Shown: positions 1 to 64,000 of the stretch, in pieces
How positions within the stretch are numbered: the first letter of the stretch is position 1
Layout: the number at the start of each line of letters is the position of its first letter
Assembly: GCA_003971905.1 (NCBI GenBank)
Contig: RSEE01000032.1
Location: 62,001 to 126,000 of the forward strand
Length of the DNA stretch: 64,000 nt
Source: Moniliella sp. 'wahieum'
Taxonomy: Eukaryota
Reading direction: 5' to 3'
The notes under the pieces: generated by a model
The model's database searches: none
The model's input: the letters and a program-made list of their open reading frames with translations, nothing else
Told to the model about the DNA's origin: nothing
Made by a program: the position numbers and the translations under genes

Positions 1-1096
1 TTGCCCCAGTCGTGCACGAACAGTAGCCCTTCTTCATAAACCATGCCACCGCGCCCGTTGTGGGATCAATCAGGCACACTCCGTCAGTGAACTTGACCAA
101 TTGGGCTGTACGGTGTTATGGACCAAGCGGAGGAAAGGACCCCAGATTGCTGGGCATCCCACGCTGAACAGGAAGTTTCGGCAACCACGAATGGGAAGAA
201 TTGAAGGTCCAGAGGTACTTCCTTTTGACCAAATCCCAGGCAAAGAACTCTCTGCCTTGGTGGTGGTGGTATGCCCGGTCCTTTGTATAAGCCTGAGGTA
301 TAAGATCGGAAAACGGAAAAGCATCTTGCTCGAAATATTCTTCACTAGACCCCGCCCCCTCCCTCCAGCCCCAGGTTCCATTGGCTGCGGTTGGTGTCTG
401 TGGAGAAGTGGGGAGTAGCGAACCGCTTGCCTCGTCAAAGTGGAAGTGGAGAGTAGATGATGGTTTGATCAGCCTAGATCGATCGGTATCGAACGCCACC
501 TCCGTCCCATGGATCAGTGGGGGGGCGGCCAGCTCATCAGCATATTCTTCTACATCTTCAAGATCGTTGAATCCGCTGGCACCCTTGACGCAGTCCATAA
601 CCACCTCACCTGTACGAAGAGAGACGGTGCGGTAGCCCGCCGCGTTGAGCAGCAGCATCACACCGAACGAGGGAAGGATGGTAGGAGTCGGGGTGTTTTC
701 GATTTCCCATGGAACAAGCTGGACCACGCATACATATCGTGCCATCGTTACGGGCCGCTTGGGGTGCCCGTGTGAGCCGGGGGTAGCAATCAGGGTGCGG
801 CCCACCTGCTGCGCCATCCCTTCTTGCATGAGCACGACGTCGCGCCAAGTCTTGACCTTCTTCCATGCGGCTGAGCTGATACGGTCGGCCTTGATGTGTG
901 TGGCGCGGGCAGGACCGAATAGCTGCCCGGGCTCGGTAAGCTGGAGCGAGCGTGCCAGGCGCCGCCACAACCACTCGTGCCGGACGACGGCACGCATATG
1001 CTTGCTCAGCGACTCGAGGCGGACGAGCTCTGGAATGGTGAGCACGCGGCAGGACAAGATGTCCCACCATACGTGCTCGGGCAGGTGGACGGACAT
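1..1096 (-). CDS. F-box protein with possible beta-propeller-type C-terminal repeats (3' end probably runs off window)
   Basis: N-terminus MSVHLPEHVWWDILSCRVLTIPELVRLESLSKHMRAVVRHEWLWRRL fits the F-box pattern. FFAWDLVKRKYLWTF and, past the stop at 116-118, VCLIDPTTGAVAW resemble PQQ-like propeller repeats. Confidence 0.7.
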
Positions 1097-1577
1097 GGTG
1101 GATGGGGCGGGTTGGCGGGTGTTGGGTGGGTGAGGGTGGGAGTCCGGGAGCAGGCGCTGGCCGCATAAGGCCCAAGGCCTAAGGCAGGACTACTAATGAC
1201 TCGTGCTTGACTCACTCGGTCCAGACGAGAGTTCGAGGACATAAATAGTGCCTCCATGTCACGTGCGAGCGGGGCCCGGTGCAGTGACGGGTGACGGGTG
1301 ACGAGTGACGCTCGCCTCGAAACGTTTCATGTGGCCGCGGTGCTGCCCGCCATTCCGCCCCGGCGCAAGCACACTGCCCCTGCGCGCGCTCTGCGTTCCG
1401 CCCGAGTTCGATGGGCGGCGGTGCGGCCGGCGGGCGTTCGTTTGGATTTGCGGCCGTGCATGCCCGCTGGCCCCCGCCCGCCCCTCTGCCCTCCCCCCGT
1501 TCGCCTTCCTCCTACCGCCTCGGCTCACCCCCCCCACCTGTCCCTCTGCCTCTCCGCCGTCGCTGCTGCTGTCCGCC

Positions 1578-3149
1578 ATGTCCGACCCCGCCTCAGCGAC
1601 GCCGAGCTCTTCCAGCTCAACGCCTCCGCTGCCGTGCGCAACTTCAACGTCGAGCCCCGTGTCGACTACCGCACGATCAGTGCCATCAACGGGCCCCTGG
1701 TTGTGCTCGAGAATGTAAAGTTCCCCAGCTACTACGAGATTGTCAGCCTTACGCTCCCCGACGGCTCCAAGCGCGGCGGTCAGGTCCTCGAGGTCGCCGG
1801 CAACAAGGCCGTGGTGCAAGTGTTTGAGGGTACCAGCGGCATTGATGTGGCCCGCTCCCCACATTGAGTTTACCGGGGCCAGCATGAAGCTGCCCGTGTC
1901 GGAGGACATGCTGGGCCGTATCTTTAATGGTTCGGGTAACCCTGTCGACAATGGTCCCAAGGTGTTTGCCGAGACTATTTGGACATCAACGGCTCCCCCA
2001 TCAACCCCTACGCGCGTATCTATCCCGAGGAGATGATCCAGACCGGCATCAGCACGATTGACGTGATGAACTCGATTGCCCGTGGCCAAAGATTCCCATC
2101 TTCTCTGCTGCCGGTCTGCCGCACAATGAGATTGCCGCGCAGATTTGCCGGCAGGCTGGTCTTGTCCGTCGCCCCGGTGGCAGCAAGGGCATCCACGACA
2201 CGCACGAGGACAACTTTAACATTGTCTTTGCCGCCATGGGTGTCAATATGGAGACGGCGCGGTTCTTTAAGAACGACTTTGAGTCGAACGGCTCGTTGGA
2301 CCGTGTCACGCTCTTCCTCAACTTGGCCAACGACCCTACGATTGAGCGTATCATCACCCCGCGTCTCGCGCTTACCACGGCCGAATACTTTGCCTACCAA
2401 CTGGAGAAGCACGTGCTTGTCGTGTTGACCGACATGACGTCGTATGCCGATGCGTTGCGTGAGGTGTCGGCGGCGCGAGAGGAGGTGCCTGGTCGTCGTG
2501 GGTACCCCGGGTACATGTACACGGACTTGGCCAACATTTACGAGCGTGCCGGTCGTGTGCAGGGGCAACGGATCGATTACCCAGATTCCGATTCTGACCA
2601 TGCCCACGACGACATGACGCAACCCCATTCCGACTTGACGGGGTACATTACCGAGGGGCAGATCTACGTTGACGGCGCAGCTGCAGAACCGGCAGATCTA
2701 CCCGCCGATCAATGTGCTGCCCTCGCTTTCGCGGCTGATGAAGTCGGCCATTGGGCCGAAGCACACGCGTGCGGACCACGGCGATGTGTCGAACCAGTGT
2801 ACGCCAACTACGCCATTGGTCGTGACGCGGCGGCGATGAAGCGGTGGTGGGAGAGGATGCGCTGAGCGCCGAAGACAAGCTCTCGCTCGAGTTTCTGGAC
2901 AAGTTTGAGAAACAGTTTGTGTCGCAAGGTGCGTACGAGACGCGCACCATCTTTGACTCGCTCGACCTGGCTTGGTCGCTGCTGCGCATCATGCCCAAGG
3001 AGATGCTCAACCGGATCAACCCCAAGATCATCAAGGAGTACTATGCGCGCAAGTCGGCCAAGGCAGACCAGGCTCTCAAGGAGGACGCGGAGAAGAAGGA
3101 CAAGGACACGCGTGACTCGGCGGCCGAGGGCACTCTGATTGACGCGTGA
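1578..3149 (+). CDS. VMA2: V-type ATPase V1 subunit B (frameshifted in this assembly)
   Basis: Consecutive ORF pieces give [86 protein letters not shown] and [21 protein letters not shown] at 1578, TGA ends 3149. Confidence 0.97.
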
Positions 3150-4493
3150 GCCAGACGCCTGTCGCACCATTGCAGGTGCGCATAATGGCTCTCCCCCGAC
3201 TGGGGGGGGGGGAGGGACTTTTTAATTCTACCTACAATGACCATACTTCCTTCTTTTCCCACGAGGCGAGGCATTTGATAGCGGGACCAGATGAGCCAGC
3301 CGCGCTGGAGGGATTGCCACCGCAAGGGCATGGGTAAGAAAAGGGGCCGCGTCAAGCAGCAGGCAGTACTAAGTGGCATGCTATGACATGAGCCATCAAT
3401 AACAAAGGGGAAGAGCATCCGGCAGTGCTACTCGGTCATGCACGCATCCTCGCACCTGAAAAGCAGAGAGGAATGAAACGTCGAATTGGACTTTCATGCA
3501 TTGGGCCTTGGGCCTTAGGCCTTCTGCCTTATATCAGCGCACGTGCGCGGGCGGAAGAGCATCAGATTCTTCGGAGGACATGCAGTTAATGCCGAGGGAT
3601 ATATGCGACATCTGGGAGGAGCTGAGCCACTGGGGTCTGAAGATGGGCGTGCCGCGAGGTGATGTCTGGCAAGTGAGATCTGAGAGCGACAGCTGGATGG
3701 CAGTCACCCCATCTCGGACGCAGGCGCAGAGAGAGCGAGGGAGATGGACGCAGTGGGGGTGTTTTGCTGGGAAGCGCGTGGGGGCATCGAGCATCCAATG
3801 CTGGGTTAGGCCTTAGGCCGTTGGCCTTGGGCTCAGCCTGAGGGGCGGGCAGCCGGCCCAGTTGGCCTGCAAAGAACAGCGCACTTGGGTTACTAGTTAC
3901 TGTAGGGCACACCTGTTGGTGCCGCGCCAAATTTGCCTCATGCCGTCGCGCTGTCCTCGCCGCCTCAAGCGTCCTCTCCGGCGCCAGGCCGCGCGCAGCA
4001 CAGGGCCGCTCATGCTCTGGCCAGGCTCTGTGCATTGAATATTGAACATTGAACACTGGTACTGACCACAGCGCATGAGCTGGACCTGTACGTTGCGACG
4101 CCGCACCGCCGCCGCAGTGCCGCCCCGTGCCGCTGCCGGCCCGCCCCGAGTCGCTACGGCTTGGCAACAAACACCACACTGCCCCATGCACCACCCCCTT
4201 ACATCCCCCCGCGCTCGCCCGCCGACGCAGCACGGCACACGGCCGCACTAAGCTTCCAAGGTTTCTCCCTGAGCTTGGCCCAGGCCGCATGTGCCACATG
4301 TCAGCATTCGGCCATCCGCATCCCTCCCTCACTCAGCCCCCCCCTGCCTCCCCGCCTGCCCCTCCTCCTCGCCCCGCCCCTCCGCCGCCACCGCCTCCTG
4401 CCTCTCTCCCACCACATCCCCCCGCCCCCCCCCCCCCCACTTCCTGTCCTGCGTTCCACCGCCACCGCCATCCGCATCAGCCCCCCTGCCGCC

Positions 4494-6616
4494 ATGGCTC
4501 GCGCCCACCCGCTCCCGCACCCGCTCCCCCACCCGCACTTTGACCCTCACCTCGCCATGCCCATCCATGCGCCGCCGCCTTTGGCTTCCCCCCGCCCGGC
4601 TGCGCCCCAGCCTACCTCGCCCGACCCTCGACGCCCCGCCGCACTCCACCCCTGCCGGTGGGAAGGGTGCAGCCGGGTGTTTGCGTCGGCTGAGCCTCTC
4701 TTTACCCACTTGTGCGAGGACCACGTTGGCCGCAAGTCGACCCGCAACCTCTGCCTCACGTGCAAGTGGAAAGACTGCAAGGTGTCCTGCGCGAAGCGGG
4801 ACCACGTCACGAGCCACCTGCGTGTCCATGTGCCTCTTAAACCCCACTTGTGCGAATGGTGTGGACGCAGTTTCAAGCGCCCCCAGGACCTGAAGAAGCA
4901 TGCGCGCTTCCACCGTCGCTCGCCCGGGCAACCGCAACCCATTGGCCACTCCAATCCCTCACTACGTAACCCCAACATACAGCCAAGACCTCGCCTCTGC
5001 CCCCGCTGGCCCTGTCTACCCTAGTGTCCCCTTCACGCCCACCGCCATGCCAGCACAGCCATCGGCCGTGCCAGCTGTGCCCACCCAGAACCGGTTCAAT
5101 GTGCATGTTCCTCTGGCCCGAGAGTCCCAGGGGTTGTACCCTGCTCCGCTGGCCATCTCCCCCGCCGCCTCGGGAACCTACCCATCCGTGCCAGAGAGTA
5201 CAGTACTCGGGAAAGCGCGACAGGACTCACGAGGCAATGCAGAGTTTGGCGAGCGACATTCGCCGACGCAAAGTTGCGCCAACGTACGATTCGTGTATGT
5301 CATGCTGTGTTTACCTTACTTTCTTTGATTTGCGTGATTGTTTTCTGACATTTTACGCTGCTTCGCAGCGATGGCACAAAGGCTGCAAGATGTGTTCCAA
5401 GGCAACAATCTGGATGAGAAGGCGTTCGTTGCCCTCCTTCAGGCTGTTCAGGAAGAGCGCCCCCCCGCTCCTACCCGCAGATCCAAGCGCCAGCCATAGT
5501 CACACCCCGACGCCGGCACCAGTTCAAAGCTCATACACTGGTGCCTATCCTGCTGTGCCGTCTATGCAAGCACCCTCGGCGGCTGTGACGCAAGCCTTGA
5601 TGCCTCGCACCTCCAGCACGGCTGGTCAGGTGATGAACGCCTCTGCCCCCGCTCCCTCGGCGCCGCAAGATTTGGGTACGCTCAATGAGTTTTTCCTCAA
5701 GCTGGGGCACAGTGTGGCGATTGGAACTGCAAACGTTTATGGAGCAACAGCGGGCTCCCTCCTCGACCACCGTAGCTCCTGCTCCAGCTTCGACCCCGGG
5801 ACTGACTATGACGGAGCAACAACCCATGTACCCTGCCGTGCCACCGAGTGTGCCAGTGTCTGTGACTGCGCCCAGCCCGGGGATGACGCTGTACGCCACC
5901 AACTCTCCTGTGCAGGAAGCGGCCAAAGCAGTCCATTTGTTCTCTTCCTCGCCCAAGTCGCCTAGCTCGATGGCTACCTCGCCTCTTCCGCCGACCAATC
6001 CGTCTCGACGCCGCACGACAGCCCGTCGCCTGCCTCGCCGTTCCCTACAGAGCCCCTCCCATTCAGCATGGAGCAACTCAAGAAGGACGGGTTGGCTTCC
6101 ATCCTTGGGTTTGATCCTAGCATTTCACTGCGCCAACTGCGTCCGCTCAGCCTACTGCGCCCAAGACCACCGGACCCGCACCTGCTGATACGGCTGCGTG
6201 GGATATGCTCTTCCACCCCGCGCTCACGCCCGTTGCACCGTCGACATCCTACTCGCAGATTCCTCAAATTGCACCGGGCCACACGGCCCACAGCACGCCG
6301 GACCAGTACCTTACTTCCCACGCTCTCGGCCGCGCTTTGCCTACTGGCTCTCGCATTTCGTCGCGGGTGGGGGTGGGGTAGGTGTGGCATCCTCAGATCC
6401 CGAATCGGATGCGTCGTCGACGACTTGTGCTTGGCCAACAGCACCCCCGTCTCCTCACCCGAGGCTGCAGTGGTCTCCCTTCCGGCGCCAGTGAGCAAAA
6501 CGCAACTGGAAGCGCATGCGGCGCTGATCCGTCGTATCCTTCGCGCTCAACAGGCCGTGGACTGGGTCCGAGGCCGAGACCAAGACCGTACTCAACGCCG
6601 AGACCGAAACGGTTGA
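4494..6616 (+). CDS. RIM101: pH-response C2H2 zinc-finger transcription factor PacC/Rim101
   Basis: Three fingers: [70 protein letters not shown]. Intron ~5295-5369 (gtatgt..ctgac..cag). Pro/Ser-rich C-terminus; end approximate. Confidence 0.9.
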
Positions 6617-7327
6617 GGCGCTGGGACGGATGCAGCTGACCTGATTCCTTGGTTGTTGATGGATTTTGGCTTTTTTTTTCTCTCTCTCTCCTGTGCCTCA
6701 AGACCGTTTTGGGTGCTGATTGGACACTGTTTCGACCACGTTTCGACCATACTTTGGCACACTATAAACACCTCATTCTCTCGTTTACTTTGTCTCTCCG
6801 TATCACAATCTATACGCACCTCCTTTATCCCCTCTCTCTCCTTACTTCCTTGCTCGTCCCTGCTCTTGTCTTCCTTCCCTTCCCAGCCGGCTCTCTTGTC
6901 GCTGGGACAACAATGTGGCACTGTACCCTACGCCTGACGATGATTGCCGCTCCTTATAAAGAAAAATCTGGCCTTGTACATTCCTTCCCCCTGGTCTGGC
7001 AGGAGGTAGGCCTCTGAGTGAGATCTGATAGATGTCGAGGAGGCGGGTGTAGCAGGGACCGTCCGTGGCACTCGATGAGAGACGTGCCACGCCAAGGCAA
7101 CACTGGGCTTCCTGTCGGTCTCTCGATCGGCGCGCAACTCGCTGCAGCACTAGCAAGGAGGTAGGGGTTATGTAATCTCGTTGGAACGGAGCGCATCATG
7201 CGTCATGCATCATGCTTCAGGCGACACTGCAACGTTGCAACATCCAGCCGAGCATTAGGTAACGCGCGGTTTTTTTTTCTCTTCGCCCAGGCGGGAGCTG
7301 GGTCTGGCATCGCCTTCCCACCACACG

Positions 7328-7875
7328 ATGAGCGACCACGAGGGTGACTTTGGCGCGAGGATGCGTACCTCAATGATGCCGACGAGTTTGACCAGGAGAT
7401 GATTGAGGAGCAGCAAGACGAAGCCAACTTCAACCCGTGGAGGAGAACGTGGTGGAGTCGGGGCAACCGTTGGACGGAGAGTGTCGCGTGCGGTGCCCAA
7501 GGACCAGCGCTCGACCCACCCTACATGACCAAAACGAGCGCGCACGTATTTTGGGTACCCGTCATTGCAGATTAGGTACGTTGGATTGCCTTTGTTGTGC
7601 TTTGGTGGTGGGGGTAGGGGGGGGGGGGGGGGGGAGTAGGGATGGGGCGGATGGAGCGACGGAACCGAGGAAGACTGGACCACTGACTTACGTTGTCTCT
7701 TGCTCACTGCGCACTTAGCATGAACGCCCCCGTCCTTGTTCCTGTCGAGGGCGACAGACCCGTTGGCAATCGCGAAGGAGCTGCAAGCCAAGAAGGTGCC
7801 GCTTGTTATCCGCGCTACCTCCCGGATGGGAGCTACGAAGATTGGTCGGTAGAAGAGCTGATGATCACCGACTAG
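7328..7875 (+). CDS. RPB6: RNA polymerase I/II/III shared subunit Rpb6
   Basis: Acidic N-terminus, PYMTK..ERARILGTR..LQI, intron ~7576-7718, then MNAPVLVPVEG..IAxKELQAKKVPLVIRxYLPDGSYEDWSVEEL. Confidence 0.93.
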
Positions 7876-8451
7876 GCTACCGTCTCCGAAAGCCGGATGA
7901 GGGGGGAAGGCGGAGGATGTTGAACGTTGACGGAGACGCAAGAATGCCCCAGTTCGTTTGGGTGGTGGATAACACGGGCCACGTCTCCTTTCGATTATCC
8001 GCCTCCCACCCTCCCTTGCGTGGGTTGGTACCAAAACTGTTCTGCTTGCCCTGCCGAGGCGGCCGCGTTTCTTTCGTGCTCAATCAAATTGTACTACTAG
8101 ACACAGAATCAGCCCGGCGAGCATCACGAGTGGGCCGAGGTGTGCATCCGTTGCTGCTGTTGTAGGCTGGACCCGTCGGAGTGGCAGTGTAGCGTGAGCG
8201 TGAAGGCTGGATGGCCGTGCGTAGGTAGGGGTCGGGGCAGCCTAAGCCGCCGACGTCGATGATGCGGCCCCGTCGTTCGTCCGCTGGGCACCAGCCAAGC
8301 CTCGGCGTGTGAACATTTCACTTGCAGCAGTATTTTTGTTCTTTTCATGTGTGGTAGCACTCGGCAGGCCCTACAGTGCTGGCTCTCTGAATCCAGACGC
8401 TTGCTCGCCCGACGCTGGCAGCCTCCGCTCCTCTCCTGCCCCCAACCATCC

Positions 8452-10628
8452 ATGCCCTCCGACCTGGCCAGCAAGCGGGCCGAGTACGCCAAGCTCTCCC
8501 ACGAGGAACTGGTTGAGCGTCTGCTCGCAGCCTAGGCACGCACCCCTTCCTCCCCCCGAAACCCGAGGAGGAGCCTCAACCCCCGCTCCAGCCCGCCCCC
8601 TCGCTCCGGGCCAAAAGGGCTGCTGCACTCAAGGGAGAACCCAAGGTGCCTAAGAAACCTACGCGGCCATTCAAAGTGCTCAGTCACCATGCCGCAAAGT
8701 GGCGCTTCGGTTCAGCTACGGGAACCGTACCTGGGCTTGGCGGCGCAGAACGGGATTGATACGTTGCTGCCGCTGGTGCCTGGGGAGGTGGGGAAAGCGG
8801 ATCAAGTAGGTCCGGGGACCAACTCGGTGGAAGCTGTGTTGTGGCCGCGTTGGTACAGGCGCGTTTGGTGGACCCTGAACAGGGGATGGAAGGAGCTGGC
8901 TTTTCCAGGTGCGGGCGCACGGATCGCGGTGTATCAGCGGCTGGGCAAGTGGTCAGTTTGTGGCTACGAAGCAAGCGTGTGGACGAGTGGGAAGCGCGCA
9001 AGGTAGAGCGGAGAGAATGGTTGCGCGGTATGAAGCGGTCCGAGGAAGGGACGAAATATTACTTCGCACCCGCTGCTTGACAAAGAAGGGAGACCAATCC
9101 CATTTGTTCCAGCAGCCGAGGAACTGCCATATGTGCATACGCTCAACCGCATTCTTCCCTCCACGATCCAGATTACGGGTTGGTCTCCCGTCCGGGCCGA
9201 CTTTAGCTCGCGCTTTGACTGTCGCTACCGGCACTACAAGTACTTCTTTTTCGGGCGCTCCCCCGGCGCTCCGCAGTCTGAGCGCGACGGCTGTACCTGG
9301 GATCCACAATGCCGGGAGTGAGTTGAACATTGGTGCGATGCGCCAGGCCGCCGCTCGTTTCTTGGGCGAACACGATTTCCGCAACTTGTGCCAAGATGGT
9401 ACCGGAAAAACAAATTACCAACTTCGTCGCCGCATCGATGGGGTGAGCATTGACCTTGTCGACCATGGGGCCGCTCCGTCGCGTGCCGGGGGACGACCCA
9501 GCGCTGAGTTCTACGGTTCAAGCGTACACGGACGACAACCGCGCTTCTCCTCCAGCGGGGGAGGAAGGAAAGTGGGAAGAAATGTTTGTGCTCAACCTAC
9601 GCGGCACTGCGTTCCTCTACCACCAAGTCCGCCACATGGTCGCTGTTCTCTTCATGGTTGGTGCCGGGTTGGAGGAACCGACCGTGGTGGATGAACTGTG
9701 AATGTCAAGACTGGTGCGGTGGCGGCGGATCGATTGGCGTGCGCCTGGCTGGCTTGCGAACAGGGCCGGATGCAGAACAAACGATCAACACATGGTCGTC
9801 CTCCCTGGTTCCACTGCCACTTCCATGGCAGGCTTCACAGCAGCGGACGAGGACCGTGCGCGCGCAGCACAGATGCGGCAAGCTGCCGAAACGGCCATGG
9901 CAGCTGCTCACCCTGCTACACAGCCGAACCTCGCACAGCTGAGCCAGGAAGTAGGACCGACCGGCCGAGGCCCAGACCCAGACCGAGATGGCGCACGAAT
10001 CAGCCTTGGAACAGCTCTACCACTCCCTGACGGTGATTGAGGGACGTCCGACGTACGAGATGGCATCGGATGCGCCGTTGATGTTGTGGGATTGCGGGTT
10101 CAAGCGACGGATGTACAATGGCGTGCTGGGCATACGATGGCCCACTGCTTCCCCCTGGGGAAGCGGTAACTGACGAGTGGGCCCTGAAGCAGATTGGCCT
10201 GCGGTGGTAGCCTCGGCGGGCGCACCAACAAGCAGAAGAACATGGTGACATGGCCGTCAGCAGTCTCTCTTTGGGTTTGCACGCGTCCTGGGTACGAAGC
10301 GCGATCAAGGCCCAACTGTATCGCCACTTTGTCTTTCAGCCCCGACTGCTCTTCGGGGGGATGGGTGCCAGCGTCTACCCTGTACCATCATGCACGACGA
10401 CCGACCCTCATCCCTCCCCCGCGGAAGAGGGTAGGGCGGGGGCCAGCGCATCCTCCTTCCTATGGGCATGCTACCTCGCGCTCGGGCCAGCCAGGGTGGA
10501 CACCAATGGCCCAATTAAAGCGGGACGATCCGCCGGAAGTGCGAAACGAGCGCTTCCGCACGGAAAAGGCGTGGAAGATGGAACGACGCGCTCGGAAGGT
10601 CGAGGCGAAGCGGCAGGCGCAAGCATAG
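8452..10628 (+). CDS. DEG1: tRNA pseudouridine(38/39) synthase, TruA family
   Basis: [24 protein letters not shown] (catalytic Asp), [61 protein letters not shown]. Confidence 0.9.
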
Positions 10629-11662
10629 CGTGCTTGAGATACCAATCGAGCACGAGTTACGAAGAGAAGAGAAAGGAGGAAAACGCACGTTTTATGAACG
10701 CCCCGTTAGCCCTGCCTGCCACCTGCACCTCCCTCCCTGTGCCGAATTCCTACTCGTTAGCCAGTAGATTAGTATATACTAGTACTAGTTACTTCAGGCT
10801 CAGGGTGCGCCCTCGCACCCGATACTACTAGGCACCCCACCCCACCCCCTCCCTTCCACAAACCAAAACGCCACCGTGGCTGACCCCAGCATCACTGGCA
10901 CGTCTACTCTCCATGGCCCCACTGTCTAATACGCGGACAGTGTCATTCCCTATCGTGAGTCAGACCGACGATGCGTAGAGGAGTTCTGCCCCCTCTCAGC
11001 TCCATCTCCGTTCTTTGTGCCGGTTCGACCAACTCTCGCGTGTGCGTCCCACTAGCTTGCGTTAGAGGGTGATGATATAGGTTCCCTGCACGGCCCTCAA
11101 TGGATCGGTGACGCTCGCCTAGCCGAGCGGAAGAGTTCCGCTCGCAGGCCGCTCACGCCCTGCTCGCTCCGTCTCCCTTCTCTCTCTCTCCCTTCCCTTC
11201 AGACGTTGCTGAAGACTTGGCTCACCGTGAGCACACTACGAGTAGGGAGGAAACCATCCGCCAGGGTATATAAACATTGACAAACCCAAAGCCATATTTG
11301 AGCCGCCACAGGTGGCTCGTGTGTTTGATCAAGCTCCTTTCAGTCCCTCGTCACAGAACCCTCATGCACTATAGGAGATCCATTGATTTCTCTGGCTTCT
11401 GTTTTGCTTGTTTTACGCAGCCTCAGATAGCCCCTGGTAGAGAGTGGCCGCTTGATGCCCTATATATAGGCGTTGTTGGTTGGCTTAGACCGCCACCACC
11501 ACCACCACCACTGCTTAGTGCGGTTACATCACACCCTCTCGAGGACCATCTAGACTCCAAGCCTCGTCAGAGTTACAACCCTTCTTTCGCACATCCAGTG
11601 AGCGACGGTCATCATCCATCACTCCCCATTTCCCTCGTATTCTTTCGGTGTATTTCGTCAAC

Positions 11663-13168
11663 AATGAGCACCATCACTCCACTCCTTATCTCTGGTCCTT
11701 CGAACCCATCCTGGGCCGAAGGCTTCTCCCACCTCCCTTTCCTTCATCGGGAATCTCGTTTGAACGTGCTTCTCAGCTGGCCAAGGACATGCTCAGCAAA
11801 TATGAGCCCTTGTACTTTGTTCTTGAGACGCAGTCGTCTTGGGTGACCACCCAAGGCGACAGCTCTCCTGCTTATGTCGACATTCGTCTATACACTATCT
11901 GGGGCCGGCTTGAATCACTCAAGGAGACGGTAAAGAAAATGGTCGGGGATCCTGTGAATCAGGTAGCAAGCGACCCGTTTGCCCAAGTTTCTGTCGCGCG
12001 TCAGTTCAGTTCAACGAATTGCGCGTGGCATGTTCTACCAATTCTTGTCCAGCGGTTGGAATTCATCTTCGCCCTCCACTTCACAGCCTTCCGGCACATC
12101 TACTGGCATCCCTGTTGAACCTTTGGAGCCTGTCCTGGACCTACGACCAGTCGTATCATCTCTCCCCACCGTCGAACAAACCCCTGATGCCACTACGCCG
12201 CACGGCGTCATCATCTTCTCCTCCACTCGATGCTGATGCGATCATGTCCACGTTGACTAGGCTCAGTTCCGTTCTGTCTGCGGAACGTCTCCTGGACGTG
12301 GCAGAGAAACGGTGGGGTACTGAAGTGGGCATACCCGCTGCCATGACGGTCCTAGAAAGGGTCATTTCAGAAAAGAAATTGGCTGAAAACTCACCATATG
12401 GGGCCACGACTCACACACCCACGGCCACAGATGTGCAAAACGCAGTCGATGGCCTCCAACGTTTGATCGACGGCGGACTCCGTTGGAGCCAGGTCAATGA
12501 GCATGCTGTCCGTGCGTATGGTGCCGACCTTGGCGTCCAGGCATGCACGGCATTGTATGAGCGCAACCGTAACGACGGCACGGATCCAAACACTTTGGCC
12601 GATTTGTCAATCTTATCGACCGCGTTGAGGAAGTGGACAAGTTTAAACCAGACAGCCTTTTTGGCCGTGGGTTAACAGTACCTTGGCCGCCCTGGAACTG
12701 ACGGTCAGGGGGGTCCGGGCGATCGTTGAATCGGGACCTGCCGATGCACACTACAAATCTGGTCTAGACCACAAACTGTTCTATCCCCTTTATGTTCACC
12801 TGCACCGTTCTGTACATGAATCGCTTGGTGCTCCCATGCCGGCTCTTGCATCCTCTCTCTTCGCCCTTCTCCGCCGAAAATACGGTCACACCACACCCAG
12901 GAGAAGCTTTCACGGTTTCGGCGCTGCTTCGCCTGACTATTGGTCGCATACTGGAGTTCAGTTTGTCCAGAAGCATCGACAATTGGCACGCCGGGCCCAG
13001 TTGTGTTGAATCGCCCTATGGATACTGAGCTCCTCCGTCTGGCGGTGATCAATGCGTGGTGGAGAAAGCGGAATGACCATCCCGTATGGTGGGATGACGT
13101 ACGAGGAACTTTTGACGCTGGTCGCGGAAGACGGAGGGCCTTCTGTGGCACGCCCAGAGTTTGAATGA
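11663..13168 (+). CDS. Orphan island protein A (apparently intronless, frameshifted)
   Basis: Overlapping + ORFs (11648-12118, 11979-12236, 12019-12675, 12683-13009, 12940-13164) tile into one protein-like read. TATA-like runs near 11266 and 11461. Confidence 0.5.
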
Positions 13169-13489
13169 GCCGGTTCATCGCTGGAGGGGGTATCCGCAGT
13201 GGGGAGTCCCGAGGGGGGCGCCGCTCTCATCACAGGTTTCATACCACATCTGAGATGTGGTGGTAGTTCTTCTCGATGAGGTTCCGCTATCGCAGCTTAT
13301 TCGGCGGTGCAGGGCGTTGTAGTAGCATTGACCCGGAAACGGCATTACCTATCCTACTGGCCCTCTTCATGGCACTGTGACATCGGACCGCCAACAACTT
13401 AGGATCTCACACTGTTTTCCCTTCGACTGTGTTATCTTTTATGCACGGACCTAGCTTTTTTTGTTCCAATCTTTGCACCCACTCGGATG

Positions 13490-14572
13490 TTTCTATCAGC
13501 TCCGGCCCCTCTATCGCTGAGCGAGGCCACGGCATCTATGCTTCCGGCTTCTCTGTCCCATCGTGAATAGGAATGCCTGGGGAGTACTTCCGCCAGCCAT
13601 AACCCTTCTTATGCAACATGATTCGGCGGCGCACCATCCATTTTTCAAGAATAAGAACCCATTTTCATATGATCCTGGTCATGCTTATATAGACAACGCG
13701 TACAGAGAGGTCCTGCAAGCGGCGTTTCAGTGAAAGATGACCAGGCGCAAATGATGTTAATGACGGGAGAAAGAATTGGATAAGTAGGGCGCCCAGGCTT
13801 GTTGCCTCTGGCCGGATGCACCCCCAACAGCTCAGTTTGGTGGAGTCCATGGCCTCCTCACCTCTGCGTTATATCCTGCGCGATCGATCAGGCCTCGGAT
13901 GATCTTAATGATCGAACTGATAAACCAGCTTTTCGAGTCAATCTCATTAATCAACGTAATCAACGTTCAACGTGTTCCACCTGAATTCACCTTCAAAAGC
14001 TTCAAGACCCGATCGTCGATGTTCTCCTGGGCCTTATTATAACACATAGTTACTACTCTTCCGTAGGGCGTGAAGAACAACACTTCCACCTTTAAGCTTT
14101 AAGCCTCTCGGCCTTCTCTCAGCGGCTCCAAGTGTCAGTGCTTCGCTCCCCTCTATAGCTTGTTGTCTTTTGATGGCACAGATGCAAGAAGATTTTTGAT
14201 CTTCATTTCCTCAACGTCCTCAGGCCTCAACCGTAAAACGCGCGTAACGTCCGCAAGAGCTTTACTTATATAGTCCTTACATACACTGCCCGCAAAACGC
14301 TGTTCGGAGGGAAGCCACAGGCACTTGGCTTGGCACGTCGATGATCGATGAATTAAGCTCAAGTTGAAGTTAAGTTGAAAAGCTTGACTAGCTTGAAGCG
14401 GGTCCATCGACATCGACCATCGACCATTGTGATCGATGATCGAGAGATTCGTCATCGAAGGCACCGGAATGAAGCCCTTTTTTGGAGAGAAGGTGGATCG
14501 ATAGCCTTTGCTAGCACCCAGAGACTTCCCGCTATGCTTCGTTTGGAGTTCCGAACTATTGGGCATTGACAT
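13490..14572 (-). CDS. Orphan island protein B (multi-exon, boundaries uncertain)
   Basis: ORF 14153-14572 (..DYISKALADVTRVLRLRPEDVEEMKIKNLL) followed by short exon-like segments bounded by GT..AG on the minus strand. Confidence 0.3.
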
Positions 14573-15116
14573 ATTGACACGTACTAACTGCCACAGAGGC
14601 TATATATGCATAAGAATCAGGCGTGACGACGAACTGCCATGACTAATGGTTGTCTCGATTGTTAGACACGGCTGGGGGGTTAACGTTTATCTAGCACAAG
14701 TTCCCGGCACAACTTGGTTTAAAATAATCCCGTCTGCTGTGCCCAACTGTAGCCAAGCTGCCATTTTATCCCAAACTCGCTGTCACAGAAGTATTAGCTT
14801 AACCTCGGGCCCGTGTTGCGCCAGGGTCGTATAGCGGGAAAATCAGGTGCATCCTCTCGTTCAATTCGCCGATTTGTTTAATCCCAAGTTGACATCCCTC
14901 GCATTACTTGGGAAAAAGCCACGCCAGAGGCTTCGACAAAAGGCATGCGTGATTTCCATGTGTAGGGGCCGGGACGGTGGTTCGCACTGTATCCCAAGTG
15001 TATAGGCGCATCTTTCGAGAAGTGGGACGTTTTCCCTATTCGATTAAATGCATCTCCTCTTTAGCTATATTATGGGTATAATAGGGAAAGGGTGTCCATT
15101 CTGGCCTGCGGCCACA

Positions 15117-16600
15117 TCAACTTTCGCCATCGCGGCCGAACACGTTGCGCTTCAAACTTGATGCCCCTTCAGCAGCCAGGACCACACCACCATCTTTCGT
15201 GTGGCCACCTTCTCCTCCAAACCAATGGGGCTTCGCGGTCATCTTACAGCGAGCTTTCGTAGGGAGAGGAGGTTGGTGAGCCCTTGAAAGAGCTGCTGAA
15301 GGAGGAGGAAAGCGAATGAGAGGAGAAATGCCTTCGACCCATTCCACCGTCTTGGTAATACCACTGTTTGCACGGCACTTCTCCATGATACGGGGTTCAT
15401 CGTCAATCAATGTTTGGATCTCCGCCCACGCGTCGATTGTTTTCGTCCTCTTGATGCGCTTTCCGGATGCGTGGCTCGTGGTGCCAGTGAGGTCTTCCTC
15501 TTGGCAGCTCATCAAACTCCTCGCCGATTTCGACCTGGTTGTCCCGAGATCCTGATTCCCTGCCCCTGGTGGGGGTTGAGTCTGGCTGCACGCCCCCGAA
15601 CATTTCCTTATAAATCGCTGCAGCCAAAGGAGGTTCACAGCTTTCCGACGAGACTCCATGGGTACGCCAGTTTGGGTATTAATCCCTATACCCCCCCAAA
15701 TCTTTCCTATCCATGACGAAGCCTGGCGCATCCAGTCCTCCTGGTTCGATGCATCCAAAGTCATGGGCTGAAATGATCCGAAGTCAATACCTCTGACTGC
15801 AAGCAACAAACGTCAAGGTCAAACGTACGGCCAAATCGAAAATGCGACGACGCAAGGTGGACCAGATCGGGTTCAGGAACACCGTCAATAGGACTTGGAT
15901 AAACTGTTTTTTCTCGACCGATGTGAGCCAGGAGTTGTCCCGCGTCGAAGTTAAACTCATCGACCTCGAGGGGAACAAGCCAGTTGCCGTCGGAAAAACA
16001 AGCCTAAATCTTTGTTGTTGAAGGCCCTGCTCTCAGGATGCAGAAAAACCCATACCGCGAGCTCTTTGCACCATTTCTGCTAGTAGCGATCCGTTCATGT
16101 AAAGAGAGAGAAAATGTCAGTACTTTTAAAGTATGATCCTGTGGGGTATGCGGGAGAGCTGATGGTCCTGACCTTGTTGTGCTCCAGCAAGCGTTCGAAA
16201 TACTGGCGTGGGTTGGCCATGGTAAAGCCCCTGGCGAATGATTCTTGCTTCGCACTGTTTGATACGATGAGCTCCCGAAGTTCCTTGTTGTCCTCATGGA
16301 GTAATGCCATTGCCCCTTGGAGTGATGCAAGTTGCCGGTGTACCGAGCGGTAACATGAAATAATGGCCTCCTCCGCCGGCGAAAGGGACAGATCAGGGGA
16401 ATACAAGGAAATTCCTCCTGATTAACGAGGCACTCTTCATCGGCATCTGTAGTGCGGGGAGCGAGGTGTCAACGGTAACATCCATCGCATCTTCATCGTT
16501 GTCCATCGCCGTCACGTTCTGCAAGTTGATAATAGGGACATCCCTCTGGTGCGGGAGGGAGGCATTCCGGAGTGGCAGTACTGGCTCAACAGAAAGATGG
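15117..16600 (-). CDS. Orphan island protein C, coiled-coil, two introns
   Basis: ORFs 16095-16406, 15784-15978 and 15117-15809 join through gtcagg..ag and gtacgt..cag introns. Coiled-coil segment RQLASLQGAMALLHEDNKELRELI; basic KRIKRTK. Start uncertain. Confidence 0.55.
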
Positions 16601-17059
16601 TGGCGGGAAAGGTGGTGGGCGGGGTATGCAGTTCGCGTAAAAGGATGCAGCTGTGTGTCGCTTCACCACCAGGGTCATACGGTCATACAGGGATCGAGCT
16701 GAGATTTGCGGAGCGAGAAGTGAGACTGCACCACCTCAATTTAGGGTTGGGCCACTGCTTCATCGATCATCACCCCAAAAACAAGCATGGTGTGGAGAGC
16801 ATGCTTGTGCTGCCCTGCGACGTAAGGCCGCTGTAGTCCCTGAGGGCAGGGTCGCTCGCGCGAAGAAACTATTGTCATGCAAGAACTATATGCAACACAA
16901 ATTTATGTAGTGGTAGATGTGACCTAGTGCTAGTGACCGTTCATCTCCCTCTCGTCGCTCGTCGCTCGTCCCGCTTGTCGATAAGATCGATAAGCTGTAA
17001 CATGTAACACGAGGAGACCACCGGGCCTACGGCCCGGTCAGCTGCTGCGTCACCACCTC

Positions 17060-17138
17060 AGCCACCGTTCCCCCTTCGCCACTTTAGCCACCGTTCCCCC
17101 TTCGCCACCTTAGCCACCGTTCCCCCCTTCGCCACCCT
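17060..17138 (+). repeat. 3 x ~26-bp tandem repeat AGCCACCGTTCCCCCTTCGCCACYTT
   Basis: Units start at 17060, 17086 and 17112; preceded by hairpin accgggcc-tac-ggcccggt at 17020-17038. Confidence 0.9.
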
Positions 17139-17399
17139 AAAAATATCACCGATTCGTGCTGACGCGCTGATGACTGTGCGGGTGGCGTGGAACGTGGCAC
17201 GGTCAGCTGATGTAAAAGTGTCCATGACGATTCCTCCAATCTTATAATTGGTGGCGCTATCAATACTCTTCCCGCAAGATGAACGGCTCGGTTTAGACGC
17301 AGCGTTTCCCTGTCCCAGCCTTCAGCTCTATCAATGATATGGATGCAACATAGAGATGTAATATGGGTATCCTCAGCCTTCGGGCTCAGGCTGGGCGCT

Positions 17400-19142
17400 G
17401 AGGCTCTCAGCCCCCAGGGGCCTGGTCACTCGTGAGCGCGTGAGCCTGCGTCGATTTGATACAATGAAGACTCTTCTTCTGTATAGCCACAGCCTTCCTC
17501 TTTCGAACAACAAGTTGAATATACGCGCTGAGAATGTCATAGCATGCCAGCGGAGAAATAGGTAAACGGACAACAGTTCAAGCCCACTTCCGGACAGAGA
17601 CACTGTTCACCCAGCTGAAGAACTCTCCTACAGGGACACCATCACATCTCCCAAGAAACAAAATCTGCCAGCCGCATGCGTATAATCGCCAGAACCCGGA
17701 ACTTGATCCGGAAAACGAAAACCATTGGTGCCCCGTCGCCAACAGTGACACTCACTCTATCAATGCGTGCTGTCCAAAGTTCCCCCCCCTACGCTTGGGG
17801 TCCATCTACAGGCACGTCAAGAATCACCGGGCACGCAAGGTCCAAGACCAACAGATGAAGGACCAGCTTGATACCAGGGCATCACTATTGATATCTTGCA
17901 GAGATTCTTCCGTTTTCAAAGTAGGACCTGCACGTGTCGCAATACGGGCAAATGGACACAACCCACCAGCCACGACTTATCCACGTCCTTTTGCACAAAG
18001 AAGTAATTCAACACTGCTTGACCCCTGGTTTCGCCTTACCTCGATGGCAAGGAAACAAGGTGGTGCATTCCCTCGTACCCCGGTGCGCCGAATCTATATC
18101 TCGGTGCTTGGCTGATATCAGGGCCAAACGGACGCCCGGTACGCCCGGTACGCCCCCCTCCGCAAAACATTTGGCAATTCAATGGTTGCTCGAAGCTAAC
18201 CGCGCATGCATCGCCCGCCAGGATATGTTACCTTCGAAGCCATATGTATCAACCAAATCATCGTTTGAATCGGGTACTTTCTCGCTCGCCTGACCCATCA
18301 ACAGGTGGCTCAGTCGATTCCCAGTACATGAACAGTCAAAGGTTGTACACTTACCCCGTTTCACCGTAGCCAAGAATGTGGTCGCCGAAACCGGGGAAGT
18401 GGAAGTGAAGCTTGAAGGTCACCGGGTAACCATTCGCATGGGAGGTTCCCGAACAACCCTCCGGGGAAACCAAGCTCCGTTTACGATTGGGGAGGTTCAA
18501 ACCATTGGCGTTGCAACTGACAAGGTGCACGGTTCCCTGAATTCGATCTGGATTGTCTATCAGCCAATGGTTGTAACTGGGCATGTTCAGCCTGAATCGG
18601 ATTGCCGCATCGTGGAAGAGTTGCCCCGCCATGTTGTACGATTGGGGCCTTGGCCAGGGTACGTTTACCATTCCTATAATGCTCCGAGGCATACATACCT
18701 CGCCCTCCTTCCACTCGATGAATATGATCCTCATCTTTTCCCCATCTCCATCTCCTGTTACGAGATGGCCGAGATGTTTGATGGTTGAACGTTGAACGTT
18801 GGATGTTGAGGGCCGATAGCCGATGGCCGATGGTTGGTTGTCCATGCACCATATATGTGGGCGAAATGTGTATATTTTACTGACAGCCGATGGCCGAAGG
18901 TCGATGTCGCCCGCCACACTAGGGTAGTGGCGCTGGTAGCCCAAGCCCGTCGGATCCTTTTCCAGTGTATTCCTGCCAATATTCCTTCGCACAGGATGAC
19001 AAGAATGAATATTCTCTAGTCTCTGTAGCTAATGTGCAATGCAATACACACCGTCAACTGCCTGCTTTCTGGTTTTTCCACCGTCGATGTTCGACGGAGC
19101 TCGATGGGGCCGGAAGAGAGTCGAAAGAGAAGAAGGAAGCAT
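17400..19142 (-). CDS. Orphan intron-rich island gene D
   Basis: ORF 18351-18992 ends at a gtaagt donor; several further GT..AG-bounded small exons follow. TTATAA ~30 nt upstream of an ATG near 19142. Confidence 0.35.
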
Positions 19143-20398
19143 CGTGGATTCAACGCTTGCGTGTTGGCACCTTTATAATAAGCTTCTCCAATGCGCGCTA
19201 TTTTAAAAGAGGACGGGCTTCGCTTGTCCCGAGCACGGCCTTCGTGGCGTCATGACGTGGTGAGTCGGTGCGATGGCAAGATGGAAGATGCAACAGCAGC
19301 CACCAGGGTAACCGGCAACATAGCCACCTGCGTTACAGAACTCGTAGCTCCAAGTAAGTACGAACATAGCACCCCCAGTGGCGTTACAAAAAAAGGCCGA
19401 GGCCGAGGTCGAGGCGCTGAGGGTCGAGGCGCTGAGGCTCGCCGGTGACCTGGTAGTGACTAGCTCCCGACTGCGCCTGAGCCGGGGCCCACACATGCCT
19501 CCAACCCTAGCAAACGGTCTAGTTATGCACCCGAGACAGAGACAAAAACGGGGAGCAGTTGGGTAGTGGATATGGCGACAACCAGGAGAGCCGACCACCG
19601 TGCCGGCTGCCGTGGGCCTCACGAGCCCCATGGGCCATACGAGCCACACGTGTTCTGGGGGGCCGCACGCTAGAGACAGTCGGCGTGGCGCGGAGCACAC
19701 GGCAGTCTACGCACAGCCCCATCGACCCATCGACCCGATCCAACACCCCCTATATCCACCCGGAGGAAGCGCCCAGCCAAGAGGCGGCGGACACGCCCGC
19801 CGAATCGGGCCGCCGATTCAATCGCCCTGCCTACTGGGTCGCACATTCCATGCCAGGCCCCCTCCCCCGCGCCGCTCCTGGTAGGCTCGCCCCATCGACG
19901 GTGGACCATCATCGACACGACCGACCTGCCATGCCAAAGTTCCATCGGCGGGCATCACATGTCACACAAGCATCACACGTCCACCATGCCAACACTGCCT
20001 GCCTGTGCGGCATCTCAGATGTCAGGCGGTCTCAGATCGCAGATCTCAGGGTCTGCCCGATCTCACCCATCGCCTGCGTCTCCCGCATCACGCATCACCT
20101 GTCCTGCGCACGGCGCGGGTGTGCGCGCTGGACAGCTCACTCCGCCTGCCGAGCGCTTCACGCTTCCACGTCGGGTTGACGCGTGACCGCCACGCATTTC
20201 CCGCCCCCGTCACCCACCCGTGCTGAGGCTCAGCGCTCGGCCCACACCACGCTTCCCGCTGCCAGGGGGCGGTGGCGCGGCCTGGGCGGCTGTGGGCGGC
20301 TGCGGGTGTGGCTTCAGCTTCTGCCCCTGCCTCCCTCCTCCATATACCTCCCCCACGGCCTCCGCTTCGCCCCCCCTGCCCCCCACCCCTCGGCCAGC

Positions 20399-21308
20399 AT
20401 GCTCGCCCAGTCCGCCTTCCCCTCCGCCCTGCCGCCCACGACCAACCTCCTCGGCCTCTCCTTCGGCACCCCGCCCGCCGTCTCCCCCTCGCCCCCCTTC
20501 TCCCCCGAATCCTCCCCCGCATGCTCGCCCGAATGCTCCCCGCTGATGCTCCCGGCTGGGCCCGCTCCAGCCGATGCGCTTTCCCCGGCCCCCGTCTCAA
20601 TCCCCGTCCCAGTCTCCGTCCCAGTCCCAGCCGGCTTCTCCGCCGGCCAATGGGGCGGGCGCGCTCGTAAACAGCCCCCGGCTCCTTTGGCTCTCCGCTT
20701 CCCCAGCACCCGCAGCCATCCCATCCCGCCCCCGGACGACGACTGGGAACCCTTACCCGTCACTCCTCATCAGCGCCACGCGTCGTGGTCGCGCTTCCTT
20801 TGCTGTGCCCCTCACGCCCTCCCATCGGTCCCCACAGCAGCTCCCTTTCCTTTCCGAATCTCCTCGCCTGGCTCTGCACGACCCCCACTCCGTTGACCCC
20901 ATTGGCCCCATCGGACCTACCGACTCGGGTTTCTCTGATGAACCGTTCAGCTGTCCCACCAATGCCAGCCGGACCACATTCTTTTCGGCGCCAAGCTCGG
21001 CCTTGTCCATGTCGACTGCCACTACCACCCCGCCTGCTTCGGCGGAAGAGGACTGCTTTGGCTTACTGTCAGCTCCCGCCACGGCATTCACCTCCACCTT
21101 CCCGCTGTTGCCGGGGCAAAATGCACCGTGGAGCGGGTCCGACGCTTGGTCTTGTGTCGCAGCCCCGACCGGGCCACCAAAAGGACGCGTGATCACGCAC
21201 CATGCCACTCAGCCCGCCTTGAAGACCCAGTTTCTCAGTGCCGAGACAGACTTGCCACTGCGTACACGCTTAGCTTCCGACTCGGCTTGTGGCCGGACCG
21301 AACCGTGA
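20399..21308 (+). CDS. Pro/Ser-rich hypothetical protein
   Basis: MLAQSAFPSALPPTTNLLGLSFGTPPAVSPSPPFSPES.. continues by frameshift into ORF 20574-21308; a pyrimidine-rich UTR-like tract follows. Confidence 0.45.
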
Positions 21309-23032
21309 AGCAACGTTGCAACTCCCGGGGCTCTTTCTTTCTTATTCGTTGGCGGCAAACGACCTAGTATGGTGCTGGGGCCTGGGTTGACCCCGATGCA
21401 ACAGCAGCTATACAGGCGGTGCCGACCACCAAGGCTAAGCGTTTCGCATTTTGCGTTTCGCGCGCCGTGCGCTGTGCGCCGTGCGTCTTGCGCCGTTTCC
21501 CTTTTCGCTTTTTATACCTATTGCCGCTCCCAGCTCGGCCTGATACCTGCCCTTCTCGCTCTACATTCGCTTTTCTTCCTCGACCCCAAGTGGGTCGACA
21601 ACGCTCCTTCTCCCACGGTGCGAGAGATTTCTTTCCTTACAGCACTCCCACTCCCCTCTGACCCGCCACTTCATTACCCCATGCGTGCCTTCCCCCCCCC
21701 CCCCCCCCCCCCCCGGCTCTCGCGGTTCTCCTTCCTTTCCGTCAAGGCCGTTCTCTTGGCCCCACCCTACCGCGTTCGGTGCCCGTATTGCCTTGTCTCT
21801 CGTCTCTCGTCCCCCGTCTTTCGTCTTTCGTCTCTCGTCTCTCGTCTCTCGTCTCTCGTCGTGTGTCTTATGTCTTGTGTCTTGTCTCTTATTGCCTCTT
21901 GTCTCTCGTGTCAGCTGTTACAGCTCTGCCTTGTCCATTGCGTACGGGTTTGGTTTCCTTCCTCCACCGTCGCTCCTCGTTGTCCAACTCCTGTGCTCTT
22001 CCCTACCGATTCGTGCCGGGTGCATCCCATCTCGCTGGTCTCGCCGGTCTCGCTTGAAGTTTGAAGCTTGAAGCCGGGCTGTGCAAGGCAACAAGGATGC
22101 TCGATGCACCCCGCGTCCGCGTCTGTTGGGTGTGTGCCCACAGCTCACATGCCACTTTGTCACAGGCAATCCATGCCTCGCACTGGTTTCACTCCTTTCC
22201 TGGCTCGGGACCCGTTCTCATCAATCTCATCAATGTCCTCAGTGCTTTGGGGTGGGTCTGGCCTGGTCTGACTCGCGTATCTATCGTTGCAGGGTATAGT
22301 CTTCTGGCTCGGGCATCTTGTACCACAGGGTGGTTCTGGCTGGCAGTTACTAGTTACGCATTCTGATGCATGATGCATGATGGTCTCATCGATCTCAGTC
22401 GGCTTCTCGTCGACCATCGAATATCGACCGGCAACCATCTCGATCATCGATGTACTCCCTACGATCTAAGACGGAAGGCGTGGCGCCAGGGCCCTCCAGT
22501 GCCCCCCTGCATTTTGCCCCGCCGTTTTTGCCTCCCTCGACTAGCGACTGCGCCTGAGCCTGAGGCCCTGGAGCCACTGCCCAGCCTGAGCCTAAGCCCC
22601 CACCGATCCTTCGATCCATCGATCTATCGATCTATCGATCTATCGATCATCGCTCCTCCACCTCTGGTCCTACTCTTTTTAACCGGTTACCGGTTACCAT
22701 TATACAACGGGCTTGACCAAGTCTGATCACCAGCGTAGCTTCAGAACTTCCACTTTGGAATAGGATTGCTATTCAATATTCACATGATTCACAGCATACT
22801 GAGCAAGAGACAGAGCGAGATACTCGATACGGGGCCATGCGAGCCCGGTGAGCTTTTGCCTGCTTGTTGGGGGTGGGGGGGGGGGTGCAACCATGTGTGG
22901 AATGTGGCCTTTCCGTCACTGGATGAGCTCGTTGAACTCAATGAGCGCTCAGGCCAAACCCATGGCTTCCATTGACATGCCCTCTTCTTTCCAGCATCAT
23001 CTCTGCCACTTGTGGGTCCGATCAGGTACGCG

Positions 23033-25138
23033 TTACGCCTGCTTTGTAGCGCAGCGTTCACCACGCTTCGGCTGCCTTGAGCCGGTTCGTCGCGCTTGGC
23101 CACAAGCTGAAGTCCAGCCGGGGCGCCATCAAAGGCATGGCGGTACGTAGCGTACTCGGATGCGACGCGGGCATCGTCCTCGCCAAACGGACCGCGGGTG
23201 CGCGCTTGGGCTTTCTCCTTCTCGACAAACTGTTGGTCCAGTTCTGCGTTGGCCACCACGCCCGAGGGAAGGAGAGAGCAGGTAATCGAGTAAGTTCCAC
23301 TGGGACGTTGTAGCCCCAGTAGTACGCCGTCTCGGGACGTTCGGCGACACTGGTGGTGGCTGGGCAGAGTAGTACGTCGATTCCCGCCTGGTCCCACGCG
23401 CGCCAGTAGACAGCCTTGTACGTTTCCCGCTTGGCGCGCAAGTCAAACACCTTGCTCGCTGACAGCGGCGCCGAGGGGACATAGGGTTCCTGCAGAATAA
23501 ACTCAGTGAGTGGGTCCAACTTTTCTTGGCCTGCAGCAAGCAGCGCACGCGTGCGTACCGCCCCATCTTGCCAGTAGAGCGAGCGGATCAAGTCCCAGGC
23601 CACCTTGTGGTCGCCCAACGGCTCGGGCAACTCTTTGATCTCGAGCCAGTCTTTGCCCTCGCCTTGGCTCAGGGCAATCAACTGATCGACCACATGCTGC
23701 AATGCACGTCGGATCGGCGGTTGCGGCACTACCACCCCATCGTCCCGTTGCACCCCAATGACCAACTTGGTCTTGAGTCCGCGCGCCTGACGTACCTTGC
23801 GCCCCAACTCAGTCCACGACGGCACCAGCGCTGGGTCAGTGTCGTCGTCCCCCTCGGCCCAGGGACGTGGCTGGAGACTGCCATCGCGGTCCCAGAGCGC
23901 TTCGGTACCCGCGAGCGCAGTGGGACTCAGCACGGTGCGCATGAAGAGTTGCACGTCGCGCAAGCTGCGTGCCAATGGTCCACACACGGGCGCTACACCC
24001 ATGTTGCCCGGTCCGGGCGAGCGTGAGCCCACCAACGACAGGCGGAACGCCGAAGGTCGGAACCCCCACAGACCCGACATGGCCGCTGGCTGACGGATCG
24101 AACCACCAATGTCGCTGCCCAATCCCAGTGCACTGGCCCCACTCGAGACCGAGGCACCTTCCCCGCCACTCGAGCCGCCGGGGGAAAGGGCAATGTTGTG
24201 CGCATTGAGGGTTTGACCAAAGGCAAGGGAGCGCGTGTCGAGCTGCATGATGGTCGTTGGCATTGTTGTCTTGGCCACGACGATCGCGCCAGCTTGAACG
24301 AGGGCTTGGACCATCACAGCTTCTTCCTCAGGCGTCGGTTCGCCAATCAAACTCGCGTCGAGCCACTGTGCCCCCGGAGCGGTGGGATCGACCACCTCCT
24401 CGGCCCGGAGCGCGTCAACAATAAAGCAGTGTATTAAGCGTGCCCTGGACGCCAATGTTGCCCTGTGCAAAGCGTGGCGGTAGAAAAAATGGGGGGTTAG
24501 CCACCGTACGTACGGTCCCCCCCCCCCTCCTCTCCAATCAACTCCACGCCCATCCAACCCGCCCGGGTAGGGAAGAAACGAACCTTGATGCTAATGGGGA
24601 GGCCATGCAAGGGCCCCAACGCCTCGCCGCGCGCCCGTTTGGCATCCAACTCCTTGGCGCGCGCACGAGCCGGTTCAGCGAGCAAATGAACAAACGCACC
24701 TAGCGCTTCCTGTGCCACCGCCGTACGAGCCAGCGTCGCTTCCACCACCTCGCTCGCTGTCACGCTGCCTTGCTTCATGGCGTGGACCAGTGCCGACGCA
24801 TCGAGCAGCGTGGCGGCCCCTCGCTCTGAAGGTGCGGTACCGGGAGCGAACAGGACGGCTTGGGCAGTGTCCGAAAGACCGGGCAGGACGCGAACGAGCT
24901 CAGCGGTGGGAGCAGCAGCCAGGACCTGGGCAAAGCTCGGCGCAGCAGGGCGGGAGGCGTGGTCGTAGGTGCGGTCAGTGAGTGCGGTGCGCCATTGGGT
25001 AATGGCGGGGTAGGCGGTACGAATAGACTCGGCGATGGGATTGACGTTGGCGCGTACGCTGGCGGCGAGCGCAGGCAGGGAGGGGTAGTCGGTGCGGGAG
25101 TACCCGCCGGCGGCAATGGGGTGGGTGGAGGTGGCCAT
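23033..25138 (-). CDS. Amidase-signature family enzyme (acetamidase-like)
   Basis: GPLHGLPISIK (catalytic Lys), intron 24463-24583, PGGSSGGEGA and GLGSDIGGSIRQPAA (Ser-cisSer), WNLLDY, GAPAGLQLV. 3' end approximate. Confidence 0.92.
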
Positions 25139-25707
25139 TGGGGTGCAACGGGGTGTTGGAGCAGAGGATGGAGGATGGTGGTGTGGCCGGCGCAGGGAGT
25201 AGAAAAAGGGGCCCGGGGCGGATAAGAATGTGGCTGGACCGCCGCTGGAAGCGCGCTGGGCAAATCCTGAATCCTGAATCCTGGATAATCAATCACGTCT
25301 TTTGTCGATTATTGTTGTGCTACGGGGCATGATGACCATCATTGATGTGTTGGGGGATGGCCTGTCATTGACACGGCGACGGTACTTTTACGCAAGCTGT
25401 TGACGCTTCGCCCCCCTTTGCTCTTTTAAGTTGAAGCTTAACTGTTGAAGTGGTACTTAGTGACCTGTGTACCGTCCCGTACCTGTATACCCGTCCTTAT
25501 CAAGCAGGTGCTCGTGGGTGCGTTTGGATGATTAATTGCGATTGTCGATGATCGAGATGATCCCCATTACTCACCTCCTCTCGGCGCCGCCCCCGGCCGC
25601 GCTGCTAGCCATCGCAGCGTCATTATCTCCTCCTTCGCCTGCCCAATCTCCGGTTTATCTCCCCTTTCAAATTTCCGGTCGGGGCCATTCCTTATTTAGT
25701 GATAGAA

Positions 25708-25717
25708 GTCACGTGAC
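25708..25717. promoter_or_regulatory. Perfect E-box palindrome GTCACGTGAC between the divergent amidase and BUD20
   Basis: Read directly; matches the bHLH (Cbf1-type) consensus. Confidence 0.4.
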
Positions 25718-26103
25718 GGATGATGCGTGACGTGTGGCTAGTGACTTGGACTCGCGTAAGTCACCCACCGGCACTCTCCGGCCATCTTGCGCGCATCTGG
25801 CGCGTAACATGTACCAGCTCCAGTCGTCTTTTCTGTAGCGAGTTCAGGCTGAACAGCAAAGAATTGGCAACGTTACATGTTACACCACTGGGAGTTAGCG
25901 TGTTATTTACCTCACCGGCCTCACCTCGTGCTATGGAAGCGCCATCGCCCAGCATTCAGACGTGTGCAGCGTCGTTTTAGTGGATGGGGCACAAGAGCGG
26001 AGAGGCGGAATAGGAGGTAGTGTGGTCCCGATATACAATTTTTCGGCTGCCTGTACTCACGTAGTATTACTGACCGTATCCACCCCACCACTCTGTCCTC
26101 ATC

Positions 26104-26597
26104 ATGGCCGGCCCACAAAAGAGGAAACGCATGAGCAATGGCGACCGCTGTACGTTTTCATACAAAGTATCCTTTCTGTGGGACCATGCAGCTGACCTCT
26201 TGTTGCCCTCCCAGCCGCCTCGCGCGCTGCCCGAACGCGTCGTCGCCACTTGGATGGGGACCAGATTCAGAGCACATTGCATGACCCGTCCAAGCTGAAC
26301 AAGGCGACCAACCCACAGGAGATTGATATGGACCAAAAGGGTCTCGGCTTGTTCTACTGCGTGCACTGCGACCGCCACTTTCCTTCGGAGGCGCACCGCG
26401 CTGCCCACAACAAGTCCAAGCTGCACAAACGCAAAGCCAAGAAGCTCGAGACGGAAGAAGCCTACACTCTCGAGGAGGCCAATCGAGCTGCTGGGATGGG
26501 CACTGATAACTCGCAAAGAAGCAGTACTGGGTTCACCTTGGCGGGAGCTGTGGCCAAGGCAAAGGGAACGGCGGTTGATGTGGATAGCGAGCATTAA
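26104..26597 (+). CDS. BUD20: Pre-60S zinc-finger protein Bud20/ZNF593
   Basis: After splicing intron 26150-26214: RTRRRHLDGDQI..GLGLFYCVHCDRHFPSEAHRAAHNKSKLHKRKAKKLE..YTLEEANRAAG. Confidence 0.92.
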
Positions 26598-27277
26598 AAT
26601 TGATGCGGACGCCGAGCCCGAGGCACTTGAGGATGCGCTGCTTCCGACCCTGTTTGTACAATACGCATGTTTTCTGAGATCGTTGGTCCCCATTGGGTCT
26701 GTGGTGGGTAGATGAAACGGTGGACGATGAAGGGGAACAGCCGTTAGATGACTTGGCGTAGGGGTGTGGGGGTGGGGCAGGAGTGCAGGCCGGCGTGACA
26801 TGCCGCGACACGTGACGCGCGATGGTGATAGCGATGCATAAGGCAGGGATGAAATGTGAAAGAGGAAGCGCGGCAGCCAACCCTAGCCAGCAGAGGCACA
26901 GAAGGCGGCCGTGCACGGGGGGGCTGTGGGGCGGTGCAGCTGGGCCGAGGCGGGGGGGCTGTGTGTGTTGGGGCGAGTGCGGCGGGTGCTGCGCCGGGCA
27001 GAGGAGCAGTGGGAGGCTGGGGCACGGAGAGCTGCCTGACTGCGCGTGGTGCAGCGGGACAGCCGACACTGGCGCCGCGCTCAATGCAGAACCAACATTT
27101 TTTTTCGAGCCCAGTCAAAAAGGCGCGCCGAGTCCAACACCTGCCTTTTCTTCCCTACCACACCGACACGGCAGCCGCGCCGCCCCCACCCGCCCGGCTC
27201 ACCCACTCCCCCCCACCTCACCTCCCGATACCCCCCCATCCCCCCCCCTTGTCTCCCTTCTTCGCATTCTGCTCACC

Positions 27278-30200
27278 ATGGCTGCGGACCCGCAATTCGT
27301 CGCGAGCATCAACCAGTTGCTTGAGAGCACTCTCTTGCCAGACACCAACACTGTCAAGGCGGTACGTGACCAATTCCCTGCTTTCTCCTCACTGGTCGCC
27401 CACTATTCGCCAATGCACCCCCATCTCAGCCGCTGACCTGTTCCACAGGCGACTGAGGGCCTCCAAGCCCAGTACAAAAACCCGGCCCTCGTGCCTGCCC
27501 TCTTCCAGATCCTTGTGACTTCGACCGAGACGGGGGCGCCAGCTGGCTGCGGTGGAGCTGCGCAAGCGTATCTCGAAGAGTGGAAAGGCATGGAAGGGCC
27601 AGAGCGACCAAGTTCGCTTGGCTATCAAGTCCCAGATCCTGGGTATTGTCAAGGACGAGCCTAACAGCGTTGTGCGTAATGCCTCTGCCCGCGTTGTTTG
27701 CGAAATTGCCCGCCGCGAGCTGCCCCAGAACACCTGGCCCGAATTGCTCCCCTTCCTCTTTGCCGCCGGTGAACAAGGCAATGCTACTCAGCGCCAAGCA
27801 GCTCTCTTTGTATTTGTCATTCTGCTCGAGTCATTCAGCGATGACGAGGCGTTCCTGAGCCAGCTGCCCCAAATGATGCAACTGTTCAGCAAGACGCTCA
27901 ACGATCCCGAATCTCTCGAGGTTCGGGTCACTACTGTTCGTGCCCTCGGAAAGGTGGGTGAACTGATGGACAGTGACGACGAGGCCGACATGGCCTCGAT
28001 TCAGTCTGCCATTCCTCAGATGGTTCAAGTGCTTCAACAAGCCCTTGAGGCTGGCAATGCCGAAGGTGTCAACGCCATCACCGATGTGTTTGACACCTTC
28101 CTGCTATCCGATCTCCCCATCATGAACGCTTTCCTCGGTGACCTGCTGACCTTCTATCTCACCGCTGGAGCGCGTGAGGAGTACGAAGAGGAACTGCGCG
28201 AGGCGGTTCTCAACTCTGTCAGCTGGGCCATCTCGTCCAAGCGGCAGAAGATCCAGCAGCTGCATCTTGCCAAGGCCATGATTCCTCAAATTATGGCCAT
28301 CCTCCCTATGGGCGACTTTGACGACGATGAGACCAACCCTCTGTCCTTGCTCTGCGCATCCTCGACACGATGGCCACCGAGCTACCCCCTTCCAACGTCT
28401 GGCCTCCGCTCCTTGAGCAGTTGCAAGTATTTGTCCAAAGCCCTGACTCTGCCTACCGTGCTGCCGCCATGTTTGCCCTTGGTGTGACGTGCGAGGGTCT
28501 CTCGGAGACGCTTCGTCCTCAGATGGATTTGGTGTGGCAGTTTGTCAACGCCGGGCTGAATGACGCGGACGCACGTGTCCGCCGCGGCGCGGCGATGGCG
28601 ATCGCTTACCTCTGCGACCAACTGGGCGACGAGATTGTGAAGCACCACGCGGTCATTATGCCTGCGCTGATGCAAATGATTGCCAACCCCGAGACGCAGC
28701 GGGATGCGACTCGGTCGTTGGATCGTTTCCTCGAGAGCCTGGGCGAGGAGATCAAGCAGTACCTCCAGCCCGTTATGGAGACGCTGGCTGGCTACCTTGA
28801 CACGGTACCTCTGGAAATCAAGAAGACGCTCATTGGCGCGATTGGCTCAGCAGCCCATGCCTCCAAACGCGATTTCCTACCTTATTTCCCCGGCATCATG
28901 GCCAAGTTCACGCCGTTCTTGCAATTCAAGGACACGACCAACACGGAACAGATGGAATTCCGTGCCATTACCCAAGACTCGATTGGTACCTTTGCTGACG
29001 CTGTCGGCGCGGATGCTTTCCGTCCTTACTTTACCGACACGATGGCTATTGCGTACGATGCGTTTGAGCTGAACCAGCCTAGCCTTCGTGAGTGCTCCTT
29101 TATCTTTTTCAGTGCGATGGCCAAGATCTTTGGCGAGGAATTCAGCCAGTTTTTGCCCCAGATTGCTCCCAAGCTTCTGGAGAGCTTGCGCCAACGCGAG
29201 CATGAGCCGGTGCCTGGTGCCTCTGGTGACGGTACCATCTCTGGTCTTGAGGGTGCCACGGCCCAAGCTCTTTTGGCCGGCACCCAAGACGAGGATGACG
29301 ACGATGCGTTTGTCGACCTGGATGACCTGAACGAGATCTTTGGTTCGGTCTCGTCGGCTATTGCAATGGAGATGTGGCCGCTGATTCGATTGGTGAGATT
29401 TTCCAGTACACCAAGTCAGGCTTCCTCCCGTACTTGCAGGATGCGGTTCAGGAGCTTTACCCTGCTGCAGCACTACAGCTCGGACATTCGCAAGACGGCC
29501 CTCGCATCGCTCTTTACTTGCATCACGACCCTCAATGCCATTCAGCAACCGGCGGACTGGGCCCCGGGCATCAACGTGCCCGTGCCCATCTCGTTGACGT
29601 CCAGCAATTGATTGATATGGTCATGTCCAACATTCTGATCATGTGGAGCGATGAAGATGATCGGTGAGTGCCTCTTGCTCCTTTGTCACTCCCTTCTGGG
29701 ATGACAAACCTATCTCAGCTCACACCTAGTGGTGGAATAGGACCACCGCCGTGTGGAGAACCTACGTGGAAAACCTGACTGTTTGCCTTTGTCTATTGAA
29801 CTTTTGTTACTGACACTACTTTCTTTGCAGGGCCGTGGCGACTCAGCTTTGTGAGTCCCTTGCCGAAACGCTGAAGGAAGTCGGTCCTGCTGTCATTGCC
29901 AAGCAAACCAGTGAGGTTGCCGACATTGCCATGAGCATCCTGGAAAAGAAGTCGGGTGCGCAGTCTCCCGATGGGGAGGAGGAGGACCCGGAGGAACAGC
30001 TCTCGAGTACGAGAACCTACTCATCTCAACTGCGATGGACCTTGTGGGTGCGATGGCCGACACCTTGGGCGCCGACTTCCAGCAGCCGCTGCAGACGTTC
30101 CTGCCTCAGATCACAAAGTACTACGCTCCGGGCAAAGTACTTGCGGAGCGGGCAGCGGCCACGGCCGCCCTAGGCAGTCTGGCAGTTGGCATGAAGGAGC

Positions 30201-30775
30201 ATATCACACCGTTTACCACCCCCATGCTCACCACGCTTTCCCACGCTGTGACGGACGAGGACCTGGGGGTTTCGCACCAACGCCACCTACGCCGCGGGTG
30301 TGCTGATTGAGAACAGCCAGGATGACTTGACGCAGCACTACACTCCCCTCCTGACGCGCTGCAGCCGGCGTTGAGCCTGCCTGCCGATAAGTCCCAGCCG
30401 ACGGATGTGCAAGCGCTGAAGGACAACGCAATTGGGTGCCTGGCCCGCATGGTAAAGAAGAACCCGGAGACGCTCCCGCTGGCCACCACCTTCCCCCTGA
30501 TTTTTGCTGGCCTGCCTCTCTTGTTTGACAAGGCCGAGTGGGCTCCCGTCATTCAGCTGACCATTACGCTGGTCCAATCCAGCAGTGCTATTGCTCAGCA
30601 GCACATGGACGACATTCTGCGTGTCTATGCTCACGTCCTGGCCACCCCGGCCGGCACGGAGGACGACGTTCTTGGGAATGAACTTCGCGAGCAGTTGGTT
30701 GTCTTCCTTCGTCACGTCAATGCGGTCGTCCCGGACAAAGTCCAGGCAGCGGGTCTTGTTGGCTACCTGGCTTAA
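27278..30775 (+). CDS. KAP123: Importin beta-4 / karyopherin Kap123
   Basis: LLPDTNTVKA, RQLAAVELRKRI, WPELLPFL, HEAT repeats, IGAIGSAAHASK, LRECSFIFF, DNAIGCLARM. Introns 27362-27448 and 29664-29830. Confidence 0.88.
29695..29782 (+). ncRNA. Candidate intronic box C/D snoRNA
   Basis: In KAP123 intron 2: C-like GGGATGA 29698-29704, nested hairpin (cacac/gtgtg, ggtgg/ccacc), D box CTGA 29775-29778. Confidence 0.5.
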
Positions 30776-31075
30776 TGCGCTTCCCTCCTCCGTTGGCTCC
30801 AACACCCTCCCGCCCGGCGTGATATCCCTGTCCGGATCGGGCCGAGCGGAGTGGGAGGCCAAGGCTGGCTTACCTTCCCGATCCTAGTTTCTTCCTCGAT
30901 TCTGCATCTCATTGTTACCCCCTCTCTCCCACACCCCTCTTCGGTTTTCTTGGGCCTTGACCCCCTTCAGAGCTTTACTGTGTGCCCAGCCATGCTCTCG
31001 ATTTGATATGAGTTTCATCCTGACACCATTGAACCATAGTATTCACCGTGGAACACAGGAGCAAAGGCAGCTGAT

Positions 31076-32187
31076 CTACCTCAATGCCCACATTTTGACC
31101 GGAAAGAGCTCAGTCGGGAACCCTTGCTGCACTTCAACCTCGATCAGCTCAAGGCCCGCCTCCTGGAAAACCCGCTCAAACACCTGGGTGGAGCGCGTGA
31201 TAGAGTAATCCTCAGGATCCCAGATGGTGCGCTCCGAGCCATCCTCAGCTTCAGAGCATACGTTCTCCTTGACAAAGATGCGCCCTCCGACCAAGTCGTT
31301 CCTTGCGGCCGACTCCATAGCGGAGGGGGGCACCCCCGTGCTCGCCTCTGCGTCGGGAACCAACCCCTGTTTGTCCGGCTTGAGAGCTGCCTTGCATCGT
31401 CGTAAGAAGGCCACCATCTCAGCGTCGGAAAGATGTTGCAAACACCATTGGATCCAAACCACGTCGTACGCTACCGTGTTGGACAATAGGCCCGCTGGAT
31501 GTGCTTGGCCCACTTCCTCTGGCTCTGGTCCCGCCGTGGTAGCAGCGGCTGTGACGGGCTTGCTTCCTTCTGTTTCCGCGGAAAGAATGGGAAGGATGGT
31601 GGGAGGCACAACATGTGTATCTTCGACGGGCGACGTGCGCTTGCCCCTGACGTTGGAAAGAGGAGGGGCATAGGGGTGAGCAGGATCAAAGGACTGCAAG
31701 GTGGCCTCATGAAAATGAACTGCTTTCCGTGCATGGAATGGACTGGTTGCTGGAGACTGCTGAAGAGGCTGCCAGGAGTTGGACTGGGTGCTGGCTTGGC
31801 GCAAAAACTTGCCCACCGGCTCCACCAGATGCACCTCATCCAGCAACGGTAGCAACACCGTCTCCGTCACCCGACCCACCCCGGCACCACAGTCTAATCC
31901 ACAGGTGACACCCTTCCCGAACGTAGCGTCCTTTCCTCCACGTGCTTCGAAACGCTGGGAGAGCCAGTCGGAACTGTTAGCACTGGCGGGAGGGATGTTG
32001 CTGAGCCGCTTGAGGTGCTTGAGCAAAAGAGGCGCGAGCCCAACGCATCCACGCGAGGTAACGGTCCGTCGCCAAACCCACCCAGGACACCGTTGACGGT
32101 GGCAGGTACCCCTTCCCAGTACTCCACCCCCTTGGCCACATCCGGCTTGGGGTGGACGACCCGAATCACTGGTTTCTGCTCCGCCAT
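31076..32187 (-). CDS. TAE1: Alpha N-terminal protein methyltransferase 1 (NTM1/NTMT1)
   Basis: YWEGVPATVNGVLGGFG, LDCGAGVGRVT, YDVVWIQWCLQHLSD, IFVKEN, WDPEDYSITRS, GFPTELFPVKMWALR. Confidence 0.94.
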
Positions 32188-32810
32188 GGCGCAGATGAGG
32201 AACGATGGTAGTGGTGCAACCCAGCATGCTGAACGCGCTAAACCGACGGGCTCGCGGCAAATTTTTTCTAACAATCAAAATGGCAACCCTAGTATTAGGG
32301 TGGTGCAACCCTACTGCGTATTTCTCCTCCCTATACGAATACACACGCCCTTCGGTGGATTGGTCTCCCATAGTGTCGCAATATAAGGTCAGACGGTTAG
32401 GATAGGTGAGATCCCACTTGTGTACGGGAACTATGTGGTTATCTGTGGATGGTGAGATGCTTTAACCTTAGTGGGATGCTGCTGACAGAGGACAGCTAAT
32501 AACAGAAAGATGTCATCTCGGAGAGAGCAATGAAGAAGAGTTGTGCAGCCTGATGGTTAGATCTCTGCGTACAAATGATTATCATCTGCACACGAGGGAC
32601 AAAGGCCAAACATTGGACCTAGGATGGGCGGGGAGTCAGGGTATTCTGCCGTCCATCAGCGTCCAGTCCACTGAAGGCTTTTTTGATCCCCCCCTCCGTC
32701 GAAGTTCCATCCGAGACTCTCGATGTGTATAGTGAGAGAGATCAAATCCCCTTTGTTCCGCTCTGTGCATGACATCCTCGGCCAAAGAAGCAGGCGGTTT
32801 GGGAAACGCA

Positions 32811-32864
32811 CATCAATTTGCTCGCATCATTTTGCTCGCATCATTTTGCTCGCATCATTTTGCT
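32811..32864 (+). repeat. ~4 x 14-bp tandem repeat CATCATTTTGCTCG
   Basis: Units start at 32811, 32825, 32839 and 32853 (last one partial). Confidence 0.9.
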
Positions 32865-33547
32865 TGATGGTTGAGTAACGTCCTTTTTGCAGAAGGTGGA
32901 TTGCTCAAGGGTAGAAGGCATCTGTTATAGGTGCAGTTTGTCCCGCCCCAGCAGCCCCTTCAACCTCCACTTATACGCAAACGACGGTCAACCTTCCAGG
33001 CACAATAGCATTAGTAGCCATCGAAGCAATGTGGCACAATAAGTATAACCACTCCACCATGTGCTTCCCCCAGGATGAATTCAGGAATTTGGGGGCATGC
33101 CTATGATCATATGCCCGTCCAGCACATTGCATACATCTTTTTCCGATCAGTTGGATTCCATGCAGCCCTTTGGCCACTGCGTATCCGCCGGCAAGGGGAC
33201 CAACAATGGTGGTGAGGGCCAAGGCAGCGGGCGTTGGATACCAGCGGGTGAGAGTTCTGGCCACTCTGGGCCCACCTCCAAAAATCCAAAAGATATATTA
33301 AGTGTGTCCGCTGTGGCGTGCGATTATATTGGGGTACCAAGTACCAACCTTCCTGCGTCTGCAATTTCAATTGGCAGCGCTCTGGGATCTGGACCTGGGC
33401 CAGCGGAACGACGGGCGGAATGGTTGGGCCGCGTACGCAGCGGCTGCCGCCGGCCTGACAGCAACCAGCGCTCGCCCAGCCCAAAGCCCAGACGCGCCGG
33501 GACGCTTGGGCACCAGCCGCGCCCACCACCACCACCACATCGTCACC

Positions 33548-34926
33548 ATGGTGCGTAGTACTGACGTTTCCCTACTTGGCTGTGCAGTCTCTCACCTCTC
33601 TCCCTTCTCCTCTGCAGGGTCAAGCTCCCAGTGGTAACGCAGGTCGGGCAACAAGGACGACAAGAAGAAGGACCAGCCGAAAAAGTGGGAACCGCCATTG
33701 CCTACGCGGGTGGGCAAGAAGAAGCGTCGTGGGCCCGATACTGCGTACAAGCTGCCGACGGTTACGCCTACTACGCGATGCCGGCTCAAGCTTCTCAAAA
33801 TGGAACGCATCAAGGACCATCTGTTGCTGGAGGAAGAATTTGTTGCCAATTCTGAACGGCTCAAGCCTGTCGACGACAAGGAGCAGCAGGAGCGCTCGCA
33901 AGTGGACGATTTGCGTGGGAGCCCGATGCAAGTTGGCACGTTGGAGGAGATCATCGATGACGACCATGCGATCATTAGCAGCGTCGGGCCCAGAGTACTA
34001 TGTCAACATCACCACTTTGGTTGACAAGGACCTGTTAGAACCTGGGTGCAGTGTGCTGCTGCACCACAAGACGTACGCAATTGTCGGTGTTCTAGGGGAC
34101 GATACGGACCCGATGGTGAGCGTGATGAAGCTGGACAAGGCGCCGACGGAGAGTTATGCCGACATTGGTGGTCTGGAACAGCAGATCCAGGAGATCAAAG
34201 AGTCGGTTGAGTTGCCCCTCACTCACCCGGAGCTGTACGAGGAGATGGGGATCAAGCCACCGAAGGGGGTCATCCTCTATGGCGTTCCGGGTACGGGGAA
34301 AACGCTTCTGGCCAAAGCGGTGGCGAACCAAACGTCGGCCACCTTTTTGCGTATCGTGGGCTCGGAGCTGATTCAAAAGTACCTCGGTGATGGCCCCAAG
34401 CTGGTCCGTGAGCTGTTCCGCGTAGCAGAAGAGCATGCACCTTCGATTGTGTTTATCGATGAGATTGATGCGGTGGGAACGAAACGGTACGACTCCAACT
34501 CGGGAGGCGAGCGGGAGATCCAGCGAACGTTGCTCGAACTGCTCAATCAGCTGGACGGCTTTGACACGCGCAGTGATGTCAAGGTCATCATGGCAACCAA
34601 CAAGATCGAGTCGTTGGATCCAGCGCTGATTCGGCCCGGGCGGATTGACCGAAAGATTGAGTTCCCGCTGCCGGATCAGAAGACAAAGATGCACATCTTC
34701 AAGCTGCACACGCCGGATGAATTTGGACGACGATGTGGATTTGGAAGAGTTTGTGGCGATGAAGGATGATTTGTCAGGTGCCGACATCAAATCCTTGGTC
34801 ACCGAGGCAGGTCTCCTGGCGCTCCGGGAACGGCGAATGCGGGTGACCAAGAAGGACTTCACCGCCGCCCGGGAGCGGGTGATCGACCGAAAAAAGGAGG
34901 GTACTCCGGAAGGGTTATACCTCTAA
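33548..34926 (+). CDS. RPT2: 26S proteasome AAA-ATPase subunit Rpt2
   Basis: ATG then intron 33551-33617 gives MGQAPSG. Also [32 protein letters not shown] and the HbYX tail PEGLYL. Confidence 0.97.
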
Positions 34927-35429
34927 ACCTCTTCCCCACACCCAACCCAACTCAAATTGCATCGGCTGTATGTTTAACGTTTACGGATGGTTTGGTTTCG
35001 GGGCCCAGGATTGGTAGAAGGCTGGCGCCGGCATCGTCAGCATGTCTATAGCAGCTGCTGGGGACTGAACATAGTTTGAGGCCACCGTTCCGGCTGCATA
35101 TGTCGTAGGGCCTGAGTCTTCGCCGAGTTGTCCTTCCCTCGCCCTCGTCGGCTGCATCTGCTTACGGCTAGTCACTAGCTAGTCACTGGAGGAACTATAA
35201 CCACTGTCAAGACCAACACTTCGAGGGAAGTCATAACCTGTCCGACCGGCCGAAGCAGGCCATCATTAGCCGCCGCCATGCGCTCACGCTATTGAATGTG
35301 CCCTGGAAGTTACATCAGTCTACACTTCAGCTTGGAGCCTCTCGCAGCTCGTTCATTAACATTGATCATGGATCATGGATCATGGATCATCGACATAATC
35401 GTTGTTCCCCTAGTGACTATTGCATGCTA

Positions 35430-35478
35430 CAGGAACTACGCAGGAACTACGCAGGAACTACGCAGGAACTACGCAGGA
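35430..35478 (+). repeat. 4.5 x 11-bp tandem repeat CAGGAACTACG
   Basis: Read directly, between the convergent RPT2 and GND1 3' ends. Confidence 0.9.
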
Positions 35479-35572
35479 CAGCCCAAGATGAGAGGAATAG
35501 GGGCTGCCGAGAGCGTACAATGTTCCACGCACCTTAGGCAAGAAGGAAGTGACCCTCTAGGTACGCGACCTC

Positions 35573-37208
35573 TTAAGCAATGTAGGTCGAAGCCGAGACG
35601 TTGCCACCACGGCCAGTCCAGTTGATGTGGATGTCCTGGTTGAGGGGCAGGTTCTCGTTCTCCTCACCGGGCAGGACGCGGAAGGTGTGAGCACCAAAGT
35701 AGTCGCGCTGGGCCTGGATCAGGTTAGCCGGCAGGCGCTCGGTGCGGTATCCGTCATAGTACGCCAGAGCGGTCGAGTGGGCCGGGGTGGGGATACCGGT
35801 GAGGGCACTGGTGGCCACCACGTTACGCCATCCGGCCTCGGCCTTGGCAATGGCATCCACAAAGAACTCGTCAAAGAGCAGGTTCTCCAATGTTGGGTTC
35901 TTGCGGTAAGCCTTGGTAATGTCCTTGAGGAACACCGAGCGGATGATGCAGCCGCCGCGCCACATGAGGGCAATGGAAGGGTTGTTGAACGTCCAGTTGT
36001 ACTCCTTGGCCGCCTCGCGGAACATCATGAAGCCCTGAGCGTACGAGATGATCTTGGAAACGTACAGAGCCTGCTCCAAGTCCTTGAGAAGCTGCTTCTT
36101 GTCACCCGAGTAAGGACGGGTGGCCGTAGGCTTCAGAATCTTGCTGGCGCGCACACGCTCGTCCTTAAGCGACGAGAGGCAGCGAGAGAAAACAGCCTCG
36201 CCAATGAGCGTGACGGGAAGGCCCATGTCGAGAGCGTTGACAGCAGTCCACTTGCCCGTGCCCTTCTGGCCGGCCTTGTCCATGATCTTCTCGAGAAGAG
36301 GCTTGCCATCCGTGTCCTTGTACTTGGACACGTCACGCGAGATCTCAATCAGGAACGACTCGAGGGGGCCCTTGTTCCACTCGTCAAACGTAGCGCTGAT
36401 CTCATCGTCCGACATGCCCAGCGTGCGCTTCATGATGTCGTACGACTCAGAAATCAGTTGCATGTCACCATACTCGATACCATTGTGGACCATCTTGACG
36501 TAGTGGCCCGAGCCTGAGGGGCCAATCCAGTCGCAGCACGGCTCGCCGTCCGACTTGGCCGCAATGGACTGGAAAATGTCCTTGATCTCGGGCCAAGCGG
36601 CAGCCGAGCCACCAGGCATGAGCGAGGGGCCGTGGCGGGCACCCTCCTCACCGCCGGACACACCCGTGCCAACGTAGAGGAAGCCCTTGTCCTCAATCTC
36701 CTTGGCGCGACGAATCGAGTCGGGGAAGGGAAGTAGGTGTTGCCGCCGTCAATGATGATGTCACCCTTCTCGAGGTGAGGCTCGAGCATCTGGATGAACG
36801 AGTCAACGGCAGGGCCAGCCTTGACAAGGAGAATAACCTTGCGCGGCGGGCTTGAGCAGCTTGACAAACTCCTCAATGGAGCGGGCACCGACAATGTTGG
36901 TGCCCTTGGCCTCGTTGGCCATGAAGTGGTCAACCTTGGAGACGGTACGGTTAAAGGCGGCGACCTTGAAGCCGTGGTCTGGAAGAAGTCAGGAACCGAC
37001 CTCGGACAATTAGGGGCAGGGAGCGGCGTACCGTTCATGTTGAATCAGGTTCTGGCCCATGACGGCCAGGCCAATCAGGCCAATGTCGCAGCTGAGCGAG
37101 GACAGGAGACGAGGGCAGAAGCGAAGGCAGAGGCGAGGGCAGAGACGAGGTCAGGATGGGGGAGGCGGCCTGGAGCAACAGGGCAACGTACACAGCCTCG
37201 GTAGACAT
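35573..37208 (-). CDS. GND1: 6-phosphogluconate dehydrogenase, decarboxylating
   Basis: MSTEAV / DIGLIGLAVMGQN / DHGFKVAAFNRTVSKVD across two 5' introns; GHYVKMVHNGIEYGDMQLI, GQKGTGKW, QAQRDYFGAHTF, NWTGRGGNVSASTY. Confidence 0.97.
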
Positions 37209-39608
37209 GATGGGGAAGCAGGGGCAGCGGGAGCGAACAGGACGAACGCAGTGGTGGTGGAGGGAAGGACAGAGACCCTGCGTGAGCGGGCGGAGAAGGA
37301 TCAATTTAAACCGAAGCCCGGGCGGCCCCTGCAACGCCGAGGGGGCGCGGGGGCAGTGTACGTACCCGACGCCCAGGGCTGCACGGACCACAAGTCCGAT
37401 CGGCTGCCCTCCGCCGCGCTGGCGCCATGCCTGCTGCCGGCACACGGGCGCTGTGCCCCATCGTGCGCCGCCCGTCGTGTTGGATCTCTCTCCTCTCTTG
37501 CCCTCACCGGTCACCCCTCTCTTGTCCTCGCCTCGCCTCTCCTGCCGTCCCCTCCCATCCAATCCCATCGGCCATCCCGTCCCATCCCACTCATCTCCTC
37601 GCGTTGATGCACTCACCCATTCCATCCCGGCGCACACTGCCCAGCACCTCCCCCCAACCCCCCACGGTGTTCCTGTCCCTCCCCGTCCCGAGCCAGTGCC
37701 TGCTGGGACATGTGACATGGGAGGGCGCAGGCAACAGGCCCGTGCATGGCACCCGCCCGCACTGGCGCCACGTCGCTAACCCTACCTGAGGCCTGAGGGG
37801 GTCCCCAGTCCCGCTTACATGTTACAGGGCCGAGAGGGGATATGCGCTGGGCTGGCCGGGTCTGGGTGGGCGCCAGTGCCGAGTTGCGTACGGAGCCAGT
37901 CACGCAGGGGACGAGGGCGCGTGGACGAGATGGGAGATGGGAGATCTGAGATGTGAGATGTAAGATCCGGCGAGGACGCGAGGCGCACAAAGTGGCCTCC
38001 TGCGGCTGCCCGGGGATAGTGGAGAGAACCTTGGCCTGCCTTGGCCGGAATCGGATGGCGAGGGTGATAGCCCTGGAACACTCGCCACCTGCCCCCGCGC
38101 GCCCGCTGAGGCTCAGCTTGCAGCGGCCGGGAATAGCACCAGCTCTCGGCCGGAATATGGATGATCCATCTGATCGAAGGTCGATGATCCATTCCAAAAA
38201 AGGAGCCACGGCCACCGACGCCCCCTGACCGGCCCTGATCGCTTGCTTGATCCTGCTGACGCGCCGGCGACGCTGACGCTGACGGCGGTGATCCCGGTGA
38301 CCTCCGCCAACCGCCCCTAGTCCGGGCTCTGCCTGCGAGGGAACTGCATAAACAGAAGGCCGGGGACAGACTTGCTGACTTCGAGGGACTAATGACTACG
38401 TGGCCATAGTGAGCCCTTGAGCAGTATAGTGCTCTATGATCATCGACCATGTGCACGCGACCATTCCGCAACTATTTGACCTGTTGGTCATTTGATACGG
38501 AAAAGATCAAATGGATCGATGAAGCGTTTGAAGATGGTTGATCAAGTGGGTTGAAGCAGTTGCGCTGTAAATGAACCCGACCCCAGACATCCCGGCGCGC
38601 ACCACAGTGCACCGCCAGCACTGCCCCAACGCCCCGACATCGTAGAGCTGTGTTCCTTGCCACCATGTTGCAGGCGATTTACGTTAGTGCTTAGCCACAG
38701 GCTTAGCTCATGCTTCCTGCACCGTACACACCACAGTCATGAAAATAAGCGTGTTAAGCCCTCGCTGACGAAGAGCTGTGGGCTACGTGGTACACAGGCG
38801 CCTCCACGGGCGCCTCCACGCTTCACGCTCCACGCGCCACGCCGCTTGCACGTTGAATTGGTTACTAAGTAGTGATGGTCGAGGTTTGAGGTTTGCGCAT
38901 ATTTGAACGCGGTTTTGGATTGGGGCGCATCGACCGCCTAGGGTCGCTGCCAGTCACTAACATGGTCCTGGTCACCGGTCACCGGTCACCGGCCACTTCG
39001 TCACGAAGTGACTTGCATACTGGGCTACTGCGTGCTACTGCGGCCCAAGCGCTCGACTTGAAGCGGCTGCGGATGTCTCAGTATGTCCGCAGGTGGTTAT
39101 GCACGCTGCAAGTGGCATTGTCAAGAGCCTCTGGAGATCTAAGCGCGTTTACTTCCCAGGGTGGCTCAGCTGCTCACCCGCTCACCCGCTCACCTCCGCG
39201 CCACATTTGTCTCTCCCACGCGGTCTGAACGTATGTATGTACTGTGACCCATTCCGACTCCAAGCTTCATGGTCTCCTCTTGCGCCCATCGTATATTCAG
39301 TCGTACTCAACGTACTCACCAGGGTAACTAGTTGGTGGAGCATGGGGGCATCGATCGCATCGCTCGGTAAAATTACGCCTGCATGTCATGCGATCGCGCA
39401 CGGCGCGCTCGCTCAGGCGCTCAGCTATGGTTCCAGCTTCCGGCCTATCGATCATCCAGCTCACACATACTCTCTATCAGGCCACTGGCGCCTCAAATCC
39501 ATAACATTGGCAAAGGTTAGGCCGGCATAGGTGAAGGTGAAGCAAGGTTCGCGCCCATTGGCTTCCCAATAATCAATCGCTAATAAGAATAAGCATCACG
39601 ACTGCTGC

Positions 39609-42600
39609 TCAGGCGTGCTTCCAGCACTCTTTACCTCTTCTTCTCCCCCTTTTTCTTCCCCTTCTTCGTCTTGCCCTTGTCCTTCCTCGTCCCCTTCCTC
39701 CTCGTCCCCTTCCTCCTCGTCCCCTTCCTCCTCTCCCCTTCCTCCTCCTCCTCCTTTTCCTCTTCCTCCTCCTCCTCCTCCTCTTCATCCACATCCTTCT
39801 CCTCCTCGTCTCCTTCACGGGAATCCACCTTGGCGGGCGTGTGCAAACGGCCACCCAAGCCGAGGATGGGTTCGTTACGTTGCTCCTCCTCCTCGTCCCA
39901 CTGCGCATCCAGCTCATCCTCGTCCGACTCTTCCTCCGAGTCAGAGGAGAGGAGCTCAATGACTTCCGCCCCGCCAGCGAGGGGACCATTATGCTTCTCG
40001 GCCGTGTCCTCATCGGCAGTGTCACTGTCGCCCCCCATATGGTCGTCGTCTTCCGTAGGCCCATCCTCCTCCGAATCTTCGTCTTCCTCTGAGGGGAGAA
40101 CAGCCGGAGGGCCAGAAGGTTGCCCATCAGAAGAGTGCCCATCTTGCTCTTCCTCGCCACGCCCTTCTTGGGCGTCGCCAGATTCGCCAGACTTTGTCGG
40201 TACCAGTTCTTGAACACCAGTTGGGAATGTGGCATCGGCTTGCTGCGTCTTGGGGCTGGAATTCGGCTCGACGCGCGGCGTGGACTGTTGCGTCAGGGTA
40301 GATGGGTCGATTGGGTTGGTGGAATTGACGTTCGGGTCAATGCTCTGCTCAGCAATTGCTGTAACAGTTACAGTTTGGGAGGGGGTGGCTTCCGAAACGG
40401 CGACTGGGGCGGTAGAGGGCATTTGCGTCGGGTACAAAGAGGCGTCGTGACTGGATTCACCGCCCAACTGGGCGCTCGCCTCTTCAACCCGCGCTTCTGT
40501 TTCTGTGGGATTAAGGAGCGCACCAGAGCAGGTGTCAGGTAGGTCGAACTGGCTCAAAGTGGGGATCGCTGCAGCCTCCGAGCTGGTAAAAGGCAAATCC
40601 ACCAGGCCCTGAAAGCCATCTTTTTCAACTTCCGTCGACCCATGGTCAGGCTCGGAGGCTCTGTCGGTCGACGTAGCGGGGTTGGGAAAGGAAGGCTCGG
40701 CAGCCAGAGTGGGCTGAGTAGCTGGTTCCACATCTTGACTGGCAACCCGGGCCTCTTCCGAGGAAGGTGCCTTCTCCATGGGGTTCGGCTCCATTGGTAC
40801 AGTTGAAGGCTGAGGCACATACCCATTCTGGGTTATAGGCTCGAAGACGAACTCACCAGTAGTACCAAGAAGGCTGGGGTCGATTTGGCCAGGCGCATGT
40901 GGATCATGGGCACCTTGGGCACTTGCTGCAGCCATAGCGACCAAGACTGGATCAATGGTCTCAGATAGTAAAACGCCTTCTGTGACCAGGTCTGAAACGG
41001 GAGCTGGAGCCGGAGCCGGAGCCGGGGCCGGAGCTGGATCCGCAACTGTGACGACGGCATACGAAGACGGAGCATATGTGGGAGGCGGCGGCGGTGGCAA
41101 TTCAGATGAGGAAGGCAGGTTCTCCGTTCCCATATCAGACACAGGCCAACTCGGTAGCGGATCGAATCCGAAATGGTCCAGGTTGGAGTCCATGTGGCTT
41201 TGGTTGTCAGCGAAGAATGGCGGGTCAGCTGTGGCGAAGGCATGGGAGTACCGATCCAAATCGGTGGGATGGGATAGGTGGTCTGAGAGGGGTCTGTGCT
41301 GCAGGTGGTCCGGATCAGCCTCAGACCTACCCTCAGGAAGATTCTTGCCAATCGTCGGCTCATCTTCATCACCCCCTTCCTCTTCTTCTTCTTCTTCCTC
41401 CTCCTCCTCCTCCTCCTCCTCCTCCTCCTCCTCGTCATCTTCGTCCTCATCTTGCGGATCGCTGTCGATGTCACCAAAGGGAGGCAAATATTGATGTGGC
41501 GGCATATCTTGGGAGACTGGTGGCTTCGGAGCAGGCTCATCTCCTTCACTGTCGCTGTCACTGAGGACAACAATATGGTCAGGCTCGTGTGAAAAGGGCC
41601 GAGGAGGCGAAGCAATCTGATTCGGCTCCTCCCGTTGCTCTTCATCTTGGGCTTGTTTAATTTCGTTTTGACCATCCTCCATTGATTCGGAGACGTCACT
41701 TAAATGGGCCTCGTCCAGTTCATCGTAGGACGCCTCGCTGGCTTCGTACTCGACAGGAGGCGCTTGCTCCAAGATCATGCCCTCTTTCGAGTCCAGGCGT
41801 CGGTCTTCCGCTTCATCGTCCTCAGCCTCGTCGTCCTCAGCCTCGTCGTCCTCCGCCTCATCGTCCTCCTCGTCCTCCTCGTCCTCCTCCTCTTCCTCCG
41901 CCTCCTCTCATCCTCATCCTCCTCGCCCTCATCCTCCTCGCCCTCATCCTCCTCGTCCTCGTCCTCCTGCGCGAACCGCTTCAAACCACTGACTCTGTCC
42001 TTTTGGAATGGCTCGACAGAGGATGGTGAAGGGTTGTCACCGATTTCCTAAAACGCAGACATGTCAGTTAGTGTTCAGTGCCAAACATTGTCAAAGACCG
42101 GTAACGAACCTGCACCAAAGAAGCACTCTTTTTGGGCACTGATGGTTGCGGAGGTAGCTGGGCTGCAGCCAGTTGGCCGCGAGCGTTGAGGAGTGCATCA
42201 ATGTCCAATTGACCATCCTTAGTCGTGAACGCAGCAGCAAATCGGGAAGGAGGGAGCGGGTCCGCGGACAACAAAGATGTGTTGGACACCTTTCCCTGTC
42301 CCTGTGCTGAACTGGGTCCGTCATAGGAAGCTAGGTGACTCGATCCCACAGGGTGCGCCTCCGCGTCCGAGCTGGAGCTGGAGCTGGAGCTAGAACCTGA
42401 GTCGGACTCTTCGTCGGATTCTTCGTCGGAATCTGAATCTGAATCTGAGTCTGAACCTTCCGAAGAGGAAGAATCATCGCTGGATGCGCCGCTCGATTTG
42501 GACCCAGGTGCCGACTCGGTAGGATTCTTCTTCCCCTGAGGTCCCACCGCGCCCAAAGGAATAAATGAGCGCGCCAAGTCAGTTCCAACATCTTGTTTCT

Positions 42601-43600
42601 TTTTGCCGTCACGCGCCGAAACTCCACCCGAGTTGAATAGCTCTCCCAGAGCGAGAGCAGCTTGCTGAGCGCGTTCCACAGCAGCATTAGGGTCCTCCTC
42701 CCCTTCTTCCGTCCTGGCGCCCGCCTCTCCGTCCTTTGATTCGCCAGTAGCATCCTCTTCGATTGCTGCAGAATTGCCGGCTTCAAGAACCGCAGAGATC
42801 AGCGGCTTTTTCAGGTTGGACGAACCAAAGTGCAGCGAAGGCAATGTGGGGAGATCGGGAATGTCAAGCCGGGGACGCTTGGCGGGCGGTGGCTCTTCCA
42901 AATCAACTTGCACGCTCTGTTCGCGATAGATGCCCATGCTTTTGGGGGCCAAAGGGATCGACGAAGACGCGTCGTGTCCTTCGACCAGGACGTGAGGGCC
43001 GCGTTAGATGAGGGGACCTCTGCTGGGGAAGGCGATGCAGGGCCACTGAGAAACGACGAAAAAGACAACGAATGGGAGGGGATGTTGGTGTGCAAGAGTT
43101 GGGGAGAAGACTGATTTTGGGACGAAGTGGGGTGGATCCCGAGGATGTCCGCTTTACACCTGACACGGATGCGGGGGCAACAGGAGTCGTGTTAGAAGGG
43201 CGGTTGACTGCGCGACGGATTTGCCAGGCCAGGCCACGCAGCCAACCCCGCTCGTCGAAGCGGTCGTATGCACTTGGTGACTTTGACGGTGTCGACACGG
43301 AGTGCGTTTCCGATGCAGAACCTCCTGGAGGCAATGGAGAAGAGGACGAGGGTGCGTTGGGGACAGGCGCGCGGTGGATGGTCAGCCTGCGGCGTTTGGT
43401 GCCCCCTCACTCGCGTCGGAATCAGGGCGGCGACGCAAACCGAGGCGCTCAAGGGCGCTGGGGCGTGGCCGGCTCTCTCCGTTGGAGGTATGATCGCCAT
43501 GTCCGGTGTCGTTCGGGCGGAGCATGGTCAGCAACCTACTCGGTACGACGGCAAGGGAGGATGGGCCGGATGGTGGGCGCGTCGATGCTGGGGACGGGGG
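39609..43600 (-). CDS. Large acidic, low-complexity hypothetical (likely nuclear) protein
   Basis: ORFs 42903-43334, 42068-42952 and 39631-41778 link by frameshifts and an intron at ~42047-42108. PPAKRPRL NLS-like motif, several poly-E/D tracts, SIM-like IVVLSDSD and VIELLSSDSEE. Start uncertain. Confidence 0.7.
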
Positions 43601-43860
43601 AACGGGCCTGGGAAAGATTACATAAGTCTACTTTCCGACTCGCGAGCGCGGCAGCAAGACACGTGATCATGGACGTCACCGATGCTTCACGCGTCACCCT
43701 GTGTCCCCAGACGTTCAACGTTCGACGTTGGGTTAATGACGCCCTTACGTGAGCAAACGGTTTGCAATGTTGCAACTGTGCCCTTTTCCCTTGGCCTGGC
43801 AGCGGTTGTCTTGATCGTGCCGGTGTCCTTGCCCTTCGCCTCGCCACCTCCATCTCCAGC

Positions 43861-44193
43861 ATGGCGGAACTTCGTTACCATGCTGCATCTCAGCTCGAGA
43901 ACTTGCATGCACGATACACGGGCACCATCCACCCGGACGTGACCAAGCACGAGTGGATCACCCACCAACACCGCGACACCACTGCCTCCATCATCGGCTA
44001 CCCGCAGCTGCTCGCCTACACTGCTCTGGCCGACGGCGAGTCCCAAGCGCGCACTCGCTTTGAGCTGACCGAGGTGTGTCGTTGTTTCCCCCGGTTCCAT
44101 CAGGTGAAGCATCCACTAACGTAACTTCTACTTGCTCTATCGCAGCGCATGCTCCAGCCCTGCGGTCCGCCACCAGAAGAAAAGGACGAATGA
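43861..44193 (+). CDS. SF3B5: Splicing factor 3B subunit 5 (SF3b10)
   Basis: SQLENLHARYTGTIHPDVTKHEWITHQHRDT, intron 44074-44145, RMLQPCGPPP. Confidence 0.95.
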
Positions 44194-45304
44194 ATCGAGA
44201 TCTTGGGCTGCCACTGTGTCACCTTCCTTATGAACCATCCGCTCGACAGGATGATCATAGCACGAACTGTCCGGCCGACCGGCACCCTCACCTGCCTGAT
44301 TCCTGAGGGCACGCAGAACGCATTGCCCTGAGCTCGATACGACGTAGCTAAACGCACACCATGTCATACAGCAGCCACGGCACGTACTGGTGTCCGCCGA
44401 CTGGCCCGCCCTGATGGCGTGTACGCCATCCAATCCTCTTGCGGCTGACGGCTGAACGCCATTTCTGCCACCTGCAACGCACCTTGACTTATCGAGTGGG
44501 TACCATTTTCGTTAGACGATTCTTTCGCCTTGACTTCCTCCCGAGTCTGTGCACGCCAGATGCGATGTTGAATAGTATGCTGTGCCTGATGTGCAGTAGC
44601 GCTGATGTACTGCCGCTCAGAGGAGAGGTGAATGTCTGTGCATCCGTTGCGCAAGTGCGCATCTTTAACGGTGCTCGCCACCGATCGGGTCATCATTTGG
44701 GGCTCACATTGGGGTCAGCAGATCTTGGGCTCACATTTGCTTCTCTTGCCGCCAATTTCTACTCGGAGTCACGGCCACACAAGATGCATCCTAGTTCCGT
44801 TGTTCTGTGCTGTGACCGGCACTGTTTTGATACTTTCTTGTGTCCGATCTGTGTGCGTGTGTGTGCCGGGTAGCTCAACCCCCACAGGGTGTCCAGCCTG
44901 ACAAATACGGCACCATTATACTACTACACGTTGGGTGTCTCGAAACGCCCATCTGCGAAGCGCCTTCGTTGAACGCGGAGCACTACTACGTGCTACTTAG
45001 ACTACTCGAGGTATCGATGATCAGCAATCCTGGTGTAAGAACGATGCTAAGGTATTCTCGATACAAGACCGCCGTCGCTCACGGCGACCGGCAGCCAAGA
45101 TTCCACATTCAACATTCAACCGTGGCACAACACAAACCCAAAACGATAAGCAAACAACGAGCAAAAACGGTGCAAAACGTGCAAAAGTAAGAGGAGGGTT
45201 GGAAACTTGGGTTATATCAGGCCTCAACTGAGTCTCAGTGCTGAGCCTCAGTATTGAGACTCAGGAGGCAAGCGGTAACGCCGCTAGGCCCATGCAGCGG
45301 GACA

Positions 45305-48300
45305 TCAAGGGAAGAGGGCCTGGAGGACGGCCGAGTCAAACGGGTCCAGAATTGAATTTTCCCCGGCCCACGTACCGGAGAAGAGCGAGGGAGGATGAGG
45401 CGGGGGCGCCGCACCAAAGTAGCCGGGGGACAAGAGTTCCATAGGCGCCGGCGCCGGCGCAACGGGTGGCATACCGGGCACGGAAGACGCCAGGTGAGCC
45501 TGGGCCTGAACCTGAGCCTGGGTCTGGGCCTGTGAGCCGCCCAGACTTGCCGTGGCGGCGGGAGCAGCCATGCCCGCCCCAAGATGAGCGTACCAGTTGG
45601 CAGTGGCATTTGGATCGGGAAGTGGGCCCCGGGGCGCCGAGGGGTTAGGCATCGAGGGGAGCAGAGGGGGAACGGCGTTGCCCACCGCGGTGGAGGGTTC
45701 AGCATCGGTCGCAGGCCAGAGCGGCCAGGGGTTAAGCGACCGGACGGGCAAAGGTTCGTTTGTCGCGTGTGGTTCCGGGACAAGCGGGGGAGCAGGGTCC
45801 GTCGTAGTCGGGTCCACTCGGCGACGGGGCCGACTGAGTCGGATCCAATCCCCCTGGGTCTCAGGCCCATTGAACAGCCCCAGAAGCAGTTGTTCCAACG
45901 CGCGGGGGGACCGGGTAGCCCGTACCGGTCCCGGTCGTAGTACCTCGGGGGTGACTTGGCGCGGGGCCGGGTTGGTGCTAGGTGAGTCGGGAGGGCGCGG
46001 GGTTTGTTCGCCCGTGTGCCACGAGGTTGGTTCCTTGCTCGTTTTAGGGCGTTTGGGCGGTGGGGATGTCGTGGTGGGAGGGGCACGTGGAGGTGAGTCG
46101 ACTCCCTGTGCCTGTCGGCGAAATTCAATGAGCGTGTCAACGAGTGAGTGAGACGCACCCCGACGAGCGTGCGCGAGAAAGCTAGTGCGAATAGCGCGGA
46201 TGGACCAGACGATCATCTCGTCCAGTTGCTCATCGATGTACCGCTCTTGCTTGTCTTGTTCCGTGTCCTGAGACGCGCCCGGGCGAGCCTGGCGCTGCTC
46301 CGCTGCATTGGCCCGATGTACCGAGTACATTTGTAACACGATCGTTGCATGGAACACGTAAAGCACAACAAACCATATGGGCCAACCACCGAGATGGCCC
46401 ACCGTAGATGGATGAGCCAGATACTCATGCTCCTCTCCCGAAGAAGGCGGTAGCCAAGGTACTGCATCTGGCAGGGGGTGATCAGACGCTTGGCAAGACG
46501 CAAGAGTTGCCAAGCTGCGTTAACACAAAAGTAGGACGAGCGGGCATAGGTTGGATCGTCAAATCCGCGACTCATGTAGAATCGGTTGGAACGGAGACAA
46601 AGATGGTGGGTGATCATGAGACTCACCAATTTGGTCTTCTCCTCCGGTGTAACAGGCGGAGGCCATGCAACGTCCGAAGAAGAAGCATGTGAAGCCAACA
46701 CTTTCCCTGCTGGAACCTGCACCGTCACTCCTTCCGGCAAAGGATGGAGTTGAGGATAAGGCAAATCCGTTGGCCCTTTGGGCAGAGGCAGTTGCACCTC
46801 GGGAGTAACGGCATGCAGATAGATTAGTTCCTGCGTGGTCAAGCGAAGAGGCGAAGGAATGTTGGTAAAGAGGATCGACCTCGTAGTTCGGCGAGCTCAA
46901 GGTCCTTGGAAGAATATTCGCCATCGGCTTCAGCCACGTCATCGACAAAGAGTTTGTACGCTTGGGAGACCAGGGAGCTAAAGACGAGGAAGAGACTGCT
47001 CATGTTAATCCCCCCTTTCCCAGCACCTGGTGGAGCCAGAAACATATCGGACGGAAGCTGGTCGGCAGGGACCTCGGGCCCGCATGGTGCTTGGCTCATC
47101 GCATCCTCCCTCGGCTCCTCCACCTCCAATCCTAGGACAACACCCCATTGTGGAGTTTGGAGGACAGTCTCCTCTGGGACATCCCACCGAGGATATGCAG
47201 TTCGGGTCAGCCCCTTGCCTGGAGGCCAACGAGCCGAGTAGTAGAGCGTAGTACCATCGGGCTCATGGTCAGGATCGGAGGTGTCGTGTTCAACGTGGCC
47301 TGTAGTTGGGGGGACAGAACGGGAATCGGCGTGGCTGGGTGGCATGCGTGGCCACTCCGCCTGTATTTTCATGCCTTCACTCAGACGCGTGGGGAGACGG
47401 GGGAAGCGCCATGGGTACAAATGAGCGTCAATGCCATACTCGACGCCCTGATCCACGTTCACGAGGTAAAAGAGATCAAATCGGGAACCGAGGAGCCAGT
47501 CCAGAGTAACCAGCGACCACCATACCTTACGCCCCACCTCCCGCACCGCATGGTGACCCATCCCAAACCCTGCAATAGGCGGACGGCGAGGATTGTCACC
47601 ATCGGCAGAGGAACGCGGATCAGCACCATTGCCTGTTTCGATCTCCTCGTTCGGAGGACGATCTTTACCCCCCGGCGGTGTCTTCTTGGTCGCTGCCCCC
47701 ATACTGGCCGCGTCAGGCGATGGGGTTCGGCCAAGCTGAGTTTGAAGCTGGGTCAACAGATGGTTCGAAATGGACATTGACCGAGGTATCTGTAGCGGCA
47801 CCCCTTGCGCGCTAGTCCAGTCGGGGCCATCAGCACCAGGTGTGTGATTTGCCATGCCACCCAACCCCACAGAGACGGGCCCATGCAAAGTACCAGGAGC
47901 GTATTGTTGCTGTTTGCCTCGTTGACGCTGGGCCATCCAGCGTTGGCCATCGCCCTTTGCGCAGCCCAGGCGGTGCAGGCCTTTGAAAGACGCCGCCTTG
48001 ATCGCGACCGAATTGGCCGACGACATACTTACATGCTGGCCCAGGGCCATCCATACCGGACGAAGGATGATGACAGCTTGAAGAAGGTCACGGTGGGGTA
48101 CTCTGCCCAGCGACCAACAGCCAACAAGGTCTGAGCTACCTGGAGGTAACCCGTACGAAGTGCGTCGAGTCCATGTGATGCAGCAGCCATGCGAGCCTCC
48201 TCGAATTGTCCGTCGGGCGGCCAAGAAGAGAAGAGGGCAGCAGCGATTGAGCCCCCATTGCGCGTCTGGGTGCGGATTAAGGAGTAGGGAGAAACCACGG

Positions 48301-49429
48301 TGGACACGTTGGCCAAAACGGCATAGGCGACAGTCAGCACTGCCACCGGTACGGCTTGGTCGGCATCAAGGGGGGATGCATGTAAGATCGCCCATGTCTT
48401 GAGGCGTTCGGTGAGGGCTGGATCGTCATTGGGGGCCCCGCTGCGACGCCCCCCGGCGGCCGCCTGGCGCCGAGCGCGTTCCTTTTTGAGTCCGGCAATC
48501 TGGTCCAGTAGGATACCGCCCACGACGCATCCATGCAGCGGCTCAAGCTCACGCTGAGAGCGATGAAAGGTGGTTAGGATCTCGACCATTTAAGAAAGAT
48601 ATCAGGAGCAAACGTAACTACGTACCAAAAAGTACTCCACCGCCCAATCCAGCACATCGTCTGGGGGGAGAGCATCCAGCGCCTTGGCCACATACGTGGA
48701 AGCCCCTCCCATGCTAGCCCCAGGATAGGGGAAGATGAGTGTGCTGGCCGATCCCGTTCCGGGGGCACCTGGAAGGTGGTTGTGGGCGGGAGAGCGGAGG
48801 ACGAAGCCGAGGGAGCAGTGGGCTGCGAGCGGGCATAGACAGCTGACAGGATGGGTAGGAGTCGGGCAGCAACCAAGTCGGCTACGCGGCTGGACATGCG
48901 TTCGGCGACTTGGTCAGCCAGGGTGTCCATGTCCACTCCTGCTGGGACAGATGGGGCGGCCGCAGCTGCTTCGGGTGTGTGCTGGCCCTGGATCAGCGTG
49001 GCCAGGAGAGGGAGAACCGATGGGCTCGCCGGACGCAGCAGCAGCAACATCGGGCGAAGCAGCGCCAGGCGTAGGCGTAGGCGCCGTGTCGGGGGGGAGG
49101 GAGGATGAGGGGGAGGACGCTTGCTTGGGGTTAGGACCAGGAGGAGTCGGGGCGGAGGCAGGGGCGGGGGGCTGGGAAGGGATGACGCTGCGGCTGGGTT
49201 TGCGGGTGGGGGGCGGATGTGGGCAGGCAGCTCGCGCCGGTCGACGTACACGCACGACGAAGCAACGCCGCGGCGGATGCAGGTGGCGCAGATGGGTTTG
49301 TCCTTGGGGCAACGGATCTTGCGCTGGTAGCAGTTGGTACAGCTGGGGGTGCGGCCGGAAGGGGCAGCAGCCGTGGCACGCCCGTGGCCGCAGCAGCGGC
49401 AGTGGCGGGGTGGGCGTAAGGGTGCGCAT
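45305..49429 (-). CDS. Zn(II)2Cys6 fungal transcription factor
   Basis: SCTNCYQRKIRCPKDKPICATCIRRGVASSCVY; middle-homology-like REVGRKVWWSLVTLDWLL and SSYFCVNAAWQLL. Start approximate. Confidence 0.88.
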
Positions 49430-50613
49430 GGGGCGCGTGGGGGCGGGGCGGGAGAGAGTAGGCGGGCGGGTTCTGGGCGGGATCGGGGGTGGTGGGCTCG
49501 GCGAGGGGGGCGAGGAGGGCGTCGATGTGGAGCGCTGGACGCGCAGGAGGCGGAGGCGGCGCATACGAGTGCGCGTGGCGGCGGCCGGGTGGTGGCGAGG
49601 ACGGAGAGACCATCGGGAGCGCTCGGCACCGCCGCCGAGGAAGCGTAGGTGCTGCTCGTGGCCTCCAACCACCATCCGCCGGCCGTTGCGGCGCCGACCT
49701 GGGCCGAATGGCGCGTCACCGTCACCCTGCAACATTGAAGACTCACCCCGAGTGTGGCGTCCACCCCGTCCGCCCCGTCCGTTCCGCCCCATCGGTTTAC
49801 CCCGCGGGGCGGCGCGAGCAGTCGGCGGCGCTGGCTTGCCACTTGCGACAGTGTTGCCGTTCTTCTTGGGAAGGTATCTGGGCGCAATGGCCGCGCGACC
49901 TCCGGAAGCGCGGACGGCAGAGCGATCCCTATAGTCAACTATCTCCTCTGTCGAGGTCCGATGCCGGTGTGTCCCATCGACACCACCGTATGGGCGTCGG
50001 GGACATGCCAGGGGGCAGCCTGCCGACATCACCTCGCCCATCACATCACATGTCACATGTCACATGCAGCATCCGATCACCCGCACAGGATCAGCCAACT
50101 GCACGCCATGCGCTTCTGTTTGTGCTGTGGCTGGCTGCACGCATCCTGCCGCCTGGGAGCAGTGACGTCGATGATCAATGGTCGGAGGGCCAAGCCACGC
50201 GTGTACGTAAGCCGATCGGCTTGCCCCGAAAATGCGGCGCACGCGGCGGAGCAGGCTGGCCCGTGGCTGGCAGGGCGCGTGGGCACTGCGGCGAGTGGGC
50301 AGCCGCTGCCAGGGCGATGCAGGCGACGATGCAGGGGGATGCAGCTGGGACGCAGGCCGACGCAGGCTGGCTGCAGAGGGGTTCCAGAAGGTGTGTGATC
50401 GTCCGCCCACTGCCCCCCTGCCCCCTCCTGCGCGGCCACCCACAAGCAAGCGCACGCCGGCGCAGGCGCCCCGTCGCACCCACCTGCACCCACCCAATCG
50501 CACCGCTCACCTTCACCGCTCACCTTCACCCTACCCCCGCCCGCTCCCGCCACCAGCACCACCACCACCACCATCACCATCACGCTCCCCCCTGCGCCCC
50601 TGGTGAGCTGGCT

Positions 50614-51786
50614 ATGAGCACCGCCACCGCCCTTCCCGCCCGCACCTCCAACGGCTCCTACTACGTCAGCCCCGCCCGCGGCCGGTCGGCAGGGCATGTC
50701 GCCCGCAGCGTCACCTCGGCCCAGAGCCTCGACTTGCAAGAAAAGATTGCTGCTGCGCGGCGCACGGCTGATGCGCTTAAGGAACAGATCCGTGCCCAGA
50801 AGGACGCCCTTGCTGATGGCACCCTCTTCTTCGGCAGAGAGTGTGCCCCCCCTCCCACGGGTGGCGCTCAAGACGCGCCGGACGCTCAAGGGCCATCTGG
50901 CCAAGGTCTATGCCATGCAGTGGGCCAACGATGCGCGCCACCTCGTCTCGGCTAGCCAAGACGGCAAGTTGATTGTCTGGGATGCGCACACCAGCAACAA
51001 AGTGCATGCCATTCCTCTCAAAAGCAGCTGGGTCATGACGTGCGGGTACAGTCCCTCGGGACAACTCGTCGCCTGTGGCGGCTTGGACAACCTGTGCTCT
51101 GTGTACAACTTGCGTCAAAGCAAAGATCCCGACGCACAGAGCAACGGCAACCCAGCACGCGAGTTGGTGGGTCATACAGGTTATCTTTCCTGCTGCCGCT
51201 TCATTACGGACCGCGACATGGTTACCTCGTCGGGGGACATGAGCTGCATGCTGTGGGACGTAGAGACGGGCCAGCGCAAGGCCGAGTACGACGAGCACAC
51301 TGCCGACGTTATGTTCCTCGCTCTTTCCCCTACCAACCAAAATCTGTTTGTGTCTGGTGCGTGTGATGCGCAGGCCAAGTTGTGGGACACGCGCGTGCCT
51401 GCGTCCAAAGGGGCAGTACAAACCTTTGCCGGCCACGAGACGGACATCAACTCGGTAGCCTTCTTCCCCGATGGCAATGCGTTCGTATCGGGATCGATGA
51501 TGCGACCTGCCGCCTGTTTGACCTGCGTGCCGATCGCTCCCTCGCCGTGTATGCCCACGACAATCTCATGTGCGGAATCACGTCAGTTGACTTTAGTCAC
51601 TCGGGCCGTCTTTTGCTGGCCGGGTACGACGACCACAATGTCAATGTGTGGGATACGCTCAAGTCGGACCGGGTGGGGGTGCTGTCGGCGCATGAGAACC
51701 GAGTATCGTGTCTGGGTGTGTCGAAGGATGGCTTTGCGCTCTGCACTGGCTCTTGGGACGCCCGACTGCTGGTCTGGGCATCCTGA
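50614..51786 (+). CDS. Heterotrimeric G-protein beta subunit
   Basis: [19 protein letters not shown] coiled coil, [55 protein letters not shown]. Confidence 0.95.
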
Positions 51787-52839
51787 GGCGCTGGTCGCGG
51801 CCGCCTTGGCGGTGTTTTTTTTTTTTACTACCCGTTTATTCGCTCTTTTCTGGTTCCACTGGTCCCTCTCTCGCGTTTTTGTTTCTGGCCTGCATGGGTC
51901 GTTTGCTTCTGTTCCGTTTCCAGCCCACACTGTTGTGGCCTAGCTCGGCACCGGACCTTGCACCTCCAAACACCGTGGAACCAAAAGTCCTTTCTTTCTC
52001 GTTTATCCAACCAAATACCTTTTTCCTCTCTCTACGTTATCAGGCTCTTTTCGATGTGTGGCATGCTTGATGCTTATATGAGAAGAGCTCGGCGGGTGGC
52101 CGTGAAACAGCAATGGCTGCCGGAGTGGGGTGGGGGCGGGAGCTCGACCATGCTGTAGTACCCTAGACAACTACCTAGCTGCTCAACCGGCACAGAGCAT
52201 GGGAGACTATCTTGTCATCAGCACAGCGGCATAGAGGACCGCATGCAGTGCGCGTCGCCTGTTGGCCTCCGATATTGGGTGGGTGGTGGGCCGGGAAGGC
52301 CAGGCGCGCATTACGGTAGGACGATGGGGCCTGAGGCCAGCGTATCAGCTGGACTCGACCCAAGGAGATAGACAAGCGAGACTGGGACTGTGACCTGTTG
52401 ACCCCCATGGGGAGAATGAGGCTGGTGAAATTTGAAAACGAAACGCATTGAATATTGAACGTTTCGGTGCGCCTCACCTCCGCAAAACGCGGGACCCAGT
52501 TCCGAGCTCCGAGGTTCAGCAACCCTAGTGCCGATGGCACAGGCATCATCCATCCCGGTCCAGCAAGGCATAGGGAGTGTCCGTGCGGCGGAAGGCGTGA
52601 TGTCTGATGCAGATGCGAGCGCGAACGCGTCGCGTCAACTCGCGGGCGGGACGCTACCGGACGCGGCAGGACGCGACTGGGCACGCGGCAGCAACCCCGC
52701 GCTGGCACGCGACTCGGACGCGCCTGCTTTCCTGGAGCGCGTTTTTGCTGGCTGCGATTTTGCTCGCTGTAAACATTGTCTTTCCCCCGTCCGCAGCTCC
52801 GTCACCACCGCCCTTTTCCTCCTTTCCTCCTTTTCCGCC

Positions 52840-55800
52840 ATGGCCGACCCGCCGGGTGGCGCCCCGCCGGCTGTCCAGCGCGTCGTCCGCGTCCTGCCCG
52901 CTCCAACCCCCCATCACGGCCGCCGCCTCTGTCTCCACTTCGGCCTCGGCGACGACGAGCGGCCCACCGACACCATCGCCCCCTCCCGCACCTCCACTGC
53001 CCCGCACCCGCGCCCACGCATCACCTGTGTGCTCTCTCCGTCCAGAACGGCCGTGCGGTGCCCACCGCCTCCTGGCCTCGACTCGCTCCTGCCTCCTCCT
53101 CGACGCCGCCTTGCTCGCAGGCCGCAGAGGTCCCCCCCGCCCGCTCCCCCACTCCTTCTCCCCCTCCGCCTACCGTCCCCACTGGCGCCAGCGCGGACGA
53201 CGACAAGCGAAGCAGGGGCACGCTCCTGCAGCGTCTTCCCACTCTATTCCACCCCATTCGCCCGCGCATGACCGCCGCGCTACCCTCACCCCCGTCACGC
53301 TGGATGCTGTGGGCCGCATCCTCGCCCCTACCGCTCTGTCTCTTCCACCTGGCCTGGGTGCTCCGTCCAAAAGCACCCAACCTTCCCACAATGGTGCCTC
53401 CTCACCCCCGTTTGCACCTTCTTTCCCCCGCATGGTGGGATCGACCGTGCCGACCGAGTCGGAGCTCGAGTACCCCCTGTGCTTGACCCTCGGTAGGTCA
53501 GCCAACCTACTCGCACGCCGTGAACGTTGTCGTGCATCCTGTGCCGCCAGCCTGCACAACTTCCCTTCCTCGGGCCATGGACCAACATTACATTGGCCCG
53601 CGGAAGCGGATCTACCAATGGGCCCAACGTCGTTCTCGTCCTGCTCTTCTAGCCCACATTTCCTCTTGGCTTGCTGGCAGCGATGAGGACGATACGACCG
53701 TGCCGCCTGACTACGGGCTGCATGGCGCTTCCCGCATTTTACCCCCAGCGCTAACCAGTCAAGAAAAGGAAGCCTGAAGTCCAGCCTACGGCGAAGGAAA
53801 CCGAGCTGGATCCTAACCATGGACCCGGATCAGCCAAACGACCCAAGCTCCATGGTGCCACCCCTGCCTCGACCCGCGTCCACCCGCCTCGGGTACATGC
53901 TTGCGAGCCTCTCCGGATACGGCTTGCACCCCATGGTTGCACACGTCTTGTCGCGGCGTGCTTGGGACGTGACTGTGGCGGAGCGGAAGCGAGCCAGGCA
54001 AGGTGGGCGCATGGACAGTTCCGTTCCGTGCACACCTCGTCTCTCGGCCTCACAGCAGGAGACCGCTCGCGAACGTCCAAGCGCCGACGTGGTGTGCCTC
54101 CGCGCACGCCTATGGGCCGAGACCGGTACGTGGTATACGATCGGCCAACGCCTCTCCCGCTCAGCCTCCCGCTTCGCTCCCGATCTACTTCGCGCAACGT
54201 ATGGGACCGTCTTGGTTCCCACACCGACTCGGAGTCCGACTCCGAGTCCGACTTCTCCCACCGTCGCACCCGTTCGGGTCGGGGGGACGAACGGGGCGAT
54301 TGCGTGTGCGGTTTGCCGGACCACGTGGGACCTATGGTCCTATGTGATGGCTGCCAGTGCTGGTTCCACCAAGCGTGCGTTGAGTTCAACAGTGAGGAGA
54401 ATGTTGACTTGCTGTGGTTTTGCGCTGGGTGCAACGTGCGTCGCAAGCCAAACCCTTCGGATCCGAATGGTACTTGTACCCACCCTAGTGCCATCATGTC
54501 CACCCCGCCTCCGCATCCAGCTCTTCGGTCGACCACTACCTTTTCCCGGCCCGGCTCGCTCCACTTCGGCTCACAGCCCCACCACGCCCTCGCTTCCATC
54601 GTGGATGGTGAGCGCACCCTGGTCAGCATATAGCCCCGCCACGCCGTTGTACCTCCGTACCACGGGGATCTTGATGGAAGAGTCTGACCTTCGCACCTTT
54701 GCCGGACCCGGGACCGAGACCGGCACCGGGACCGGGACGGAACCGAGGACAAAGCCCGTTTCTCCCCCGTTCCCGGGCGAGGGGGACGGGTGCCCCAATC
54801 TCCTGGATCGCCCTTGGCACGCAAAGCGATCGCGACGACGCTTCAACCTCTCTGGAGCTCGTCTGCGCTTGGCCAGGTGGCAGCCATGCCGCCTCTTGGT
54901 CCACCTTTGACCCCACCGCTGGGTCACACGTTCCAAGGGCCTGTGTACACGGCTCGTGCACGAGCGCGGGCGTTGCGTGGGCAAGGGATGCAGCGGACCT
55001 GTCACTGAGCTGTGGGCTGGTGGAAGGCCAGGACGCCGAACCTGATTCCGACAGCTTGACGTTACTGCAGGACGAATGGTGCGCTTCGTCTTCCGCCTCG
55101 CGAGGGGGAGCGTGCGGGACCGAACGGGTCTGCTCTGCGGCCTAGCAAGCTGTCCTCATCGCTGTCCCTTTCGGAGCGTACGTGTCGGCGCGGGGGACGT
55201 GCACTTGGATCCGAAGCGGTGTGCGAGACAGACGAGACAGACGAGACGGACGAGGCGGACAAAGCTGAACTTGTCACCGACCTATTTTCCACCCCTTCTC
55301 GCTTACCCTTAGCCCGACCGGCCCTGTGGACCGACCGATCACCTTCGACCGTGACGCGTTCCGGGTCGGGGGGAGAGTCTGTGCCCCACACCCCCACCCC
55401 GGGCCACTGGGGACTTGCTCCTACCCCGTCCCGCCCCACTCCGCTCCGAGGCATGGGCGGCTCCACCTTGTTCCCCACGCCCATGTGGCCAATATCGAGC
55501 TCACTTCTTCGTACGCCTACGGCGGCCGGCACATCGCTCGGCCCGCGTACACGACCACGGTGGCCTGCCTCGGCCCACTCGCCCGTCTGGTCAACGTCCC
55601 GTCGACCACCCAACCCCAACCTCAACCCCACATCCACCTCCACATCCACCTCCGCATCCACACCCACACCCCCTCCAACCCGGTTGCTTCTCTCGAGCGT
55701 ACCCCCCGGGCGCCCACCTCGCCCGGCCCAAGGCGTTGGCACGCTCCCTCCCCCCCTGTACGAGCCAGGACGCCAGGGTCCAGTTCGTGCGCCAGCCCGA

Positions 55801-56114
55801 GTCCAAGTCCGAGTCCGAGCATAGGGTCCAGCCAGGTGCACGGTAGACCACTGACCCGCCACGGCATGGGCATGACGAGTTCCCCCGCCACGTCGGTGGT
55901 GGGCGTACCTTCCTCGGCGCCTCGTGCGCGGCTGGCAACACCGAGGTTGGGCAAGTGCACCGAAGAGGACGAGAAGGAGCATCGGTACCTCTTGGCTTCC
56001 CCTCGGCATCGGCCAATCGGAGACTGCAGGCGCGCAGCGGTCCCGATACGACCGAGGTCCAGGAAGCTCCGCGGTCGCCTGTGGGTGCCCACCCAGTGGT
56101 CCTGGGCCATCTAG
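52840..56114 (+). CDS. PHD-finger protein, otherwise Pro/Ser/Thr-rich
   Basis: C4HC3 motif CVCGLPDHVGPMVLCDGCQCWFHQACVEF..WFCAGC at ~54300-54432. Ends approximate. Confidence 0.75.
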
Positions 56115-56889
56115 CTTCCTGAGCAGCGCCGAGGGGCGCGATGATGGATGAACGGGATGCGATGAACTTGATGAACGTCGTACGTGGTGTGCACCAAGCC
56201 GTCTTTCCTTTTTGGTTCCTGCTGTTTTTTTTCTTCTCGATATGCTGTTGATTGATGTTGATCATGTTGGTCCTACGTTGGTCAACGTGATCAGCGACTG
56301 TGGTACTGTGTGTGGCCTCTCTCTCTTGTATATGTCTATGTTGCGACTCTGTTCCTGTCTTCTCAAACGTTGTTCTTTACCTGTACCCTTCCCCAGCCGC
56401 GCTCTTGAGCAGCAAAGAGCACACTGTTGGTTCTGTTTATTATTGTACATCAGCAATCGTATGCTTGCGGACTTGGACTCGAGGGATGCGTCCCCTACTA
56501 TGCACTACCAGGTGGGCGGGACGGTGAACAAAAAAGTAAGCCAAAAGGAGGTGTGTTTGCGGCGAGCCGACGGTTAGTTGCTCATTTTTCTGTAGTATGC
56601 AGTGTGGAGGGTACTGACGCGGGGCCTCAGCCTACTATTGTGCGCCTAATATAAACCGACCTGCGCATCCGGCATGTTGTGCTTGTTGGCGCCAAACCCG
56701 TGTAGGAAACCGTCAAGGGAGCCGGCAGCAAGTCAAGACGCTCTGGCGCCCACCATTCGCTTCCAAACCGGATGTTGCCCGCACAGGCTTCCTATTTTGA
56801 CTGTTTCTTGCCGCCGAGGAAATCCAAGTGTACAGTTGAACGTTGCTTCTGGGCTCATTGATCATCAACCACAATACAACCGTCGGTTC

Positions 56890-57776
56890 CGTTAAAGTTC
56901 TCTGCAGTGGCACCTGCAGCCCCTTCTCTCACACATCTTCCTATACAGTGCTGGCTCTGTATCGTAAAAGCGTTCGCAATGCACGCGCCGCCCGTGGGGG
57001 CAACAACAGTGATGTAAGATGTAATCATTGGCCTCGTTGGCCGTAGTGCGCTTGGGGCGCAACGTACTCGTAAAGTCCACAGGCGAGAATCCTTCCATGC
57101 GAAACGTCCTTCCTACCCAAGGGGGTTTTGTCTCCCGTCGGACTCGTCGAACGTTCAAAAAGACGGACACGCCACTCTCGCCCAGCACATTGTCTACCTT
57201 GCCACCCACATCTTCTGTTTCCCAAAGGGTGGACTCTGTCCAAGCTTGCCGGAACCTCTGGGGTGAGAACGGCAATGGAGGATTCGCTGGTGATAATGTG
57301 CGTGGGTGATGAAGGACAACGGATGAACTGTGGAGGAACAGCGGACCATCATCGAGGGGGACCTTACAACACCCAACGCGGGTCATAGGCTCGATGGCCC
57401 TCTTGTGGTAATGAAAGAGTAACAATACTAGCTACGCGTTCCCCTCTACCCCCCTTCATCCCAGGAATCCCGCACAGCAAGACGAGATTGGCCAAGCATG
57501 GCCCAAGAAACGACATGCACTCTCTGCATCGCAAGCTCCCCAAACATGGTCCCTGGTTCGCACGGAACCTTGGGGGTCACTTTCATGGCACGTGGCTGGC
57601 TAGCAGGGCCGGAGGATGGTAACTGAACAAGCGCGAATTGAGCGGCAATTCCTCCTAAACAGCGGTCGGTGCCGAAAGCCGAAACGCAAGCAACGGCCAC
57701 CAAGGTACACGTTAAACGGCAGTCCGCGGGCGCGGTCCAAGAACGCACGAGGAGACTGCGGTGGAAAGAATCCATG
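56890..57776 (-). CDS. Possible orphan gene in a lower-GC patch
   Basis: Tandem minus-strand ORFs 57446-57796 and 56892-57425 with a plausible intervening intron; no recognisable domain. Confidence 0.25.
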
Positions 57777-59041
57777 GGCCGGTAACCGGTAACCACTCCG
57801 TACTCCCCCCCCTGTCCAAATCAGGACAGAATCACACGTCAGACGAAATCAAGACTGCCGCAGCAGTAAGAAGAGCAACAGTCGCAACAGCAGCGCCGAT
57901 CCAGAGGCGTTCGCCCTTGCTCAGTGGCTCTGGCCCCGTCGGAGCCGGGACGCGGCGGGAAGGAGGGGGCTCTGCATGGCTCAGCGCATGGGAGAAGGGG
58001 TGTGGCAAGGGGTGAGGATGACCGCATCGGGCGGGGCGGAAAGGGGGTGACCTGGTGACGCGGGACGCGGGATGCGGGACGCGATTGGACCAATGGGGGC
58101 TGCGGATGGGCCGCGGGGCGCGAATGCTGGCGACTGCTGGGGGGGCGCCGCAAGAGTATCTCACACCGTCGGGCGTGACGACCCGGCAGCTCTGTCAAAT
58201 GTTCAGTGTGCAATGTTGCAATGCCCCGGCCGGCGATATGAACAGTTGCGACATCAACCGCCGCGGCACTCTTGCATGTCGAAGGAGCACCGAATGATGG
58301 GGGAACGCGAGCTGGTGAATCCGGAGCCTCAGGTGCTCGGCGCTCAGGCGCTCAGGCGCTCAGGGAGGTCGGTGCATGAATAACTGAGGACGAGTGGAGC
58401 AACATGATGTGTGCATGTAACGCGTGATCGCGTGTGTAAGTGGAGCATTCTTTATCTCCGTTCCACCTTGGGTGGCCCATGGGTGGGCCGGACGTAAGCG
58501 TCGCGCAAATGGTATAACCACATCGTTCAACCAGAACACCAGTCCTATTCTGCCCCTCCCGTCGGACAACACGACAGCGGGCATCGAGCCTCGCCGCCCA
58601 GACGAGCCAAGCCCCGCGTGCTGCGAATTGTGATTCGGGTGCAGAACACCCCTACGGCCGTTATGGCCGTTCAATGTTCAATATTCTTCTGCTAGAAGTT
58701 CGTTCGGCCAGTTGTGGTCCGTAATCGATTAATCGAGGTAATCGAGAATCCTTAATCACCTCAGGCTCTCACCGGTCACCGAGTAGTCACCGCGCCTAAC
58801 CACGCCACGTCCCCCTCGGGCTCGGCACTCCGTGCCTGGTTCTCAGTGGGCTGCTCGCTCATGAGGGCGCTGAGGCGCTGAGGCTCAATTCGGCCTGGTG
58901 AGTTGGCACCTCCAATGGCGGCCAGCGGGCTAGTACTCGCATAAAACGCGGCCCACCAGCCCAACGACTTCACCTTGTTCCACCCAACTTCTGCTTTCGC
59001 GTTCACCCCTGCACTCCCCCCCCATACCCATACCCATACTC

Positions 59042-60235
59042 ATGCCAGGCCTGTTTGACTCTGTCCGCGTTGGCGCCGCTACGGCGATCAACCGCATTGC
59101 CATGGCGCCCATGACCCGCGCCCGTGCCACGCGCGAGGGTGTGCCGACGCCAGTCATGGCCGAGTACTATGGCCAGCGTGGCGATACTGGCATTATCATC
59201 ACTGAGGCCACTGGGATTTCGCGCGAGTCTGCCGGCTGGCCCAACGCGCCGGGTATTTGGACAGCTGAGCAAATCGAGGTGCGTCCTCCTCCTTCCTGTG
59301 TGCCTCGAGGCTGTGGTACATACCTTGGTTGATTTGCTGACCCGAACAATGTGCGTTCTGTTTCGACAGGGCTGGAAACCCGTTACCAAGGCAGTTCATG
59401 CCAAGGGCGGGTTGATCTACATTCAGCTGTGGCATATGGGCCGAACGGCCGCACCGGACGTGACGGGTGTGCCGATTATCAGCGCGAGCGACATCCCATT
59501 GGAAGGACAGGTGCACGGGTACAGCGGCAAGATGGATGCGGCCAAGCCCAAGGCTGCCACGCTGGAGGACATTGCACGGATTCAGAACGACTTTGCGCAA
59601 GCGGCCAAGAACGCGGTGGAAGCTGGGTTTGATGGTGTGCAGTTGCACGCTGCCAACGGCTACTTGGTCGAGCAGTTCCTCAAGGCGAGCGCCAACAAGC
59701 GTACGGACCAGTACGGTGGTTCGCCAGAGAACCGCGCGCGGTTCTTGTTGGAAACGGTGGAGAAGCTGGTGGCTGCGATCGGGGCGGACAAGGTTTCCAT
59801 TCGTCTTTCTCCCAACTCGGTCATCCAAGGCTGCCTGCCCGACGAGGACAACGCGGCTCTGTACTTGCCGGTGGTTAAGCGGCTGTCGGAGCTGAACCTG
59901 GCGTTTTTGGAGGTGCGGGAACCGCGGCCGAAGGATGACCCGACCCCGATGCCTCGGTTCGATACTTCCGAGTCCCCTCGTTTGAGCAGCAAGATCCGCG
60001 AAGCGTACAAGGTGTGTTTATTATCAACCAAGAGTTCACCGCCGACGAGGCCAAGGAAGTTATCTCGTCGGGTAAGGCAGACCTTGTTGCTTTTGGCCGG
60101 CCGTTCATTAGCACCCCGGACCTCGTAACCCGTCTTCGTGACAACATTCCCTTCTCCGCCGAGAGCGACATTTCCACTTGGTATGCCCCCGTTGGCGGCA
60201 AGGGGTACACCGACTACCCCACCGCTAACCTTTAA
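59042..60235 (+). CDS. Old yellow enzyme family ene-reductase (NCR/NemA-like)
   Basis: NRIAMAPMTRAR, QLWHMGR, AGFDGVQLHAANGYL, RTDQYGGSPENRARF, FGRPFISTPDL, GYTDYP; intron 59279-59369. Confidence 0.95.
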
Positions 60236-61158
60236 CCCTGGGAATCACGAGAACATGCAACGCTTTTTTGTTGAGCCACCACGGGTGGATCCTGGATTTT
60301 GGCCAACGTCCCTTCAGTCCTTTCTTAGGCCTAGAGTTCTCCATTGTTTTCTCATTTCCGTTTTCCTTGTTCCGCAGCCTAGCCCTTTATGGCGAGCTGG
60401 TTGATGTGGTTTCTTTGTAGGTGTTGTCAGTTGGTTAGAGCGCGTCCAATACCACCACCTGGCACTGGTGCGTTTGCATCACTCTCGACGACCATTTTGA
60501 CTCCAGGTCTCATCATTTTCACCTTTTCGAGACCCAAGATTTACAAATGAGGTAGGGATACCATGTGAGGCGTTGTTAGGAGAGGCGAAGCGCGCAGGGC
60601 TGAGGAGATCTGCTGGGAACAGTAATAGCATCACGGAAAACAAGCAACTGATTGAGCTACGCCGGGGATCAATGAGCTATTGGCACGCCTGGAAAGAACC
60701 AGCAGCGTCCAGTGACGTGTAACCCTGTACGTTGGCACGTCCAACTAGAACAAGGGCAGACATGTGGGGTCCGGAGTCCCGAGGCCTGAGGCCTGAAACC
60801 TGAAAGTGGATCTGACGCATGAGATGGCCATGAAGCTTCAAGCTTCAAACTTCAAGCTTCAAGGTGGATATCCGCCTTCGGACTAGCCAACCCACAACAC
60901 TTCGGAAACGCCCCGTGGAACTCCGAAACATAATCGGACTGAAGAGGGGCCAAAGGGGCCTTGGCACCAAAAGCCGCAAGCCGCCACATGGCGCCTATTG
61001 AAGAGGCCGATAAAAGGTCGATAAGGTGAACCCTATTTTGGTCGTAACCGGTAACCCCACTCTGTTCTGCCCCTTGCAACAAAACATATTTAACCTCGGT
61101 CCAATTCCATCGACCATCGACCATCTCGACCATCCGGCTGCGGTATCCCACGTCCACC

Positions 61159-61882
61159 ATGTCCCACGACTCTGCTCCCTCCCCCTCATCCCCAGACGCG
61201 AACAAGGAGGGCAAGGTTGAAGGCGTGTACAGCTACATGGCCGGGGGCATGTTTGGCCCCGAACCGAACACCACGGATGGGGTAACGATCTTCTACCTCA
61301 CCGTCGGCCAGAGGCCATCTCGCCTGAAGCAGATGCGTTTCTGCGCGGACCCAAAGGCTTGGCCACCACCTACTTTTTTCCAGAAACCGACCAACCGTTA
61401 GAGCTGGATCAAGCTAGCACCTTCAGGTTTGTCCCGTGGGAGGTACGCTGCACCTAATTCTTTCCTTGTCCTCTTCTTTCAGTTGGTTGTTGGTGTGGTG
61501 TGCCTACCACTGTGAGTAGTATCCAATATGGTTCGCTGACCCGGGCAGACCAGCATGACGAAGATGGAACATTGGAGGATGCCGTACGCATTGCCAAGGA
61601 ACGTCTCGATGCGGAGGTAGAGCAGGATCGCTTTGAGCGCACGCCGTGCTTTTTCTTCGATGCGCTCTCTCCGGTGGACAAGTGTCTGATGGGCATCGAG
61701 TTAGCTGTGGACTGGTACTATCTGTACCCCCCTGGATACGGCGGGGTGACTTTTTGACGCGCGGCCGTATCCCCGTTGATCAGATGCCCGCCGTGTTGCT
61801 CGACTTGATGGTCAGGCGTCGCTGTCTTAGCGAGTGCTTCGAAAATGTGGGAACCGTCATTGAGGTGGATATTACCGAGTAA
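61159..61882 (+). CDS. Small hypothetical protein with one intron
   Basis: ORFs 61159-61401, 61500-61757 and 61646-61882 join via a gtacgc..ctgac..cag intron (~61443-61548) and frameshifts. Confidence 0.5.
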
Positions 61883-62161
61883 TGGCAGACGCGCCCCTGT
61901 GGATCATTCGTCCGAAGGTTTCCCCTGGCCATTCCTACTACCCACGGCTCACATGATGCATGGCTCCAAGTTCAAAGGTCCCTTGGCCGGCCCTCTACTG
62001 TTCTACAGCAGGCCTACTACGCAATTTAAGTTTTCCTGTTTCGTTGACAACACAGTCGGGCGCGAGTCGCGATGGTGCGCCCGACCGAGCAATGCAATGC
62101 ATAGTATATGGGGAATAAACACAAGTCACTTAATGGGCAAAGCAGGTCCAGGCACATTTGC

Positions 62162-63287
62162 TTAGAAGTCGTTGCCGTACGAGTTGTTGTTGTTGTTCCC
62201 GTACGAATTGTTGTTGTTCCCGTACGAGTTGCTGTTGTTCCCGTACGAGTCAGAGTTGGAGTTGCCGTACGAGCTGTTGTTGTTGCCGTATGAGTCGGAG
62301 TTGGAGTTGCCGTACGAGTTGTTGTTCCCGTACGAGTCCGAGTTGGAGTTGCCGTACGAGTTGTTGTTGTTCCCGTACGAATCGGAGTTCTTGCTCCCGT
62401 ACGAATCGGAGTTGTTGTTCCCGTACGAGTTGCTGTTGTTGTTGTTGCCGTACGAATCGGAGTTGGAGTTTCCGTACGAGCTCGAGTTGTTGTTGTTGCC
62501 GTACGAGTCGTTGCCGTAGGACGAGTTGTTGTTGCCACCGTACGAGTTGTCATCGTCCTTCTTGTGGTGGTGTTTGCGGCCCGAGTCATCGTTGCCAGAG
62601 GAGCCGTAGCTGTTGTGTTTTTGCCACCGAACGAGTCCGAGTTGGAGCCGTAGGAGTTGTTGTTGTTGTTGTTGCTGCTGCCGTACGAGTCAGAGTTGTT
62701 GTTGCCGTTGCCGTACGAGTCAGAGTTATTGTTGCCGTAGGAGTTGTTGTTGCTGTTGCCGTACGAGTCAGAATTGTTGTTGCCGTACGAGTTGTCGTTG
62801 TTGCCAAACGACGAGCTGTTGTTGTTACTGTTCCCGTAGGAGTTGTCGTTGCCGAAGGACGAGGAGTTGTTGTTGCCGTACGAGTTGTCATCGTCCTTCT
62901 TGTGGTGCTTGCGACCAGAGTTGTCGTTGGAGGAGCCGTACGAGTTGTTGTTGTTACTGCCGTACGAGTCAGAGTTGTTGTTGCCGTACGAGTCAGAGTT
63001 GTTGTTGGTGCCGTACGAGTCAGAGTTGTTGTTGTTGTGCTGCCGTACGAGTCAGAGTTGTTGTTCCCGTAGGAGCTGGAGTTGTTGTTGCTGCTGCTGT
63101 TCCCGTAAGAGCCGTTGTTGCTGTTGCCACCAAAGGTGCTAGGGTCAACACCCAGCTTTTGGGCGGCCATGTTTTCAGCCTGGTTGAGAGCGAAGTCCTT
63201 AGCCTATTTGGGCCGGGGGTTAGGATTGGACACGAGCGCGCGGAGGAGAGGGGGGAGCAAGAAACGCACTTGGTCAAAGAGGCCCAT
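62162..63287 (-). CDS. Asn/Ser/Gly/Tyr-rich SYG-repeat low-complexity protein
   Basis: MGLFDQ, intron 63204-63269, AKDFALNQAENMAAQKLGVDPSTFGG, then many SYGNNN(SD) repeats ending NSYGNDF-stop. TATA-like TATATA upstream (~63377). Confidence 0.85.
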
Positions 63288-64000
63288 GATGAAGAAGCGG
63301 GTACTGGTCAGGCGGACAGGCGGTGAGGTGGGGGAGATGAGGTGAGTGAGGTGGAGGCAACTGTGTGGGAGGGGGCTATATATGCATCTCGTCCCGCCGG
63401 AGAAGAAGGCGGGTGAGAAAGAAGAACGGCGCACGCGCAGACATGGTCCGTGCCACAGGTGCTGTGCGCAGGGCGCTGCGCACTGCTGGGCACTCGGCAG
63501 CTTCGGCACCACCTGTCACACATGTCACAGGTCACAGGTCACAGGTCACATGTCACATGACACGCGTCACACACGTCCCGCGCCACCACCACCCAGTGTG
63601 CATTGCCACGCGTCTGCACCATGTACGTCATCGTCGGCATCGATCACTAATCAGAATCACCCGATCACCCGTCTCTACCACCATCCATCACGCAGGTGTG
63701 CTGCCAGGGGAGGCGGCGTGGTGGGCGCTGGGCCGCTGGGCTGGACTGGCCAGGAAAATCGGCAATCGATCATCATGCACCATACATCATGCATCAATCT
63801 AGGCTGTGTGTGGCTGTGAGGCAGTGCGGGGCGGCAGGATGCAGGAACGGCCAGGCGCTCGGCGCAATAGGGAGGCTGTGCTACGCGGCATGAGAGTTGA
63901 AAGACTGACCCCCTGGGCATAGTGCAGCTGGGGCGGAAAAGAGCCACGCTGCCGCACTTCGGCCCGAGTCTGACGGCCTGACATGTGACCGGTGACGCGT

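Follow-up and report, generated by a model that had tools for sequence, protein, structure and literature searches.

Among filamentous fungi, taxonomically restricted (orphan) genes offer a close comparison for the locus described here. For Magnaporthe oryzae, PMC6319468 reports that younger genes tend to be shorter and lower in GC content than older ones. According to the same paper, the codon adaptation index and the transcription level differ with the age of a gene, and genes that share an age are clustered locally. Our locus spans about 11.2 to 19.4 kb of a 64-kb stretch of DNA from the fungus Moniliella sp. 'wahieum'; we call the whole stretch the window. Like fungal orphan genes, its candidate genes lie side by side and have no detectable homologues or domains. 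Its GC content and codon bias are also below those of its conserved neighbors, a likeness to the trends with gene age that PMC6319468 describes. Unlike fungal orphan genes, those of the region are candidates, the database contains no close annotated relative by which to date them, and assembly errors block exact gene models.

A second comparison is with the accessory, lineage-specific regions that fungi carry on transposons or on giant cargo elements, of which Starship-like and Helitron-like elements are examples. Here, too, a block of genes of no known family and of differing GC content sits between conserved genes. Unlike Starship-like and Helitron-like elements, the region revealed no captain tyrosine recombinase, Rep/helicase, transposase, reverse transcriptase, or terminal repeats in our searches, and it differs from transposon and giant-cargo regions in general by showing neither repeat nor repeat-induced point mutation (RIP) marks. 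Typical giant elements are, moreover, far larger than the region's 8 kb.

Base composition of the segment

Maximum-likelihood change points delimit a low-GC segment at 11180..19400, with 52.2% GC versus 61.0% in its flanks (log-likelihood gain 69.7). The original prediction was that the GC-rich style of the surrounding DNA is lost from 10785 to ~19390. The sustained drop and the right edge hold, whereas the left edge lies ~400 nt further right, at 11,180. Specifically, 1-kb windows from 11,001 to 19,000 have GC values of 0.49-0.55, compared with 0.60 on both sides. The interval as first drawn (10785..19390) has 52.6% GC versus 59.7% for the remainder of the window and ranks lowest among the window's 8.6-kb stretches. 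Codon usage follows the same direction: GC3 is 0.45-0.63 in the region's ORFs versus 0.57-0.79 in a reference set of 11 ORFs outside the region, 9 of which have a Pfam family. Relative to conserved genes, GC content and codon bias are both reduced, as in an orphan-gene cluster.

The region's GC content is that of the window's noncoding DNA. ORF-free DNA outside the region has a GC content of 0.518, matching that of the region (0.526), and ORF-covered DNA has 0.603 outside the region and only 0.530 inside. GC content is also nearly flat across codon positions in A3, a piece of ORF chain A (0.56/0.52/0.54), and in C1, a piece of ORF chain C (0.53/0.54/0.55). These values favor the notion that the interval is essentially noncoding, either a lengthy intergenic spacer or a source of noncoding transcripts, in which DNA of 52% GC has produced ORFs by chance. 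The relaxation of GC3 to the noncoding level is consistent, too, with decaying pseudogenes, that is, once-functional genes drifting toward noncoding composition. Both explanations are taken up below with the coding signal.

Composition speaks differently to foreign origin. No foreign oligonucleotide signature is present after base-composition correction: the GC-normalized dinucleotide distance delta* between the region and the rest is 0.045, no outlier among 27 other 8.2-kb windows that span 0.018-0.075, 8 of which have larger values. The AT-rich, RIP-degraded repeat blocks of ascomycetes resemble the region in having a GC content under that of their gene-rich surroundings. Unlike those blocks, the region shows a mild drop (to 52%), contains no repeats, and has RIP indices like those of the rest of the window. 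Specifically, TpA/ApT is not raised (0.65 in the region versus 0.60 elsewhere in the window), and (CpA+TpG)/(ApC+GpT) is not lowered (1.23 in both). We reject a RIP-mutated repeat region on these grounds.

Candidate genes and coding signal

On the + strand, a chain of ORFs at 11.6-13.2 kb faces − strand ORFs at 14.15-14.6, 15.1-16.7, and 18.2-18.85 kb (Table 1), roughly the arrangement originally proposed, in which one + gene converges on three minus-strand genes. Downstream of ORF D, from 17150 to 18180, the − strand is split into pieces of 17-92 aa.

Table 1. Features of the region and its left neighbor (positions are those of the window).
Feature	Position	Strand	Remarks
DEG1/PUS3-like tRNA pseudouridine synthase, left neighbor	8800..10628	+	Start approximate; stop at 10626-10628
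AT-rich palindromic stretch	10764..10795		Left-edge signature of the original prediction; ~140 nt past the DEG1 stop, outside the low-GC segment
ORF chain A, candidate gene	11665..13164	+	Putative helical protein without a known family; 3 frame switches needed to read ~1.5 kb
Chain A pieces	11519-12118, 11914-12675, 12647-13009, 12937-13164	+	
Piece of A with the best coding support, 162 aa	12187..12672	+	Seven helices predicted
ORF-poor spacer, GC 0.49	13297..15119		ORF-free segments 13297-14155 and 14600-15119
ORF B, 148 aa	14153-14599	−	No independent support; 0 Pfam matches
CATCGA-type short tandem motifs	14404-14427		From tandem-repeat search; within the spacer
ORF chain C, candidate gene	15117..16662	−	Read from 16,640 downward, 1500 nt need 3 switches
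Chain C pieces	16393-16662, 16095-16421 (alternative frame 16004-16468), 15761-16003, 15117-15812	−	
Tandem repeat	17053..17136		26-nt unit, 3.2 copies, 93% matches; unique within the window
ORF D	18179..18845	−	Main piece in ORF 18351-19028, first Met 18845; possible next piece 18179-18418

The region contains three ORFs of at least 200 aa, compared with 0.52 expected on average, and three is the maximum reached in 300 simulations. Nine ORFs have at least 150 aa, compared with 3.0 expected. Long ORFs are only modestly overrepresented, and the longest, with 253 aa, lies inside the simulated range and below its 95th percentile (263). If frame switches are tolerated, 1500 nt can be read with 3 switches on both strands. 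Reading with 3 or fewer switches occurs in 7 of 200 simulations, which puts each strand, independently, in the 3.5% tail of frame-tolerant ORF length. In a period-3 analysis of 83 300-nt windows of the region, 20% exceed the shuffled 95th percentile, versus 5% by chance and 47% outside the region; for chain A, the value is 33%. The mean signal in the region is 1.31 versus 1.01 for shuffles, and no 900-nt region window reaches a signal-to-noise of 4, a level attained by 31% outside.

The coding signal of the region is weak yet nonrandom, and chains A (+), C (−), and D (−) carry a modest coding signal. A noncoding interval would account for the low mean periodicity, for a longest ORF of simulated length, for the GC content, and for the absence of detected homologues of A, C, and D. 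It accounts poorly for the number of ORFs with 200 aa or more, the frame-tolerant readings on two strands, the proportion of periodic short windows, and the helical model predicted for A (see below). In addition, DEG1, a real gene in the same error-laden assembly (PseudoU_synth_1 at E 5.3e-10 on 9447-9701), is likewise weakly periodic, with a mean of 1.69 and 38% of windows over threshold. We regard a wholly noncoding interval as unlikely.

We compared 142 ORFs with a minimum length of 40 aa with Pfam, and none passes the cutoff (0 of 54 with 70 aa or more, 0 of 88 with 40-69 aa); the only two subthreshold matches (E 0.044 and 0.012) are at chance level for 142 queries. Likewise, 0 of 13 ORFs matched NCBIfam or PHROGs. 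These results agree with the earlier impression that the region encodes no recognizable domain. Mating-type loci merit consideration as divergent, low-recombination islands. No Pfam family of mating-type regulators (homeodomain, HMG, or alpha-box) or of the STE3 receptor occurs among the ORFs of at least 40 aa, and we reject a fungal mating-type locus on that basis. As a separate observation, three small ORFs at 18.8-19.2 kb end in CaaX, and no receptor lies near them.

For the best-supported piece of chain A, AlphaFold2 run on the single sequence returns a fairly confident predicted model (mean pLDDT 69.4; 97 of 162 residues at or above 70) that, judged by eye, appears to comprise two similar three-helix units. 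Compared with PDB folds, the model matches nothing at E <= 0.001 (best E 0.69, TM 0.18-0.30), and a sequence search of the PDB yields 0 matches. An exhaustive phmmer search with A3 against 1.84 billion representatives recovers no true homologue. Its single match is a repeated short motif in a bacterial-looking protein, where one query stretch inside residues 114-230, with a core motif of ~18 aa, aligns to 8 repeat units at ~34 bits each. The E-value of this match is inflated because the same query stretch is counted over all 8 units.

C1 has 0 homologues among 462 candidates of 127-405 aa, D1 has 0 among 71 candidates of 123-394 aa, and neither has relatives across 185,579 prokaryote genomes; against the PDB, chain C reaches a best E of 0.34. 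The fold prediction for D is uninformative (pLDDT 38). Language-model recognition is 1826 for A and 1141 for D, both below 2300, the level reached by 91% of known-family proteins, and these low values, too, favor a noncoding interval. A, C, and D would appear to be lineage restricted, for A from an exhaustive search and for C and D from a word index limited to subjects 0.55-1.75 times the query length. The label "orphan" is weak evidence here because the closest named relative of a neighboring gene, an amidase, is only 46% identical. Because the amidase has no named relative above that level, orthologues of the candidate genes may exist in unsequenced congeners.

The housekeeping neighbors also reveal the quality of the assembly. 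In 6PGD, two stretches of a single PDB chain (residues 30-74 and 71-118) fall on adjacent DNA in different frames, and the C-terminus of the amidase is spread over three frames within 260 nt. Because the assembly has indel errors within housekeeping genes, a break in frame is proof of neither an intron nor a pseudogene. The minus-strand genes had been described as intron containing. Intron-like motifs number 6 and 5 on the two strands versus 8.5 and 9.2 expected, so they are not enriched, and assembly indels mimic changes of exon frame; the claim is not confirmed. The same considerations apply to pseudogenes, to which the several frame switches needed in each of A, C, and D and the weak periodicity might otherwise point. 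Since 6PGD and the amidase of the same assembly show the same kind of break, those in the chains are no evidence of decay. Furthermore, no intact paralogue or homologue was found from which such pseudogenes could have decayed. We consider pseudogenes highly improbable.

Edges, repeats, and the possibility of an inserted element

The interval could be an inserted element, DNA gained by horizontal transfer, or cargo carried by a mobile element that is nonautonomous or very large; in each case it would be an accessory island absent from relatives. Its GC boundaries are sharp, above all at 19,400, its genes have no homologue that we could find, and a short motif of A resembles the repeat unit of a bacterial-looking protein. 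The edges and the protein content argue otherwise. No pair of terminal inverted, long terminal, or direct repeats brackets 10.6-11.3 kb and 19.0-19.7 kb, and the longest repeat pairs across the region (14-25 nt, 76-93% identity) are at chance level. No part of the region has a second copy within the 64-kb window. Mobile-element-like signatures had been pointed out at the left edge and near 16.9-17.1 kb. Neither is confirmed as such: the palindromic stretch at 10,764-10,795 is single copy, matching one place in 64 kb when up to 3 mismatches are allowed, and the 26-nt tandem repeat is also unique in 64 kb.

Pfam identifies no transposase, reverse transcriptase, integrase, tyrosine recombinase, or helicase, nor remnants of these, among the 142 ORFs, in accord with what was first noted about transposase, Rep/helicase, reverse transcriptase, and tyrosine recombinase. 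The lack of element proteins and the lack of terminal repeats in these searches both argue against a transposable or mobile element. RIP marks, frequent on repeated DNA in fungi that have RIP, are absent. A horizontally acquired island is disfavored because the dinucleotide signature is native-like and no donor homologues of A3, C1, and D1 were found in the searches run. Specifically, C and D have no prokaryotic relatives in the genomes searched, and the bacterial match of A comes down to one stretch with an inflated E-value. Insertion in any of these forms is, in our judgment, very improbable. Of the original proposals, cargo of a nonautonomous element and an unknown element class both lack support, given the absence of element proteins, terminal repeats, a second copy in 64 kb, and a RIP signature, the native-like dinucleotide signature, and a GC content equal to that of the window's noncoding DNA.

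Probable native DNA with few, weakly constrained genes

We favor, with somewhat better than even confidence, the explanation that ~11.2 to 19.4 kb is native DNA of a poorly sampled fungal lineage, gene sparse, with two or three lineage-restricted, weakly constrained genes and their spacers. The candidates would be A, read from the + strand, and the minus-strand C and D, with long spacers between them. The low GC content of the interval may reflect genes without the GC-rich third positions that codons of the conserved neighbors have, whether because expression is low, the genes are young, or selection is weak, and it may also arise because much of the interval is noncoding. By analogy to orphan genes of other fungi, A, C, and D could be young or fast evolving, and some of their frame breaks are probably assembly indels. 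Foreign origin seems unneeded to explain the low GC. Composition points to native origin, and an old, ameliorated insertion would look alike. Of the possibilities first put forward, a fast-evolving gene cluster fits what we see, namely, a weak, nonrandom coding signal in three ORF chains for which no homologues were found.

A bolder idea is that the interval is a young, lineage-specific addition, either a nursery in which genes emerge from noncoding DNA or an insertion that is old and ameliorated. At least one new family of helical-repeat proteins, that of A, would then be encoded there, and the interval would be absent from the orthologous DEG1-flanked site of related species. We give this idea only a slim chance.

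Gene models, pseudogene calls, and "orphan" labels drawn from this window are not trustworthy before the assembly is polished, and gene A is worth a closer look only if it is expressed. If native, gene-sparse DNA is the correct reading, the drop to ~52% GC in this GC-rich genome would signify missing codon-biased coding sequence, not foreign DNA. The locus would then represent one more small lineage-restricted gene cluster in a fungal genome, of use for annotation rather than a new system.

A low-GC interval beside DEG1

The window is fungal nuclear DNA. Its recognizable genes encode a Zn(2)-Cys(6) cluster protein, a G-protein beta subunit, 6-phosphogluconate dehydrogenase (6PGD), a proteasome AAA ATPase, an importin, an ATP-synthase alpha/beta subunit, a Zap1-like zinc finger, and an amidase. 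The left neighbor of the interval under study was named DEG1 in the original prediction, in agreement with its tRNA pseudouridine synthase domain (table).

The original prediction held that, after DEG1, the sequence loses its GC richness from 10,785 to about 19,390, and this loss is real. Specifically, the GC content of 1-kb windows across 11,001-19,000 is 0.49-0.55, versus about 0.60 on either side. The predicted interval is the lowest 8.6-kb stretch in the window (52.6% GC versus 59.7% for the rest), with stretches of that length outside it ranging from 56.4% to 64.3%. A two-change-point fit places the edges at 11,180 and 19,400 (52.2% versus 61.0% GC; log-likelihood gain 69.7). The right edge is thus upheld, and the left edge had been set some 400 nt too far left. 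We call this low-GC segment the region.

Outside the region, GC content is 0.518 where ORFs of at least 100 aa are absent and 0.603 where they are present. Inside, the corresponding values are 0.516 and 0.530. Both are low, so that ORF-covered and ORF-free parts of the interval alike match the genome's own non-coding DNA in composition. Third-position GC is 0.45-0.63 in the region's ORFs versus 0.57-0.79 in 11 reference ORFs outside, nine of which carry a Pfam family. The GC-normalised dinucleotide signature separates the region from the rest by a delta* of 0.045, a value exceeded in 8 of 27 other 8.2-kb windows. Repeat-induced point mutation is rejected, as its indices agree between the region and the rest (TpA/ApT, 0.65 versus 0.60; (CpA+TpG)/(ApC+GpT), 1.23 versus 1.23). 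Nothing in the composition indicates foreign origin or mutated repeats.

To the right of the region lies very GC-rich (at most 76% in 200-nt windows), low-complexity DNA. The ORFs there, rich in Pro/Ser/Ala in several frames, contain no Pfam family, and a period-3 signal of 4.3 occurs at 20.4-21.3 kb. This stretch is probably a disordered protein gene. Mutually complementary G and C runs, 14 kb apart, flank the region on either side; the likeliest reading is simple homopolymer tracts, prone to length errors in this assembly. Short CATCGA-, TCGATC-, and GGCCGAT-type tandem motifs recur in ORF-poor stretches of the window and may be common to intergenic or leader sequences of the genome. Elsewhere in the window, an ORF of 758 aa opens with long Glu/Asp runs, has a Lys-rich tail and no Pfam family, and may encode a nucleolar or chromatin acidic protein.

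Coordinates of features in and around the low-GC region
Feature	Position	Strand	Remarks
G run	7,612-7,647		about 18-23 G
DEG1-like tRNA pseudouridine synthase	about 8,800-10,628	+	PseudoU_synth_1 on 9447-9701, E 5.3e-10; stop read at 10,626-10,628
AT-rich palindromic stretch	10,764-10,795		right after DEG1 stop
Chain A (ORF chain)	11,665-13,164	+
A3 (ORF of chain A)	11,914-12,675	+
A piece used for folding	12,187-12,672		162 aa
ORF B	14,153-14,599	−	open frame, nothing else in support
Chain C (ORF chain, includes C1)	15,117-16,662	−
Tandem repeat	17,053-17,136		26-nt unit, 3.2 copies
190-aa ORF	17,543-18,115	+	open frame, nothing else in support
ORF D (main piece D1)	18,179-18,845	−
Right neighbor	19,400-22,100
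C run	21,677-21,714		about 22 C
Amidase gene	23,058-25,288	−	ORF 23,058-24,590
6PGD, first ORF piece	36,806-36,988	−
Acidic 758-aa ORF	39,631-41,907	−
Degenerate repeat array	62,026-63,131		spacings mostly 21-51 nt
ORF in repeat array	62,026-63,051		one frame begins Asn/Ser/Tyr/Gly-rich; no Pfam family
Short tandem motifs	14,401-14,427; 18,784-18,901; 22,603-22,651; 61,098-61,124

Reading frames and coding signal

Two recognizable genes reveal how far reading frames can be trusted here. In 6PGD, the first ORF piece corresponds to residues 30-74 of a yeast 6PGD chain, the next piece, in a different frame, to residues 71-118 of the same chain, and the remaining domain lies in a third ORF. The residue ranges adjoin, leaving no space for introns; the breaks (36,700-36,990), as read by eye, fall at short C runs. 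Similarly, two amidase relatives of 66-72% identity align across three frames within 23,050-23,310. Because these genes are essential or clearly intact elsewhere, their frame breaks are assembly indels. Uncorrected indel errors are thus present in the assembly and affect every ORF-based call in the window.

The region was proposed to contain one apparently intronless plus-strand gene and three intron-containing minus-strand genes. The introns find no confirmation: intron-like motifs, in a loose count that had no power, do not exceed chance (6 and 5 observed versus 8.5 and 9.2 expected), and assembly indels mimic frame changes. Given those indels, the frames of the minus-strand genes and of the multi-frame plus-strand gene support neither a spliced nor a pseudogene label. 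Decaying pseudogenes would be expected to show broken frames such as these; with frame breaks of the same appearance in 6PGD and the amidase, the breaks are no sign of decay here, and we judge that reading improbable.

The evidence for genes in the region is modest, not nil. Compared with second-order Markov simulations, the region has three ORFs of at least 200 aa versus 0.52 expected (maximum 3 in 300 simulations) and nine of at least 150 aa versus 3.0 expected, and its longest ORF (253 aa) does not reach the simulated 95th percentile (263). We also determined the fewest frame switches that allow 1500 nt to be read stop-free. Three suffice on the plus strand at 11.3-12.9 kb (chain A) and three on the minus strand from 16.64 kb downward (chain C), and 7 of 200 simulations, each judged by its better strand, needed three or fewer. 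In 900-nt windows, mean period-3 signal is 1.31 in the region, 1.01 in shuffles, and 4.13 outside, and no region window surpasses 4. The shuffled 95th percentile is exceeded by 20% of the region's 83 300-nt windows, versus 47% outside and 38% in DEG1. The weak periodicity and the length of the longest ORF would suit a purely non-coding spacer in which ORFs arose by chance; set against the surplus of long ORFs and the two long frame-tolerant chains, that reading is unlikely.

Searches for relatives and for mobile-element marks

No Pfam family reaches its cutoff in any of the 142 region ORFs scanned (all 54 of at least 70 aa and all 88 of 40-69 aa), which bears out the original prediction that the region harbors no recognized domain, including none of the transposase or recombinase type. 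The sub-threshold hits DUF7296 (E 0.044; 14.8 bits versus a cutoff of 27) and PSMalpha (E 0.012) are at chance level for 142 queries. NCBIfam and PHROGs yielded no match for the 13 main region ORFs. A mating-type locus is rejected, as no ORF of 40 aa or more contains an HD, HMG, alpha-box, or STE3 domain. Rfam has no match on 9-21 kb at E of 0.1 or below, and ARAGORN finds no tRNA in the whole window.

For C1 and D1, neither a word-index protein search restricted to 0.55-1.75 times the query length nor prokaryote genome scans revealed a homolog. An exhaustive phmmer search of A3 against 1.84 billion representatives returned one match (E 1.8e-23), P0001, a bacterial-looking repeat protein of 1394 aa. 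Eight repeat units of this protein each align, at about 34 bits, with one and the same A3 stretch (within residues 114-230), and the E-value owes its size to that repetition. P0001 is thus rejected as a homolog; the likeness, with a conserved core of about 18 residues (T-x-T-D-V-Q-N-A-x-x-x-L-Q-x-x-I-D-G), is probably a coincidence in a short helix-start motif. Sequence searches of the PDB gave nothing at E < 0.3 (no matches for A3 or D1, one for C1 at E 0.34). Exact look-up of 10 Met-to-stop guesses, five from the region and five from its flanks, retrieved none from the protein collection, so the genome's own annotation is either absent from that database or unlike the guessed models.

The amidase supplies perspective. 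Its best named relatives belong to Ustilaginomycotina, at 39-46% identity (Violaceomyces palustris, 46%), and two other database proteins reach 72% and 66%. Such distances suggest that the source organism belongs to a poorly sampled fungal lineage. The protein collection contains no close annotated relative of that lineage, which limits what "no homolog" means.

Mobile-element-like signatures had been proposed at the left edge and at 16.9-17.1 kb. The first is an AT-rich palindrome, single-copy in the window and situated in GC-normal DNA, and the second is just a 26-nt tandem repeat, likewise unique in the window; neither amounts to an element signature. No inverted or direct repeats were seen flanking the interval, and no part of it has a second copy within the 64-kb window. 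An old insertion or element cargo could present as a compositionally distinct segment such as this one; lacking element proteins, terminal repeats, and a second copy in the window, it is an improbable explanation.

A native, lineage-restricted cluster as the favored reading

We favor, with moderate confidence, a reading in which the genes of the region (A, C, and probably D) are native, restricted to their lineage, and under weak constraint, and lie within long spacers. Its low GC content would then arise because GC-rich third positions are missing and the non-coding share is large. This reading fits the age trends described for another filamentous fungus: young genes tend to be shorter and lower in GC content than old ones, both codon adaptation index and transcription level differ by gene age, and genes of like age form local clusters (PMC6319468).

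The predicted product of gene A is helical. Single-sequence fold prediction of the A piece gives seven helices (mean pLDDT 69.4) that, by eye, form two similar three-helix units. A fold search of this model against the PDB found no match at E of 0.001 or below (best E 0.69). The predicted D1 fold was uninformative (pLDDT 38) and was set aside. Language-model recognition is low for both A (1826) and D (1141) versus a benchmark of 2300, and the ESM Atlas held no usable match for A3 or D1. The predicted helical protein is a mildly interesting piece.

The observation behind the original prediction was thus largely right, and its more exciting interpretations, an element or its cargo, find no support. 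The feature is of an ordinary kind: a small cluster of orphan-like ORFs within non-coding-like DNA.
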